This document shows positions 1 to 64,000 of a stretch of DNA of 64,000 nt, one piece after another. The position numbers and the translations under genes are program-made. The stretch's first letter is position 1; every line of letters begins with the position of its first letter. The notes under the pieces were generated by a model that had not been told where the DNA came from, made no database searches, and worked only from the letters and a program-made list of their open reading frames with translations. Source of the DNA: an uncultured Chloroflexia bacterium (GTDB taxonomy: Bacteria > Chloroflexota > Limnocylindria > Limnocylindrales > CSP1-4). The stretch spans positions 352,001-416,000 of the forward strand of contig CAVVJT010000010.1 of the NCBI GenBank assembly GCA_963748625.1. The letters are read 5' to 3'.

Positions 1-47
1 GCTGCGGCTCTCGCCACCTGGCACGGGGAACGACCACGATCGCGTCC

Positions 48-997
48 ATGGCACACGCAGCCATCGCGGCCACGCACCTCTCGAAGTCGTACGGCCGTCG
101 CCTCGGCATCGAGGATGTCTCCTTCGAGGTCACCGAGGGTGAGGCGTTCGGCTTCCTGGGCCCCAACGGCGCCGGCAAGACGACCACGATCCGGCTCCTC
201 ATGGGCCTGTTGCGGCCGACCTCCGGCAGGCGGCACATCCGCGGCCGAGACACCTTCAGAAAGCGGCCGCCATCCACCACGACGTCGCCTATCTCGGCTC
301 CGACCCGGGCTTCCTCGGCGAGTTGACCGGTGCGCAGCAGCTCACCTATCTCGCGGACCTGCGCGGCCTGCCGAAGCGCGCCTGGCAGCCGATGGCCGAG
401 CGTCTTGAGCTCGACCCCGCCGTCCGGATCCACCGCCTGTCCCGCGGCAACCGCCAGAAGATTGGCGTCGTGGCGGCCTTCATGGGCCACGAGCCGATCA
501 TCGTCCTCGACGAGCCGACCTCCGGCCTCGATCCCCTCCTCCAGCGCGTGTTCCTCGCCCTCCTCGCGGAGGTCCGGGCGGAGGGCCGCACCGTCTTCCT
601 CTCATCGCACAACCTCGTCGAGGTCGAGCGGTCCTGCGATCGGGTCGCCATGATCCGCGAGGGGCGCCTGGCCGAGGTCCGCAGCGTCGGCCAGCTCCTG
701 GGTGCCCACTGGCGCTCGATCAACCTCGTGCTCGAGGAGCCGGCGGCACCGGACGCGTTCGACCTGCCCGATGTCGAGGTGGCTGCGATGACCGGTCGCG
801 AGGTCCACCTCATGGTCCGCGGCGACATCAACCCGCTCCTCGCCAGGATCAGCGCCCACCGCGTCCTGGACATCGCGATCACGACTCCCGACGTCGAGGA
901 CATCTTCCTGCGCCACTACCGCGACGACGCAGGTGGGCCGGCCGACGATGCGGCCGACCACCCGGCAAACCCCGAGGACGAGGAGGTGCCGGCATGA
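48..997 (+). CDS. ABC-2 type transporter ATP-binding protein (frameshifted around 240-320, probably sequencing error)
   Basis: Walker A GPNGAGKTT in ORF 48-326; signature LSRGNRQK, Walker B IIVLDEPTSGLDP and H-loop SSH in ORF 323-997. Confidence 0.9.
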
Positions 998-1794
998 CCG
1001 CGGCCGACTTCCGCATGGAGCTGCGCCGCAGCCGCAGCCTGACCGCATGGCTCGCGATCCTGCTCGCGGCGTACGGCGGGATCCTGACCCTGATGTACCC
1101 GATCATGGTCGAGAACGACGCCCTGTTCCGGCAGTACATGGAGACCTTCCCGAAGGAGTTCCTGCTCGCCTTCGGCATGACCGGGAGCCTGAGCGATCCA
1201 GGCGTCTTCTTCACCACCTACGTGTCGTCGTGGCTGTGGCCGATCATGGCCGCGATCGCCGCCATCCTCGGGGGCACGCGGGTCGCGGCCGACCTCGACC
1301 GGGGCTTCCTCGACCTCCCTCTTGCAACGCCCCTCTCGCGCACGCGCCACCTCGGCATGTCCATCGCCGGCCAGGCCCTCGTGATGGCGATCCTCGCGGC
1401 GGCCACCGTCGGCTCGATCTGGGCTGGCGGCCTCCTCGTGGACGTCCGCTTCGACGCGGCACGCTTCGCCGCCGCGGGCGTCCTCGCGTGGCTGTTCGGG
1501 TGTGCGCTGGCTGGGGTGGCGACGCTGCTCGCCGTGCTCACCCTGAGTCGCGGCCGGACCGCGGGGATCGTGAGCGGCGTGCTCGTCGCGATGTACCTCG
1601 CCTGGGTCGTTGCACAGATCTCCACGGATTGGGAGTGGCTGCTCGGCTGGTCCGCCTGGGGCCACTTCGACACCACCACGCTGATCGACAAGGGCACGCT
1701 GCCGGCCGGCGACCTGGCGTTGTTCGCCGTCGTCGCACTCCTGGGTTGGGGCGCCGGCGTCGTCGCCTTCCGGCGCCGGGACCTCGCGGCATAG
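994..1794 (+). CDS. ABC-2 transporter permease
   Basis: About 6 hydrophobic segments, DLDRGFLDLPLATPLSR motif, ends FRRRDL; ATGA overlap with the ATPase gene. Confidence 0.88.
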   Translation: MTAADFRMELRRSRSLTAWLAILLAAYGGILTLMYPIMVENDALFRQYMETFPKEFLLAFGMTGSLSDPGVFFTTYVSSWLWPIMAAIAAILGGTRVAADLDRGFLDLPLATPLSRTRHLGMSIAGQALVMAILAAATVGSIWAGGLLVDVRFDAARFAAAGVLAWLFGCALAGVATLLAVLTLSRGRTAGIVSGVLVAMYLAWVVAQISTDWEWLLGWSAWGHFDTTTLIDKGTLPAGDLALFAVVALLGWGAGVVAFRRRDLAA

Positions 1795-1829
1795 CCGAGG
1801 CGCCGGGCTCTCCGTCGACGCTGCTCCAG

Positions 1830-3866
1830 CTAGGCCGGGGAGGAGCGGTCCAGGGCCGCGGCGACGACGGCGAGGATCGCGTCCCCGTACTTGTCGATCC
1901 GGGCCCCACCCATGCCCTTGACACGCCGCAGCGCAGCCAGGGATCGCGGGCGCTCCTCGGCGATGGCCTGCAGCGTCGCGTCGTGGGCGACCACGTACGG
2001 CGGCATGGCGGCCTCGCGGGCCACCTCGGTCCGCCAGGCACGGAGGGCGTCGAACACCGGGTCCCCGGTCGTGCCGCCCTTGGGCGGAAGGACCTGCTTG
2101 GGCGGGCCGGGCAGCTGCGTGATCGTCGTGCCCGGGCGAGGGCGGAGATCCAGCAGGAACCGGCTTGCCTGGCGCCTCATCGCCTTGCCGCGGGTCTCGC
2201 GGCGCTCGGCCCAAGAGAGCGCGAGATGGACCCGGGCCCGCGTGATCCCGACGTACAGCAGGCGGCGCTCCTCCGCGATGGCCTCGGCGTCGTCGGTCGC
2301 CTGGCGGACCGGCAGGAGGCCCTCCTCCAGGCTGGGCAGGAACACGGCATCCCACTCGAGGCCCTTCGCCCGGTGGTAGGTGAGGAGGTTGACACCGTCG
2401 CCGGCGTTCGCCCGCTCGTGGGCCGTACGAGCCTCCAGTTCCGCGATGACACTCCGGGCATCAGGGGCACCGGAGGCGGAGGGCGGGCGGGCGGAGGCGC
2501 CAAGGACGGCATCGATGATGCCGAGCAGGGTGTCGAGCGCGGCCTGGCGCTCCCTGGCCTCGGGTCCGCGATCGCCCTCAGGATCCTCCTCCCAGCCGAC
2601 CTCCTCGGCGAGCCCGCGACGGATGGCGACGGCGAGCTTGAGACCGCTCTCCGTGAGATCCGCGCGACGCAGCCAGGCGATCGCAGCCTTGATCTCCGGG
2701 CGGTCGTAGAACCGTACCCCGCGCACCTGGTACGCGATGCCGGCGCGCGTGAATGCCTCCTCGACCGGCTCGGCCTGGGCGTTCATGCGGACGAGCACCG
2801 CGATCTCCGCCGGGGCGATCCCCTCCTCGATCCGCGCCCGCACCCAGGCCACGAGCGAATCGAGCTCCTGCTCGGCCGAGGCCAGCTTGGCGATCGTGGG
2901 GGCAGGACCGTCACCCCGGGTGGCGACAAGCCGCTTCGACCGGCCGTCAGCCGCGATCAGGCGGTTGGCGAGATCGAGCACCTGCGGCGTCGAGCGGTAG
3001 TTGCGAACCAGGGCAAGCTCGCGTGCGCCCGGCCACCGCTGCGTGAATTCCGCCAGGTAGCGCGACGTGGCACCCGTGAAGGTGTAGATGGTCTGGTCCT
3101 CGTCGCCCACCACGCACAGGTCGCGAGAGTCACCCACCCACAGCTCGAGGAGGCGCTGCTGGAGGGGGCTCGTGTCCTGGTACTCGTCAACGCTGAACCA
3201 GTGCTTGCGCGTACGGACGGTGGCCGCGGCGTCGGCGTCCTGCTCGAGCAGGTCGATCGTGCCGGTGAGGAGGTCGTCGAAGTCGATCCGGTTCGCGCGG
3301 ACCTTCGCCCGCTCGTAGCCGGCGAACACACGGACGAAGAGGTCCATCGGGATCGGCGGCTCGCGATCGCCGCTCTCGGCCACGCGGCGCTCGTAGTCCT
3401 GCGGCGTGATCCTGCGTGACTTCGCCCACTCGATCTCGTCGGCAAGGTCCTTCGACGGCGTGAACCGGTAGTGGCCCGGGAGCTGGCGGACGAGCCTGGA
3501 AATCATGAGCGCCTTCGAATCCAGCAGGCCGGGCATGGGGGCGCCGTCATGGCGGCTGGGCCAGAAGTGCCGCAGCTGGCTCAACGCGTGGGCGTGGAAC
3601 GTGCGCGCCGTGACGCCGGACAGGCCCAGCAGGCGGAGACGCTCCACCATCTCGCCCGCGGCCTTGTCGGTGAAGGTCACCACCAGGACCTGGTCTGCCG
3701 GGACGAAACCGGTCGCGACCGCATACGCCGCCCGACGGCTGATCACGCGGGTCTTGCCGCTGCCGGCGCCGGCGAGGATGGCGAGGGGGCCCTCCGTGGC
3801 GAGCACCGCCTCACGCTGCTCGGGGTCCAGGTCGTGGAGGAGGGTCTCGGGGTCGAAGGTGGGCAC
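1830..3866 (-). CDS. uvrD2: UvrD/Rep family DNA helicase with C-terminal HRDC domain (UvrD2-like)
   Basis: AGAGSGKT, VDEYQD, VGDEDQTIY, NYRST, HRAKGLEW, EERRLLYVGITRAR; HRDC LRAWRTEVAREAAMPPYVV. Confidence 0.92.
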   Translation of the reverse strand: MPTFDPETLLHDLDPEQREAVLATEGPLAILAGAGSGKTRVISRRAAYAVATGFVPADQVLVVTFTDKAAGEMVERLRLLGLSGVTARTFHAHALSQLRHFWPSRHDGAPMPGLLDSKALMISRLVRQLPGHYRFTPSKDLADEIEWAKSRRITPQDYERRVAESGDREPPIPMDLFVRVFAGYERAKVRANRIDFDDLLTGTIDLLEQDADAAATVRTRKHWFSVDEYQDTSPLQQRLLELWVGDSRDLCVVGDEDQTIYTFTGATSRYLAEFTQRWPGARELALVRNYRSTPQVLDLANRLIAADGRSKRLVATRGDGPAPTIAKLASAEQELDSLVAWVRARIEEGIAPAEIAVLVRMNAQAEPVEEAFTRAGIAYQVRGVRFYDRPEIKAAIAWLRRADLTESGLKLAVAIRRGLAEEVGWEEDPEGDRGPEARERQAALDTLLGIIDAVLGASARPPSASGAPDARSVIAELEARTAHERANAGDGVNLLTYHRAKGLEWDAVFLPSLEEGLLPVRQATDDAEAIAEERRLLYVGITRARVHLALSWAERRETRGKAMRRQASRFLLDLRPRPGTTITQLPGPPKQVLPPKGGTTGDPVFDALRAWRTEVAREAAMPPYVVAHDATLQAIAEERPRSLAALRRVKGMGGARIDKYGDAILAVVAAALDRSSPA

Positions 3867-3951
3867 GAACCGAGGCTAGCAGGGTGGATGTATGCGCGAC
3901 TCATCCACTCGTCGACATCCGCCGGGACATAAGCACGACTGCGACGCGGAT

Positions 3952-4512
3952 TCAGCGACCGAGGTTCGCCCAGTAGCTCCGGAAGCGCAGGTCGGACTCG
4001 TGCTCGGCGCGGGCGAGGTCGTCGCGCGCGGAATCGAGCCAGGTGGCCACCATCAGCGTCCACGCCACCACCGCCGGCGGCACCCCGAACACCGCCCAGG
4101 CCGACGCGATCTGCGGGTTGGCATCGCTCAGGTGCGGCCAGAGGAGGATCGTCAGTGCGAGACAGACGGCCGCGGGAACCCAGGCCACCACGATCATGCC
4201 CAGCGATGTCTCGTCGCGGTCAAGCTCCTGTGCCCGCTCCCAGGCCACGTCCCGCTCCTCGAGCGTCGGCCGGCCGCGGATGGCCCGCATCCCGCGCACC
4301 GCGATCGAGTACGCAGCGAGCAGCGTCAGGGCGAGGAACGTTGCCCCGTCGCGTCCGGCGGCATCAGGCTTGGCCGCCACGATCCACACCGCGAGCGCAC
4401 CCGTGGCGCCCACGAGCGCCAGGCCGCGGACCACCAGCCTCGTGAGGGCGTGGCGCACCGGGGCGGCGAGCAGCGAGTGGGGATCAGGGTCCATGCCTGG
4501 GCTTCGGCTCAT
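3952..4512 (-). CDS. Hypothetical membrane protein (about 4 TM)
   Basis: 186-aa ORF with four hydrophobic stretches and GC-rich codon pattern. Confidence 0.65.
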   Translation of the reverse strand: MSRSPGMDPDPHSLLAAPVRHALTRLVVRGLALVGATGALAVWIVAAKPDAAGRDGATFLALTLLAAYSIAVRGMRAIRGRPTLEERDVAWERAQELDRDETSLGMIVVAWVPAAVCLALTILLWPHLSDANPQIASAWAVFGVPPAVVAWTLMVATWLDSARDDLARAEHESDLRFRSYWANLGR

Positions 4513-4514
4513 CG

Positions 4515-4570
4515 GGTGGCGCCCGCCATCGGTCGGAGGTGGCGCCCGCCATCGGCTGGAGGTGGCGCCG
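4515..4570. repeat. 23-bp tandem repeat, about 2.4 copies (ggtggcgcccgccatcggYYgga)
   Basis: Read directly from the sequence. Confidence 0.8.
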
Positions 4571-4701
4571 TTCTTCGAGGACGACTACAGCATGGTGATC
4601 CCACGTGCCGATAGTGCTGTTCTGCCCGGATCGCCGGTGATCACCGCGCCGCGCCGTAGGCGCCCCGGTCCGGGACCACCCCCCTTGCGTCAAGATCAAC
4701 G

Positions 4702-4816
4702 AAACCCCGCAACGGACCCCAGGGGCGGTCGCGTTGCGGGGGTTTGCAGTCTGTGAGGCAGCGCTGACCCGCAAACCGGCCGATTCCGGCCTCGTGGACA
4801 CCCGGTATGCGGGTTT
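4702..4816. other. Intergenic double hairpin (aaaccccgcaacg...cgttgcgggggttt and acccgca...tgcgggt); terminator-like or REP-like
   Basis: Two inverted repeats share the cccgca/tgcggg core. Confidence 0.5.
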
Positions 4817-4888
4817 GCGTTGACTACCACGCAGCACGTCGGGCGCCGGCCGCAGCACGCAGCACGCGGCATCGTCCACGCCAGCCGG

Positions 4889-5875
4889 TCAGTCCGTCGG
4901 GTCCACCACGTACAAACGGCGCAGCGGCGACCGGACCCGTCGGGCACGCATCCCGCGCCCCAGCCCCAGCAGCGCCGCGACCAGCAACAGCGGCCACGCC
5001 ACGTACCCCAACAGCTGGATCGCGACGGAGATCTGCTCCACCAGGGCCGCCTGGTCCGGCAGCGAGCGAAGCCAGACACCGATCGGGCTCAGGACACGCT
5101 GTGCCAGCAGGGCCACGCCACCCAGCGCCCCCAGCACCCACGCGGAAACGGGCACGAGGCGGGCGAATGGACCAGCGATCAGGCGCAGCGCCACCACGAC
5201 GTACAGCGCGATCAGCGCCAGGGACATCGTGAAGCCCGTCAGGTTCAGCCAGCCCACGACCTGTGTCAGGTCGAGGCCGGACACGAGATACGGCCAGTAG
5301 ACGGCGAGCATCCCCCCGACCACGCCCAGCGCGACAACCCCGAGCAGCACCCGTGGTGGGCGCGCGCCCGCGTCGGCAAGCCCGTCGGCGAAGGCCCATG
5401 CGCCCGCAACCGATGCCAGCCCGATACCCAGCGACATGACCGCGAACGCCAGCCCCTCGAGGGTCGAGGGATCGAGCACACCACCGGACCCGGGCGCGAG
5501 CGCCTCGAGCACCCAGGTCTGGACCACGTCGAGCACGACCCGCGCGAAGCTGGCACCGGCAAGCAGCACGGCGCCGCGCAGGAGCCATGGGTTGCGGCGC
5601 GCGATTCCCGGGAAGCCGATCAGCAACGCCGCCGGCATCAGCATCAGCGCGGCATCGGCGAGTGCCCGCGCCAGCTGGCCGGCGATGGCCGTCCACGGCG
5701 CCACCCCGAGCACGCCGCTGTCGAGGAGGGGGCGCAGGTCGACCCACACGATCGCCGCCGCGGCCATGACCGCGAGCCAGCCAACCGGCGTCATGCAGGC
5801 CAGGATCGATGCCAGGCCGCGTGGCTCGGGCCGCTGCCGGCGGACCGCGGTGCCACGGTGGACCAGGCGGGCCAT
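4889..5875 (-). CDS. Hypothetical polytopic membrane protein
   Basis: 328 aa with about 9 hydrophobic helices; start overlaps the stop of the aldo-keto reductase. Confidence 0.7.
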   Translation of the reverse strand: MARLVHRGTAVRRQRPEPRGLASILACMTPVGWLAVMAAAAIVWVDLRPLLDSGVLGVAPWTAIAGQLARALADAALMLMPAALLIGFPGIARRNPWLLRGAVLLAGASFARVVLDVVQTWVLEALAPGSGGVLDPSTLEGLAFAVMSLGIGLASVAGAWAFADGLADAGARPPRVLLGVVALGVVGGMLAVYWPYLVSGLDLTQVVGWLNLTGFTMSLALIALYVVVALRLIAGPFARLVPVSAWVLGALGGVALLAQRVLSPIGVWLRSLPDQAALVEQISVAIQLLGYVAWPLLLVAALLGLGRGMRARRVRSPLRRLYVVDPTD

Positions 5876-6834
5876 CAGCCGCCCTCGGCAGGCGACGTCG
5901 GGATCGAGGAGCCGGACGCAGCGGTTGCGCGGGCCAGCGCCGACAGCCGGGTCATCTCGTCGGCGTCGAGCTCCAGGTCCGCGGCGGCCGCGTTCTCCTC
6001 CAACTGCTCGAGCGTGCGCGCGCCCGGGATTGCGATCGTGTTCGGATGCCCGATGACCCAGGCCAGCGACACCTGCGCGGGTGTCGCCCCGTGGTGCAGG
6101 GCGATCTCGGTGAGCGCCAGCCGCAACTCCGGCGCGACCCCCCGTGAGGCACCCGGGGCGAGCGAGCCGAAGCGCCGCAACCCGGGCTTCGCCATCCCCT
6201 CCGAGGCGGTCAGGAGCCCCTGCGCGAGCGGCGAGTAGGCCACGACCACGCGCCCCATCGCCGCTGCGTGCGGGACCAGGTCGTCGGCGGGACCGGGCGT
6301 GAGCAGGTTGAACCGCACCTGGTTGGCGGTCGCGGGCACGCGGAGCACGGTCTCAGCGTCACGCCACTGCTCCAGCGTGAAGTTGGACACGCCAACGCGC
6401 CTGACCAGCCCCTCGTCAACCAGCGGTCGGACGGCCTGGGCGACACGGCGCGCCGACACGAACGGGTTCTTCCAGTGCACGTAGAGCAGGTCGAGCGACG
6501 TGGCACGCAGGCGTGCGAGCGAGCCACGGACCTGGCGCGCGACGATGGGCTCGGCGGGGGCGATGGGCGTGAACTTCGTGGCCACCGTCAGGTCGTGGCG
6601 CACGTCGGGTGGGACATCGGCGAGGAACCGCCCGATGATCCGCTCGCTGGTGCCGGGGCCGTACGCCTCGGCCGTGTCGATCATCGTGATGCCCAGCTCC
6701 AGCGCCCGGGCCAGCAATGCGGGCGCGGTACCGGACGCATAGTCGGCGCCATACCCCCACTCGCGCGTGCCGAACTGCCAGGTACCGAGACCAACCTTGG
6801 ACAGGCGGAGCCCGTCAACCTCGATGTAGCGCAT
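5875..6834 (-). CDS. Aldo/keto reductase
   Basis: GLGTWQFG, IDTAEAYG, VATK, LDLLYVHW, VGVSNF, AYSPLAQGLL, IPGARTLEQLEEN. Confidence 0.95.
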   Translation of the reverse strand: MRYIEVDGLRLSKVGLGTWQFGTREWGYGADYASGTAPALLARALELGITMIDTAEAYGPGTSERIIGRFLADVPPDVRHDLTVATKFTPIAPAEPIVARQVRGSLARLRATSLDLLYVHWKNPFVSARRVAQAVRPLVDEGLVRRVGVSNFTLEQWRDAETVLRVPATANQVRFNLLTPGPADDLVPHAAAMGRVVVAYSPLAQGLLTASEGMAKPGLRRFGSLAPGASRGVAPELRLALTEIALHHGATPAQVSLAWVIGHPNTIAIPGARTLEQLEENAAAADLELDADEMTRLSALARATAASGSSIPTSPAEGG

Positions 6835-6898
6835 GGTCGGAGTCTACCGACCGCGCCTGTGACAGGCTGTTGACACAGGGCCACGCCAGACTGCCGGC

Positions 6899-7168
6899 AT
6901 GCGATGGCCCTTCCGACGCCCCCAGGAACCCGACGCCCGCCTCCCCCACGCCTGGCCCATGGCGCTGTGGGGCGACCTGGCGTGACGCGCCCTCCGATGA
7001 TGATGTCGCCGCCTGCTCACGCTCGCCTTCGTCTGCAACCAGTGCGGACGGGATGACCTGCCACCGGCGGGCCAGTGGGATCCGCCAATCTGTCTCGAGT
7101 GTGACGCCGCCATCAACTTCGATGCGGAGATCGAGTCCGGGTACTTCGACGAGGAACTGGGCGGGTAG
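6899..7168 (+). CDS. Small CxxC...CxxC zinc-ribbon protein with two compensating indels (absent from the ORF track)
   Basis: MRWPFRRPQEPD... and ...LLTLAFVCNQCGRDDLPPAGQWDPPICLECDAAINFDAEIESGYFDEELGG* are in one frame; the intervening DAPSDDDVAA is in a shifted frame; CAGACT -10-like box 6 nt before the ATG. Confidence 0.55.
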
Positions 7169-7179
7169 CGCCGGGCGTA

Positions 7180-10100
7180 CTACACGGCCGCGTGCTCGGT
7201 GATGCTCGCCACCTCGACGTTGCGACCCAGGAGGACGTCCGCGTTGGCCGGAGCGCGACCTCCGCGTGGCACGTGAGGTAGATCACCTGGCGTTCGGTCG
7301 CGACCTGCTCGATCGTCCGGGCCACGCGCTCGGCGCGCTCCGGGTCGAAGTTCACGAGCACGTCGTCCATGACCAGTGGCAGCGGCTCCTGCTGCGTGGC
7401 GAGGTGCTCGACGAGGGCGAACCGCATCGCGAGGTAGAGCTGCTCGGCCGTGCCGCGCGAGAGGCCCACGAGCGGGACGCTCTTGCCGTCGGAGGCCGAC
7501 ACGACGCCCACGAGGCCGCTCTCGGCGAGGCGGTCGAAGCCGCTGTACTCCTCGCCGGTCCATTCGACGAACAGCGTCTCGGCGCGGGACAGGACCGCCG
7601 GCCGATGCTTGGCCTCATAGGCGGCACGGGTCTGCACCAGCAGCTCGGCCGCCGTCCGGAGCACGAGCCAGCGGCGCGCGTCGGCGCCGAGCGCTCCCTC
7701 CGCGTCGGCCAGTCGCTGGCGGAGGCGCGACGTGTCCGCCTCGCCGATCAGCGCTTCGGCCTGCGTATCAAGGCTGCTCTCCTGGCGGACCAGATCGTCA
7801 CGCTCAGCCGTGATCCGCTCGATCTCACGATCGATCTCGAGCCCGGCGGCCGTGAGTGCGTCGGGATCCATGCCGCGCAGCGCCGCCTCGGTCTCAATCC
7901 GACGATCGGGCGGCACGATTCCCTCGAACGTCTGCTCGGCCTGGGCGAGGGCTGCCTGCGCCGCCACCCGCTTGGTCGTACGCTCGTACCGCGCCGCCAG
8001 CGCGATCGCATCGGCAACACCCGCGTCGGCAAGGAAAGCAGCGTGCACGGCTCGTGCCGTCTCGAGCCGCTCGATGGCCGCGCGCTCCGCGGACAGCGCA
8101 CCGTCGCGCTGGCGGACCAGGTCATTCTGGGTCCGCATGCCGGATCGTGCGACCGCAAGGGCCTGGCGCAGCCGCTCGACGATCGTGCCCTGGTCGTCGT
8201 CGGGTTGCACCGTGACGCCAACGCCTCCAGCGAGCGACCGCAGGCGGGCCTCCCACGCCCGCCGCTCGCGCTCCGTCGACGTCACGCCCGTCCGAAGGCG
8301 GGACTGGTCCACCTGGCCTGACTTGACCGCATCGAGCCGGTTCACGAGGTCGACGGCCCCGTCCCGATCCAGCCCGACCGGGAGGCCGCACGCCGCGAGG
8401 AACGCCTTCCAGCGCTGCAGCCCGGCGGCGACCTCCGTGGCCGCCATCTTCTCCCGCGCCAGCGCATCGCTGAGGGCCGCCTCGGCTGCGGACCGGTCGG
8501 ACGCGGCCCGCTCGGCGTCGCGCATGGCAGCGCGCCGCGCTTCTCCCGTCGCACGGCCGGCAGCCGCGCGCGCGTGGAGCACCTCGAGTCCCGCCTCCGA
8601 GGGGGCGCCGGCCAGGCCGACCTCCGACCAGCGCGCATCGATGGACACCTGGAGGGCGCGCAGCTCCTCCGCCTGGGGATGCCCGCCCGCACGGGCCGCC
8701 GCCGGCGCACCGCGGTCGCGGGACGAACGTCGACCCACGACCGCCATGCCCACGCCGAGCGCAAGGCCCGCGCCGAGAACCACAAGGCCCACCAGGGTGA
8801 AGCCGAGCACGACGAGCACCCCGCCGATGCCCAGGCCGGCAACACCCGCAGCGATCGCCGGGACGAGCCCGCGGCCCGCCGTCGGCGCGACAGCATCCGG
8901 GACACCGGATGGCTCGCGCACCGGCGTGCCACGTTCCTCCATGGGCGACAGGGGTGTCGCGGCGATGGCGTCCGCCAGGGTCGCCGCCCGAGCGATGTCG
9001 ACCGACAGCGCCCTCGCGCACCGCTCCAGCTCGTCGGGATCAACAACATCGACCGCCGCACGACCTGCTCCATCCGCGTCCTGGCCGGCGACGCCCGCCA
9101 CTCGTACTGCCGCCTCGCCCGCGTCCGCCGCGGCTTGTCGTGTCCGCACCTCGGCCTCGGCGCGCGTCCTGGTCGACGTCGCGAGCGCGAGCACCCGCTC
9201 CGGCTCCACGAGGTCGTCGCGGGCATGGGTCGCGATCTCCGTCCGCAGCGCCGTCGCGTCCATCCCCGCGAGCTCAGCCTCGTCCCAGCCCGCCTCGTCA
9301 AGCACCGCCTGCACCAGGGCCTTCGTGCTCGTCATCCGAGTGCGGTCATTGAGGAGCGCCCTGTCGCGCTCCTGCCAGCGCTGCCACTGCGCGTACGCCT
9401 CGTCAACCTCGGAGGCACGCTCGATCAGCTCGCCCTCGTAGCGAGCCGCCCCGAGCTCGTCGTCGAGCGCCGTCCGCCGGAGGCGCTCAGCCTGCTCCGA
9501 GGCGATCTCCATCGCAACGACCTGGGCCAGGGCAGCCTCCCGGGCGAGGTCGTCGGCCGATACCGGAGGCTCCTCCGGCAGCCCGGCGAGCCGTGCCCGC
9601 GACTCGGCGACGGCGAGCCACGCTGCTCGCGACCTGGCCTGCAGGTTCACGTCACCCCTGCGGTGGACGAGCGTTGCGAGGTCCGCGTCAAGACGAGCAC
9701 GCGCTGCCGCCACCGATGCCGCCCTAGCCGCAATTCCCGCGTACTCGGCCGGGAGATTGCGCGTGGCCAGTTGCGCCCGCAGGCCGTTGATCTCCGCAAG
9801 CCGGACATTCACAGCCGGGTTCGTCCCGCGCACCTTCCAGAGGCGGTCCAGGTCCGCAGCGATCCCCTGCTCGACCTTGAGGATGTCGCCGATCACGCCG
9901 ATCGAGGCGCCGTAGATGCGGTTGGCGACCCCTTCGTCCGTGAGGCGCCGCAAGTCGTGGAGCTCATCCTGCCCGAACGCGAAGAGGCTGGCGAACACGC
10001 CTGGCGTCACGCCACCCGTGATCGTGATCCGCTTCTGCTCGTCGGTGCCATCCGCGCCCGAGAGCACCACCTCGAGACGCTGCTCGCCGCTCGTGGACTC

Positions 10101-10352
10101 ATGGCCGTGGCGGCGGATCGTGAACACCCGCCCGTCCTCGAGCCGGCCGTGGAGGTCACCGCCCCGGCTCCCGCCCCGGACGAGCGGGAACACGTCCTTC
10201 CGGAATCCGAACAGGATCGCGTGGAGGAACTGGTGCAGCGTCGTCTTGCCCGTGCCATTGCGGCCGCGGACAAGCGTGAGCCCGGGTCCCAGCGGGATAT
10301 CGCTGTCAACGGCTCGCCCAAAGCCGTCGATGTGGACACGGTCGATGCGCAC
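7180..10352 (-). CDS. yhaN: YhaN-family (AAA_27) Rad50/SbcC-like ATPase with long coiled coil (frameshift near the 3' end)
   Basis: MRIDRVHIDGFG, GRNGTGKTT, LSRGTAEQLYLAMR, LVMDDVLVNFDPER, QVIYLTCH; internal TM hairpin typical of YhaN. Confidence 0.88.
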
Positions 10353-10355
10353 CTC

Positions 10356-11642
10356 TCAGGCCCCTCCACCGGTGGACCGGAGGCGGTCGAGCACGAGCGT
10401 CCGCGCCTCGTCCAGGATATCGGCCAGGTCCGGCACCACCAGCGCATCCACCCCCACCGCACGGGCCACCTTCGGGTCGCGATACAAGTCCGCAGCGAGC
10501 GCGTCGAGATCCAGGGCCTCATGCCCGTCGACCACCTCACCGTGCGTCGTGCGGACCAGCGCGTCCAACTCGGCCACGAAGTCCCGACCCCGGGCATATG
10601 CGGCGTCGGCGGCACTCCGGGTCTCGTCGACCACGGACTCGATCCAGGCAAACTCCACCTCAGCAGGCGGGAACGGCTCGCGCACCGCCCGCACGAAGTC
10701 GGCGAACACATCGGGCCGGATGAGCTCGTCGTGGAGCGAGGTGAACCCCGTGAGGCGGAGGCGGACGACGATCGAGCGCCCGGCGGTGGTCCGGGCCTCG
10801 CGGACCGCAGCGATAGCGGCGTTGCGCAGCGCGAGCATGTCGCCAAGCGGGGCGACCGGGACCTCGAGCAGCACCCACCGGACGGTGTCCGTGTCGATCC
10901 ACTCCACGGCCGGCGTGCCCGTGGCATCGACCGTCACCAGGGCAACACCCTTCGCGGACGCCTCGCCCGGGTCGCGTCCCTGGGGATTGCCCGGGTACAC
11001 GATCATCGGCTTGGCGGCTCGCACGATCCGGCGCTGGTGGATGTGACCGAGGGCCCAGTAGTCCATCCCGGAGGCGACGAGCTCCTCCTCGGTCGTGGGC
11101 GCGTACCGCTCGTGGCGCTCGGTGAGACCGACGGTGCCGTGAACGAGGCCGACCGCAAACGGTGCGTCGGCATCGCGTCGCATGCCTGCGACGAGATCGC
11201 GCGTCTCGACCTTCTGGGCGTAGCTCACGCCGTAGACGCGGGCGATCTCCGTGCCATCCTTGACGATTGAGGCTGGTGCGACGGCCGCGCCGAACCTGTG
11301 GGTGGTCGAAGGCCACGGCACCGTCGGCTGCCAGCCGCTCAGCGGGTCATGGTTGCCGTGGACGACCGCGGCGGGGATCCCATTGGCCTCGAGCTTCGCG
11401 AGCCCATCGGCAAAGGCGAACTGGCCGCGGAGCGTTCCCGTCTCGGACTCGAAGACGTCACCCGCCACGACGACGAAGTCCACCTTGCGCTCGATGGCAA
11501 GGTCCACGATCCGATCCCAGGCCTTGAGCGTCGCCGCACGCAGCCGACCTGACACCGCATCGGGCGCGGCCCCGGTGAGGCCCGTGAAGGGCGTGTCGAG
11601 GTGGAGGTCGCCGGTGTGCAGGAAGGAGAAGGGTCGGGCCAT
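10356..11642 (-). CDS. yhaO: YhaO-family Mre11/SbcD-like metallophosphoesterase nuclease
   Basis: HTGDLHLD, AGDVFE, GNHD, DYWALGHIH, YPGNPQGRDPGE. Confidence 0.92.
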   Translation of the reverse strand: MARPFSFLHTGDLHLDTPFTGLTGAAPDAVSGRLRAATLKAWDRIVDLAIERKVDFVVVAGDVFESETGTLRGQFAFADGLAKLEANGIPAAVVHGNHDPLSGWQPTVPWPSTTHRFGAAVAPASIVKDGTEIARVYGVSYAQKVETRDLVAGMRRDADAPFAVGLVHGTVGLTERHERYAPTTEEELVASGMDYWALGHIHQRRIVRAAKPMIVYPGNPQGRDPGEASAKGVALVTVDATGTPAVEWIDTDTVRWVLLEVPVAPLGDMLALRNAAIAAVREARTTAGRSIVVRLRLTGFTSLHDELIRPDVFADFVRAVREPFPPAEVEFAWIESVVDETRSAADAAYARGRDFVAELDALVRTTHGEVVDGHEALDLDALAADLYRDPKVARAVGVDALVVPDLADILDEARTLVLDRLRSTGGGA

Positions 11643-11772
11643 CGGGCTCGATGGTGCCCTACCGGACCGGGTGCGTGCAGGGCGGTTCGGCCCGGACGTG
11701 GTTCTTCGGCCCGGACGTGGCTCCGCGCAGCGCGGCCCGCGCCTCCGCGCTCACGCCCCTTCCTGCAGCCTG

Positions 11773-11881
11773 CCCCACGTGGGGGCCGAATCCTGACCTC
11801 CCACGCACGAACCGGGGGCACAACCCGGGGTTTCGCGCGCAGCGCACGCTCGACAGGGCTCGAAACGGCCCCGTGGTGGGG
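11773..11881. repeat. 109-bp MITE/REPIN-like element, divergent copy
   Basis: Imperfect terminal inverted repeats ccccacNNNggggccg; same 109-bp length as the copies at 18621, 19547 and 25291. Confidence 0.45.
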
Positions 11882-11955
11882 CGTTCCGCAGCAGACAGGC
11901 CGCGTCGCATCGAACGGGGCACTCCCGGCGGCGGTCGAGGCGCTACGATGCCGCC

Positions 11956-12486
11956 ATGATCGACCTCGTGCTCACGTTCATCGGCACCGACCACCCCGGC
12001 ATCGTGGACTCCATCTCCGAAGTTGTCGCCGAGCACGGCGGCAACTGGACCGAGAGCCGCATGGCGCACCTCGCCGGCAAGTTCGCCGGCATCCTGTGCG
12101 TGGAGGTCGAGGAGGACCAGGCGGAAGCGCTCGAGGCCGCCCTGAGCCGGCTTGATGCGAGCGGCCTGCGGATCGTCGTGGAGCGCAGCGCGCCGCAGGA
12201 GCCGGACCGGCATCACGCGATGGAGATCGAGCTGCTCGGCCTCGACCGCCCCGGCCTCGTGCACGAGATCAGCGCGCTTCTCGCGACGCACAGGATCAAC
12301 GTGGAGGAGCTGGACACTGACCGGCCCCTGGCCGCGCACTCGGGCGACCCCATGTTCCACGCGCACGTGCGAGTGTTCATCCCCGACAACGTGGATGTCA
12401 CAGCCGTCCGCCACGGCCTCGAGCGCCTCGCCGGCGACCTGATGGTGGAGATCCGCCTGGTGGAGGCCCTGGGCACCGCCCGCTGA
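11956..12486 (+). CDS. gcvR: Glycine cleavage system regulator GcvR-like protein (two ACT domains)
   Basis: LVLTFIGTDHPGIV, NWTESRMAHLAGKFAGI, LLGLDRPGLVHEIS, INVEEL. Confidence 0.88.
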   Translation: MIDLVLTFIGTDHPGIVDSISEVVAEHGGNWTESRMAHLAGKFAGILCVEVEEDQAEALEAALSRLDASGLRIVVERSAPQEPDRHHAMEIELLGLDRPGLVHEISALLATHRINVEELDTDRPLAAHSGDPMFHAHVRVFIPDNVDVTAVRHGLERLAGDLMVEIRLVEALGTAR

Positions 12487-12561
12487 CGCTCGGCGGCCTG
12501 TCCACCCACGTGGTGCCCAGCGCCCCGGACCCCGACTCGGGCGTTCCGTCGGGTAGTGGCG

Positions 12562-13872
12562 TCACGGTGTCCGCGGCGCCCAAGCCGGCTGCATGACCGG
12601 CCCGGCCCACGGAAAGGTCGTGTAGGCAGACGTGTCCGATCGGACCAGACCGACCCAGGCCGCGTCGCCGGCACCGTTGGTGAAGGCCACCCACATGCCG
12701 TCGGGTGAGATCGCGAGCGGATCGCTTGCGGTTCCCCCGGGGATCTCGAGGCCGTCGGTCACCTGGGACGCGCGGCCCACCCGTTGGCCGAACACCCAGA
12801 GGTCGCCATCGCGCACGAACATCCTGTTCTCGTTGGCAGCCCAGGCCGGTGCGGCCAGGTTTGCGTCGGCTGGCGCCTCGACCAGCGTGTCGATGTCGCC
12901 ATTGTGCGGGTAGATCTCGCGGATGTAGGCACCCGCCTCGTCGACGGCCACGTAGGTGATGCGGTCGCCAACCGAGGACCAGACGGGGTCGTAGCCGGGC
13001 GCCAGTACCTGGAACCCCTGGCCGTCCACCCCGACGATCGCGATCTCGACCGTGGCCGATTCCGGCTGGCCGGCCAGCCAGGCCCCGTCGGGCGACCAGC
13101 TCTCGAACGCACCAGCGTGCAGCAGGCGCGCGTTGGAGCCGTCCGCCTCCATGACCCACGTCTCCCCGACGTCGATCATCCCGCGGTGGAACACGACCAG
13201 TCGCCCATCGGGGGCTGGAACGGGATGGTCCGCGTCGGCAACGAGGAGCTCGGGCTCGGCGGCCGGCCGCGCGTCGATCGCGCAGACGCCGGTCGGCATC
13301 TGACCCTCCACTTCGGCCACCGGGCACGTGTAGACAAGCCGGTCCGCGGACAACCACGCCGGCGCCCAGCCCTCGGCCAGGCGCGTGGTGGCCCCGTCCA
13401 TCGACCCGACCTCGATCCACCGCTTGCCGTTCTCGATGCGGGTGACCGCCAGTGTTCCAGTCGGTGCACCGGGCAGCGGGCTGGCCGCCGGCGGCGACGG
13501 CGCAACGCTCGGGACCGGCGGCAGCACCGAGAGGTCGTCATCGTCGGCGAGGAGCCGGAGCAGCCCCGCACCCACGGCGAAGGAGCCCAGGAGCAGGAGT
13601 GCCAGCAGCGCCGCCACGAAGAGGAGCCGGCCGGTGACGCGCACCATCGCCGGATGCAGCGCCCCGGCCATGATCTCCGCAGCACGACGCTCGGGGAGCA
13701 GGATGGGCGGCAGGTTCGTCAGGACCACGGCGTCCTGGCGGAGCATCGACACCGTGCGGGCACAGCTTGCGCAGTCGGCAAGATGCTGGTCGAGCAGGCG
13801 ACGCTCGGCGGCGGACAGCGGGAAGTCGATGGCGATGGCGGCGAGCTGCAGGAAGGTGTCGTGCGGCTTCAT
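12562..13872 (-). CDS. Anti-sigma factor: zf-HC2 (ZAS) domain, TM helix and TolB-like (PD40) beta-propeller
   Basis: HLADCASC motif, TM segment, WSPDG/ISPDG repeats; ATGA overlap with the sigma gene. Confidence 0.82.
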   Translation of the reverse strand: MKPHDTFLQLAAIAIDFPLSAAERRLLDQHLADCASCARTVSMLRQDAVVLTNLPPILLPERRAAEIMAGALHPAMVRVTGRLLFVAALLALLLLGSFAVGAGLLRLLADDDDLSVLPPVPSVAPSPPAASPLPGAPTGTLAVTRIENGKRWIEVGSMDGATTRLAEGWAPAWLSADRLVYTCPVAEVEGQMPTGVCAIDARPAAEPELLVADADHPVPAPDGRLVVFHRGMIDVGETWVMEADGSNARLLHAGAFESWSPDGAWLAGQPESATVEIAIVGVDGQGFQVLAPGYDPVWSSVGDRITYVAVDEAGAYIREIYPHNGDIDTLVEAPADANLAAPAWAANENRMFVRDGDLWVFGQRVGRASQVTDGLEIPGGTASDPLAISPDGMWVAFTNGAGDAAWVGLVRSDTSAYTTFPWAGPVMQPAWAPRTP

Positions 13873-14441
13873 CGGGCGGCCTCCGGGGACTCGAGGCGTC
13901 CGCGGACCCGAAGGCGGGTCCGGCAGAGCAGGGTGCGGGTTGCGGCCTGGCTGCGGCCGATCGCTGCCGCGATGTCAGCGCCGCTGAAGCCCTCACTGGC
14001 CATCAGCAGCGCGGCCCGGGCGGCGGGGTCGAGGTCCGCCAAGACCCGCATCAGGTCCGCGCGGCCCTCGCGGTGGAGATAGCCCTGCTCGGGCAGGTTC
14101 TCAGACGGCAGCAGGCTGGGCGGCCTGCCGAGGCGCGCGATGCCCCGTGCGGCCGCGGTGAGGCGGCGACCCCGGCTGGTCGCGAGGTTGGCGCTCACGC
14201 GGTAGAGCCAGGCACGCACGTTGTCCGGCATGCGCTCCGCGCGCGCCTCGCGGGTGAGGCGCAGGAAGGCCTCCTGGAGCAGGTCCTCGGCCACCTCGGG
14301 GTCGCGCGTCGTGCGCACGAGGAAGGCGAAGATCTCGCCGTGGTGGTCGGCCCATGCACGCAGGACCAACGCGTCGGCCCGCGCCACCTGGTGCAGGCCG
14401 GCGGTCTCGACCGCCTCAACGGGAGACAGGTCTGGTTGCAT
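13869..14441 (-). CDS. ECF RNA polymerase sigma factor
   Basis: DPEVAEDLLQEAFLRL, RAWLYRVSANL, region 4 EGFSGADIAAAIGRSQAATRTLLCRTR. Confidence 0.92.
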   Translation of the reverse strand: MQPDLSPVEAVETAGLHQVARADALVLRAWADHHGEIFAFLVRTTRDPEVAEDLLQEAFLRLTREARAERMPDNVRAWLYRVSANLATSRGRRLTAAARGIARLGRPPSLLPSENLPEQGYLHREGRADLMRVLADLDPAARAALLMASEGFSGADIAAAIGRSQAATRTLLCRTRLRVRGRLESPEAAR

Positions 14442-14589
14442 GCCGATGTGACGCTAAGCGTCCCCCGGTGTTTCGGACAGAGGCGATGGACCCGATCGCG
14501 GGTCGTCAAGCGCGGGGCGTGCCGGGGCGACCCCCCCGGGTCCTCCGGCACTGGCGGCGCCCGCTGCCTGCGCCGACCATGCGTCAACC

Positions 14590-15858
14590 ATGTTCGACGC
14601 TCACGACCTTCGCGACCGACGCGACGAGCGGATCGCCCTGCTCGCCGAGGCGCTCGCAGACGGCGAGGCCCCCGGGACACCCGTCCGCGTCGAGTTCCAG
14701 GGCCTGGATCCCGCGTGCGGCGTGAACCAGGCGGACATCTTCGTGCACGACCTCCCGGCCGGATGCCTGCGTCTGGACGTCGTCGTGATCTCGGGGCCCA
14801 TCACCAGCGGCTCCCCCGACAGCATCGCCGCCACCGACAAGAGCTGGCCGGTGGCCGCAGGGGAGCAGCGCACGGCGCAGCTCCGCGCCCTGGGCTGGGT
14901 CGTGGACCCGACGGCGCTCCGCATGTGGGAAGTGGACCCGGCCGACCCGGAGTCCCTGGGCCAGGTGGTGGACGGCATTACCGAGGTCATCGACACCAGC
15001 GCCCGCATCGCCGCCGTGCCGGGTGCCGCGCACACCACGTGGACGTTCCGACGCTCGCCCGCCCAGCCACCCACCGCCGGCACCGTCCCCCGCGACGAGC
15101 CCTGGCAGGAGGACGCGTCGGAGCTGGATCTGCGCACCCGGATCATCAGCCTCGCGAGCCTCCGAGGCGGCCGGATCGTTGTTCGCTCGCCACTGATCGC
15201 CCTCGCGCAGCTGGAGCTGACGGCCTCGCGGCTCGGCGACCGGATCACCGTCCGCGCCAGCGACGACCTCTCGTCCTGGCGCGGCCGCTGGACCATCGAG
15301 GCTGGGGACGCCTACGTGGGCGGCATCCTGGAGGAGCTGCGCGGGGTCCTCGCCAGCCACGAGCCGGGTGCGCCCGGACCAACGCCCCTCAGCTTGCGGA
15401 TCGAGCGCCACGACGAGGCCGCTAACTGGGACGGAGACTCCGGCTACGTGCTCGGGTTCGGTGTGGTCGCTTCCCTCGTCATTGGGGCGGTCGCCGCTGC
15501 CGCCCTGGGACACCCGGCGGTGACCATGTGGCTCGACGAGGCAACGCGGCTCGCGTCAGACCAGGGAGGCGCGATCGTCCTGCTGGCGGCGGTAGGGATG
15601 ACGACCATGATCCCGGTCATGCTGGGGTGGTCCGTCGCGGAGGCCCTGTGCAGCAGGCTCCGCATCGGCTACGCGATCAGCGCGTGGGTGGACTTCGCGG
15701 CGGGGACGGTGACCGGAGTGGCGTACATCGCTCTCCTGGCCACCACGGGCGACCAGACCGCGCTCGTCGTGGCCGTGACGTGGGCCCTGGGCATCGCGGT
15801 GATGGCCGGCCCGGGCCTGCTCAGGCGACTCCGCGGCGGGGCGACGGGGCCTCGCTAA
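14590..15858 (+). CDS. Hypothetical protein with soluble N-terminus and about 4 C-terminal TM helices
   Basis: 422-aa ORF with hydrophobic C-terminus. Confidence 0.6.
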   Translation: MFDAHDLRDRRDERIALLAEALADGEAPGTPVRVEFQGLDPACGVNQADIFVHDLPAGCLRLDVVVISGPITSGSPDSIAATDKSWPVAAGEQRTAQLRALGWVVDPTALRMWEVDPADPESLGQVVDGITEVIDTSARIAAVPGAAHTTWTFRRSPAQPPTAGTVPRDEPWQEDASELDLRTRIISLASLRGGRIVVRSPLIALAQLELTASRLGDRITVRASDDLSSWRGRWTIEAGDAYVGGILEELRGVLASHEPGAPGPTPLSLRIERHDEAANWDGDSGYVLGFGVVASLVIGAVAAAALGHPAVTMWLDEATRLASDQGGAIVLLAAVGMTTMIPVMLGWSVAEALCSRLRIGYAISAWVDFAAGTVTGVAYIALLATTGDQTALVVAVTWALGIAVMAGPGLLRRLRGGATGPR

Positions 15859-15950
15859 GGCCTTGGAGGAGCGCACCGCCCACCGCTGAGGCAGGCGCCT
15901 CCAGGGGGCAGCAGCATCCCAGCAACCCAGCATCCTGTACCATCGGCCCC

Positions 15951-16205
15951 ATGAAGGTCACCTTCGACATCGACGCCGACCTGTACCGGTCGCTGAAGGT
16001 CGAGGCCGCACGCGCTGATCGAAGCGTCCGAGACGTCGTCGCCGATGCCATCGCCGCATGGCTGGACGGCCAGGAGCAGGCAGAGGACCTCGCGTCGGCC
16101 GCGGATGCCCTCGCCGAGTACCAGCGCGATGGCGGCACGTCGGCTTCGGCCTACTTCGAGCACCTCGCGGCGGAGGCGCGCGCGGAGTACGGGTCCGCCG
16201 ACTGA
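15951..16205 (+). CDS. Ribbon-helix-helix antitoxin
   Basis: MKVTFDIDADLYRSLKVEAARADRSVRDVVADAI; TGATG overlap with the RelE gene. Confidence 0.82.
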   Translation: MKVTFDIDADLYRSLKVEAARADRSVRDVVADAIAAWLDGQEQAEDLASAADALAEYQRDGGTSASAYFEHLAAEARAEYGSAD

Positions 16206-16477
16206 TGCCGGCCGAGCCCTATCGGGTGGACCTGGCGCCGGCGGCGGCCCGACAGCTCCGGCGGCTCCCGCCGGGTGACGCCGCCCGCCTGCGCGGCCCG
16301 ATCCTTGCCCTCGGCCTGGAGCCGAGACCGCCGGGCTCGACACCGCTCGTCGGCAGTGACTGGTGGCGGCTGCGCATGGGCGACCTGCGCCTGATCTACG
16401 CGATCGACGACGCGGCACGGGTGGTGGTCATCCTGCGTGCCGCGCGCCGCAACGAGAGCACCTACCGCTCCCGCTGA
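16205..16477 (+). CDS. relE: RelE/ParE family toxin
   Basis: YRVDLAPAAARQLRRL...PRPPG...WRLRMGDLRLIYAIDD...VVILR. Confidence 0.88.
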   Translation: MPAEPYRVDLAPAAARQLRRLPPGDAARLRGPILALGLEPRPPGSTPLVGSDWWRLRMGDLRLIYAIDDAARVVVILRAARRNESTYRSR

Positions 16478-16513
16478 TCGCTCCGGCGGTCACTCAGGGG
16501 ATCGCTCCGGTGA

Positions 16514-18568
16514 TCACTCCCCGCGGGCCGTCGCCACCGCGAACGCGAACGGCAGGACCGCGCCCGACCCCGCCTCGCGCAGCATCGAGCCCGCCACCGT
16601 GAGCGTCCAGCGCGAGTCCACCAGGTCGTCGACGAGCAGCACCGGGCCGCCGCGCCTGACGCCCTCCTCCACCACCGACAGCTTCGCGCGGGCATTGGCC
16701 GCCTGCTGGGCGCTGTTGGCCATCGCCGCCTGGGCCGGGTGACCGCCCGACGCCACCACGCACGGGATCATCGGCAGCCCCAGCACCGAAGCCAGCCGGC
16801 GCGCGGCGTCCTCCACCATTCCAGGGCGCGAGACCGACGGCACGCACGTCACCCACTCGGGCGCGGGTTCCGGGCGCCAGCGGCCGTGGATCACCTCGAC
16901 GGCTGCGCGGATGATGTGATCGGGCAGCGGGTCGCCGGCCTCGAGTGACGACGCCACGTCCCTCCCCCACCCCGGGTCGCCCAGGATGCACAGTGCCCGG
17001 CCCTCGGCGGCCGGCTTCGGGATGCGTGCGCCTTCCGGCCACTGCTTGCGCGGCTCGATCGCCCGGACGTCGCGCCGCAGGTACGCGACCGCATCCTGGA
17101 CGAGTGCCGGCGAGACGGAGCGTGGCCAGCGCACCCCGCCGTCGTTCGCGCAGTGCCCGCAGTCGGCCGCGGTCGGGTCGTTGAGCAGCTCGCCCAGGAA
17201 CCGCATCCGGCACGTATCGGTCTCCACGTACGCCCGCATCGACGCGAGCTCCCGCCGTCGCGCCTCGATCACGCCCGCCACCCAGGCCTCGTCCTGCTCC
17301 CAGGCGATCGGCGTCCGGACATACCGCGACCCCTCGCGCGCCACCGCCCCATCGACCTCGAGCAGCTTGAGCGCCTTCTCGATCTGGCCGTACGGGAGGT
17401 TGACCGCCGCCTGGAGCGACTTGATGGTGGACGCCCCCTGGATCTCCAGCGCCGCGAGGATGTCCGCCATCCGCGCCGACGGCGGGAACGCGGTGGCCAG
17501 GAAGTACTCCGCGATCGCGTCATCCTCGCGCCCGGACAGCAGGATCCCGAACGCGTTCTCCACCGCGCGTCCCGCCCGGCCCACCTGCTGGTAGTAGGCG
17601 ATGGGCGAACCCGGCCGCTGGTAGTGGACCACGAAGCCGAGGTCGGGCTTGTCGAACCCCATCCCCAGCGCGACCGTGGCCACCAGCGCCTTGCACCGGT
17701 TGGCGAGCAGGTCCTGCTCCAGCGCCTCGCGCTCCTCGGGGGCGATGTCCGCGTTGTACGGCCGCGCGTCGATCCCCTGCCCCACCAGCCAGCCCGACAC
17801 CCGCTGTGTGTCCGCCACCGTGAGGCAGTAGACGATCCCCGCGCCCGGCATCGTGGGCAGGTGCTCGGCCAGCCAGGCCAGCCGCTCGGCCTGGTCGCGC
17901 AGGGGGATCGCATCGAGGTGCAGCGTGTCCCGTGCGAGTGGCCCGCGGATCACCGACACGTGCTCGCCCAGCTGCGCCGCCACGTCCTCGACCACGCGGT
18001 CGTTGGCGGTGGCCGTCGTCCCCAGCACCGGCACGGCCGGCCCCAGCGTGGGCAGCAGCCGCCCGATGCGCCGGTAGTCCGGCACGAACTCGTGCCCCCA
18101 GTCGCTGATGCAGTGCGCCTCGTCCACCACGAACATGCCGATCGTGCGCTCCAGGCGCGGCAGCAGGCGCGTCGTGAAGTCCTGGTTCGCGAAGCGCTGG
18201 GCCGACACGAACAGCACGTCGATCCGGTTCGCGACCAGGTCGTCCTCGATGTCGTCCCAGGCGTCCCGGTTGGCGGAGTTGATCGTCACCGCCCGCAGGC
18301 CGAGGCGGTCCGCGGCCTCGATCTGGTTGCGCATCAGGCTGAGCAGCGGACTCACGATCAGCGAGGGCCCGTGGCCCTGGTCCCGGCGCACGCGCGTCGC
18401 GATCCAGTAGACGAGGCTCTTGCCCCAACCCGTGCGCTGCACCACGAGCGTGCGCGACCCGTCCTGGACGACCGCCTCGATCGCCTCGCGCTGACCCTCG
18501 CGGAAGGCGGCGCCCGGGCCGAACATGGTCTCGAGGTGGGCCTGGAGCGCATCGGGGGCAGTCGTCAT
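16514..18568 (-). CDS. rqlH: RecQ-like helicase with C-terminal phosphoribosyltransferase domain (RqlH-like), copy 1, no adjacent DprA partner
   Basis: QRTGWGKS, VDEAHCISDWGHEF, ALGMGFDKPD, YYQQVGRAGR, Zn-site CGHCAND, PRT loop VLLVDDLVDSRWTL. Confidence 0.88.
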   Translation of the reverse strand: MTTAPDALQAHLETMFGPGAAFREGQREAIEAVVQDGSRTLVVQRTGWGKSLVYWIATRVRRDQGHGPSLIVSPLLSLMRNQIEAADRLGLRAVTINSANRDAWDDIEDDLVANRIDVLFVSAQRFANQDFTTRLLPRLERTIGMFVVDEAHCISDWGHEFVPDYRRIGRLLPTLGPAVPVLGTTATANDRVVEDVAAQLGEHVSVIRGPLARDTLHLDAIPLRDQAERLAWLAEHLPTMPGAGIVYCLTVADTQRVSGWLVGQGIDARPYNADIAPEEREALEQDLLANRCKALVATVALGMGFDKPDLGFVVHYQRPGSPIAYYQQVGRAGRAVENAFGILLSGREDDAIAEYFLATAFPPSARMADILAALEIQGASTIKSLQAAVNLPYGQIEKALKLLEVDGAVAREGSRYVRTPIAWEQDEAWVAGVIEARRRELASMRAYVETDTCRMRFLGELLNDPTAADCGHCANDGGVRWPRSVSPALVQDAVAYLRRDVRAIEPRKQWPEGARIPKPAAEGRALCILGDPGWGRDVASSLEAGDPLPDHIIRAAVEVIHGRWRPEPAPEWVTCVPSVSRPGMVEDAARRLASVLGLPMIPCVVASGGHPAQAAMANSAQQAANARAKLSVVEEGVRRGGPVLLVDDLVDSRWTLTVAGSMLREAGSGAVLPFAFAVATARGE

Positions 18569-18620
18569 GCCGGGGAGTATCGCCCCTGCCGACCCCAGAC
18601 CCCTGTCGGCCCGACCGGCG

Positions 18621-18729
18621 CCCCAACATTGGGGCGCTTCGAGGATTCGCACGAGGAGCTGGACCGCCGAAACGACGGTTGGGGCAATGAGCTCTGCATG
18701 CTGACCACGGATTCGACCCATGGTTGGGG
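18621..18729 (+). repeat. 109-bp MITE/REPIN-like element, copy A
   Basis: Ends ccccaacattgggg and acccatggttgggg; ungapped similarity to 19547-19655. Confidence 0.8.
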
Positions 18730-18775
18730 GCACCCGGTATGAACGCTGCGCTGCGACCCCCCCGTGGCTCCCGGC

Positions 18776-19198
18776 TCAGATGCCGAGTACGGGCACCGTC
18801 CCCGCCGCCCCGGCCGCCACCAGCAGCGCCCGGATGTCCTCGACGTCGCCCGTCAGGATCGCGGAGCCAGGGACCGCAAGCGCTTCGAGCACGACGCATG
18901 CATCCGCATCGCTGCCCCGGCCGGCGGCCACGCGGAGCCCGACGGCCGTGTGCCCGAGAGGCGGCAGCAGAGGAAGCTCAATCTCGATCACGCTGAGCAC
19001 ATGCATGATCCGTGCGGTCGAACGCGCGCCGAACAAGGCCTCCATGGCACACAGCACCGGCACGACCGCCACCCGACCGCGATCCGTTGCCTCATCGAGG
19101 CGGGCACGAGCACTTGCGTCCGCACGCTCGAGGGCGATGAGGACGCCGGTATCGAGCACGATCCTCGGCGTCAGAAGACTCGGTCGATCTCGTCCCAC
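18776..19198 (-). CDS. vapC: PIN-domain (VapC) toxin
   Basis: IVLDTGVLIA, CAMEA, SDADACVV, ILTGDVEDI; start uncertain. Confidence 0.85.
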   Translation of the reverse strand: MGRDRPSLLTPRIVLDTGVLIALERADASARARLDEATDRGRVAVVPVLCAMEALFGARSTARIMHVLSVIEIELPLLPPLGHTAVGLRVAAGRGSDADACVVLEALAVPGSAILTGDVEDIRALLVAAGAAGTVPVLGI

Positions 19199-19404
19199 TG
19201 CCTTCGCGCCTCGGCTTGGACGTCGTCGGGAATGGGGCCGAACTCCTCGTCCATCTCGTCGAGCAACTGCTTGATCCGGATCCGCTGAAGGCGTTGGGCG
19301 ACAACGTCATTCACGAACGCCGAGAAGTTCCCTTCGCCGGCGACCTCCATGGCCTCCCGCGCAACGCGCTCCTCGAACGCGACGGACTTCTTCACCACCG
19401 CCAT
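19171..19404 (-). CDS. vapB: VapB-type antitoxin
   Basis: MAVVKKSVAFEE...NFSAFVNDVVAQRL...LLDEMDEEFGPIP, upstream of and overlapping the PIN gene. Confidence 0.8.
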   Translation of the reverse strand: MAVVKKSVAFEERVAREAMEVAGEGNFSAFVNDVVAQRLQRIRIKQLLDEMDEEFGPIPDDVQAEARRQWDEIDRVF

Positions 19405-19519
19405 GTGCTGTCGCCTCGCTCCATTCCTACCGCCGGTAGGAACACTAGGCGGCGAGCCTCCAACCGTCAACCCGATCTCCCGACTGCCATCACCAACGTG
19501 CCCGATCCTGGCCGAGGCC

Positions 19520-19537
19520 GCTTATGCGCCGCTTACG
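19520..19537 (-). promoter_or_regulatory. Recurrent 18-bp motif CGTAAGC-GGCG-CATAAGC upstream of vapB
   Basis: Same motif family at 21259, 27678, 29266, 31151, 34967, 35559 and 36493. Confidence 0.5.
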
Positions 19538-19546
19538 CCCTCGGAG

Positions 19547-19655
19547 CCCCACCCTTGGGGCGCATCGAGGATTCGCACGAGGAGCTGGACCGCCGAAACC
19601 GCCGTTGGGGCGATGAGCCCTGCACGCTGATCCCGGAAACGCCCCATAGTTGGGG
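19547..19655 (+). repeat. 109-bp MITE/REPIN-like element, copy B
   Basis: Ends ccccacccttgggg and ccccatagttgggg; direct repeat of copy A. Confidence 0.8.
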
Positions 19656-19725
19656 CGCGGCTGCAGCTGGGCGCGGCTGCCGCGACGCACAGAACTGCGT
19701 CCCCCGCCCCACCGAGGTGCCGGCC

Positions 19726-20280
19726 ATGACCACCCTGCCTGACCGCCCCAACACTGCCCTCGTCGTGATCGACGTCCAGAACGGAGTCGTCGCCGACTGC
19801 TACCAGCGCGACGAGGTGGTCGCTCGGATCCGCACGCTCGTGGAGCGGGCTCGCGCCGAGGGCACCCCCGTGATCTGGGTTGCCGACAACGCCGAGGGCC
19901 GGGAGATCGGCAGCGAGCCCTGGAAGATCGTGCCCGAGCTGCCGCACGAGGACGCCGACCCCCTCATCGACAAGCAGTACGGCGACGCCTTCGAGGAGAC
20001 CGACCTCGAGGCGGTCCTGGCGCGTGCCGGCGTCGGGCGGCTCGTCGTCGCGGGCGCCCAGACGGACGCCTGCATCCGGTCCACCATCCACGGCGCCTTC
20101 ACGCGCGGCTATGACGTCACGCTCGTCAGCGATGCCCACACCACCGAGGACTTCACCGCCTGGGGCATGCCGGACCCCGCGGCGGTGATCGCGATGACCA
20201 ACATCTCGTGGCGCTACCACTCGGCGCCCGGGCGGACGGCGGCGGTCGTGGACACCGCCGAGGTGACGTTCGCCGGCTGA
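19726..20280 (+). CDS. Isochorismatase family cysteine hydrolase
   Basis: TALVVIDVQNG, DKQYGDAFEETDL, GAQTDACIRST, GYDVTLVSDAHTT. Confidence 0.93.
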   Translation: MTTLPDRPNTALVVIDVQNGVVADCYQRDEVVARIRTLVERARAEGTPVIWVADNAEGREIGSEPWKIVPELPHEDADPLIDKQYGDAFEETDLEAVLARAGVGRLVVAGAQTDACIRSTIHGAFTRGYDVTLVSDAHTTEDFTAWGMPDPAAVIAMTNISWRYHSAPGRTAAVVDTAEVTFAG

Positions 20281-20359
20281 CCCGAGAGCGCGGATCTCAT
20301 CCCTGCAAGGATGGAATCGGCCAACTATCCCCGTGCGGATCGAATCCGCCGGATGGAGA

Positions 20360-21025
20360 TCAGTAGCCCGACCAGATCCTGATGTCGCCCTTGTCGACGT
20401 GGAAGACATACGGGCAGTACATCCGGTCGTTGACCGCGGTGACGTCCGCGTGGCCGCCGCAGAACGTGTCGGTCAGGCCCTTGGATGCGCCGTCCGTGAC
20501 GATCACGCGGTAGTGGGAACAGTTCCCGAGTGGATCTGATGAGGCGGGACCGGCGACGAGGAGACACTCCCAGCCGGTGATCTCCGCTGCCGGGGCCCCC
20601 GACGTCGCCGTGAAGAAGCGCACCGTGTCGACGGTTCCCCGGGTCTGGTTGCCTGCCCAGGCGTCGTCGCCGGTCATCGAGCTGGACTCGTAATAGCCGT
20701 CACGAAGCGCCCCGGTGGCAGTCGCGTCCACCTGGAGGCGGAACATCGACGTGGCCGCGGGATCGACAAGCAGGCTGCCGATGAACGTCCCCGCGACGTG
20801 CTTCGGCATCACCTTCGCACTGGCCAGGGCGACCATGCGCTCCTTGGTGGTGCAGTGCTTCGTCGGGTAGTTGATGGCGCGCATCACGCCGGTCGTCCTG
20901 TTGACGCACGAGTACACGGTGCCGCCCGAGGAGGGGATGGCCGCCACCGCCACCGATCCGGCGACCGCGAATGCCGCGAGCACCGCACCCACGGCGATGA
21001 CACGGCGGACAGGAGAGAGCCGCAT
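20360..21025 (-). CDS. Secreted Cys-containing hypothetical protein, paralog 1
   Basis: Signal peptide MRLSPVRRVIAVGAVLAAFAVAGSVAVA; GGAGG RBS; paralog at 23741-24404. Confidence 0.8.
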   Translation of the reverse strand: MRLSPVRRVIAVGAVLAAFAVAGSVAVAAIPSSGGTVYSCVNRTTGVMRAINYPTKHCTTKERMVALASAKVMPKHVAGTFIGSLLVDPAATSMFRLQVDATATGALRDGYYESSSMTGDDAWAGNQTRGTVDTVRFFTATSGAPAAEITGWECLLVAGPASSDPLGNCSHYRVIVTDGASKGLTDTFCGGHADVTAVNDRMYCPYVFHVDKGDIRIWSGY

Positions 21026-21043
21026 GATGGGCCTCCGTCGATT

Positions 21044-21125
21044 GCCCGCGGGTCGGTCCCGCCAGTGGCTGGGCGCGGTCCCGGCGGCCGGAGTTGCGGC
21101 CCGCGCGTCATCGCCTCCCGTGACG
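21044..21125 (-). ncRNA. c-di-GMP-II-type riboswitch, copy 1
   Basis: Minus strand GGG-A-GGC-GAUGA-CGCGCGG...CGG-CCGCC...CCGCGC-CCA-GCC-ACU-GGCGG-GACCGA-CCC gives P1, P2, a k-turn-like bulge, P3, the pseudoknot CCGCC/GGCGG and the ACCGACC 3' motif of RF01786. Confidence 0.7.
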
Positions 21126-21335
21126 GTTGGATGCTGGGCGCGCGGCGACCACCGCGCCAGTGCTCGATGGCCTGTGCACAGCGCACCGATGATTACCCGC
21201 CAACCGGCGGCGGACGGCTCCAGTCTGGCCCGCGGTGCTCGTCCAGCGCGCGGGGCCACATAACAGGGGGTTGAGCCCCGATGCGTACCCTGCCGGCACC
21301 ACCCCGCCATCCACCCGCCGGTGGAGCGCACGTCC

Positions 21336-21608
21336 ATGCCCACCCTCCTGGACATCGCGGGATTCGTCTTCTACATGGTCATGTTCGACTGTCAGGAGCC
21401 GCGTCACGTCCACGTCGCACGCCGGGGCGACCGACGCGCTCCAGCCAAGTTCTGGATCGACCCGATCCGGCTCGAGACACCCGGTCGCTACAATAGCCGC
21501 GACCTCGCGAGGATCGCGAGGATCGCGAGGCTCATCGAGGAGCACCAGCCGATCCTCGTCCGGCGATGGGACGAGGAGTGCGAGCGGGCAAGGGAGAGCG
21601 GGCGATGA
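21336..21608 (+). CDS. DUF4160 family toxin
   Basis: MPTLL..GFVFY....EPRHVHV...AKFWIDP...LIEEH...W. Confidence 0.85.
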   Translation: MPTLLDIAGFVFYMVMFDCQEPRHVHVARRGDRRAPAKFWIDPIRLETPGRYNSRDLARIARIARLIEEHQPILVRRWDEECERARESGR

Positions 21609-21886
21609 TCCAGCCGGCGGTCGTGCGGGATGTCCGCGTTTCGGATCACCTCATCACCATGGTGCTCAAGGACGGTCGCGAGGTGTCGGTGCCAACCGCG
21701 TGGTCGGATCGGCTGTCACGCGCCACCCGGGAGGACCGCGAGCACTTCGTGATCGACGGTGACGGCATGATCGTCGCCTGGCCCGACATCGACGAGCACA
21801 TCGGCGTGTGGACGATGCTGGGCGTGCCCGAGGAAGAGGTGTTCGCGGCCGCCGGGCTTCGCGTGTCGGCCAGCACCCGAGGGTAG
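21605..21886 (+). CDS. DUF2442 family antitoxin
   Basis: LKDGREVSVPTAWSDRLSRAT...WPDIDEHI; ATGA overlap. Confidence 0.85.
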   Translation: MIQPAVVRDVRVSDHLITMVLKDGREVSVPTAWSDRLSRATREDREHFVIDGDGMIVAWPDIDEHIGVWTMLGVPEEEVFAAAGLRVSASTRG

Positions 21887-21962
21887 CGGCACTGGGCCGG
21901 GGTGGCAGTCAAGGGGATCCGGCGAGCCGCGAAGAGCCTCGCGTCGGGCGGCTGGTGGTCAC

Positions 21963-22000
21963 CGGCGCCCAGCCGGACGGCGGCGGTCGTGGACACGGCC
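21963..22000 (+). repeat. Duplicate of the isochorismatase 3' end (20222-20259)
   Basis: cggcgccc....ggacggcggcggtcgtggacac.gcc occurs at both sites. Confidence 0.7.
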
Positions 22001-22010
22001 CCGCGGGGCC

Positions 22011-23366
22011 TCAGACCACCTGGCGTGGCACCGTCGCAGCGAGTCCGTCGTCGAGCCACGCGAGCGCCCACCGGGCGAACGACGACCCGGCGCCCACGAG
22101 CCCCCAGCCCGGGCCGGGTTCGAGCGACGCCACGATTCGCCGGTAGCTCTCGACCTGGTGGAGCGCGCCGACCGGCAACGCAAGCCGCGCCGCCTCCTCG
22201 AGGTCCGCGCGAGGGGCGGCATCGGCCCAGGCGGCGAGCCATGCGTCGAGCATCGACTGCCGGGCTGCCACGTCCCTCACCCGATTGAACCAGGTCGCCA
22301 GGTCCGTGAACGGGTGGCCGATGGCTGCGTCCGACCAGTCGATGATCACGACCCGCTCGTCCGTCTGCAGGATGTTCCATGGGTGGAAGTCCCCGTGCAC
22401 GACCGTGGGTCCCGGGCCAAGCGTTGCCAGGCGCTCGCAGGCATCCCCGAGGCGCGGTGCGGCGCGGCGGAACCGCGGGCCGATGTCGTCCGCAAAGCCT
22501 GCGACGAACTCGCTGTCGAGCAGCTCGGGGAGTGACGCGGCAAGCGCCATGGGACCACGGTCCTCGAGCATGATGCCGTCCAGCCCATCGATCGTCGCCC
22601 GCTGGATCGCCGCCAGCGCGCCGAGCGATGCCGACCAGGTGTCAACCGGCTGATTGCCGACGACGACGCCGCCGGCATCACGCATGAGCAGCCACCCCTC
22701 GGCGGCATCGGTGGCGAGAACCTCGGGAACCGAGCCCGGGACCGCGTGGTGGAGCGCCGCGGTCGCGGCGGGCTCGGCATCGAACACCCGAGCGCAGGCC
22801 TTCATGAATGCGCGCCCGTCCGTCGTGTCGGCCCGCAGCACCGCCGAGATCGGCCACAGCATCTCGACGGTGGGCGCCGCGAGCGCGGGCGTCCCAGCCT
22901 CGTCGAGCCGGCTGATCATCCACCGGCGGGCTCGGTCCTCGAAACCCGGCAACTCCCAGCGCTGTCGTCGCGGATCGATGACGCCCGTCTCCAGCTCCGT
23001 GAGCCAGCGGGCGACGTGTGGACCCGTGACCGTGTCGCCCCGAAGCCCGTCGAGCCGGGAGTCGCCAAGCATGATCCACGTTGCGGCACCAGGACCCTCG
23101 TACGCCAACGGCTCGGCCTCAACCAGGATGTCCGTCGCCGAGCCCTCCGGATCCCCGCCGACCGGCGCGACCCGCATGATGGGGTGCGCGCTGCCGAGGT
23201 AGTGCACGAGGAGCGCCGCGATCGGCGGGTATGCGTCGACGTCGTCGATCAGCCCGAGCAGCGGCAGCCGGATCGCCCCGGTTGGGGTGATCTCGACCAG
23301 CACCGCCTGGCGGCGCGCGTCGCCGGCGAGAAGGTGCACGGGCCATTGGGCCGGGACGTCAGCCAT
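22011..23366 (-). CDS. Aminoglycoside phosphotransferase (APH)/choline kinase family protein
   Basis: Brenner motif VVHGDFHPWNIL, IIDWSDAAIGHPF, AFMKA. Confidence 0.88.
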   Translation of the reverse strand: MADVPAQWPVHLLAGDARRQAVLVEITPTGAIRLPLLGLIDDVDAYPPIAALLVHYLGSAHPIMRVAPVGGDPEGSATDILVEAEPLAYEGPGAATWIMLGDSRLDGLRGDTVTGPHVARWLTELETGVIDPRRQRWELPGFEDRARRWMISRLDEAGTPALAAPTVEMLWPISAVLRADTTDGRAFMKACARVFDAEPAATAALHHAVPGSVPEVLATDAAEGWLLMRDAGGVVVGNQPVDTWSASLGALAAIQRATIDGLDGIMLEDRGPMALAASLPELLDSEFVAGFADDIGPRFRRAAPRLGDACERLATLGPGPTVVHGDFHPWNILQTDERVVIIDWSDAAIGHPFTDLATWFNRVRDVAARQSMLDAWLAAWADAAPRADLEEAARLALPVGALHQVESYRRIVASLEPGPGWGLVGAGSSFARWALAWLDDGLAATVPRQVV

Positions 23367-23740
23367 GTCGAACCTGCTGGCCCCACCAGTGCCGTCGGCG
23401 ATGGCTGCGGCGGGCGGGGTCCCAGAACCCTACGGCTCGCCCCAGACTCGCGCAAGGGTGATGGCCTCACGCGTGCCCGGTCGCATCGTCTCCCGCGTAC
23501 CGGTCGGCCAGCGGGAACTGCGATCCCGGCGTGCCCGGTCGGCCAGCGGGACCTGTGTGCGGGATTCCGCACGGTCTGCCCGCCTGGCGACCGGAAACGC
23601 TCGATCCGCGCCTGAATCCGACTGCCTTGCCCGCTGTCCGGGCCGCCTGTGCAGGATTCCGTCGTAAGGCCCGCTGGGCGGCAGCGGAAGCGAGAGTCGG
23701 GCGCCAGCGCGCCAGCGGGCGCCCGACCTCCGGACGGTGA

Positions 23741-24404
23741 TCAGTAGCCTGACCAGATCCTGATGTCGCCCTTGTCGACCTTCCATACGTACGGGCAGTA
23801 CAGATCGGTGGGTAGGCGACGTGACGTCAGCGCTGCCGCCGCAGAAGGTGTCGGCCAGCCCCTTCGACGCGCCGTCCGTGACGATCACTCGGTAGTGGAT
23901 GCAGGTCCCGACCGGGTCTGGGCCGGCGGGATCCCTGTCCAGGAGGCACTCCCAGCCGGTGATCTCCGCGGCGGGGGCCCCCGAGGTCGCCGTGAAGAAG
24001 CGGAGGGTGTCGACAGTTCCCCGGGTCTGGTTGTGCGACGAGTCGTCCGGTCCGCCCATCCCGTTGGACTCGTAGATCCCGTCACGCAGTGCACCGGTGG
24101 CGGTCGCGTCCACCTGGATGCGGTACATCGCGGTGAGCGCGGGATCGGCGTAGCTGCCGATGAAGGTCCCGGCCACGTGCTTGGGCATCACCTTCGCACT
24201 CGCCAGGGCGACCATGCGCTCCTTGGTGGTGCAGTGCTTCGTCGGGTAGTTGATGGCGCGCATCACCCCGGTCGTCCTGTTGACGCACGAGTACACGGTG
24301 CCGCCCGAGGAGGGGATGGCCGCCACCGCCACCGATCCGGCGACCGCGAATGCCGCGAGCACCGCACCCACGGCGATGACACGGCGGACAGGAGAGAGCC
24401 GCAT
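23741..24404 (-). CDS. Secreted Cys-containing hypothetical protein, paralog 2 (frameshift near 23810)
   Basis: First ~84 aa identical to paralog 1; the C-terminal YCPYVWKVDKGDIRIWSGY* lies in a shifted frame. Confidence 0.78.
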
Positions 24405-24422
24405 GATGGGCCTCCGTCGATT

Positions 24423-24504
24423 GCCCACGGGTCGGTCCCGCCAGTGGCTGGGCGCGGTCCCGGCGGCCGGAGTTGCGGCCCGCGCGTCATCGCCTCCCGT
24501 GACG
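24423..24504 (-). ncRNA. c-di-GMP-II-type riboswitch, copy 2
   Basis: Same as copy 1; P1 pairs perfectly here (CACGGG/CCCGUG). Confidence 0.72.
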
Positions 24505-24662
24505 GTTGGATGCTGGACGCGCGGCGACCACCGCGCCAGTGCTCGATGGCCCGGTGCACAGCGCACCGATGATTACCCGCCAACCGGTGGCGGACGGTGA
24601 GCCGTGAGCAGCCTTGCGTCGGGTGGCTGTATCGTCGACGCCCCAACCGAGGAGGACTGCTG

Positions 24663-25226
24663 ATGCGCCGCGTGACCTATGCCATGGGCGTCTCGCTCGA
24701 CGGCTACATCGTCGGGCCGGACGGCGGCTTCGACTGGACGACGCCCGACGCGGATGTCTTCCGCTTCTGGATCGAGGAGACTCGAGAGCTCGGCGTCCAC
24801 CTGATGGGACGGCGGCTGTACGAGACGATGCTGTACTGGGAGACCGCCGACCAGGATCCATCGATCGACGACGCGGAGCTCGAGTGGACCGCGCTCTGGA
24901 AGCCGCTCCCGAAGGTGGTGTTCTCCACCACGCTGTCGGCGGTGCAGGGCAATGCCCGCCTGGCGTCGGGCGGCCTGGCCGAGGAGATCGAGCGGTTGCG
25001 AGCCGAGCCCGGGGAGGGCGACATCGCGATCGGCGGCGCGACGCTCGCTGCCGAGGCCGCGGCGTTGGACCTGATCGACGAGTACCGGGCCGTGGTCCAC
25101 CCGGTGCTGGTCGGCGGTGGCATCCCGTTCTTCCCGCAGCGCGAGCGCCACGTGGATCTCGAGTTCGTCGAGACCCGCACCTTCAGCTCGAAGTTCGTCT
25201 ACCTCCGCTACCGCGTGGCGCGCTAA
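24663..25226 (+). CDS. Dihydrofolate reductase/RibD C-terminal domain family protein
   Basis: SLDGYIVGPDG, LMGRRLYE, PKVVFSTTL, IGGATLA, LIDEY...HPVLVGGG. Confidence 0.93.
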   Translation: MRRVTYAMGVSLDGYIVGPDGGFDWTTPDADVFRFWIEETRELGVHLMGRRLYETMLYWETADQDPSIDDAELEWTALWKPLPKVVFSTTLSAVQGNARLASGGLAEEIERLRAEPGEGDIAIGGATLAAEAAALDLIDEYRAVVHPVLVGGGIPFFPQRERHVDLEFVETRTFSSKFVYLRYRVAR

Positions 25227-25290
25227 CCCTGGCCGGGGCGTCGGCCGGGCGGCATCCACCGTCAGGACCTGTGGTCAGGCCGCACCCCCA

Positions 25291-25399
25291 CCCCAACTGT
25301 GGGGGATTCCGGCCGCTCGCCCTCGTGGCTCACCCACCGGATCGACAAACGGGAGGTCGAGCCATGCGTCGAACACGGCCAGACGCCCCATAGCTGGGG
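25291..25399 (-). repeat. 109-bp MITE/REPIN-like element, copy C (inverted)
   Basis: Ends ccccaactgtgggg and ccccatagctgggg; reverse complement aligns ungapped to copy B (gct.gacc.cc, tgagcc). Confidence 0.72.
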
Positions 25400-25455
25400 G
25401 GCGGACGCGGCCGCCGATGCCGTACCTCGCGTCCGACGGGTGAAGTCGGCTGACC

Positions 25456-25500
25456 GGGTGGCCGACGGGGTGGCCGACGGGGTGGCCGACGGGGTGGCTG
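25456..25500. repeat. 12-bp tandem repeat gggtggccgacg, about 4 copies
   Basis: Read directly from the sequence. Confidence 0.85.
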
Positions 25501-25670
25501 AGCTGCTGCGGGCCTCGATGCTCCCGGCCAATCCCATCCCTGCGGGTGTGTGAAACCTTCCGGTTATGGAGGATCGCCAGGCGTGTCCTCACCCCGACCC
25601 AAATGTCAACTATCTCAACAGGATGAAGCAGCCTGTCACATGGAGCCGACGGCCAGCAGGAGGGCGTCGA

Positions 25671-25961
25671 TCAGGCAGGCTGTCGCGGGCGGAGCACGGG
25701 CGCGGGCCGGCGCGAAGCCTCATCGGCCGGCGTGGGGCCATCCCAGATGAGCGTTTCGGGCGCGATGTCCACGCCACCGGGCCAGACCAGCGTGCCATAG
25801 GCGACGGCCACCTCGGCGAAGCGCCGGTCATCGGCGGCGATCGGGTCGAAGAGCGGGCCGCGGAGCAGGTCGGTGAGGTCGCGCTCGATCACGGCGCCGT
25901 CCGACAGCGTGAGGCGCACCGACCGGCCGGCCAGGGGCTGTGCGGCAACGATCTCGAGCAT
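25671..25961 (-). CDS. Orphan DUF2442 family antitoxin-like protein
   Basis: VRLTLSDGAVIERDL..LLRGPLFDP...F..V.V.YGTLVWPGGVDIAPETL; TAGCAT -10 box 7 nt before the ATG. Confidence 0.82.
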   Translation of the reverse strand: MLEIVAAQPLAGRSVRLTLSDGAVIERDLTDLLRGPLFDPIAADDRRFAEVAVAYGTLVWPGGVDIAPETLIWDGPTPADEASRRPAPVLRPRQPA

Positions 25962-26050
25962 GGCGAGGATGCTAGTCGAGCGGGTCGATGCGTGCCAGCG
26001 GCAGCTGGTCCCGGGCCCCAGGGACGGTGCGGTGTCAGCGACCGCACCAA

Positions 26051-26338
26051 TCACCGCGACGCAGCCTCATCGTCATCGGCGTAAGCCTCGAGGAGCGAGC
26101 GCAGCACCTGGCTGATCGTGCGTCCTTCCGACGCCGCGCGGGCAGCCGCCCGATCGCGCAGGCGGGCCGGAACCCGAACGGAGATCCGGGGCGAGTGCTC
26201 CCCACTCGCAGCATCGAGGAACGGCCGGCCACGATGCAGTCGCAGCGTCGAGGGCTCGAACCCCCGCTCGGCTTCGGCCGCAAGTGCATCGATCTCGGCT
26301 TCGGTGAGGGTGCGTCCGCTCCTCGTGGTCACTGCCAT
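26051..26338 (-). CDS. CopG/RHH antitoxin
   Basis: LTEAEIDALAAEAERG...GRP...SPRISVRVPARLRDRAAARAASEGRTISQVLR. Confidence 0.82.
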   Translation of the reverse strand: MAVTTRSGRTLTEAEIDALAAEAERGFEPSTLRLHRGRPFLDAASGEHSPRISVRVPARLRDRAAARAASEGRTISQVLRSLLEAYADDDEAASR

Positions 26339-26580
26339 CGCATCACCTGCCGGTACAGCGGCATGTACGACCGTCGCATGTGCATCGCGTGGATCACGAG
26401 CAACCCCCCGTCAGCAAGCTCGATGACGACGATCTCGAGTGGGATGCCGCGCTGATCCGGGCCGACGACGAGGACCGTGGCGTTGTCCTGCTCGAGCCAG
26501 GCCTGGGCATGGGCGAGGACGTAGGCGACTCGATCGCGGGCGACGCCATGCCTCGCGGCGGACGGATGAAATCGGAGCAT
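26329..26580 (-). CDS. Putative BrnT/RelE-fold toxin
   Basis: SAARHGV...VGPDQRGIPLEIVV...LLVIHAM; upstream of and overlapping the RHH gene. Confidence 0.75.
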   Translation of the reverse strand: MLRFHPSAARHGVARDRVAYVLAHAQAWLEQDNATVLVVGPDQRGIPLEIVVIELADGGLLVIHAMHMRRSYMPLYRQVMRWQ

Positions 26581-26751
26581 CGATCCATTTCCGTATTATG
26601 TCAGTCACAACCCGCCAGTCAACCCGGCTGTACCTGTGCTGGGAACGGCCCCAGTGATCACACTCAGGACGACGCAGCGTTGTCGTCATCGGCGGGCGAC
26701 ATCGGACGGGCTGGCCAGCCGCCGACGGCTCCCGGTCGCTCATGGGACCGA

Positions 26752-27108
26752 TCAGTGCGTCTCCCGCGGCGGGCCGAGCGAGACGCGCGTCACCCACACC
26801 GTCCGTCTCCCGGTATCGACGCAGTACCAGACTCGTCCAGCGGCGCTGATCTCGTGTTGCCACTGCGGGAGCCTCGCCTCGCCGATCCTGGCCTCGTGCA
26901 GCGGCGGCTTGAGGCGGTGCGTCCGCGCCGGGTTGTCGGAGCGGTCGAGAGGACGCGTCCGCAGGCGCTCTCGAACAGCCGCCATCAGCACCGGCTCGAT
27001 GGCGACCGCATCCTCCCACTGGCGCTGGGCGGTCCGGCTGGCCGGGCGGAGCACCCAGTGCTCGCCCGATCGCTCGGACCGGCCCGCGGGAGGCGGTCGC
27101 GGCGTCAC
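26752..27108 (-). CDS. Putative RelE-like toxin
   Basis: THRLKPPL...LPQWQHEISAAGRVWYCVD..RRTVWV....GPPRETH. Confidence 0.72.
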   Translation of the reverse strand: MTPRPPPAGRSERSGEHWVLRPASRTAQRQWEDAVAIEPVLMAAVRERLRTRPLDRSDNPARTHRLKPPLHEARIGEARLPQWQHEISAAGRVWYCVDTGRRTVWVTRVSLGPPRETH

Positions 27109-27575
27109 AGGACGATGTCGTGCAGCGGCTCCGGCGCGCCCTCCAAGAGCTGCTCGCGGGTCTCCGGGTCAGCCCAGGATTCGGCCGTCGCCCGCCAGTC
27201 TCCGAGAAGCAACTCCACGTTGCGCAGGGAGATGCCCGATGCGGCGAGGAGGAGCGCTTCGGCCATCTCCGCGAAGAACTGCTGCTGCGCCCCGGCCGGC
27301 AGGACGCTCACCCACCCAAGGTCACCGAAGCTGGAGGCCGGCGCTCCGCCCGCGAAGATGGCCAGGGCCGCCCGAACGAGGTCCAGGGCCAGGTCCGCGA
27401 TGTCGCGCTCCCGGTCCAGCTCGTCCACGGGCGCAAGGCGGAGTGCCAGCCCATCCTTGTCCCGGATCAGCGCTCCCCCTCGCCGCGCGGCATCAAGCAC
27501 CTCCCGGTGGTTGCGCGCGAGATCAGTCGCCTGGTACGCGACGGCAGGCGAGATTGTCATCGTTCCATGCCTCAT
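27105..27575 (-). CDS. Phd/YefM-like antitoxin
   Basis: ATDLARNHREVLDAA...LIRDKDG...WRATAESWADP; GTGA overlap with the toxin; start may be 27560. Confidence 0.7.
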   Translation of the reverse strand: MRHGTMTISPAVAYQATDLARNHREVLDAARRGGALIRDKDGLALRLAPVDELDRERDIADLALDLVRAALAIFAGGAPASSFGDLGWVSVLPAGAQQQFFAEMAEALLLAASGISLRNVELLLGDWRATAESWADPETREQLLEGAPEPLHDIVL

Positions 27576-27633
27576 CTGCGCATGATCATACGCACGATCA
27601 TCGTCGTCAAGACCAAGCTGAGCGCCGGTGCCT

Positions 27634-27973
27634 TGGTCGATGCCGGCGGCGGGCGAGAGTCGACCATACGAACGGCGGCTTACGCGGGCTTATGCCGGAG
27701 CTCCCCCGGTCTTAGCGACCCCGGGGCCACACCGTGTCGATGTACACGCCGGCCAGGTCCACCAGCACCGGCGCCAGCTCGCGCGTCGCGAACGGCTGCC
27801 CCATCGCGATCGCCTCCTCGGCCGGCCACTCCCGCCAGATGTGAAGGTCATGCCACTGCGTGCGATCGAGCTTCGCCAGGCGGTCGAGCAGCGCGTCCCA
27901 GCCCGTCGCGATCCGCCGGCCGCCATCGACCGACCGCAGCACCAGCTCCCCGTCCTCGAGGCGTGCCCGGAAG
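27634..27973 (-). repeat. Duplicated 3' end (~85 codons) and downstream flank of the anchor gene (matches 36449-36788)
   Basis: 340-bp near-identical segment encoding ...LEDGELVLRSVDGGRRIATGWDALLDRLAKLDRTQWHDLHIWREWP...WPRGR*. Confidence 0.93.
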
Positions 27974-27992
27974 TGATCGTGTTGGCGTGCCT

Positions 27993-28226
27993 TCAGGCGA
28001 AGACGCGGAAGTGGCGCTCGTCCAGCAGACGGGCAACGTCGGCGCGATGGGGCACGTTGTCCAGATCGATCCCCAGGCTGACGTCCAGAAACTCGACGCC
28101 GATGGGGATCCCATCGGCCGCATAGTCCACGTTGACCCGGTCTGTGAGCTGATCGGTGCGGTCAACGTCGCGGCGCTCGAAGTACACGTACACCGCGTCT
28201 GCCGTTTCGTCGTAGGTCAGATACAT
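27993..28226 (-). CDS. DUF2283 family antitoxin-like protein
   Basis: MYLTYDETADAVYVYF...VNVDYAADGIPIGVEFLD. Confidence 0.88.
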   Translation of the reverse strand: MYLTYDETADAVYVYFERRDVDRTDQLTDRVNVDYAADGIPIGVEFLDVSLGIDLDNVPHRADVARLLDERHFRVFA

Positions 28227-28414
28227 GGCGCTCCCGTCCTGATGATGGTCACGGTGATGCACCTGTCAACCGACACGGGCCGCACGACGACCTTGACGCG
28301 ACGTCCGCCACCGCAACCCCACACGATCCAGCGTCCATGATGCCCGGGCTCGAGATCCGTGGAGCCCCTGACGATCGCCTCGATGGCTTCTTCCGTGCCG
28401 ACAATCTCCGCCCT
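28217..28414 (-). pseudogene. 5'-truncated DUF4258-like toxin
   Basis: Startless frame ...TEEAIEAIVRGSTDLEPGHHGRWIVWGCGGGRRVKVVV....CITVTII overlapping the DUF2283 start. Confidence 0.55.
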
Positions 28415-28429
28415 TCAGACGGAGATCGG

Positions 28430-29158
28430 TCAGGGGACCCGGATCTGGTAGTAGTAGATGCGGTCGAAGGTCCGCCACTTCGTGGGAATCTGGCCCACCT
28501 GCGCCTGGACCGTCACCAGGTAATCGCCGGGTTCGGTTGGGGCCTGGGCGTCGATCTCGAGCTCCCGGAAGCCATCACCCCGGCCAATCTCGACGGGGCC
28601 TCCGCCAACAGTGCCCGCGAGAGGCGCGGCCTCGATGATCCAGAAGGGGCCGAAGGGGTCTGTCTCGAAGACGACCTGCGCGCCCAACACCCAGCCTTCC
28701 GGGGGCACGAAGACCAGGGGGTATCCGGCGCTGACCGAGACCGGCTTCGCCGATGCCAGGATGGGGAACGTGACACACGGTTCCTGCGTCCTGATCTGCC
28801 GACCGAACTCGTCGTTGGCTGGCTCGTAGATGACTTGCGGGCAGCCCGACTCGCCGATGGCGCTCGTGCGCGTCTTGCCCACGACGAGGATCGGCGAAGG
28901 GAACGTAGGGGCGGTGTCGAAGTCGACCTCGAGCGTCGGCGCGGGGCTCTCCCCGGGGATGACCTCGAACGGGGTCGCGGTCGGAGCCAGGCTTGCGCTG
29001 GCATCCGGCGTCTGGACGGGCGAGGGGGAAGCGGTGAGCGCAGGCGCGCTGGCCGGAGTGGGCGGCAGCGTTGCGGGCAGGGGCGTCGCCGACGGCGCGG
29101 GAGCGGCACAGGCGCTGGTGAGCATGGCGATGGCGACAAGCCGGGCGACGCGTCTCAT
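28430..29158 (-). CDS. Hypothetical lipoprotein
   Basis: Lipobox-like MRRVARLVAIAMLTSAC followed by a Pro/Thr/Ser linker. Confidence 0.75.
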   Translation of the reverse strand: MRRVARLVAIAMLTSACAAPAPSATPLPATLPPTPASAPALTASPSPVQTPDASASLAPTATPFEVIPGESPAPTLEVDFDTAPTFPSPILVVGKTRTSAIGESGCPQVIYEPANDEFGRQIRTQEPCVTFPILASAKPVSVSAGYPLVFVPPEGWVLGAQVVFETDPFGPFWIIEAAPLAGTVGGGPVEIGRGDGFRELEIDAQAPTEPGDYLVTVQAQVGQIPTKWRTFDRIYYYQIRVP

Positions 29159-29267
29159 GGAGTTCCGTGGAACGGGTATTGACTGTGAGCGTCGGCCCGA
29201 GAAGCCCTTCGGTCAAGGTGCCGCAGGACACCGATTGTCACGGAATCAGGTCATCGTCCTAGCGAAG

Positions 29268-29379
29268 TCACCTGCCGCTTACGTCGCGGCGGCGCCTCCC
29301 CCCTGCCACACCCCAGCGCGCATCGCTCAGGGTCAGGTATGCCGCGTCCACGGCCTCGTCGTATTCGAGCAGCATGTCC
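29268..29379 (-). repeat. Chimeric remnant: anchor-gene flank (29268-29312) fused to the 5' end of the DUF2283 gene (29312-29379 = 36132-36199)
   Basis: Direct sequence matches to 35561-35609 and 36132-36199. Confidence 0.85.
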
Positions 29380-29381
29380 CC

Positions 29382-29540
29382 CTACGCCTTGGGCGGCGGC
29401 TGCTCCTCGTCCTTGACGGCGGCGGGCGGCCGCTTCGAGGGTGTCACGTCGATCTCGAAGCCGTCGGCGAGAATCCGGGCGAATCGTCCGCGCTCAAGCT
29501 GCTTCGCGGCTTTGGGAGTGTCAGCCTTCTTCGTCGTCAT
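29382..29540 (-). CDS. Short BrnA-like antitoxin remnant
   Basis: MTTKKADTPK...TPSKR...PPPKA resembles 34467-34667; follows the BrnT remnant. Confidence 0.45.
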   Translation of the reverse strand: MTTKKADTPKAAKQLERGRFARILADGFEIDVTPSKRPPAAVKDEEQPPPKA

Positions 29541-29665
29541 GGCGTTCACGCGCAGTGGCGCGCCGTGCGGAGATGATCCGGATCATAGGTCCGCAGTCTC
29601 CACGAAGTCGATCCCGTGCTTCCGCCAATTCGCGTCAGCCTTGTCCTCGTCCCACTGGACCCTCC
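29521..29665 (-). pseudogene. Internally deleted BrnT toxin
   Basis: QWDEDKADANWRKHGIDF joined almost directly to IRIISARRATARER. Confidence 0.78.
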
Positions 29666-29748
29666 GGTGCACGCGACTGCCTCGTCGGGCTGCCGTGCGG
29701 CCGCACGCCAGGCCAAGGGCGGGTGCCCGCCATCGTAGGGACCACTGA

Positions 29749-30096
29749 TTACGTGCCGCCTAGCGTCTCAGGAGCCTCTTCCGCGACCATCGAGGTGTCG
29801 ACAGCCGTGACGGGCTCACGGACCACCAGGTCGACCTCGAGCCCGACTGCTGCCGCGTACCGCTCGATGGTCGAGAGACGGCTGTCGAGATCTCCGGACT
29901 CCAGCCGCGCCACCACCGGCTGGGACGTGCTCATCCGGGCGGCGACGGCGGTCTGGGAGAGTCCGAGCGATGCTCGTCGAGCCGCGAGCTGGCGGATGAC
30001 CGCCCTGCGCCGGGCGGCAGCATCGACGAGCCGGGCGAACTCCGGGTTGCCGGCAGACCGCTCGCGAACGATCTCGTCAAGGAAGTCTGGCATCAC
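29749..30096 (-). CDS. XRE/HigA-type HTH antitoxin (orphan)
   Basis: GLSQTAVAARMSTSQPVVARLESGDLDSRLSTIERYAAAVG. Confidence 0.88.
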   Translation of the reverse strand: MMPDFLDEIVRERSAGNPEFARLVDAAARRRAVIRQLAARRASLGLSQTAVAARMSTSQPVVARLESGDLDSRLSTIERYAAAVGLEVDLVVREPVTAVDTSMVAEEAPETLGGT

Positions 30097-30263
30097 TGGC
30101 TACCTCGGGATCGGACCGTCGTGGACGAGGCGTCTATAGCATCAACCATATACCGTTGCTGCTATTGCCGACGTGAGCGCCAGTCGGCACCCCGTTGCTC
30201 CGCGACCGGCCGAACACCGGCGGCTCCACCGGGTCCTGGCACTTCTATCCCGCCACCCAACGC

Positions 30264-30548
30264 CTACGCGCGAACGACATCCAGGCGCTTCCGGTTCCCG
30301 CTGACCGCCTCTGCGTAACGGTCGAGCGTGGAGTAGCGGATGTCGGCCCTGGCCGACTCGATCTCGGCGACGACCGACTGGCTGACGTTCATGGCCTCTG
30401 CCACGGCCGCCTGCGTGAGGTGGTTGGCCTTCCGCTCGGCGACCAGCGCGCCGATCAGCCGTTGCCGGCGGATCTCGGCGGCGAGCATCGCCGGATACCT
30501 GGAGTTGGCAGCGCTTCGCTTCGCGATCGAGCGTTCGAGATCGTCCAT
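30264..30548 (-). CDS. higA: XRE/HigA-type HTH antitoxin
   Basis: LTQAAVAEAMNVSQSVVAEIESARADIRYSTLDRYAEAV. Confidence 0.88.
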   Translation of the reverse strand: MDDLERSIAKRSAANSRYPAMLAAEIRRQRLIGALVAERKANHLTQAAVAEAMNVSQSVVAEIESARADIRYSTLDRYAEAVSGNRKRLDVVRA

Positions 30549-30595
30549 CGGTCTCTCCGTGGGTGCAAGAACTATCGGTGATCACCGATATCCCG

Positions 30596-31048
30596 TCAAG
30601 TGGGCGAGTCACGGTTGGCGCGCCAACGGTCCCGTCGCTGCCTGGCCAGCGCGATCACCCGCGGGGGTGTCCTCTGCGTGTGCTTCTCGTGAAGCACGAC
30701 GGCGAGGAGGACGCGGCCCTTCTTGCCCTCGGAGCTGAAGAGCAGGCGATAGCTGTTGTCGATTCCGTGCGCCTCGACCTCGAAGATGTCCTCGACGAGA
30801 TGGCGAGCCGCCTTCAGTCCGTCCTGCTGGACGATCCTCAGCTGGGCATGGAGGCTGACCGCATCCTCGTCCGAGAGATCGTCGATCTCCTTGTCGACGG
30901 TCGGGATGAAGCGCCAGCGATGAGAAACATCTCCCTGATGCGGCCGGGATGCCGCCGCCTCGACCCGACGCCTGTCGACCACGGTCCCTCTCCGGTGAGC
31001 TGGTTGGTCTCCCGCCAGCGACGAGAGGTGCAGCTGTGCCGATGCCAC
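30596..31048 (-). CDS. higB: HigB/Gp49-type RelE toxin (start uncertain; core from ~30925)
   Basis: ARHLVEDIFEV....YRLLF.....VLLAVVLHEKHTQRTPPRVIALARQR. Confidence 0.75.
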   Translation of the reverse strand: MASAQLHLSSLAGDQPAHRRGTVVDRRRVEAAASRPHQGDVSHRWRFIPTVDKEIDDLSDEDAVSLHAQLRIVQQDGLKAARHLVEDIFEVEAHGIDNSYRLLFSSEGKKGRVLLAVVLHEKHTQRTPPRVIALARQRRDRWRANRDSPT

Positions 31049-31112
31049 CGACCGAGTAGCTGGGCCGACACCTCGCCGTGGTCGCCACCATCCATCGGAT
31101 CAGCGTCGATCA

Positions 31113-31189
31113 GCACCTCGCAGGCGCTTGGGCAGAGGATGCGGATCCCCGCTCACCTGCCGCTTACGTCGCGGCGGCGCGTCCCCTCC
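31113..31189 (-). repeat. Anchor-gene flank element (matches 35521-35598)
   Basis: gcacctcgcaggcgcttgggca.aggatgc.gatccccgctcacctgccgctta.gtcgcggcggcgcgtcccctcc at both sites. Confidence 0.9.
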
Positions 31190-31234
31190 GCGGCGGCCCC
31201 CGGGTGGCACGGCGACGCGTGGGCGGCCTGGGCG

Positions 31235-31500
31235 TCAGCCCTGCATGGCGCGCGGCCGGGCCCCCTCGCCTTGCGCGCCGGGAGGGGCGAACCCAAGCCG
31301 CGGCCCGGTTCGCGGTGGCGGCGCGACCCACACGATGTCGTCCACCGTGAGCGTCTGCAGCTCCTCGTCCGTGAGGTTGTCGCCGGTGAGGCGCAACGCC
31401 TGGCGCCCGAGCATGTGCTGGTGCAGGTCACGGACCAGGCGTCCGTTGCCGAAGCCGTCGCCCCGATCCGCGCCGCGGCGACGCTGCGGTGCACCACCGT
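31235..31500 (-). pseudogene. C-terminal lid fragment of a CbbX/SpoVK-type AAA+ ATPase
   Basis: GFGNGRLVRDL...RQALRL....TDEELQTLTVDDI; no Walker motifs upstream. Confidence 0.6.
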
Positions 31501-31653
31501 CCGGGCGCCGGTCCTGCGGGACCCGCACCGCTGCGTCCCTCTCCGAACGGGCGGGTCGGCACTGGCCCGACAGGTTGCGTGACGCCACCGTCACGCCATC
31601 ACGCAGGAAGCGCACCGGGACCACCCGGGTCGCGCCATCCTTGGGAGGGAGCG

Positions 31654-34302
31654 ATGATCCGTCGGCTGGCCGTTCTGCTGTTCGCGCTTGTGCTCGTAAC
31701 GCCGGGAGTGGCTCTCGCTGCACCGGAGGATGGCGATCAAGCAGCGGCGGCTGCGCTCCCCTCCGGCCTGGTTGGCTACTGGCCGCTGAGCGAAGGATCA
31801 GGGTCGGCGTTCGCTGACACGTCGGGGAACGCCAACCACGGCACCACCAACGCCGCGTGGACGTCCGGCATCAGTGGCTCGGCACTCGAACTCGGCGGAT
31901 CTGCCGTCGGGCGCGTGCCCGCGTCACCCGCGCTTGAGCCGCAGCAGCTCACGCTGTCCGCGTGGGTGAAGGCTTCCGGAACGCAGGGCAAGTGGGGTTC
32001 GATCGTCGCCAAGGGCGAGACGCTCTGCGCGCTGTCGTCGTGGTCCCTCTACACGGGGTCGGCAGCGGGCCTGGTCTTCTACGTGGGAGGCCTGGGCGGT
32101 GCGTACTACGCCCCCACCGTCCCGGCGACGATCTGGGATGGCGCCTGGCACCATGCCGTCGGCACGTTCGACGGCGCAACGGTCCGCCTCTACGTGGATG
32201 GTGCCCAAGTCGGCTCAGGCACTCCCGCATCGACCTCGATCACCTACGCGATGGCTGACGAGACCGCGCTAGTGCTCGGACGGGACCGGGTCGCGTGCCC
32301 CGGAGCCGGCAAGTACAACGGCATCGTGGACCAAGTGGCCGTCTGGAACCGCGCGCTCAGCGCGGGCGAGGTCCAGGCCCTCGGGGCCGGTCCGACACCC
32401 ACGACCACCGCGCTCGAGTCGGCGCCCAACCCGTCGACCGCCGGCGCCTCCGTGACGCTCACGGCGACGGTCACGCCCTCGACCGCCACTGGCACCGTCA
32501 CGTTCACCGATGTCACCGGGGGTGGCGCGGTCGAACTCGGGACGGACGCACTCGCCGATGGGGCGGCCGCACTCGCGGTGACCTTCGACACACCGGGCAA
32601 GCGGCAGATCGTCGCCACCTATGACGGCGCCACCGACTTCGAGCCGTCGACCAGCAGCACGCTCACGCAAACCGTTGCCGCCGCGTCGCTCACGCCGACC
32701 ACCACCACGCTGGCAGCCGTGCCGAACCCCATCGGCGCCGGGTCACCCTCGACGCTGACCGCCACCGTCACCCCGATCCCGACCACCGGCGACATCGAGT
32801 GGTGGATCGACGGGGCGAAGGCAGCCACGAGCCCGGTTGGCCTCGATGGCAAGGCGAGCATCAACCGGACCTGGGCGGACCCTGGCAGCCACACGGTCCA
32901 GGCGAAGTTCGTCGAGGGAACCCTCTACGCACCGAGTCAGAGCATCGTCACCAACGTGACGGTCGCGACGGTCGCCTACGCCGTGACCCTGACCGCCACG
33001 CCGGCCGTCGTGCCGCTCGGGACGACCACGCACCTGGCAGCAGGCGTCAGCCCCGCCACCGCCGGCAGCATCAAGTTCTACGCGGGCGCGGCCCTGCTCG
33101 GGACGCAGCCGATCACCGCGGGTGGCCAGGCCACCTGGGACCCGGTCGTGCCGCAGGGGTCCACCCAGTACCGGGCCGACTTCATCCCGACCGGCGCCAC
33201 CACGGTGGGCGGATCGGCGGCGGTGACGGTGCAGGGCAAGCTGCCGCTCACGCTCGACCTCACCGTCGACCCCTCGGCAGTGGTGTCGGGCGAGGGCAAG
33301 GTGACCTTCGAGATCTGGGCGTCGGACTACGACGTCAGCGGAGCAGTCGACATCTGGGACGTGACCGCGACGCCCGCCAAGGTGGCAACGACCACGTTGG
33401 CCGACGGTCAGGCGACGGTCGACACCCGGCTCCCGGGAACGGGCACGCACTCGTACGAGGCGCGGTTCGCCGGCAGCACCACGCACGTCCCCGCGACATC
33501 GAACACCGTGACGGTGGACCTGGCGCCGGACACCGTGGTCAGCGTGAATGGCCTGGCGCTCCAGTACGGCACGTTCTATCCGGTCAAGGACGGCTACAGG
33601 GATACGGTCGCCATCAAGGGCTCGCCGGCCGAGCCCGTGACCGTGACGATCAAGGTCAAGAACAGCAACGGGAAGACCGTGCGCAGTTGGACGCTCGCAC
33701 GGCGTGACACCGCCTGGTCCGTGGCGTGGAATGGCCGCAACACCGGCGGCACCCTGCAGCCGGCCGGCAAGTACAAGGTCACCCAGACGATCAAGGACGT
33801 CCCCGGCCACACGAAGACGTGGACTGGGTACACGGTGCTCTCGGGCAAGAAGCTTGCTTGGACGACCGCCACGATCACGAAGAACGGCCGGAACTACAGC
33901 AGCTTCAACTACTCGTCGTACGGCTGGGTGCTTCCCTCGAACAAGTACTCGAATGGTGTGAACATCTACGGGAACATCTACGACGAGTGGGCGTGGGTGG
34001 GCTACGCCTTCTCGGTGCCCAAGGCGATCAAGTACGGGACGTTCAAGTTCAGCGTGCTCGGGACGCCACAGAAGGGGCGCGGCGTGCCCTACATCTCGAT
34101 GTGGAACTACGCCGCAAGCTACGAGGACGCCGAGCGGTCGATCGGGCGGACGTACTCGTGGTACTCGACCTCTGCCACGGGAAGCTCACACGTCAGCCGC
34201 AATCGGATCGCCCGAGGCTACGTCACCGTGGTCGGCGAGAACTGGGGCTGGTACGACGTCGCGAAGGTCAAGCTCACGTACCGGTATGCCGTCCTGCGGT
34301 AG
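31654..34302 (+). CDS. Large secreted/surface protein: LamG-like domain, Ig-like (Big_3) repeats and FlgD-like Ig domain
   Basis: Signal peptide; LVGYWPLSEG, WHHAVGTFDG..VRLYVDG, IVDQVAVWNRALS; TTTALESAPNPS..G.SVTLTATVT repeats; WNGRNTGG..QPAGKY. Confidence 0.85.
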   Translation: MIRRLAVLLFALVLVTPGVALAAPEDGDQAAAAALPSGLVGYWPLSEGSGSAFADTSGNANHGTTNAAWTSGISGSALELGGSAVGRVPASPALEPQQLTLSAWVKASGTQGKWGSIVAKGETLCALSSWSLYTGSAAGLVFYVGGLGGAYYAPTVPATIWDGAWHHAVGTFDGATVRLYVDGAQVGSGTPASTSITYAMADETALVLGRDRVACPGAGKYNGIVDQVAVWNRALSAGEVQALGAGPTPTTTALESAPNPSTAGASVTLTATVTPSTATGTVTFTDVTGGGAVELGTDALADGAAALAVTFDTPGKRQIVATYDGATDFEPSTSSTLTQTVAAASLTPTTTTLAAVPNPIGAGSPSTLTATVTPIPTTGDIEWWIDGAKAATSPVGLDGKASINRTWADPGSHTVQAKFVEGTLYAPSQSIVTNVTVATVAYAVTLTATPAVVPLGTTTHLAAGVSPATAGSIKFYAGAALLGTQPITAGGQATWDPVVPQGSTQYRADFIPTGATTVGGSAAVTVQGKLPLTLDLTVDPSAVVSGEGKVTFEIWASDYDVSGAVDIWDVTATPAKVATTTLADGQATVDTRLPGTGTHSYEARFAGSTTHVPATSNTVTVDLAPDTVVSVNGLALQYGTFYPVKDGYRDTVAIKGSPAEPVTVTIKVKNSNGKTVRSWTLARRDTAWSVAWNGRNTGGTLQPAGKYKVTQTIKDVPGHTKTWTGYTVLSGKKLAWTTATITKNGRNYSSFNYSSYGWVLPSNKYSNGVNIYGNIYDEWAWVGYAFSVPKAIKYGTFKFSVLGTPQKGRGVPYISMWNYAASYEDAERSIGRTYSWYSTSATGSSHVSRNRIARGYVTVVGENWGWYDVAKVKLTYRYAVLR

Positions 34303-34466
34303 CGCCGAGGCAGGAGATCCGGTCGCCCGCGCCTGGGCGACCCCTCGGTCGCGCCGGCGACCTCTGACCACGTGAGTCGCACCCGTGAGCTCGACAGGGC
34401 GGTCGCCGTGACGCCCGAAGGCGCAGGGAGCGGTTCGAGCCCCGGCGCGCGGATGATCAGGGCCTG

Positions 34467-34667
34467 CTACCCCTTCGGAGCGGGGGGCTTCGGCTCCCGG
34501 GCCGTGCCGGACGATCGCTTCGACGGTGTCGTCCGGACGGGCGTGCCTCGGGGCGGAGGCTCGACATGCCCGCGCGCATACCGCTCGGCGTACGGATTGG
34601 GGATGGCGTCCCGGAAGTCGTACTCCGGCGCGACGTTGGGATCAGCCACGGGCTTCTTGGTAGGCAT
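34467..34667 (-). CDS. BrnA-type antitoxin (short, no C-terminal RHH)
   Basis: PEYDFRDAIPNPYAER motif downstream of BrnT. Confidence 0.7.
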   Translation of the reverse strand: MPTKKPVADPNVAPEYDFRDAIPNPYAERYARGHVEPPPRGTPVRTTPSKRSSGTAREPKPPAPKG

Positions 34668-34923
34668 GGCGTTCAAGCGGCGTTGCTCGCCGCGCACTGA
34701 CGATGCGTATCCGGTCTCGCTCGACGAATACGACCACGAGGAGTTTACCCGCCGATGAGAAGCCGATGATCACGTCGCGGGCCTCCTGGCCGACGCATGT
34801 TGCCCGAAGCACCCGGGCGAGAGCGTCCCCGAACACCGAGCTCGCCTCGGCGAAGGTCACGCCGTGCTTGCGAGCATTCGACGACGCCTTGGATGGATCC
34901 CATTCGAACTCGAGGATGTCCAT
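34642..34923 (-). CDS. brnT: BrnT family toxin
   Basis: FEWDPSKASSNARKHGVTFAEA..VF.D...IIGFS...LLVVVFVER..IRIVSARRAT..ER..Y. Confidence 0.92.
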   Translation of the reverse strand: MDILEFEWDPSKASSNARKHGVTFAEASSVFGDALARVLRATCVGQEARDVIIGFSSAGKLLVVVFVERDRIRIVSARRATPLERHAYQEARG

Positions 34924-34979
34924 GCTCCGCCCCAGCCGAGGCGGGTGCATGAGGTTGCCAGGCGTCGCTTACGCGCCGC

Positions 34980-35150
34980 TTATCGCGGATCCACCGACAA
35001 GTGCGGACGCTTGTCGCTCAGGTCATTCAGCAGACTGATCTGCCAGTCCACGCTGTCCTGGCAGGAGGGGCCCAGCCGGTCGATCGCGTCGCTCACCGGC
35101 ATCCTGCCGGCCCGGTCTCGGTAGTAGATCGCCTGGTAGCTCACGGTGAT
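34980..35150 (-). pseudogene. HigB/Gp49 toxin N-terminal remnant
   Basis: YQAIYYRDRAGRMPVSDAIDRL, then truncated. Confidence 0.5.
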
Positions 35151-35161
35151 CCCACGTCGCC

Positions 35162-35443
35162 TCAGATCCGTCGCCACTGCTTCCTCCCGGCCCCAAGCGA
35201 GCCTGCGGGGGTTGTGCGCAGGCGGATCATCGCGATCCCAACCTCACTCCGGGTTACACCAGCGCCTGCGCGTGCCCAGATGTCGCCCCGGAGCTTGCGG
35301 GCCGCCGTCAGACCTTCCTCGCGCACCTCCCGCATGGCCGCGACGACCTCGGCGGCCTCCTCGTCACGCAGCGATCCGATGAATTCCTGCACGGGGCGAC
35401 GTCCGGCGCCCGTCCGGTAGTCCCGCCACCTCCGTGCTGGCAC
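35162..35443 (-). pseudogene. 3'-truncated HigB/Gp49 toxin
   Basis: RWRDYRTGAGRRPVQEFIGSL...EGLTAARKLRGDIW, then similarity is lost. Confidence 0.7.
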
Positions 35444-35520
35444 GTCGATCCCTCATGGTCAACTGGTCGCGGGCCTGCTCGGGCGTGACGACCGATGTCA
35501 TCGACGGAGCGACTGACCCG

Positions 35521-35771
35521 GCACCTCGCAGGCGCTTGGGCACAGGATGCTGATCCCCGCTCACCTGCCGCTTATGTCGCGGCGGCGCGTCCCCTCCCCC
35601 TGCCACACCGTGGCCAGGTCCACCAGCACCGGCACCAGCTCGCGCGTCGCCAACGGCTGCCCCATCGCGATCGCGTCGGCGGCCGGCCGCTCGCGCCAGA
35701 TGTGGAGGTCATGCCATTGCCTGCGATCGAGCTTCGCCAGGCGGTCGAGCAGCGCGTCCCAGCCCTTCGCG
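35521..35771 (-). repeat. Divergent duplicate of the anchor-gene 3' end plus alternative flank
   Basis: Encodes AKGWDALLDRLAKLDRRQWHDLHIWRERPAADAIAMGQPLATRELVPVLVDLA. Confidence 0.9.
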
Positions 35772-35937
35772 CGAGCCACCCATCGCCGAGCGCGACCGAA
35801 ACCCTCACATCATCTGGGCGGAGATGTATGCCGGACGGCCCACATCCGGGCGGTCTTCAACGCCTTCGGCGAGGAGATCGAGGGGTTGGCGCGGTGAGTC
35901 CAGACGTGTGCGCCGGGTGGCGTGCGGCGTCGCGGGT

Positions 35938-36207
35938 CTACCCCACCGGGGCCGAAGACCGATCGATCACCCGGAAGCCGACCGACCGGACAACCCGGGC
36001 GACATCGGCGGGGAACGGGAGGCCGTCGAGCAGGACACCCTTGCGACGCGGGGACAGGATCTCGATCCCGACCACCGAGCCATCGGCCGCGTAGTTGATG
36101 CCCCGGGCATCGTCGAGCCGGACCTGGTGGTCCCAGCGCGCATCGCTCAGGGTCAGGTATGCCGCGTCCACGGCCTCGTCGTATTCGAGCAGCATGTCCA
36201 TCATCAC
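35938..36207 (-). CDS. DUF2283 family antitoxin-like protein
   Basis: LEYDEAVDAAYLTL...INYAADGSVVGIEIL. Confidence 0.88.
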   Translation of the reverse strand: MMMDMLLEYDEAVDAAYLTLSDARWDHQVRLDDARGINYAADGSVVGIEILSPRRKGVLLDGLPFPADVARVVRSVGFRVIDRSSAPVG

Positions 36208-36444
36208 CTTGCGCCCCTGCGCCAGACGGTCACCACGCGGAGGTCGTCAGTATTCCACCACCACCTCAACACCCGCACCGTCGAACCATCGCGACCTGAT
36301 CTCGCGGAGCTCGTCGTGGTCGGATGGCCGCACCTCGTCAGGATCGTCGTACACAAGGCGGATCAGGGAGAGTGGGATGCGCTCCCGTTGTGCCTCGCGG
36401 ATGGCATGCCTGCTGAGCAAACGGGGGTCGAAACGGTCTGACAT
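36204..36444 (-). CDS. DUF4258 family toxin-like protein (frameshift near 36252)
   Basis: LSRHAIREAQRERIP...YDDPD...VEVVV / DDLRVVTVW. Confidence 0.72.
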
Positions 36445-36526
36445 GTCCTGGTCGATGCCGGTGGCGTGCGGGAGTCGACGATACGAACGGGGGCTTACGT
36501 GGGGCTTATGCGGGAGCTCCCCACCG

Positions 36527-37618
36527 TCAGCGACCCCGGGGCCACACGGCATCGATGTACACCCGGGCCAGGTCCACCAGCACCGGCACCAGCTCGCGCG
36601 TCGCGAACGGCTGCCCCATCGCGATCGCGTCCTCGGCCGGCCACTCCCGCCAGATGTGCAGGTCATGCCACTGCGTGCGATCGAGCTTCGCCAGGCGGTC
36701 GAGCAGCGCGTCCCAGCCCTTCGCGATCCGCCGGCCGCCATCGACCGACCGCAGCACCAGCTCCCCGTCCTCGAGGCGCGCCCGGAAGCCCATCACCGCC
36801 CCCTTGGGCGTGAAGCCGCCGCCGATGTAGTCCCCGATCCGCAGGTCGTGCTTCTCGACCACGGCCTCGAGGGCCGCCCGACGCCCCGGATCCGCGAGCA
36901 GCTCGAGGAACCGCGGCCAGTCCCACAGCTCCCGGTTGACGGGGCCGAACTCGGGCGAGCCGTCGCCCTTCTCGATGTACCAGCCGGCCGCGACATGCGC
37001 GGGCGCGTGGGCGGGATCATCGAGGGACCCGTTGGCATAGACGACCAGCTTGGAGGCGCGCCAGCCCTGTCCCCACTCCCCGCCCTGGTGGTAGCGGTCC
37101 GCGATGGCGAGGTGCACCTCGGGACTGCCGTAGATGGGCCAGGACGAGAAGTCCGGGTCGATGTCCAGCAGCGGCCGGAGCACGAGCGGCACCAGGGCGA
37201 CGGGATCCGACCGGCGGCGCCACGTGGTGCCCGTGACCTGGCCGAAGTCCGACGGGGCGAAGCCGGGCCAGCTCCAGCCATCGGTGGGCCGGAGGCGGAC
37301 GCGCGAGCCGATTGCCACCGACGAGGAGCCCGGCGCCAGGCGGCCGAGCGCGTCATCGACATCGCCCCGCACCGACGGCTCCAGGGCCAGGCGGCGGGCC
37401 GATCGCAGCGCCTCGACAGCTTCCTGCTTCGCCCCGAAGCCCGCGGCTGCCTCCACGACCCTGACGGCGAACCTGCCGAACTCCGGGTCGGTCATCCACG
37501 GGGCGACGACATCGATGGCCTCGGCACCATGGCGGGCGATCGGCGTGCGCCACTCGATCCGGGTGAGCCGGTCCGCGACGCGCGCCTGCGCGATGGCCTC
37601 AGCCAGCTGCGGGTTCAT
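36527..37618 (-). CDS. Uncharacterised 363-aa anchor protein
   Basis: Intact ORF whose 3' end and flank are copied several times downstream; helical N-terminus and Trp-rich alpha/beta C-terminal domain. Confidence 0.8.
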   Translation of the reverse strand: MNPQLAEAIAQARVADRLTRIEWRTPIARHGAEAIDVVAPWMTDPEFGRFAVRVVEAAAGFGAKQEAVEALRSARRLALEPSVRGDVDDALGRLAPGSSSVAIGSRVRLRPTDGWSWPGFAPSDFGQVTGTTWRRRSDPVALVPLVLRPLLDIDPDFSSWPIYGSPEVHLAIADRYHQGGEWGQGWRASKLVVYANGSLDDPAHAPAHVAAGWYIEKGDGSPEFGPVNRELWDWPRFLELLADPGRRAALEAVVEKHDLRIGDYIGGGFTPKGAVMGFRARLEDGELVLRSVDGGRRIAKGWDALLDRLAKLDRTQWHDLHIWREWPAEDAIAMGQPFATRELVPVLVDLARVYIDAVWPRGR

Positions 37619-37654
37619 CGACTGGCGGTTCGAGCGCGACCACCTGGCACCCGC

Positions 37655-38014
37655 CTAGACATCAGCGAGATCAGGTACGTCGGGATAGTGACCGTAGTCA
37701 TGGATTGCCTGACCGTACCTGACCTTCGTGGGCAGGCCGCAGATGGCGCACCTGGCCAGCGCGTCAAGCTCGAGCCGGTGGTCAACGAAGTGACCCGGGT
37801 AGCCACCGGCGCCGTAGCGCACCCCCCGGCCGCAGGTCCGGCACGTCAGGTGCGCCCTCGGTTGCCGCACGCGCGGGAGCGGCCGGTGGCAGGTGGGACA
37901 GACCTCGAGTGGCTGGGGTGGTGGTGGCGATGCAGGACGCCGCGGCTCGATCTGGCGGCCGTCCGTGTGGCGCTTTCCTGCGGTGTCGCGGATGTCCCCG
38001 TGTCTGTTCGGCAT
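37655..38014 (-). CDS. Small multi-CxxC zinc-binding protein
   Basis: CPTCH, CRTC, CAIC plus His residues; GAGG RBS before the ATG. Confidence 0.55.
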   Translation of the reverse strand: MPNRHGDIRDTAGKRHTDGRQIEPRRPASPPPPQPLEVCPTCHRPLPRVRQPRAHLTCRTCGRGVRYGAGGYPGHFVDHRLELDALARCAICGLPTKVRYGQAIHDYGHYPDVPDLADV

Positions 38015-38194
38015 GGCTTCCTCATCCCCTGCAACTGCCGAATGCAAGGCTACCGTCGGCCGCCATCAGCCGGAACCCGCCAAGACTTCGGATAGCCTCA
38101 ACACGGTGGACAACGTTGATGGTCCCGAGCGGCGGTATGCGAGGCTCGCCGACGCACACCGCACCGATCCGGCCGCGGGCGTAATAGGCCCGAA

Positions 38195-39238
38195 CTAGAG
38201 GTCGAACAGGGACTGCTGGACCGGCGTCTCCTCGGCGGCTCGATGGGCGGGCGCCGTATCGTCGGCCGAGGGGTAGGCATCGTCGGCCGGGGCGCCGTCA
38301 AGGGCGGCGTCGGCCGCGGGTGCGACCGGCCCAACCAGCGGGCGCGCCCCCAGGGCGACCAGACGCAGATTGCCCTCGGGCACGGCATCGCCCGTGCGCA
38401 CGTACACGGGCACCCAGCCCGCCTTGAGCGTCTCCACCGCGCCCGCCCACGTCCCGCCTGACGCCGTTGAGCTGGATACCACCACCGCGACGTCGGCGAT
38501 GGCGTAGATGAGCTTGTTGCGACCCATCGCCGCACCCGCCGAGAACGCGGCCCCCGGGTGGTACGGCGATGCCAGCGCGACCATGCCGTCTGCGAGGGCG
38601 GCGCGCGTTGACGGCTCACGGAGCCTGCGCTCGATCCCCTCGGGCAGCAGGCCAGCCACCCGGCCGCCAGCCTCGAACGCCGCCGCCATAGCCTCCTGGT
38701 CCACACCGCGCGCACCACCGGACACGATCACCCGCCCGTCAGCGGCGGCCGATGCCGCGATCCCCCGCGCGAATTCGGATCCTGCCGCATCCACGTCTCG
38801 GGAGCCGACCACCGCCACCCCGCCCGCATCGAGGATGGAGCGGTCGCCCGCGGTGAACAGCAGCGGCGGTGCTTTCGGGCCCAGGCGGGCACGGAGCCGC
38901 GATGGGTAGTCTGCATCGGCCAGCGTCACCACGGTCACCCCGCGACCGGCGAGCCGTTCCAGCTCGAACCCGAGGTGCCCGGAGCGGGCCAACTGCGCAG
39001 CGACCCTTTCCGGGTCGAGGTCAAGGCCGACCAGGATCTCCGCCAGCCCGTCGTCCCCGGCGACCGGCAGACCCAGCAGCGCGCCCGCGGCCAGGCCCCG
39101 AGCCGCGAGACGATCCGCGACCTTCGCCCATCCCGCCGGCCCAAGCGGCTTCGTCGGCTCGTGCCTTGACGACGCAATCGACGAGCAAAGGAGCACGATG
39201 GCGCGCGCGTCGTCCGAGATGGCCACGACGTCGTCCAT
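38195..39238 (-). CDS. rqlI: DprA/Smf-domain protein (RqlI-like)
   Basis: DADYPSRL...APPLLF.AGD, VAVVGSR, IVSGGARGVD, AMGRNKLIYA, GGTWAGAVE; TGATG coupling to RqlH. Confidence 0.88.
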   Translation of the reverse strand: MDDVVAISDDARAIVLLCSSIASSRHEPTKPLGPAGWAKVADRLAARGLAAGALLGLPVAGDDGLAEILVGLDLDPERVAAQLARSGHLGFELERLAGRGVTVVTLADADYPSRLRARLGPKAPPLLFTAGDRSILDAGGVAVVGSRDVDAAGSEFARGIAASAAADGRVIVSGGARGVDQEAMAAAFEAGGRVAGLLPEGIERRLREPSTRAALADGMVALASPYHPGAAFSAGAAMGRNKLIYAIADVAVVVSSSTASGGTWAGAVETLKAGWVPVYVRTGDAVPEGNLRLVALGARPLVGPVAPAADAALDGAPADDAYPSADDTAPAHRAAEETPVQQSLFDL

Positions 39239-41286
39239 CACGACACTCGCTGGCTCGCACGCGCGAGCGCGAACGGGTGCACGGGACCCGCACCCGCATC
39301 GGCCAGCAGTCCGCCCGCCACCGTCAGCGTCCAGCGCGAGTCCACGATGTCGTCCACGAGCAGCACGGGTCCCGGGCGCACGAGCTCGGGGCGGACCGCG
39401 AGCTTCGCACTGGCGTTGGCAAGCTGCTTGGCGCTGTTCTGCATCGCTTTCTGGGGACTCGCTCCGTGACGCACCGTGAGGCAATCCACGTACGGTAGCC
39501 CGAGGCGGTTCGCCAGGCGCCGCGCAACGTTGTCCACGAGCGCTGGCTTGCTTGACGACGGCAGCGCGGTCACCCACGCCGGGGCCGGTTCCGGTGCCCA
39601 GCGGTCCCGGATCAGGGCCACGGACGCATCAACCAGGCGGTCGTCGAACGCGCCATCGTGGTACTTGCCTACCTGCACCATCTGGCCGAACCCGGGATCT
39701 CCGTACCAGGCCAGCGCCCGCCCGGGCTCAAGGACGACGCGCAGGCGGTGCCCGTCCGCGTCCAGCTTGCGTGGCTCAATCACCAGGTCCTCCCCGCCGA
39801 AGAACCGCACCGCCAACTGCACGAGGTCCGGGTCCACGGTCCGGGGCCAGATCACGCCGCCATCGTTGGAGCAGTGACAGCAGACGTCCGCCGCCGGGTC
39901 ATCGAGAACCAGGGCGATGAAGCCCATTCGACAGTCGTCGGTGTCCACGTACTCGCGCATCTGGGCAAGCTCCGCCCGGCGGGCGGCCGTCACCCCCGCG
40001 ATCCGCTCCTCGTCCTGGCGCCACGGGTTCGGCGTGCGGAAGTAGCGTCCTCGCTCGTGAGCCACCGCTCCATCAACCTCGAGCAGCTTGAGCGCCTTCT
40101 CGATCTGCTTCTGCGGCAGGTTCACCTCAGCCTCAAGCGCGTGCATGGTGGCTGGACCCGCCATCTCCAGCGCCCGCAGGATCTGCTCCATCCGCGCGGT
40201 GGGCGGGAACGCAGCCTCGATGAAGTACTCCGCGATGTCATCGTCCTCGCGCCCTGTGAGCAGCACCCCGAACGCATCAGCTACCCCGCGGCCGGCGCGG
40301 CCCACCTGCTGGTAGTAGGCGATGGGCGAGCCCGGACGCTGGAAGTGGACGACGAAGCCAAGATCGGGCTTGTCGAAGCCCATGCCGAGCGCCACCGTGG
40401 CCACCAGCACGTCGAGCCGGTTGGCCAGAAGGTCCGCCTCCAGGTGCTCCCGGTCCGCCGCGCCCACGTCGGCGTTGTAGGCGAAGGCACGGAAGCCCAG
40501 GTCCCGGAGCCAGCGCGCCACGCGAACCGTATCGGCCACGGTCAGGCAGTAGACGATCCCGCTTCCGGGCATGGAGGGAAGGTGCTCCGCCAGCCAGGCG
40601 AGGCGCTCCGCCTTGTCGTGCAGGTGGATCGCGTCCAGGTGGAGCGAGGCGCGCGCCAGGGGCCCGCGGATGATCGCGACATCGTCGCCAAACTGGGCGG
40701 CCACGTCGTGGACGACGCGATCATTGGCCGTCGCCGTCGTGCCCAGCACTGGCACCGTGGGCCCCAGGAGTTTCAGGAGCCGGCCGATGCGCCGGTAGTC
40801 CGGGTTGAAGTCGTGCCCCCAGTCGCTGATGCAGTGGGCCTCGTCCACGACGAACATGCCGATGGAGCGCTGGATGCTGGGCAGGACACGCCCGGTGAAA
40901 TCCTCGTTGGCGAACCGCTGCGCCGACACGAACAGGACGTCGATCCGGTCCTGCTCCAGGTCCGCCTCGATCGCGGGCCAGTCGTCCCGGTTGACGGAGT
41001 TGATGGTGACCGCCCGGAGCCCGAGGCTCGCCGCCATATCGATCTGGTTGCGCATGAGCGCGAGCAACGGCGAGACGATGAGCGTGGGGCCGTGGCCCAG
41101 GTCCCGGCGCACCTTGGTGGCAATCCAGTAGACGAGCGACTTCCCCCAGCCCGTCCGCTGCACCACCAGCGTGCGGGAACCACCGCGGATGGCTGCCTCG
41201 ATGGCGGCTCGCTGGCCGTCACGGAACTGCACCCGAGGGCCAAGCATGGTCTCAAGGTGGGCCTGGAGGATGTCGCTGGTGGCCAT
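39238..41286 (-). CDS. rqlH: RecQ-like helicase with PRTase domain (RqlH-like), copy 2
   Basis: QRTGWGKS, DEAHCISDWGHDF, YYQQVGRAGR, VLLVDDIVDSRWTL. Confidence 0.9.
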   Translation of the reverse strand: MATSDILQAHLETMLGPRVQFRDGQRAAIEAAIRGGSRTLVVQRTGWGKSLVYWIATKVRRDLGHGPTLIVSPLLALMRNQIDMAASLGLRAVTINSVNRDDWPAIEADLEQDRIDVLFVSAQRFANEDFTGRVLPSIQRSIGMFVVDEAHCISDWGHDFNPDYRRIGRLLKLLGPTVPVLGTTATANDRVVHDVAAQFGDDVAIIRGPLARASLHLDAIHLHDKAERLAWLAEHLPSMPGSGIVYCLTVADTVRVARWLRDLGFRAFAYNADVGAADREHLEADLLANRLDVLVATVALGMGFDKPDLGFVVHFQRPGSPIAYYQQVGRAGRGVADAFGVLLTGREDDDIAEYFIEAAFPPTARMEQILRALEMAGPATMHALEAEVNLPQKQIEKALKLLEVDGAVAHERGRYFRTPNPWRQDEERIAGVTAARRAELAQMREYVDTDDCRMGFIALVLDDPAADVCCHCSNDGGVIWPRTVDPDLVQLAVRFFGGEDLVIEPRKLDADGHRLRVVLEPGRALAWYGDPGFGQMVQVGKYHDGAFDDRLVDASVALIRDRWAPEPAPAWVTALPSSSKPALVDNVARRLANRLGLPYVDCLTVRHGASPQKAMQNSAKQLANASAKLAVRPELVRPGPVLLVDDIVDSRWTLTVAGGLLADAGAGPVHPFALARASQRVS

Positions 41287-41383
41287 GTCCTCGAGTATCG
41301 CGCGGAACCGCACCGGCGGCGAAGGGTCATGGCCTCACGCCGCCGGGCGGGAGGGCGGGCCAGTCGCCGCGCGATACGCTGCC

Positions 41384-41749
41384 TCAGCAGCCGAACGGCG
41401 TCGCCGAGACCTCCGTGCAGATGGAGCGCATGGTGCGCTCGAGGTTCGACACCGCTGACTCGATCGAGCCCAGCCGGTCCCGAATGCCAGAGATCTCGCC
41501 TTCCAGGCCGCTGGCTGTGTCAGCCTCCATCGACGCTTCGATTGAGTCGATGGACGCCTTGACGGCCTGGAGATCAGAGCTGAGTCCATCCAGCGCGAAG
41601 GTCACGTTGGGATCGGACACGTCGATCCCCGCGGTCGCATCGAAGACATCGTCCGGCGTCGCGACTGGGCGGAGTGCGACGAGCCCGACGAGGCCGAGCG
41701 TGGCGAGTTGGGCAGCGAGGATCAGGGCGAGGATTTGGCGTTCGTTCAT
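41384..41749 (-). CDS. Hypothetical membrane-anchored coiled-coil protein
   Basis: N-terminal hydrophobic helix and heptad-like C-terminus; TACGAT -10 box 6 nt before the ATG. Confidence 0.65.
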   Translation of the reverse strand: MNERQILALILAAQLATLGLVGLVALRPVATPDDVFDATAGIDVSDPNVTFALDGLSSDLQAVKASIDSIEASMEADTASGLEGEISGIRDRLGSIESAVSNLERTMRSICTEVSATPFGC

Positions 41750-41955
41750 TGCGGCATCGTAGGACCGCCGGTCGGCTGCGATAGGTGCCGACTGGACTTC
41801 GGCGTGTGGTCGCGCGAACTTCGGTCGTAGCGGCTAGGCCAGTCGGGGAGCTTGCGGTCCCGCCACGCGGTGCGTACTAGGAAGGTCCTGACGTCGATGA
41901 CAGGGTCCGCACGGGTGCCCAGCCGCGCATGGATGTCACCGCCTAGCAGCAGCGA

Positions 41956-42864
41956 TCAGCCGGACTTGGGGTGGCGTTTCCAGCGGTACTGGGTCGGCTC
42001 CAGGTCACCGTCCTCGATCCGCCACTGCGGGATGAAATCGAGTGTGCCGCCGTCGGCAACAACTGCGTCTCCGGACCGGTCGACCTTGATGCCGGTCACA
42101 ATGGCGAGCGCTGTGTTCGGGTACTTCTCCACCTGCCGGCGCTCGTTGATCGTGATCAGGATCTCCTGGAGTGACCCAACGAGACCCTTCACCTCGACGT
42201 GGAGTTCCTCGCCATCCCTAGTCGCGAGGTAGTCGTAGCTCCGGTTGAGGTGGACGTCCTCTACGTCCCAGTCGTCGCCCCTGAGGTGCGCGAGCGTCAA
42301 CTCCATCGCTCGCTCTTCGATGGCCTTTCGCGACTGCGCGTCGCTCGAGTAGCCTTGGCCACCAACCCGGACGATGCGCTCGAAGGCGGGCTGGTCGACC
42401 AAAAGGCCGCGGGCAAGGTCGTCCTCGAGTGCCGCAGGGGTCGCGTCTGTGCTGGGAAGCTGGACGACGAGCTTGATGCGCCGGGTGTTGTTCCCGGAGC
42501 CGGCCTTCGAGGCACGGTGGCCCACGGATCGCTGGGACCGCTGCAGGCTCAGGCGCGTCGCCTCGGGGTCGACCGACCGCAGGGAGACCGGAAACGGAGC
42601 TCCCGGGTCGAGCACCGTCTCAAAGCGAGGAAGAAACCCGGACCGGCTGGAGTCGACCACGGCGTCAAGCAGGACCGCGTCGAGGGCGCCAAGGCGGGCC
42701 AGGATGAGGTGCAGCCCACGCTCGTAGTCGAGGTGGCGCTCGTTGACGCCACCCTTGGCACCACCACGACTCTCAAGCCAAACGGCTAGGTGGCCATCCG
42801 ACGTGCCAGTGGAGAAGGTCGCATCGAGCGGGTGACCGCCCACATCCCGAACCTTGCGCGCCAA
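41956..42864 (-). CDS. DUF3883 (NOV C-terminal) PD-(D/E)XK nuclease protein
   Basis: RKAIEERAM....L...WDVEDV....SYDYLA..DGEELHVEVKG....ILITINE. Confidence 0.82.
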   Translation of the reverse strand: MARKVRDVGGHPLDATFSTGTSDGHLAVWLESRGGAKGGVNERHLDYERGLHLILARLGALDAVLLDAVVDSSRSGFLPRFETVLDPGAPFPVSLRSVDPEATRLSLQRSQRSVGHRASKAGSGNNTRRIKLVVQLPSTDATPAALEDDLARGLLVDQPAFERIVRVGGQGYSSDAQSRKAIEERAMELTLAHLRGDDWDVEDVHLNRSYDYLATRDGEELHVEVKGLVGSLQEILITINERRQVEKYPNTALAIVTGIKVDRSGDAVVADGGTLDFIPQWRIEDGDLEPTQYRWKRHPKSG

Positions 42865-42966
42865 TCGCCTGCCCCCAAACTGAAGCTGGAGTCACAGTCT
42901 ATGTCGTCATGGGACTTCCCCTGGCGGGCGCTGGATGTCCCGCCTGCGCCCCGCTAAGGTTCGCTC

Positions 42967-43437
42967 GTGCCGACCCACCGTGAGACCTACCACCCCGCCG
43001 ACTACCAGGCACCCGATGGGTCGTGGGCCTCATCAGAGCCGATCCGCCGGACGATGCTGGGTAATCGGGGCCGCGACACCAAGCCGGAACTGGCTGTGCG
43101 GCGTTTGCTTCATTCGCGCGGCTTGCGCTATCGCGTGGCATATAGGCCAGCCCGCTCAGTCCGTCGGTCCGCAGATCTTGTTTTCACTCGAGCTCGGGTC
43201 GCCGTATTCGTCGATGGATGCTTCTGGCACTGCTGTCCGCAGCATTTCCGGATGCCCGCTACCAACCGCGAATACTGGGAGCCGAAGCTCGCCGCGAACG
43301 TGGACCGGGATCGCCAGACCGATGATCTCCTCTCTGCGGAGGGCTGGACCGTCATCAGGGTGTGGGAGCACGAAGTCGCAGTTGAGGCTGCGACCCGCAT
43401 CGAGGATGTCGTGCGCTCAATGCGGAAGGCGCGGTGA
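42967..43437 (+). CDS. vsr: Very short patch repair endonuclease Vsr
   Basis: RDTKPELAVRRLLHSRGLRYR, ADLVF, VFVDGCFWH.CP.H, YWEPKL..NVDRD, GWTVIRVWEHE. Confidence 0.95.
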   Translation: MPTHRETYHPADYQAPDGSWASSEPIRRTMLGNRGRDTKPELAVRRLLHSRGLRYRVAYRPARSVRRSADLVFTRARVAVFVDGCFWHCCPQHFRMPATNREYWEPKLAANVDRDRQTDDLLSAEGWTVIRVWEHEVAVEAATRIEDVVRSMRKAR

Positions 43438-43543
43438 CACCGAACCTGGCACACTCCCTTCGTACTAAGAGTGCTCGCTGACCTCGCCTCAGACGATTGG
43501 AGTACCAGAGATCGCTCGGCGCCATGCTCCTGCAAGCGAAGAG

Positions 43544-44701
43544 ATGTTCCCGGAGTCAGCAGCCGATCGGATGCCCGCGGTGCCGTTCAACTACATCGAC
43601 CGGCCCCAGTTTCGGTTCGTCGACCTGTTTGCCGGGATTGGTGGGATCCGAAAGGGGCTGGAGAGTGCCGGCGGGCGCTGCGTCTTCACGGTAGAGATCG
43701 ACAAGTTCGCGAAACAGACGTACTCGGCGAACTTCGACCCGGTCGAGGCCGGAGATATCCGAAAGCTGCCCGCCGAGGACCTGCCGGTCTATGACGTGCT
43801 TGCGGGTGGGTTTCCCTGCCAGCCCTTCAGCCTCGCCGGCGTCAGCAAGAAGCTCAGTCTGGGGCGCCAGCACGGCTTCAGCGATGAGAAGAGCGGCAAC
43901 CTGTTCTTCGACATCGTGCGGCTCATCGACGACGCGCCGAGTCCCCCGCCGGCCCTCTTCCTCGAGAACGTCAAGCACCTGACGCGCCACGACAAGGGAC
44001 GCACCTTCGCGGTCATCCTGGCGACCCTTGAAGATCGTGGCTACAACGTCGTCTGGAAGGTGGTTGATGCCCGGCCTTGGGTGCCCCAGCACCGCGAGCG
44101 CACGTACATCGTCTGCCTGCATCGCGACTACTACGGCGACGCGCGCTTCGAGTTCCCGGAGATCCCCGCGGACGCTCCGTGGCCCTCCCTCGGATCGATC
44201 CTCGAGAGCGATCCGATCCCAGACCGGTACATCCTGACGGAACACCTCTGGCAGTACCTGCAGGACTACGCCCGGAAGCACCGCGAGCGGGGCAACGGAT
44301 TCGGGTATGGCCTAGTCAGTCCGGAGGATACGACCCGGACGCTGAGTGCCCGGTACCACAAGGATGGGTCGGAGATCCTCGTCCGAACGGACGGACCACA
44401 GCCGCGGCGCCTGACACCGCGCGAGTGCGCGCGTCTCATGGGCTACCCGGACACCTTCGACATCCCGGTTTCCGACACGCAGGCATACCGCCAGTTCGGC
44501 AACTCGGTCGTCGTGCCGGTGATCAGCTTCCTCGCACAGGCACTGGCATCGCAGGTGCCGCTGCGGCAGGCGCAACCGCTCGCAACACCAAGGGGGACAA
44601 CGCGAGTGACCCGGCGTGCCAAGAAGGTGGGGACCAAGTCAACTCAAGATCGCGATCTGCCGCAGGTGGCCTTTCCGTCTGAGGCTCTTGCCGAGGGCTA
44701 G
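43544..44701 (+). CDS. dcm: DNA (cytosine-5) methyltransferase, Dcm/M.EcoRII-like (CCWGG predicted)
   Basis: DLFAGIGG, GFPCQPFS, ENV, QHRER, TRTLSARYHKDGSEIL, RRLTPRECARL, QFGNSV; GVSKK.SLGR.HGF and GNGFGYGLV are typical of Dcm. Confidence 0.93.
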   Translation: MFPESAADRMPAVPFNYIDRPQFRFVDLFAGIGGIRKGLESAGGRCVFTVEIDKFAKQTYSANFDPVEAGDIRKLPAEDLPVYDVLAGGFPCQPFSLAGVSKKLSLGRQHGFSDEKSGNLFFDIVRLIDDAPSPPPALFLENVKHLTRHDKGRTFAVILATLEDRGYNVVWKVVDARPWVPQHRERTYIVCLHRDYYGDARFEFPEIPADAPWPSLGSILESDPIPDRYILTEHLWQYLQDYARKHRERGNGFGYGLVSPEDTTRTLSARYHKDGSEILVRTDGPQPRRLTPRECARLMGYPDTFDIPVSDTQAYRQFGNSVVVPVISFLAQALASQVPLRQAQPLATPRGTTRVTRRAKKVGTKSTQDRDLPQVAFPSEALAEG

Positions 44702-44767
44702 TGCCGAGTGCAGGCGCCGGACCCGCGGTCCCGATGCTCGCGGAACCGCGAGCGCGCTCATCCCGAG

Positions 44768-45904
44768 CTACTCGCCCAACTCCACCTCGAAGGCCTCGCC
44801 AACGCGGTACAGGCGCATCCGTTCGCCAGTCCTCGCCCCGGCTCTACGCAGGAAGTCCCCGACTCCCGTGATCCGATACTCGTCGCGCGTGCTGGTGTTG
44901 AACCGCCGGCCGTTGTAGTGCACCAGGCGCCACGTCCACTTCGTCTCAAGACGCCGAAACAGAACGGACAGCTCCGCCGACGGGTTGACCGTTGACTCGT
45001 CCAAGCGAGTGATGGCTTCAGCCCAGTTGGCACCGATGGCAATTGCAGCCTGGTGGCTGCCCGTGTCCCCGATGTCGTTCGGCGAGAGATGCTTGTCGAG
45101 GACCAGGTCACGCGCAACGCCTGCAGTCGGGCCCGCCGACGGGTCCGCGATGGCCCGGCCCGCCGCCAACGCTGCCTCATCCACAAGGCGAAAGACAATG
45201 TCACGTACGTACTCGTCTGGCAGTGCGCGCAGTTCAACAACCGCACCCTCGCGGCGGACCCGCTTCGACGCCTCTCGCATGATCTCCATCCGAGATGGCT
45301 TGCCGCCAGTCTTCAGGGCGGCAACCGCGCCTCCCAGGTAGCGACCGACCCGGCGATCGCCTGACAGGCTGGAGCGCTCGGTGATCTGAACCAGTTCGTC
45401 TTCACCTAGGAGTCCGAGGAGCTCGTACGGGTCTCCTGCGCTCGGGTCGGACAGTAGTTCCGCCCGCCACCAGAGACGACCGAAGGTGTTGCGAATGCCC
45501 CTGTTCTCGCCAAGGAACCTCTCTCGAGACGTTGGCTCTCCGCTCTGGCCGGGGAACCGCCAACGCACGACATGTGGTGCAAGCACACAGCCGAGGAAAG
45601 CCCACACCCCAGGGTGAGATGCCTCGGCCGGCGACATGTTCAGTGTTCGATGCAGCAGGCGGGCGCCGTATCGATCGAAGTAGTGGATCCCGTCAGCCTT
45701 CTCCGCTTCACCGACAAGGGACGACAGCTTGGCTCGCAGGTCGTGTAGCTCCCTCTCACTGATGCGCGCGCCACCGGAGGTTCCGTACTGGACAAGTGGG
45801 TGCCTCGTGTCACTCAATCGCTGCAGTTGCGGCCATGCGACGCCGCGACGCTCGTCGGCCAATCTGCCGGCCTCAGAAGCGGGCAGGCGAGGCAGTAGGT
45901 TCAC
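44768..45904 (-). CDS. DUF6339-like protein fused to a C-terminal EcoRII-N (B3-like) DNA-recognition domain
   Basis: EASHPGVWAFL...VRWRF...RF....RNTFGRLWW...GEDELVQITER; C-terminal KHLSPNDIGDTGSHQAAI...NP...HYNGRRFNTSTRDEYRITG. Confidence 0.75.
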   Translation of the reverse strand: MNLLPRLPASEAGRLADERRGVAWPQLQRLSDTRHPLVQYGTSGGARISERELHDLRAKLSSLVGEAEKADGIHYFDRYGARLLHRTLNMSPAEASHPGVWAFLGCVLAPHVVRWRFPGQSGEPTSRERFLGENRGIRNTFGRLWWRAELLSDPSAGDPYELLGLLGEDELVQITERSSLSGDRRVGRYLGGAVAALKTGGKPSRMEIMREASKRVRREGAVVELRALPDEYVRDIVFRLVDEAALAAGRAIADPSAGPTAGVARDLVLDKHLSPNDIGDTGSHQAAIAIGANWAEAITRLDESTVNPSAELSVLFRRLETKWTWRLVHYNGRRFNTSTRDEYRITGVGDFLRRAGARTGERMRLYRVGEAFEVELGE

Positions 45905-46809
45905 TCTGGAGCCTCATCGGTTGCTGCGAACGTTCGGAAGAAGCCCTGAAGCCCGGCCTCGATCTCTGCGGGGTGACTCGCATAGATCGCCTGCGCCTCA
46001 GCAAAGGCTGGATGCCCCGGCAGCGCCGCGATGAGGCGTCTCACGGCCTCTCCTACCGTGTCGTCGTCCAACTCCTCGACGTCCGCAGGCTGCCACAACG
46101 AGAGTGCCGTTCCAACCATGGTGCGTGCAACATCAAACCGGATCGCCTCTCGGATCGCGAGAGCATCAGGCTGTGTTGATCCGGTGGTCAGAGCACTGAC
46201 CACCCGCCTTGATCGTGAGTTGACCATGAGCCTGAGACCACCCAGCACGGGCATGGCCGGCCCCTGAATGTCCCAGTCCAGGTACCAGGCCGCATCCACG
46301 CTCATCCCCGGGACCGAGGAGAAGTCAACGATTTCGGTCGGGAACCTGGTGCCAGCGCCCGCCAGGCTCACCCTAACCTCATCCGACCATAGGACACTCC
46401 CTGGTCGACTTGCGACGAAGGGGCGGTCCTGCACCGAACGTGCGAGCACGAGCGCTACCTGGAGCTTGAGCCGCCCGGCAAGTTCCGCACCAGGAACCAC
46501 GCAGTCGATTGCGTGATGGTCGAGGTCAGCGTGCGGCTGCTGTTCGGCGAGATGTCCGCCGCGAATGCTCGTCCCGGAAGAGCTCCAGCCAAGAAACAAC
46601 CGCACCTCGTCTCCGGGCTGCAGTCCACAGTCCTCCATCACGTCCGCCAACATGAAGCCGACCTCGGCCTGGATGTGAAGGTCGGTTGCCGGGTCCCAAT
46701 CGTCGACCTTCAAAGGCACCGAGGCTTCACCGCGGAGCCTGTGCCACTCAACGAAGCTGATCCGGTCGTCCTCGACGGTCCAGAAGGGGCGAATGCGTGT
46801 GCGCGTCAT
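45901..46809 (-). CDS. Hypothetical protein of the Z1/GHKL cluster
   Basis: 302-aa ORF with ATGA/GTGA coupling on both sides. Confidence 0.75.
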   Translation of the reverse strand: MTRTRIRPFWTVEDDRISFVEWHRLRGEASVPLKVDDWDPATDLHIQAEVGFMLADVMEDCGLQPGDEVRLFLGWSSSGTSIRGGHLAEQQPHADLDHHAIDCVVPGAELAGRLKLQVALVLARSVQDRPFVASRPGSVLWSDEVRVSLAGAGTRFPTEIVDFSSVPGMSVDAAWYLDWDIQGPAMPVLGGLRLMVNSRSRRVVSALTTGSTQPDALAIREAIRFDVARTMVGTALSLWQPADVEELDDDTVGEAVRRLIAALPGHPAFAEAQAIYASHPAEIEAGLQGFFRTFAATDEAPE

Positions 46810-48689
46810 CGCTTGCCGCCCTCGAGGGGCACCGCAGTGAGCTCAAGACCGGTCGCCAGATCAGGGGACACCGTCCCAACAACGGCCCAATCGTCGCCAT
46901 CGATGCCTGCGTCGATCTGGACAACCTCACCCGCTATGAACTCGCCGGATGGCGTTCGCCAGCCGAGGACCTCTGGCTGCACAGCACCCGCGGGCACATC
47001 TGACTCGAAGGAGCCATCGTCAAGAACCGCAGCGGCTCGAGCAGTCACAAGCGATCCGAGAGTGCCCTTCTTGTGCTTGATGACGAAGGGCAGGATCACG
47101 ACAGGCCGCCCACCCTCGCCGCCGAACTCCGGCCGACCGGTCGTGATCCGTGCCCCCGGTCCAGTCGTTGTCCCGCGGCTCTTCTCGTGCTCGATCTCGC
47201 CCGGGCGATCTCCATCCGCGCCCAACAGGGCCGCGCCCAGGAAGTTGGTGAACTCCCCTACCGGTGCCTGAGGCTCGCTAGTGCCATGATCGGAAGCCTC
47301 GCCGCGATACGACTGCCCGACCTCGCGCACGGCCTTGAATACGGCGCGGACGACGCCCTTGGCCTCGCCCCCGTCAAGGTTGTCGACAACCCAATCGTCG
47401 TGGGCAGGCGGCTCGGAGTCCGCATAGTGGCGGTCATAGTGCCGATCCGCAATTACTACACCCCCGTACTCCATGACGTCGGTGCTCAGCTCGAGTGCGG
47501 GCACGTAGCGAACGACGAGCTCGGGCGTTCGCATCAGCGCGAAGTGGTGCGAGGGCGAAGAGAAGTCGGGTGGTCCCGCGACGGGCCGGGGAAACTTGAT
47601 CTGAGCTCCGCTGATGCGGCCCCGGGGCCGGATGGGGCCCATCTGAGCTGCTATCAACGCTACCCGGTTCCTCCAGTAGGTGACCTCTCGGGCCCTCGTG
47701 TCTCCGACGGGCACCTCCCCCGCATAGTTCTTGGCCGCCTTGTACGCGGCAACGTACAAGTCCAGCGGGGGAAACGCTTCGGGTGCCGGGACGATGAGAG
47801 GGGAGCCCTCCCAGCTCGCGGTGAAGTCAATCGCAGGCCGGCCATCCGAACCCGGCAGCATCTTCGGCCAGAAGTACCAGAGAAACCCTTCGACCAGGAA
47901 GGCCATAGCCCCGAGACCGAAGCCGCCGTCAAACTTCGGGTTGATGACGCCAATTGTGGTCCCGGTCTCGACGCGGTCGAACCCGGGCAATCCGAGCAGC
48001 TCGGCAGCTTCATCAGCCTCGGCATTGAGAAGGGGCTCGACAATCCCACCGCGCCTCTCGCCCCACCAGTGCCGTCCGGTGTAGCGACCCAGGTCAGGGC
48101 CCGTCCTTATGGCGTATCGGGGGCCAACACAGCTGATGATGAACCGAGACTCCAGGCTCCCAGCGTGTCGTGTCCGCGTGTAGACCGCGAGCGTCTGGGT
48201 CTCGGCCGCGAGGTAGAGGGCTGCCTTGCCGTACCCGTACGTTCCGCCGGTTGACACGCGGCGGTCCGGCGGCTCGCCGACATTCCTCAGGAAGTCGACG
48301 AAGTCGCGCGGCGCGTTGTCAGCAGTCATTTCATCTGCGCGCGTGGGCCCACCCAAGCCCTTCGTGCCGCGGTCGCTCAGTGCCAGAACCCAGGCGGGCC
48401 CGCCAGTGCGGACCACCTCGTAGAGCGGGAGTGTGTCCTCGCTCGCGCCCGGAGGAAGATCGCTGAAGAACCGGCGAACGATCTCGCTGCGCCGGGTCAC
48501 GGCGTACCCATCAAGCGCAAATCGGATCGTCGCTCCGATGTGCGCGTCCCACGAGTTCTGGACTGCCTCCCGCAGCATGATCGTCATGGGATCGATCGCC
48601 GGCCGGCCAAGCGGGTTCAGGAGGCCTTCTCCAGCCAGGTTCCCCATCGCTCCGAATGCTTCGGACTGAACGTGCAGCGATCCGATCAT
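46806..48689 (-). CDS. GHKL (MutL/MORC-like) ATPase
   Basis: N-box LREAVQNSWDA, G1 SDRGTKGLGG, G2 GGTYGYGKAA, G3 GTTI. Confidence 0.8.
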   Translation of the reverse strand: MIGSLHVQSEAFGAMGNLAGEGLLNPLGRPAIDPMTIMLREAVQNSWDAHIGATIRFALDGYAVTRRSEIVRRFFSDLPPGASEDTLPLYEVVRTGGPAWVLALSDRGTKGLGGPTRADEMTADNAPRDFVDFLRNVGEPPDRRVSTGGTYGYGKAALYLAAETQTLAVYTRTRHAGSLESRFIISCVGPRYAIRTGPDLGRYTGRHWWGERRGGIVEPLLNAEADEAAELLGLPGFDRVETGTTIGVINPKFDGGFGLGAMAFLVEGFLWYFWPKMLPGSDGRPAIDFTASWEGSPLIVPAPEAFPPLDLYVAAYKAAKNYAGEVPVGDTRAREVTYWRNRVALIAAQMGPIRPRGRISGAQIKFPRPVAGPPDFSSPSHHFALMRTPELVVRYVPALELSTDVMEYGGVVIADRHYDRHYADSEPPAHDDWVVDNLDGGEAKGVVRAVFKAVREVGQSYRGEASDHGTSEPQAPVGEFTNFLGAALLGADGDRPGEIEHEKSRGTTTGPGARITTGRPEFGGEGGRPVVILPFVIKHKKGTLGSLVTARAAAVLDDGSFESDVPAGAVQPEVLGWRTPSGEFIAGEVVQIDAGIDGDDWAVVGTVSPDLATGLELTAVPLEGGKR

Positions 48690-49679
48690 CCGTGCAGCGA
48701 CTCCGCGAACTCAATGAGAAGGTCGCTCAGGACCCCGGCAGCGATGGGAGCAGGTGCCTCCTCGAGGTTCGATCTGGTACTGAAGTCCAACGACTCCGGC
48801 AACAGGCCACGCGTGGAAGGCTTGGGCGGTCAGCCGGGGGAACGTCCGATCAACGAGGAATGCTCTCCTTGTCTTGACCCGCAGCCGAGTCTGATCGTCC
48901 AAGAGGTCGGCCGCCGATACGCCGGCGGCATCGAGGCGGTCATAGAGCTCGACTGGCTGAACCCCCAAGGCGTGAATGCGTGAAACAAGGTCCTGAAGGG
49001 TGTCACCGCCAGCAGGGACCTTTTCCACGACGTAGACGACCAGTAGCAGGCGGCCGTCGGGTGGCGTTGCCAACTGGTCCACCCCATGGACAACCAGCGC
49101 TGTCATGCCGCGGTCGAAGGTCGTCTTCACCTCAATGTCGATGCCATCGCTGACGAAGTCGTGGCGACCCTTGGCTGGGCCCGCCCAAGAGCCAACGGCA
49201 TTCACGGACCTGCTTGAGAGCTCCTCCAGGAGCGTGAGTTCGCCAAACAGACCCATGCGCGCTGACTGGCTCAGGCCGCCCGCCGGCGGGTTCCGGAAGA
49301 GCTCCCGCCAGCGATCGAGCACGACGCTGGCGGCAAGATCCGGAGCGCTCATCCCGTCCGCTGCGCCGAGTGCCTCGACGGCAACAGCTGTGAACACGTG
49401 GTTGAGCCGCGCGTCGAGACATGCCAAGTCGACGAATGGCCGGAGCACACCGTCAACCAGCAGATCTCTCGGCACGATCTGCACGCCGCTGCTGCGTGTG
49501 TCGGGCCGGATTGCCCGGTCCGCCTCAGACGGGAAGAGAATGTGACGACGGCCCCATGGATCGACAGCTACCCGCGCCGTCGCCGGAGAGGGCAGTTCGA
49601 GCACCAAGTATTCATCGCGGGAGCCCTCCCCCGAAGCCAGGAGCCCCGCGAAGGCATCGTCCAAGCCGCGTAGGTCCAT
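48686..49679 (-). CDS. DUF4420 PD-(D/E)XK nuclease (frameshift near 48768)
   Basis: WRELF, GLFGEL, SWAGP...RHDF....IEVKTT, HGVDQL; the repaired frame ends at an ATGA overlap with the GHKL gene. Confidence 0.85.
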
Positions 49680-52268
49680 CAGGCAGCCCCATCAATCTCG
49701 TCATCGAAGTCCGTCTCGCCCTCGGGCTCTTCGACGTAGGCCTCCGCCAGGAAGGCGGTCTTGTAGGTCTGTGGCGTGCTGTTCTGGGCCTTCGGGAACA
49801 CGATGCCCAAGCCGATCACGTCCTCAACCGCACCGAGGGGCTCACGGTCCCCTCCGGCCTCTCCACCGTCCTTGTCCAGTACGTAGACGAGCAGAAGGGG
49901 AACTGCTGCCCTCCTCTCAAGGATCCGGTCCAGCGCCGCGGCGCCCGTCGGAGTCGTGCGATCTGCGAGATCAAGGACCAAGTCCCCGGCGCTCACGATG
50001 ACGCCCATGCGCGCAGTCGCATCATCGGACGCCTTCAGGCGGGACCGCTTGAGTGCACCCACCTTCACGTCGGGCGTGAACTTCACCTCTCGGCCATCAG
50101 AGCGTCCGATGAACGCGACATTCCACCGAGTGAGTTCCTGGCGCTTCACCTGGTCGCGGATGTATCCGCCGATGGTGTCGCCGGAGAGGCTGCGGGCACC
50201 TTCGTGGAAACGGTACGTCTCGACAAAGTCGAGCACGGATCCGTACTCGACCCCACGACAGACGACCGACCCGCGTACGTCGTACCGCTCGCTCGCGGCC
50301 GCCCTCGCGAGGCGCTCAGCAGCTCGAAGGTTGTCGCACAGGAACTGAGGGTCCCTGTGGTGGAACATGATCGTCTGCACCAATTGCCCGCTGAATGACA
50401 CCTCTGCGTCCACAGCCCGCCGCATCTTCAGCGGGGAGGTGATGCTCAGGGCCGGGTGGCAGCGGATCCTCGGCCCGAACTGACGGGGTGTCAGGCCTTC
50501 GCTTTCATACCGTGCTATGTCGAAACGGATCTCCTGCTCAACCAGCGCGAGATCGGCGAACGATCCTTCCAGCTCCTTGGTCATCCAGATCCGCGGCAAG
50601 TCCTCGTACCCGTCACGGTAGCCAAACCAGCGACCCATCTGGAGGAGCGTGTCGTACGAGCCCGCGGCCCGGACGAAGTAGCTGACCACAAGGCCCTCGA
50701 GAGTGAGCCCTCTCGATAGGACGTTCCCCCCGATCACGATGAACACGGACCCGGGCTTGGCATAAGTGAGGCGCCTCGCACTCTGGGCGTTCTCGATGAC
50801 TACCTCGAGTGCGGCGAGCACTCCGGGAAGTGCTTCGGCCAGTTCTACAAACGCGACCGACCTAGGCCACAGCCCCTCGGGCTGAACGCGTCCCACCTCT
50901 GCAGCCCACAGCGAGCGGAGCTCCTCGATGAGGGTGGCATCGCCGCTGTCGATCTTCTGCTTGAGTTCGGCAAGAAGACCGCCGAGCGCATGGGCCATCT
51001 TGTTCTGCACGTCCACGTACATCGAGGTGTGTACGAGCATGCTGGAGTGCTCGTCCCGATCGCCGCGCGCCCAGCGAGCTGCAGTTGCCATCACGAAGTA
51101 GGCGGTAGCAGAGCGGAGCGACTCGGTGACCTCCGGATCGAACTGGCCGCGCGACTTTGCCGTCCGTGGCTGAAGAGCGACGATCTCGTCTTCAGGGACC
51201 TGCCGGACGACGTCCAGGCCGGGCCTTCCTGTTTCTGACTCGTCCGGCAAGCGGTCTCGTCCGAACAGGCGCTCCGTGCCGAAATAGGTCCCCGGCCGCG
51301 GCAGGTCGAAGATGAAGTCGCGGGGGTACAGGTCGTCATCCTCGGCGTCCCGCATGCCGATGAGGACATTCGCGAATGGAGTGGCGGTGTAGCCAACGTA
51401 AGCGGAACGGGGATACACGCGGAGGAGTTCGCGAATCCGGTCGTTGATGGAGGACGGATCGGAGTCGGACGCGGTGTTCGATACTCGCCTGATCTGCCTC
51501 ATCGTCAATGACCAGGAGCGGGCAGTCCGCGAGGACACCCGAACTGGCCCTCCGACTCCACGTGATCAACTTCTTCAGGCGCACGGAGTTCTTCTTAACG
51601 ACCGCCAAGACGCGCTGGTCGCTGTCACCACGGAGGATCGCGTCCGGCTGCTTCCAGCTCCCAACCTTGAAGTCAGATTCCTCACTTGTGAGGCTGTGCC
51701 ACATCTGTTTCGTAAGAGGTGTGAGGTCGACTATCTCGCGGTCCAACCGCTTCTGCGTCTGGACTCGCAGTGCCTCATGCACGCCCGCAAGCACGATGAT
51801 GAATTTGTACCCGGCATCCGCCGCCTTAGCGACCACGGCCGAGTAGTTGGCGGTCTTGCCGCTCTGTACGTACCCAAGGACGAGGCCGCGGGAGTCGAAT
51901 TCGGCTTGTGCCGGATTTGGCAGATGCGCAACAATTCTCGAGCTCGCGCTGTCAATGCTGGAAACGGCCTCTTGGGGGAGCCGCTTTTCCAGCGCCCGGC
52001 GCATCTCCGGCCAGAACGGGTCGTTGGGATGTGGGTTCTGGTACCAGCCCTTGTCCTTCACATCGACAAAGCCGGCAGGGATCTTGTACTTGCGGATCCG
52101 ATCTGCTCGCGCTTCAAAGATCGACAAAGCTGCGGCCAGCCGATCCGGAGGGACCCACCGACTCAGGTCCTGCACCGCCTTGTCTGCGGTCTTTCCGTCC
52201 CGAACCGCGCCGCGAATCGCGTCTACCAGGGGCTCCAGGTCCAAATCCTCGAAGATCGGTTCTTCCAC
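49679..52268 (-). CDS. Z1-domain SF2 ATPase/endonuclease (frameshift near 51480)
   Basis: GLVLGYVQSGKTANY, VVKKN, IDDEADQAS, YVGYTATPFAN, SMLVH, GGNVLSRGLTLEGLVVSYF, DTLLQMGRWFGYR. Confidence 0.92.
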
Positions 52269-52385
52269 CGCTACTTCCTCCCCGGCAATCTGCCGCCAGC
52301 CGTCAAGTGCGTGCGCACGCTCACACGTGTTGAGCGAACCTCAGGATCGCGCCTCGACGATCGGGGCAGCGTCCTCGCCCGAACG

Positions 52386-54740
52386 TTAGCCATCCTGCGA
52401 ATCTCCAAGCACTCGCCCTAGGGTCGTTCCCCATCGCGGCGTGATGCGCCGGGTCGCCGGATCGAAGGTGAGAGTGAACGTCGGTCCGGCGTCACCCTGG
52501 CGACGGAACCACGGCTTCACGCCGTTCCGCAACTGCGTCGCGGCGACAACGACCATCCAAGACACATCGCCGTCCTGCAGGGTCCAGGATCCGTCGAGGC
52601 CCGCGTCGGCCGGAACCCGGAGGAAACCGTTCCAGTCCAAGGCATCGCGGACGTCGACGGTCAACCTGACACGGCCAGCTGGATCCCGATCGACACCCGA
52701 GACCACGGCTGGCGCAGGGCCGCCCCGACCGGCATCGGCCGCACGGGCGGCATCAAGGTCCGCGGTGGTGAAGCTCGCACCCGGGATCGCGTAGAGCGAC
52801 GCACCTACCCGTTCCACAACCAGCGACTGGCCCAGCGCCACGCTCATCGTCACCACTTCAATGCCTGCGGCAAGGACCTGGCGCCGGATCACGTGGTAGT
52901 GGACGACGGGGCCACGAGCGCGGAGCACTTCCAGCACGACCCGCTCCGCCACTCCCGGCTGAACGTCCATATCCGGACCGATCCACGCGTACCGCGACCC
53001 TGTATCCCGAACGAATGGACTCTGCGCGAGCGCCTCCTCAAGAACGGCCATTGGGAGTGAAACACCGTGGTCCGCGCGGCGACGAGCATCGCGACGGAGC
53101 GCACGGTTGATCGAGTGGAGCCCCTGCGGCCCCACCACTAGGAGCAGCTTGGCCACGCGCTTGACGAACGGCGTCTCCAGGTCTCGCGGTCGCCACGCCC
53201 AGCAACCACCAGCAAGCCAGCCGATGCCGTCAAGGCCGGCGATATGTTCACGAACCCCTTCCGGATCAACCACGACGCCGATAAGGTCCAACTCCGCTTG
53301 CACCTCGGCAAGCGAGACGAAACCACGACGGCGCAACTGCCGTCGCACTGCTCCGCGAAGTGCTCCATCGTTGGTCTGTATGGCCGCGATGGCTTCCTTC
53401 GACACGCCAAGGACATCCCCGTCCTCGGACTCAACCACTGACCAATCCCGCACCAGCTTCAGGCGCCCGATCTCCTCGAGCGCCTCAAGCTCGACCTCGC
53501 GGTTGGTGAGGCCCATCTGCCGGCACTCGACAGCCAAGTCACGGCGTCGCATCGCTCCGCCCGCCTGCTGCAGGAGGGCCTGGATAAGACACGCGGTCGG
53601 CAGGAAGCGGCCGCGTTCAAGCTGCTTCCGCTCCACCTTGTCAACGATCTGGCGAATCCGCTCACGCGTGAGCTTGTACTCCTGCGCGACCTCATCGAGC
53701 GTCTTTCGACCATCACCGTCCCAACCCCAACGCCTGCAGAGGATCTCGCCGGACCGGTTGGCCGGCACCAAGGCTGACAACTCATCGGACAGGCGCTGTG
53801 GGTGTTCGAGCCGGTCGGCGATGAGCAGGAGCCCCGTCCTGAGTTGATCCCGATACCCCACGAGGCCACGGCGCTGGTCGATCGTCTCACCGAGCACCTC
53901 GCGAATCGAGACATGCTCCGTGCTTCGGAGCCCCAACTGCGGGTCGCTCAGCAGGATCTGGTCCAGCCAAGGATCGAGCATCGTTTGCGCATCCGCCGGA
54001 AGGTCGAGCCACTCCCCGATCGGCGTATGGGCAACGACGGCGGGGTCTTCGGCGGTCTGCTGCTCTGCACGCATCAAGTCAGCGACGCGGGCGTGTCGGT
54101 CGCTGCGAATTGGAGGGGGGCCAGCAAGGGCCTTCAGGATCCCGCTTCGGAGCAATTCGAGCGCGGTCTTGCCGACGGCGTAGAAGGAGAGGAACCGCTC
54201 CTCGGAAAGATCGGCGATGTTGGCGAAGACCAGGTATCCCTCGCGACGGAGCCTGTTGGCGGCGCGGCTGCCAACGACCTCCTCGGTGATTAGCTCGTCC
54301 GACCAGGGTTCTGACTTCAGGACGGCTGCGGTATCCGCGTCGAAGATCGGGGTCCCAGCGACCAAGCCCTGGCGTACGGCCGGGTTCGCGACCCCGGCGT
54401 CTCGCGCATCGGGGATCGGACGCGTGACGAGATCCGTGACGCGCTCCTGCAGGAGGGCGAGCGACGTGACGCCTGCTCCCCGGATCGCCAGGAACTCCTG
54501 CTGCGTGATGCCGGCTAGATGGGCGAGGACCGAGAAGCCAGCGCGCCGAAGGCAGTTGAACCCGCGGACCCCGATGAGATCCGCGGTGATGGAAACGTCC
54601 CGCCAGGGATCTTCGCGGAGCAGCTGCGAGATGGCTGCCGGAAAGACGGGCTCGTCAGGGGCAGGCTTGGGCGCTTGAGCTGGCGCTGGCACGACCCTGC
54701 CCGCGGCGCGAACCCGGAACCGGTGCTTCATCGCGGCCAT
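52386..54740 (-). CDS. Protein with two RNAP alpha-CTD-like domains, a sigma70 region-4 HTH and C-terminal extensions
   Basis: GVRGFNCLRRAG...FLAIRGAGVTSL; GSRAANRLRREG...FLSFYAVGKTAL; ILCRRWG....TLDEVAQEYKLTRERIRQI. Confidence 0.8.
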   Translation of the reverse strand: MAAMKHRFRVRAAGRVVPAPAQAPKPAPDEPVFPAAISQLLREDPWRDVSITADLIGVRGFNCLRRAGFSVLAHLAGITQQEFLAIRGAGVTSLALLQERVTDLVTRPIPDARDAGVANPAVRQGLVAGTPIFDADTAAVLKSEPWSDELITEEVVGSRAANRLRREGYLVFANIADLSEERFLSFYAVGKTALELLRSGILKALAGPPPIRSDRHARVADLMRAEQQTAEDPAVVAHTPIGEWLDLPADAQTMLDPWLDQILLSDPQLGLRSTEHVSIREVLGETIDQRRGLVGYRDQLRTGLLLIADRLEHPQRLSDELSALVPANRSGEILCRRWGWDGDGRKTLDEVAQEYKLTRERIRQIVDKVERKQLERGRFLPTACLIQALLQQAGGAMRRRDLAVECRQMGLTNREVELEALEEIGRLKLVRDWSVVESEDGDVLGVSKEAIAAIQTNDGALRGAVRRQLRRRGFVSLAEVQAELDLIGVVVDPEGVREHIAGLDGIGWLAGGCWAWRPRDLETPFVKRVAKLLLVVGPQGLHSINRALRRDARRRADHGVSLPMAVLEEALAQSPFVRDTGSRYAWIGPDMDVQPGVAERVVLEVLRARGPVVHYHVIRRQVLAAGIEVVTMSVALGQSLVVERVGASLYAIPGASFTTADLDAARAADAGRGGPAPAVVSGVDRDPAGRVRLTVDVRDALDWNGFLRVPADAGLDGSWTLQDGDVSWMVVVAATQLRNGVKPWFRRQGDAGPTFTLTFDPATRRITPRWGTTLGRVLGDSQDG

Positions 54741-54780
54741 GTCTCCCCCTTGGCACAATGCCGATCTATCAACTCCCCCA

Positions 54781-57700
54781 TCACACCCGCTCCGGGCACA
54801 TCGCCCGATAGTCGCACCACTGGCACGCCTTGCCGGGGGTCGCCGTGAAGTCGCCCGAGCGGATCCGGGCCGCGCGCTCCAGGATCGCCACGCGGGCCGC
54901 ATCGAGCTGGTCGTCCGTGCGGGTGGTGGACATCCGCTGGGCGGTCTCGGTGAAGTAGAGGGTGACGCGCTCGGGCGTGCCCAGGGCCAGCGCGTCGCGG
55001 CAGGCGAGGGCGTAGATGGTCAGCTGGAGGTTCTCGCTGACGTCCTTCTGGCTGGACATGCGGCCGGTCTTGTAGTCGATGACCTCGACGCCGCCGTCCG
55101 GCGTCCGATCGATCCGGTCGATCCCGCCGTGGATGCGCACGGGCGCGCTGCCGTCGTCGGGCATGAGCACGAGCTCGAAGTCCAGCTCCTCGTGCAGGGC
55201 CTCCCCCACCCCCTCCAGCTCGCCTGACCAGAAGTTGTCCAGCATGGTGTCGATGCGGCGCTTGTAGCCGGCCTCGGCGGTGGCGTCGGGGAAGGCCTCG
55301 GGCGTCCAGTTGGCGGCGAAGAGGGTGGCGAGGTCCTCGCGCGTGGGCATGGGCTCGCCCCGCGCGGCGCGCTCGCGGCGCTCCCTGGTGAACGCCTCGA
55401 AGGTGGCGTGCGCCGTGTGACCGAACCCGAAGGCGGCCACGGGCCGGGCGGGCTCCGGGATCCGGTAGACGTAGGCCAGGGCGTACCGCAGCGGACACGC
55501 CTCGTACATGGACAGGCTGCTGTACGAGAAGTGGCCGGGCACGGGCGCCACGGCGAGGAGGTTCGCGCCGGCCCCACTGTCGAGCGCGACGGTCCGGAAG
55601 GTGAGCGGGTCAAGGCCGGCGGCACGGGCCTGGTCTGCCGACATGGCCGCGGACCGGCCGATGTCCACCAGCTGCTGCTCGAACCGGGCCCGGGCGGCGT
55701 CGGCCTCGGGATCGGCGGCAGCGGTGGCCTCCATGCAGGCCGATGAGCTCGGATGCGCGCAGGCGCAGCGCGAGGCGACGCTCACGCGACGAGGGCAGCG
55801 GGAGGACCCGGCGGGCGGCGGCCAGGGCGGCTGTGGCACCGGCAAGACCATCGGGCCCGTCGGCTCCGGCTTCGGTTTGGGTTCCGTCTTCGGCGGCTTC
55901 GGCGTCGGCGGCTTCGGCATCGGCGTCGTCGTCGTCCAGCGTCCGGTCGATGACGGTCAGCTCCGGCCCCCGGCCGTCGAGCAGCTCCGCGATGAACATG
56001 CTCTGGGCCTTCGCGCCCGCGCCCCCGTGCGTGCACAGGAGCAGGCGTTCCTGCGCCCGGGTGATCGCCACGTACAGGAGCCGCCGCTCCTCGTCGAGGT
56101 GGAGGTTGCCGCCCGGGACCTGCTCGCGCAGGAGCTCGCGCGGGAACCAGCCGCTCCCCTGCTCCTTCACGGGCCACTCGCCCTCGAGCAGGTCCGGCAC
56201 CACCACCACGGGGAACTCCAGGCCCTTCGCCTGGTAGAGGGTCATGAGGCGCACGCCCTCGACATCCTCGGACAGCTCCACGCTGGTGGGCAGCTCGCCG
56301 CCCGCGGTCTTGAAGGCCTCGAGGTAGTCGATGAAGTCCGCCAGGGTGCCGCTCGGGTTGGCGGCCTGCCAGTCCGCGGTGAAGCGCAGGAAGCTCGCGA
56401 TGGCGACGACGGAGCGCTTGGCCTCCAGGGTGCCGGTGGCCAGGAGGTCCAGCACGGTGCCGTTGAGCTCCAGGTAGCGCTCCAGGATGGTGTGCGGGCC
56501 GTCGCGCCAGGTCCGCGGGTTGAGCTCCTCGATGGCGGCAAGGAGGTTGCGCAGCTTCGCCCGGAGGGCGGGATCGACGGGGGCGCGGCGTTCGGTTCGG
56601 TCGCCGCCGTTGCCGTTTGCGCCGTTGTTGCCGTTGCCGTTGCCGTTGTTGCCGCTGGCGCCGTGGTGGCTGGTGTCGCCGGCAGCGGGCGCGAGGTTGG
56701 CCTCGCCGCTGTCCACCAGCCGGTGGACGGCCGAGAGCAGGTGGCTGCGGTCGAACTTGGCATCGCGGCTGACCGCGAGGATCTCCAGGGCGTCGAGGCG
56801 CCACGGGCCGCCGGTCATCATGCGCACGAGGGCGGCGTCGTTGGTGGGATCGGCGATGGCGCGCAGGGCCTGCTCGAGGTCCCGGATCTCCGGCGTCTCG
56901 AAGAGCGACAGCCCACCGACGATGGTGAACGGGATGTCCTCCGCCTTGAGCCGATCGACGATGGCGTCGCGGTGCTTGTGCTTGCGGTACAGGACGGCGA
57001 CGTCGTTCCAGGCGCGGCCGGCGGCGTGGAAGGCGCGGATGGCGTCCACGATGGCGACGGCCTCGTCCTCGGGCCCGGCGCAGACGTGGAGCTCGATGGG
57101 GTCGCCCGGGTGCTTGTCGGTCCGCAGGACCTTGTCGGGCGCGAAGCGGGTCTCGTTGCGGCCGATGAGGCGGTTGGCGGCGTCGAGCACGAAGCTGGTG
57201 CTGCGGAAGTTCTGCTCGATGGCGAGGTGGCGCGGGGGTGCGGCCGGCTCCAGGTCGGGCGCGTGCGCCGGGGGCCGACTGAAGCGGGCGTCGAATTCGG
57301 CGAAGGCGGCGAAGCTGGCGCCCCGGAAGCGGTAGATCGACTGGTCGTCGTCACCCACCACCATGACGTTGTCGGGCCGATCGGGCGTGCGGCCCAGAAG
57401 CTCGATGAGCTCGATCTGGGCGACGTTGGCGTCCTGGAACTCGTCCACCAGGATGTAGCGGAACTGGCGCTGCCATCGACGGAGGACGTTGGGGCGGCGT
57501 CTTGAAGAGGCGGGCGACCAGGGCGATCTGCTCGCCGAAGTCGAGGAGGCCGCGCGCGGCGATGGTGTCCTCGTAGGCGCGATAGACGCGGGCGATCTCG
57601 GCGAGGCGCATGACCTCCAGGGCGGCGCCGTCGAGGACGTAGGTGGCGGCGAGCTCATCGATGCGTTGGAGTTGATCGCCGTCCAGGCGGTTGCGGCCGA

Positions 57701-58507
57701 CCAGGCCGCCCGTGCCGATGATGTTGCGGCGGGCCTCCCGCTCGGCGGTCCGCTCGTGCTCGTCGTGCTTGTAGGGCTTGACCTCGAAGCCTGCGGCCTC
57801 GGCGCGCTCCTTGGCGCGGACCCTCGCGTAGTCGCCGCGGACGTCGCGCACGGGCTGCAGGTGGCCGGTGCGGTCCAGGCGCTCGGTGGCCGCCTCGAAG
57901 CTGCCGTAGTCGTGCTTCGTAGATCGTCGCGCTCGGCGTCCACGAAGGCGTCGAAGTCGTCCGGGCTGACCAGCTCGTCCTTGGCGCGGTTGATGAAGCC
58001 CACGAGACCGCCCAGGGCCCAGTCCGCGTGGTAGCGCAGGTCCAGGGCGGGCGTGATCTCGCGCAGGAGGAGGAGCTGGCCGATGCCGTCGAGGACGTCC
58101 GGCCGCGCCGGGAGGCCGGCGTCGGCGGCGTTCTCGGTGAGGATGCGCTGGCAGAAGCTGTGGAAGTTGCTCACGCTCATGCGGGCGCGGGTAGCCGGGC
58201 CCACGGCCTGGTCCAGGCGCTGGCCCAGCTCGGCTGCGGCCTTGACGTTGTAGGTGAGGACGAGGAGCTGCTCGGGCGCGAGGGGGCCGTCGAAGGGGTT
58301 GCCGTGCCTCGGTGCGGGCTCGGCCGGGATGGGGCTGCCCGCGGTCGTGGTATCGCCCTTGGTGGCCAGCAGCCAGCGGACGCGCTCGACGATGACGCGG
58401 GTCTTGCCGGTGCCGGCGCCCGCGATGACGACGGTGGGGCCGTCGGGCGCCTCGACGATGGCGCGCTGGGCCTCGGTGAGCGTCGTCACTGCCCCGTCGC
58501 CGGTCAC
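54781..58507 (-). CDS. UvrD/AddA-type helicase fused to a RecB/Cas4-like Fe-S nuclease (AdnA/B-like); frameshifts near 57915, 57500 and 55730
   Basis: AGAGTGKT, VDEFQD, VGDDDQSIYRFRGA, QAKGLEF, EERRLLYVAITRA; SYSSLSMYEACP, GGIDRID, VIDYKTG, QLTIYA, CQWCDYRAMC. Confidence 0.88.
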
Positions 58508-59794
58508 TGGCGCACCCATCGGCCGCAGCCTGTCGAGGTGAAGCCCGCGTCGGTAGCGTCGATCACGACCACCTTCGGCGCGTCAACCTCGCCGGCCTCG
58601 ATCGTCTCGGACGCGTCGCCGCTGAAGCCGCGCAGGCGCGACCAGGTGCAGGCGGCCGGGTTAGGCGGGCTGGCGGTCCAGGTGCCAGGGAGCAGGTCGG
58701 TCCCCACGATGAGCGTGCCCTCGCCCACGTTGGTGGTGGAGCCGGTCACCGCGGACAGGTCAGACGACCACTCGCCGCACCCGCCCGACACGAAGGTCCA
58801 GTCCGTCGTCCGCGATCTCAACCACGGCGTACCCGCGCACGGTGGCCTTCACGTTGCCCTCGGGGGTGCGCCGCTCCCAGTAGCAGCTGGGTGTCGGCGC
58901 CCGGGTCCGGTAGATGCCGGGCTGCACGTCCGAGCCCACAGTCAGCGTTTTGCCTTCGCCGAAGGTGACCACGCCCGACGGCGCGGTGGTGGCCCCGGCG
59001 CCGTTCCGCGGCTCCAGGTGCACCCTGACGTTGTCCGTGTCGGACGGATCGTCGGCATCGTGGAATTCGAGGACGTTCCAGCCGTCCCGCAGCTCCACCT
59101 GGACGGACCAGCCGGAGCTCCCCGTGGTGTAGATGGTGCGTCCCTGGCAGGCGGGGGCGCTGCAGACGACGGCGTCGGGGCGCGCGGCGGTTCCGCGGAC
59201 GGTCACCTGGGGGTTGCGAGCCTCGTACCCGTCGGGCGGAAGCTCGTCGCGCGGGAGGCCGTCCACGGTGGTGATCTGGACACCGCCGGACGCGGGGTCG
59301 TAGACGACCTCGAAGAAGTCGACCTGGCCGATAGGGCCGGTGGACTCGCAGGCGAGGTAGTTGGAGCCGTCCTGGAGGTCCAGCCTGACGGTCCACGTGC
59401 CGGGACTGGCGCCCGCCGTCTCGTAGTACTCGGCCTCCTCGGCCCAGCAGTCCACCTGCTCATCCTTGAGGATCTCGATCTCCAGGACTGCGGTGGGCGA
59501 GTGCACGGTGTACAGGGGCTCATCCACGAGGTGCGCGGGCTCGCCGTTGACAGACACGATGCGGAAGGCGGGATCCTCGAGGTCGATGCCGGCCCTCGGC
59601 TCGTCCCAATCGTCCCACGCGCCCATGCCCGGCCAGCCGTCCCAGGCGGTCGGCGGCACGGGCGGACGCACGATACCGATGACCCCCACCACGACGACGG
59701 TCACGACGGTCCACGCGAGTGCGATCGCCAGCAGGCCCCGCACGCCATCGTTCGCAGGTTGCGTCCCGAGCTCGCCGCCGGCAGGGTGCGTCAC
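58504..59794 (-). CDS. Membrane-anchored protein with Ig-like region and two tandem GxDxxPGxY-CxW domains (frameshift near 58810)
   Basis: TM helix; VGSDVQPGIYRT...CYWER and VGTDLLPGTW...CTWSRL...FTSTGCGRW. Confidence 0.7.
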
Positions 59795-59800
59795 GTCTGC

Positions 59801-60268
59801 CTAATACCGGTACAGCGAGGCCACGAAGGGCACCCGGTTGTAGAGCCACAGGCCGATGGGCAGCGTGATGATGAGCACCACCAGCCCCCAGGCGAAGGTC
59901 ATCATCGCCGCCGACGCCCACCACCCCACGAAGATGAACCACAGGCCGCGGATGGGCCACGGCGTCTGCTGGAGCCGGCTCTCGCCCGTCCAGATCGCGC
60001 CCGTGCCGTCAGCGTAGGCGTACGTGTAGGTGGTCCGCGGGCGGAGCGTGAGGACCGTGGGGATGCGGTTGATCAGCCAGATGCCCAGGGGCAGGCCGAT
60101 GATCGTGATCATGGCGAACCAGGCGACGGCGGACACGATCCCGGTCAGCCACCAGCCGACGAACACGAACCAGATCGCACGCACCAGGTAGCCGGGGCCC
60201 GATTTGACCTCAGCGACGACGGGCGGCGGCGCGACGGGGCGGGTGGGCGGCGGCGGGGTATTGGTCAT
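59801..60268 (-). CDS. YccF-domain inner membrane protein
   Basis: Duplicated RAIWFVFVGWW...ITIIGLPLG repeat. Confidence 0.88.
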   Translation of the reverse strand: MTNTPPPPTRPVAPPPVVAEVKSGPGYLVRAIWFVFVGWWLTGIVSAVAWFAMITIIGLPLGIWLINRIPTVLTLRPRTTYTYAYADGTGAIWTGESRLQQTPWPIRGLWFIFVGWWASAAMMTFAWGLVVLIITLPIGLWLYNRVPFVASLYRY

Positions 60269-62147
60269 GTGCTCCCGATCGTGCGCAGGCGTTGTGACAG
60301 GTTGGGTGTCGCAACCACGACGAGATGGGCGGTCGCGCGCGTCAGCCCCGTGTACAGCAGGGCGTCCAGGCGCGGGGCCTCGTCGGGCAGCTCGCACAGG
60401 ATGATGACCGGTTTCTCCAGGCCCTTGAAGCGCCGGACGGTCTCGAACTGGACGATGGCGTCGTCGGGGGGAAGGTCGGGCACCTCGTCGGCCGGGAGGC
60501 GGAGCGACTCGCCGGCGTCGTCGATGGCGCCGTTCCACAGCTCCACGTTGCCGAAGCGGCGCCTGCGCCAGACCTCGCTCCTGGTGGCCGATGCGCCCGA
60601 GAGCACGGCGATGTCCCAGGTCCGGACACCCTGCTCCACGATGAGCTTGTGGAGCTGCTGGCGGACGGCGTCGACGGTGGGCTGGCCGGGTTCGGCCTCG
60701 ACGATGACGGGGGCGCTCCCCTCCTCCAGGACGGCGTACGGCACGATGCCCTCCGGTCCACGGTAGAAGCGGGTCGCGAGCTGGGTGACCGGCGCCGGAC
60801 AGCGGTAGTCCTCGAAGAGCTCCACCTTGTCCAGGCCGAGGTCGGCCACGCGGTCATCGCGGTAGAGGGCCTGGCCGGGGTCGTGGAAGACCCAGAGGAT
60901 GTCCTCGGCCGGGTCGCGGAGGAGGAACTCGAGGGAGGTGAGCCAGGCGGGCTCGAAGTCCTGGCCCTCATCGATGACGAGGGCGTGGTAGCGCTCGTCC
61001 GGCAGGGCGTCGATGGCCTGGTCCAGGGCTGCGGGGAGGGTGGTGTCGAACCAGTCGCGCGGGAGGCTCGCGTCGTCCTTCGGCTTCTTCGGGATGGTGC
61101 TGGCCTTTGTCCCCAGGGTTTCGCAGAGGCCGTGGAAGGTGGTCACCGCCGGACGCCTTGTCGCGTCCGGCTCGAGCTCGGCCAGCTCCCTCCGGACGGC
61201 GGTTGCCAGCGGCTGGTTGAAGCAGACGAACAGGGTGCGCCAGCCCTCGCGTGCGAGCCTCCTTGCCTTTTCAACGGCCACCAGGCTCTTGCCGGAGCCC
61301 GCGGGCCCGACAACCTCGAGGCGACGCGTGGTCCGGTGCTGGTTGAGGACGAGCTTCTGGAGGGTCGACGCCTGGAGGAGGCGCGTCCTGCCGTCGTCGA
61401 CGTCGCGCTTGACGAGTCGCGTGAGGGTCGCCGTGGGGGCGAGGAAGTCGTTGATGGTGTCGGTCTCGTGCGCGGTGAGCGGGCGGCCGTGGGTGCCGTC
61501 GCCGGTCCACCAGGTCCAGGCCTGCTCGATGGCCGTTCTTGTGGTCGCGGGAGTCTCGAGGGCGGCGGCGTCGAGGACGATCTCCCTCGTCACGTCCGGG
61601 CCGAGGAGGGCGTGGCCCCGCGGGAGGGTCGCGAGGTCGGCGTCCGGGAAGGCGACGGCGTGGCCGGCTCTCAGGTCCCGCTGGTCGATGGCGAGGATGC
61701 CGGCGAGCGTGCGAACGAGATCGTGCTTGTTCTCCTCGGCCTGGCGGAAGGGGCTCCGGCTCAACTTTCGGGCGCCCAGGAACCAGGTGTCGCCGCTGCG
61801 GCTCGGGGTGCCGGACTTGGTCTCGATGACGAGAATTCCGTGGTCCTGGTTGACGAGGACGAGGTCGGCCTCGCCGTCGTGAGCGGGCTTGGTGCGGTCC
61901 GGCTTCGCGATGAAGCGGACGCCGGCGTGGAGGGTGGTGCCGGCGGGGAGGGTGGTGCCGGCGAGAGAGTGGTGCCGGCGTGGAGGGTGGTGCCGGCGGG
62001 CAGTCCCGGAGTCGGCGCGAGGGCGAGGGCGGCGCGTGCGCGGTCCTCCACCAGGCGCTCGGCGCGCTCACCCAGGGTGCTGCCGTTGGTTCCGTTGGTC
62101 CCGTTGCTGCCTGGGGTGCCTGGGGTGCTGGGCTCGAGTCCCCCCAA
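60265..62147 (-). CDS. NERD nuclease fused to an SF1 helicase (frameshift inside an 18-bp repeat near 61965)
   Basis: GEADLVLV...GILVIETKSG...W....SPFRQA (NERD); GPAGSGKS, IDEGQDF, DPGQ, YRC, RRFKGLE, YTGLTRA. Confidence 0.85.
61921..61997 (-). repeat. 18-bp coding tandem repeat gccggcaccaccctccac x4, with one 17-bp unit
   Basis: Unit lengths 18/17/18/18 read directly. Confidence 0.85.
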
Positions 62148-62233
62148 TCGCGTGCCTCCCGAGGATGTGGTGCGTTGCCTCGAGCCTAGCGGTCGGACGC
62201 CCGGCCGGCGATGGGCCATTCCGCCCACCGAAG

Positions 62234-62317
62234 GTCCACCGGCGGCCCGGTTCGTCCACCGGCGGCCCGGTTCGTCCACCGGCGGCCCGGGTCGCCCATC
62301 GGCGGCCCAGTTCGTCC
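62234..62317. repeat. 20-bp tandem repeat gtccaccggcggcccggttc, about 4 copies
   Basis: Read directly from the sequence. Confidence 0.85.
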
Positions 62318-62386
62318 GGAGCACGCCGGCCCGCCGACGCTCCGCCTGCCGACCCGCCCGATGCGCGCCCGCCTTGGACGTCCCTG

Positions 62387-62451
62387 CTGCCCGCCTTGGA
62401 CGTCCCCTGCCCGCCTGCCCGATGCGCGCTGGCCGCGCGAACCGTCGGGTG
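62387..62451 (+). repeat. Left direct repeat flanking the XRE-nuclease gene
   Basis: Matches 63360-63423 with 1 substitution and 1 indel. Confidence 0.9.
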
Positions 62452-62608
62452 GACCTGCCCCGCTTTCGTGGACACCTACCATCGCGGCAGCAGCCGCAGG
62501 AAGGCGTCCCGTATGAGGGGGGCGCTTGGGGGGCGCAGGACCCGGAAGTGGACAACTCCAGCCCTCGAGATGAGTGCGCGTTAATCCGTACCTGCCACGA
62601 TCAGCGGC

Positions 62609-63265
62609 ATGGCAACGCGTGAACGTCCGGGAGACCTCGGCGCCGAGGATGCCCGGACCATCTACCAGAAGACTGCCCGCGAGATCCGGCAGGCCCGGAT
62701 CGCTGGCGGCTGGAGCCAGGAGGTGGTCGCGCGTGCGGCCGGCATGTCGCGCACGCAGCTGTACCGGCTGGAGAAGGGCAAGTTGGAGGAACCGGGGCTC
62801 GAGGCGATCTGCCGCGCGAGCCGGGCGGTCGGCCTGTCAGTGAGCGTGACGCAGCACCCGACGGGTGAACGCCTGCGCGACACCCCGCAACTCAGGCTGG
62901 CCGAGGACTTCGCCACCTACCCTGCCAGCCCGATCATGATCCGCCGCGAAGTCCCCCTGCCGATCGAAGGCGACCTGCGCGCCTGGGACATGCTGGTCTC
63001 CGAGGGTCGACGCATCGCTTTCGTCGAGTGCGAGACCCGGCTCGGCGACCTTCAGGCCCTCGGCCGGCGGCTCGCCCTCAAGCTGCGCGACGATCCGCGC
63101 GGCGACGTGGTCATCCTCGTTGTGCGGTCCACCGCCCACAATCGGCGCGTCCTCGCCACCCACCGGGAAGCTCTCCGCGCCGAGTTCCCGCTCGACGGCG
63201 CCACCATTGCTCGTGCCCTCCGCGCCGGCCGCGTCCCGACCGCCAGCGGAATCATCCTCATCTGA
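62609..63265 (+). CDS. XRE HTH fused to a putative PD-(D/E)XK-like nuclease domain
   Basis: GWSQEVVARAAGMSRTQLYRLEKG; REVPL....RAWDML.....FVECETRLGDLQA..R. Confidence 0.78.
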   Translation: MATRERPGDLGAEDARTIYQKTAREIRQARIAGGWSQEVVARAAGMSRTQLYRLEKGKLEEPGLEAICRASRAVGLSVSVTQHPTGERLRDTPQLRLAEDFATYPASPIMIRREVPLPIEGDLRAWDMLVSEGRRIAFVECETRLGDLQALGRRLALKLRDDPRGDVVILVVRSTAHNRRVLATHREALRAEFPLDGATIARALRAGRVPTASGIILI

Positions 63266-63359
63266 TCGTCCACCGCAGATCGGCCTGGCGTCCTTGCGCC
63301 ACGAGGCGCGCGCTGGCCGTCTGACCTCCCGCCTGTCCGCTGGCCCGATGCGCGCTGGC

Positions 63360-63423
63360 CTGCCCGCCTCGGACGTCCCCTGCCGCCTGCCCGATGCGCG
63401 CTGGCCGCGCGAACCGTCGGGTG
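63360..63423 (+). repeat. Right direct repeat flanking the XRE-nuclease gene
   Basis: Matches 62387-62451. Confidence 0.9.
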
Positions 63424-63547
63424 ACGGCCGGTTTCTGAGCGCTGGGTGCGCAGGATGGGGCGTCCGGGCGCCCGGAAGCGCGATCCAGCACGCTGAGCGC
63501 GCATGCACGATGCCCCACCCGACCGTACGCACGCTGAGCGCGCATCA

Positions 63548-63607
63548 GGGGGGGTAAGGGGGCATGGGGGCATGGGGGCAGGGGGTAGGGGGCGGGGGCA
63601 TGGGGGC
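63548..63607 (+). repeat. Array of eight G5-G6 tracts (potential G-quadruplex)
   Basis: ggggggtaagggggcatgggggcatgggggcagggggtagggggcgggggcatgggggc. Confidence 0.7.
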
Positions 63608-63679
63608 GCGAGAGGGACACGCCGGGGTGAACGCTCCGTGGAACCTGGCCCGACCCGCTGGCGTCAGGGCGCCGAACGC

Positions 63680-63726
63680 CACGGAACCCACGGAACCCAC
63701 GAACCCACGGAACCCACGGAACCCAC
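63680..63726. repeat. 9-bp tandem repeat acggaaccc, about 5 copies
   Basis: Read directly from the sequence. Confidence 0.85.
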
Positions 63727-63758
63727 CCCGGCCACCTCGCTGCCAAGGACCCAGACAG

Positions 63759-64000
63759 ATGCAGACCTCCTCCACCTCCACGCAGAACCCCTGGCGCATC
63801 GCCTTCCTCGCGGGTGCCGCCGTCGTCGCCGTGGGCCTGATCGCCGGCCCCGTCCTCGCGGGCGTCATCCGCCCCTCGACCGGCACCGCACAGCTCGCTG
63901 CCGGTACCGACGGCACCCCGGCCGAGCACACGATCTCCGTCGGCGGAGCGGGCAAGGTCACCCTCGTCCCCGACATGGCCACCGTCAACCTCGGCGTGGT
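63759..64000 (+). CDS. SIMPL-domain (DUF541) protein, runs off the window
   Basis: Signal anchor followed by HTISVGGAGKVTLVPDMATVNLGV. Confidence 0.8.
   Translation, partial: MQTSSTSTQNPWRIAFLAGAAVVAVGLIAGPVLAGVIRPSTGTAQLAAGTDGTPAEHTISVGGAGKVTLVPDMATVNLGV

Follow-up and report, generated by a model that had tools for sequence, protein, structure and literature searches.

The preliminary description of the gene island considered here took it for a variant of the Mza system (mzaABCDE), reportedly the work of Gao et al. 2020, lacking AIPR and carrying two extra genes. The window (the whole stretch of DNA that was analysed, 64,000 nucleotides from an uncultured Chloroflexia bacterium) does share with Mza a Z1 and a DUF4420 protein, homologs of MzaC and MzaD, and a sigma region-4 protein encoded upstream. 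Mza is named and described by NCBIfam and PADLOC models and by Miller et al. (2022). The Mza models nevertheless score far below their NCBIfam cut-offs: MzaC gives 309 + 120 bits against an equivalog cut-off of 1500, MzaD 50.5 against 420 and MzaA 31.7 against 800, and MzaB and MzaE (AIPR) have no NCBIfam match in the window. The sigma motif also lies mid-protein here, whereas in the MzaA profile it is near the C-terminus.

Two predicted families come closer. The putative "Type I" system has six genes, a core of Z1, PD-(D/E)XK and cytosine methylase plus three others; it is described as widely distributed, strongly associated with DNA-repair endonucleases and missed by both PADLOC and DefenseFinder (Miller et al., 2022, Nat Commun 13:5731, PMC9523054). 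We infer that the three extra genes, which the paper's text does not name, are those for GHKL, the 302-aa protein and DUF6339; that text makes no mention of reader tails, EcoRII-N or dead methylases, and the window has a sigma-like gene in addition. The Type-3 MORC/paraMORC restriction-modification operons (Iyer, Abhiman and Aravind, 2008, PMC2292703) likewise combine a superfamily-2 helicase, whose C-terminal domain was later named Z1, with a novel restriction-fold nuclease, a GHKL ATPase, a cytosine methylase and Vsr. DUF6339 and 302-aa genes go unmentioned in the accessible part of that paper, and the window's GHKL protein is assigned to no named paraMORC family. The cassette described below fits both predictions.

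Among characterised enzymes, in CglI a DEAD-Z1 H-subunit acts together with a C5 methylase and an R-subunit that bears a B3 domain, and the enzyme is reported to translocate with ATP (PMC5861437); NgoAVII is described as an akin ATP-dependent restriction enzyme (PMC4267653). The window has the same three elements, and both halves of its Z1 gene match PADLOC Helicase_II (2e-15). In CglI, however, a phospholipase-D nuclease bears the B3 domain, whose target is GCCGC. In the window that domain is attached to DUF6339, the nuclease is a PD-(D/E)XK protein of its own, GHKL and 302-aa are additional subunits, and the Z1 protein would have ~900 aa rather than 632. EcoRII (Type IIE, CCWGG; 3hqf, 1na6) shares with the window a B3 pseudobarrel at 28-29% identity with seven common contacts, and a Dcm-family methylase as partner; its N-domain is described as an effector-binding domain, not a catalytic reader, whose binding is abolished by 5mC in either strand (PMC2770665).

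PADLOC v2 contains no system that matches in full. Its candidate PDC-M33, one of 145 from Payne et al. (bioRxiv 10.1101/2024.01.29.577857), all untested, matches the GHKL protein (PDC-M33A, weakly) and DUF6339 (PDC-M33C) but not the 302-aa protein, and these matches are weak and partial (1e-5 to 1e-12, about 60-140 of 627 profile positions). Literature searches found no experimental study of any member of the cassette family. To that extent the earlier call of an uncharacterised defence candidate stands, but the family had already been predicted (Iyer et al., 2008; Miller et al., 2022) and hence is not unrecognised.

The island and its conserved cassette

An ORF check verified nine reading frames in the island (Table 1); together with the profile matches, they agree with the genes, order and strands described earlier and with nearly all of the domain calls. 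The proposed coupling and the convergence on vsr-dcm also held up: from the ORF coordinates, Z1 and DUF4420 overlap by 1 nt, a gap of 21 nt separates DUF4420 from GHKL, the GHKL/302-aa and 302-aa/DUF6339 junctions each overlap by 4 nt, and the DUF6339 and methylase stops face each other across 66 nt. The gene block has a GC content of 0.62-0.66 between flanks of 0.70-0.73, and the island is probably horizontally acquired.

Table 1. Genes of the island, with positions in the window and the matches that identify them.
Feature	Position	Strand	Matches
vsr, very-short-patch T:G mismatch endonuclease (156 aa)	42967-43437	+	TIGR00632 2e-38; PF03852 8e-17
C5 cytosine DNA methylase, Dcm/M.EcoRII type (385 aa)	43544-44701	+	PF00145 3e-81
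DUF6339 + EcoRII-N fusion	44768-45904	-	PF19866 1.5e-15; PF09217 5.5e-8
302-aa protein	45901-46809	-	no family match
627-aa probable GHKL (Bergerat-fold) ATPase	46806-48689	-	invariant motif boxes; PADLOC PDC-M33A 1.2e-5
DUF4420 PD-(D/E)XK nuclease (322 aa)	48711-49679	-	PF14390 9e-42
DEAD-Z1 superfamily-2 motor, two frames	49679-51538 + 51336-52268 (whole 49679-52268)	-	PF10593 2e-65
alpha-CTD/sigma-4 protein (785 aa)	52386-54902, probable start near 54743	-	PF03118 1.3e-7; PF04545 7e-7

The Z1, DUF4420, GHKL, 302-aa and DUF6339 genes form a cassette found across Chloroflexota, Actinomycetota and Betaproteobacteria: of the 72 loci whose upstream sequence extends to 6.8 kb or more, 68 have the five in the same order and on the same strand. 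The GHKL gene and the two supposedly extra genes are thus fixed parts of a separate conserved cassette, and the reading as an Mza that has lost AIPR and gained two genes is not supported. Of 80 loci, 68 have a C5 methylase gene close by and 47 have Vsr; these methylases come from many subfamilies (24-63% identity). Among 40 further genomes from the same family, 2 contain a relative.

The sigma-like gene is in the island and co-directional, but it is no conserved part of the cassette, and its proposed membership of the system falls: it has no relative in the 80 related loci or in a later set of 106, 400 genomes from the phylum contain none of full length, and 5.8 billion proteins include three that are distant. 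Its product has two alpha-CTD-like repeats, a sigma-70 region-4 helix-turn-helix and a 400-aa C-terminal part without an assigned family. The profile matches bear out the earlier (alphaCTD)2-sigma4 call except in the number of repeats: Pfam gives one alpha-CTD stretch, the second being recognised by eye only.

The DUF6339-EcoRII-N fusion and the methylase

The fusion protein (AF2 model, pLDDT 92.8) consists of an all-alpha DUF6339 domain (residues 1-252) and an EcoRII-N-type B3 barrel (residues 266-377). By structure comparison, the barrel matches 3hqf with Z 11.0 (29% identity, rmsd 2.4 over 115 residues) and the B3 domain of R.NgoAVII with Z 7.9. It is shorter than EcoRII-N (about 112 versus about 170 residues), and the phosphate contacts Y41, K92 and R101 of EcoRII-N are changed. 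All seven base-contact residues are kept: N28, H36, Q37, Y85, R94, E96 and R98 of EcoRII correspond to N276, H284, Q285, Y330, R340, E342 and R344. The seven are invariant in 7 of 7 fusion proteins that share 45-64% identity, which argues that sequence-specific binding is under selection. The fusion is therefore proposed as the reader, or specificity subunit, and its barrel should plausibly bind only unmethylated CCWGG, the role that the preliminary description had given it.

Such a tail is a rare version of DUF6339. Across 80 loci, the DUF6339 protein is tail-less in 52; in 11 it bears a C5-methylase domain without the catalytic Cys (in all 11 an intact methylase gene comes next), and in 16 it has some other tail; in two database relatives, a sigma-54 DNA-binding domain is fused to DUF6339. 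Because the tails differ in this way, the role that suggests itself for DUF6339 across the whole family is that of an adaptor onto which different DNA readers can be swapped; since 52 of 80 relatives do without a tail, the tail is not the family's general specificity device. The suggested co-variation of tail and methylase runs in one direction: in all 3 of the loci that offer context, a B3-type tail is accompanied by a Dcm-like methylase, but two loci (L085 and L087) have Dcm-like methylases and a tail-less DUF6339. In a further locus (L006), the B3 tail lacks the N-arm contact residues, and the methylase is still 56% identical to the window's.

The methylase, the only PF00145 gene in a profile search of the source genome, aligns with E. 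coli Dcm at 49% identity across 354 columns, with the variable/target-recognition region included. It has the PCQ, ENV and QxRxR motifs and matches PADLOC DrmMII at 2.7e-125; the vsr product is 40% identical to E. coli Vsr. In L085 and L087, relatives with 57-60% identity to the window's methylase have EcoRII-C nucleases as partners, in complete units of EcoRII-C nuclease, Dcm-like methylase and Vsr that adjoin the cassette, while a Pfam search found no EcoRII-C remnant or catalytic domain among the island's nine proteins. The identity to Dcm and these relatives support the earlier assignment to the Dcm/M.EcoRII type, and the target is most likely CCWGG, although CCWGG and CCNGG are inseparable from the methylase sequence alone. 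CCWGG is neutral in the genome (27,297 sites, observed/expected 0.98).

Motor, nuclease, probable ATPase and the 302-aa protein

The Z1 gene, with Walker A and DEAD motifs intact, is split by a surplus base at position 51479, just past the DEAD motif, and its two frames (in the order of Table 1) cover 308-795 and 89-302 of the MzaC profile. If the frameshift were real, the locus would be dead in the source organism; the assembly does contain two frames that overlap, against a single Z1 ORF of 850-1025 aa in 69 of 70 homologous loci. However, three metagenome contigs (three runs, two studies) reach 51479 without a mismatch and all of their alignments end exactly there, and in one contig the 11 bases 51468-51478 run directly into 51480 without the extra base (depth is low at 2 to 3.6, and the contigs may come from related strains and not from the source population itself). 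Every other gene is also full length, and a dead locus seems improbable.

In the DUF4420 nuclease, E147, D174, E183 and K185 do not vary among 67 aligned homologs, and the E-D-ExK motif is intact in the window. The case for the GHKL protein is one of motifs: all 25 family members examined share the same residues in the N, G1 and G2 boxes (E41/N45/D48, D106/G108/G111 and G148/G149/G152/G154/K155), and the earlier GHKL call stands on them. Pfam matched 0 of 25 members, the family profile found no PDB sequence at E<=10, and hhalign to E. coli MutL aligned the N-box alone (E 0.081). The 627-aa protein is thus a probable GHKL ATPase on motifs alone, paraMORC-like by context.

The 302-aa protein has no match in Pfam, NCBIfam or PADLOC and is present in 79 of 80 related loci. 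Its AF2 model (pLDDT 89.6) has an N-terminal beta-sandwich, with fold matches to generic beta-sandwich types only, and a C-terminal helical bundle. A complex with DUF6339 residues 1-255 is predicted with ipSAE 0.82 (best control 0.00), partner pLDDT of at least 78 and at least 75% of contacts common to runs; in the calibration of the tool, 58 of the 80 solved complexes reached this mark, as did 2 of the 110 mismatched pairs. The protein is proposed, from this model, to be an adaptor that binds DUF6339.

Proposed working and alternative readings

On balance, the locus is probably a horizontally acquired, methylation-linked, ATP-dependent restriction system made of the conserved cassette with a C5 methylase and Vsr, and the multi-subunit machine envisaged in the preliminary description is supported in outline. 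Dcm methylases mark the inner C of CCWGG, and Vsr mends the T:G mismatches that arise from 5-methylcytosine. The window's methylase would mark the inner C of host CCWGG, if that is the target, with Vsr repairing T:G. The B3 barrel of DUF6339, to judge from the seven contacts and from what is shown for EcoRII-N, would bind CCWGG only if both strands are unmethylated. The alpha domain of DUF6339 would dock on the beta-sandwich of the 302-aa protein, a contact assumed to connect the reader with the GHKL ATPase and the motor-nuclease pair. The DEAD-Z1 motor would then translocate along DNA with ATP, as shown for H.CglI, while DUF4420 would do the cutting and a GHKL dimer would probably gate or bridge the complex.

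Defence genes commonly cluster, and the island could hold independent neighbours: an orphan Dcm-Vsr pair (an EcoRII-type system minus its nuclease) beside a methylation-independent Z1/DUF4420/GHKL cassette. L085 and L087 lend this some substance, because the methylase of their complete EcoRII-C units could serve the adjacent EcoRII-type enzyme and not the cassette. It is nonetheless very unlikely given the varied C5 methylases that accompany the cassette in most loci, the 11 dead methylase domains fused to DUF6339, the pentamer predicted to be shared by the window's tail and methylase, and the lack of an EcoRII-C remnant among the nine proteins. A reading that is also unlikely, though less so, accepts that the cassette restricts and takes the B3 tail for an accessory anchor or allosteric licensing domain, with target choice made by, for example, a DUF6339-recruited methylase or the Z1/GHKL domains. 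The 52 tail-less relatives, if functional, manage without a tail, as do those with Dcm-like methylases in L085 and L087, and the EcoRII N-domain itself is described as binding an effector (PMC2770665); set against this are the invariance of the seven base contacts across divergent fusions and the other DNA-binding modules fused at the same position in other members.

The steady company of Vsr could also point away from defence, to a repair or epigenetic-maintenance machine for Dcm/Vsr in which a MutL-like ATPase, helicase and nuclease process Vsr nicks, and both a MutL-Vsr parallel (Iyer et al., 2008, PMC2292703) and the association with repair endonucleases (Miller et al., 2022, PMC9523054) have been pointed out. 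We regard this as highly improbable: the reader's model protein is reportedly blocked by 5mC and would thus select unmethylated DNA, not T:G mismatches, a DEAD-Z1 protein with a B3 subunit is described as a proven restriction enzyme in CglI (PMC5861437), and both the sporadic distribution within the family and a GC content below that of the flanks fit mobile defence. Read as a methylation-linked restriction system, the window would hold a predicted anti-phage family in its rare EcoRII-N version, in which tail and methylase share a predicted pentamer.

Layout and genomic setting of the island

The genes considered here lie in a block of lower GC content (0.62-0.66 at about 41.5-54.8 kb of the window, versus 0.70-0.73 in the flanks; see the table). 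On its minus strand, five genes form what we call the cassette (Z1, DUF4420, GHKL, a 302-aa protein and DUF6339), and vsr and a C5 methylase gene, both on the plus strand, converge on this operon with stop codons 66 nt apart. The genes, their order and their domains were confirmed as a whole from the preliminary description, and so was the coupling of the five genes: start and stop codons overlap or are at most 21 nt apart at each of the four junctions between neighbouring cassette genes. Pfam, PADLOC and NCBIfam models supported every domain call except GHKL, which was left unconfirmed by these models. For this 627-aa protein there was no sequence match in Pfam, NCBIfam or the PDB, Pfam matched 0 of 25 family members, a PDB profile search returned none, hhalign of the family against MutL gave an E value of 0.081 with 17 columns aligned, and clusters in the ESM Atlas were unnamed or called "ATP-binding" only. 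Residues of the Bergerat-fold N, G1 and G2 boxes (E41, N45, D48, D106, G108, G111, G148, G149, G152, G154, K155) do not vary in any of the 25 aligned homologs, and judged by these motifs the protein is a probable GHKL ATPase. The E-D-ExK residues of DUF4420 are likewise invariant, across 67 homologs.

The Z1 domain (2e-65) has both its Walker A and DEAD motifs, and PADLOC Helicase_II matched the two frames in which it is encoded (2.5e-15 and 2.1e-15). Among 70 related loci, 69 have Z1 as a single ORF of 850-1025 aa; the window copy shifts frame directly after the DEAD motif, owing to one extra base at 51479. Metagenome contigs from three runs in two studies align without a mismatch as far as 51478 or starting at 51480, and all three alignments end there. 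One of these contigs has bases 51468-51478 followed by 51480 with no intervening base and so shows, at the low depth of the contigs over the break (2 to 3.6), that uninterrupted Z1 copies occur in nature. Either misassembly or a private variant accounts for the Z1 break.

Among 40 other genomes from the family of the host, 2 have a relative (39-42% identity), and this sporadic distribution, together with the GC dip, indicates that the island was acquired horizontally. No tRNA genes were found at 30000-64000 of the window, and an integration site was not identified. A promoter and terminator scan of 41500-55500 gave nothing usable (no promoter-like sites, and four terminator-like sites versus 6.9 expected). 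Inside the island and divergent from vsr is a 302-aa NOV_C ORF (NO VEIN C-terminal, restriction-fold-like) that may be a further defence-type gene; at the island edge, a 691-aa ORF carries DEAD/Helicase_C domains and a C-terminal phosphoribosyltransferase-like domain. A PD-(D/E)XK nuclease and a UvrD-like helicase (969 aa) flank the island in high-GC host sequence. The host genome assembly (G000) is 4.63 Mb with an estimated contamination of 7.74%, relatives in the family being mostly 2.4-3.8 Mb, and it may include foreign contigs; the contig of the window is 1.4 Mb long.

Features of the window and of related loci, with coordinates within each
Feature	Locus	Coordinates	Strand	Basis
DEAD/Helicase_C, phosphoribosyltransferase-like ORF	window	39238-41313	-	PF00156 3.9e-5, below cut-off
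NOV_C ORF	window	41956-42864	-	PF13020 2e-8
vsr	window	42967-43437	+	reading frame, domain models
C5 methylase	window	43544-44701	+	PF00145
DUF6339 + EcoRII-N fusion	window	45904-44768	-	PF09217 for EcoRII-N part, 5.5e-8
302-aa protein	window	46809-45901	-	reading frame
627-aa protein, probable GHKL	window	48689-46806	-	motifs
DUF4420	window	49679-48711	-	PF14390
Z1 helicase-like, two frames	window	52268-51336 and 51538-49679	-	PF10593
Alpha-CTD + sigma region-4 protein	window	54902/54743 down to 52386	-	domain motifs
PD-(D/E)XK nuclease and UvrD-like helicase	window	54781-58519	-	PDDEXK_1, 2e-43 (nuclease)
EcoRII-C nuclease	L085	1517-2740	-	PF09019 2e-44
EcoRII-C nuclease	L087	8301-9062	-	PF09019 6e-14
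Streptomyces DUF6339-methylase fusions	L054, L055, L061, L065, L067, L069, L072, L074, L076, L077, L081	about 9990-11900 each		PF00145 1e-35 to 1e-38 (4 scanned)
Mycobacterial-type DUF6339 tail	L018, L019, L021, L028, L032, L037, L040, L041, L046, L047, L049, L050, L053, L058			PF22168 sub-threshold (L018, E 0.005)

A conserved cassette and its relation to known systems

The cassette occurs widely. Scanning a single genome for each species yielded 227 DUF6339 relatives (species-level genomes), and 80 loci were retained for counts. When these were searched with the window proteins by tblastn, DUF6339 was matched in all 80, the 302-aa protein in 79, GHKL in 75, DUF4420 and Z1 in 71 each, the methylase in 62 and Vsr in 47. 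Upstream sequence of 6.8 kb or more was present at 72 loci, and in 68 of these the five cassette genes keep the order and strand of the window (the exceptions are L039, L052, L068 and L075). Diversified methylase queries raised the number of loci with a C5 methylase to 68 of 80; the other 12 comprise eight short contigs and four full-length Amycolatopsis loci (L031, L034, L045, L051). In these four the cassette is complete, and neither a C5 methylase nor Vsr was detected within 10 kb; their cassettes may have an unlinked methylase as partner, or none. In one of them (L031), a Lon protease gene lies upstream of Z1.

The sigma-like gene lies within the island, 117 nt upstream of Z1 and co-directional with it. 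Its long ORF overlaps the end of the flanking PD-(D/E)XK nuclease gene by about 120 nt, so the true start is probably near 54743. tblastn matched its product in 0 of the 80 loci, no relative was found in any DUF6339 locus examined, and no full-length relative was found in 400 genomes of the phylum; among 5.8 billion proteins there were three relatives, at 22% identity. The unpublished genome G038 enters the tally of the 400 only, and none of the claims made here depends on it. Cassette genes were absent near two partial homologs. The simplest reading is that the gene is a local regulator.

The preliminary description had taken the locus for an AIPR-less Mza/MORC-like system, and the Mza part of this has to be rejected. 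The conserved order across loci argues that the cassette is a unit of its own rather than Mza minus AIPR, and scores against the Mza models fall far below the NCBIfam cut-offs: Z1 is homologous to MzaC (309.3 and 120.2 bits for the two frames, equivalog cut-off 1500) and DUF4420 to MzaD (50.5 bits, cut-off 420). MzaB had no model match in PADLOC or NCBIfam among the nine island proteins (E<=0.01), where the GHKL protein matched PDC-M33A only, and AIPR/MzaE was found neither among those nine nor in the scanned flanking ORFs. MzaA as the identity of the sigma-like protein was also discarded (NF041931 31.7 bits versus a cut-off of 800, over 50 residues of region-4 motif only; PADLOC 1.4e-4). Comparison with PADLOC, which had been proposed as a check, gave no full match: PADLOC v2 returned weak partial matches to subunits A and C of PDC-M33, itself a candidate system, in the window and three relatives.

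The cassette instead fits two earlier predictions. In the parts of Iyer et al. (2008) available (PMC2292703), the third operon type combines a Z1-type helicase, a novel restriction-fold nuclease, a MORC/paraMORC ATPase, a cytosine methylase and Vsr. The available parts of Miller et al. (2022) present Type I as a six-gene putative defence system absent from PADLOC and DefenseFinder and associated with repair endonucleases (PMC9523054); its core of Z1, PD-(D/E)XK DUF4420 and cytosine methylase is all in the window (PF10593, PF14390, PF00145), which beyond the core holds three conserved genes (GHKL, 302-aa, DUF6339) and Vsr, and we infer a gene-for-gene match. The likeness to CglI/NgoAVII is partial: the DEAD-Z1 motor of the H-subunit has a counterpart in the window, whereas the R-subunit joins a phospholipase-D nuclease to a B3 domain, and here the B3 domain is on DUF6339, with no phospholipase-D domain in the island proteins. 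The HEF_HK/Response_reg_2 family found with GHKL, C5 methylase and Vsr (PMC8011034) and Shedu-GHKL (PMC12137116) were discounted as unrelated. The literature searched yielded no mention of DUF6339 or PDC-M33 and no experiments on the cassette. What the preliminary description called a strong candidate for an uncharacterised defence system is thus a defence system known as a prediction, made twice before.

The proposed EcoRII-type reader and the predicted methylase target

The other half of the preliminary reading, a methylation-linked reader, is supported. The predicted fold of the DUF6339 protein (pLDDT 92.8) is all-alpha over residues 1-252 and continues, after a short linker, into a barrel of seven strands at 266-377. 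This barrel is a B3/EcoRII-N pseudobarrel; of all B3 matches, 3hqf has the highest identity to it (29%, at Z 11.0 and with an rmsd of 2.4 across 115 residues). Of the base-specific residues of EcoRII (N28, H36, Q37, Y85, R94, E96, R98; contact list of Golovenko et al., 2009, including the residues that read the central A:T pair, as given in the available parts of PMC2770665), 7/7 are kept in an HMMER alignment. The seven are invariant in seven known fusion proteins with mutual identity of 45-64%; database fusion proteins number six (P0001-P0006). EcoRII itself is a Type IIE enzyme whose N effector domain, with its CCWGG contact residues, has a counterpart in the window, but whose EcoRII-C catalytic domain (PF09019) has no match in the island, while the same search finds it in the metagenome loci L085 and L087.

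The window methylase, the sole C5 methylase of the host assembly, shares 49% identity with E. coli Dcm, catalytic motifs and variable region included, and scores 361.7 bits against NF007772 (cut-off 710). In L085 and L087, EcoRII-C nucleases and Vsr accompany methylases that share 60% and 57% identity with that of the window, which links the methylase subfamily to enzymes acting at CCWGG; the L085 nuclease ORF aligns with EcoRII residues 194-395 (E 3e-27). The kept contact residues and the methylase relationship are thus two independent lines that point to the same pentamer, CCWGG, as predicted target, in which the inner cytosine would be the methylated base, CCNGG being the alternative left by sequence alone. 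Genome composition was uninformative on both methylase target and restriction pressure (CCWGG observed/expected 0.98, rank 474 of 1008 five-mers; CTWGG-type products unremarkable).

Co-variation of tail and methylase, another proposed check, held in one direction. Intact-contact EcoRII-type tails with locus context are those of the window and L005 (methylase 63% identical, DUF6339 gene frameshifted), and L006 has a diverged barrel that has lost its N-arm contacts, with a methylase 56% identical; the L123 alignment is identical to that of L006 and looks like the same sequence. The remaining methylases of the 80 genome loci share 24-43% identity with that of the window. Within these small numbers a tail implies a Dcm-like methylase, but the reverse fails, since L085 and L087 combine a Dcm-like methylase with a tail-less DUF6339. 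In both, the EcoRII-C nuclease directly adjoins the cassette, and a classical CCWGG Type II enzyme and a cassette can therefore share one methylase neighbourhood. As a donor of the B3 tail, the L085 EcoRII-like ORF was examined, and its N-terminal half has no similarity to the window barrel (E 1.0). A metagenome scan for further EcoRII-N fusions gave 26 loci, with no clear fusion among them; at L084 the match spans query residues 1-339, yet the ORF ends at 261 aa.

DUF6339 tails and a proposed mechanism

Among the 80 DUF6339 proteins, 52 are tail-less, one has an EcoRII-type tail (L005), 16 have tails of about 100-150 residues and 11, from Streptomyces, are fused to C5 methylases. A single conserved mycobacterial type accounts for fourteen of the 16; Pfam gives for it only a winged-helix-like match below threshold, and the opposite strand of these loci encodes large C5 methylases (650-680 aa). 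In all 11 Streptomyces fusions the C5-methylase domain is full-length and retains motifs I and VI but not the catalytic Pro-Cys motif, and each fusion is followed by an intact methylase gene; the pseudo-methylase may serve as a DNA reader. Two database relatives bear a sigma-54 DNA-binding domain. Given that one position takes a methylation-sensitive barrel, a dead methylase or a helix-turn-helix, it is best read as an attachment point for a DNA reader.

For the alpha domain of DUF6339, a predicted complex with the 302-aa protein reached an ipSAE of 0.82 (0.00 for the best of three controls), with partner pLDDT of 78 or higher and 75% or more of contacts common to runs, which supports binding of the two at the level of a structural model, with a predicted interface between DUF6339 residues 222-228 and residues 136-139 of the 302-aa protein; in a rough calibration, whose alignments differ from those used here, the ipSAE mark was passed by 58 of 80 solved complexes and 2 of 110 mismatched pairs. 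Fold searches gave low-Z helical bundles only for the alpha domain (Z <=7.1; no fold assigned) and generic beta-sandwich matches only for the 302-aa protein. We tentatively propose, with rather more doubt than confidence, that DUF6339 is a universal docking module that plugs swappable sensors of unmethylated DNA (B3 barrel, dead C5 methylase, helix-turn-helix, perhaps a free methylase) into a single ATP-driven motor-nuclease-GHKL machine.

In such a machine, C5 methylation and Vsr repair would have the functions of their homologs. CglI has a DEAD-Z1 motor that drives ATP-dependent translocation together with a B3-bearing subunit (available parts of PMC5861437), and by homology the Z1 motor would translocate in the same way. 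The tail would bind CCWGG in a methylation-sensitive manner, as EcoRII-N does, and report unmethylated sites; DUF6339 and the 302-aa protein would relay its signal to the GHKL ATPase and the motor, with DUF4420 as the putative cutting subunit. EcoRII-N no longer binds when the inner C carries 5-methylcytosine on either strand (available parts of PMC2770665). Newly replicated, hemimethylated host DNA would be passed over, since methylation of either strand blocks the model domain.

Three points are new, no mention of them having been found in the literature searched: the reader variant of EcoRII type, the fusions to dead methylases, and the view of DUF6339 as an adaptor. With the window variant, the rule by which the family tells self from non-self becomes directly testable: a predicted CCWGG methylase occurs together with a reader domain for which EcoRII supplies the structure, contacts and methylation sensitivity, and E. 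coli can provide both kinds of target, methylated from dcm+ and unmethylated from dcm- strains. Should the adaptor reading be true, it would explain how one machine serves many methylase specificities, and dead methylases would join the known kinds of DNA readers. If the docking proposal is also true, the family would be a class of restriction systems whose specificity is encoded separately and can be swapped, and in which the window holds the captured allosteric sensor of a Type IIE enzyme and Streptomyces a bacterial pseudo-methylase that reads its partner's unmodified site.
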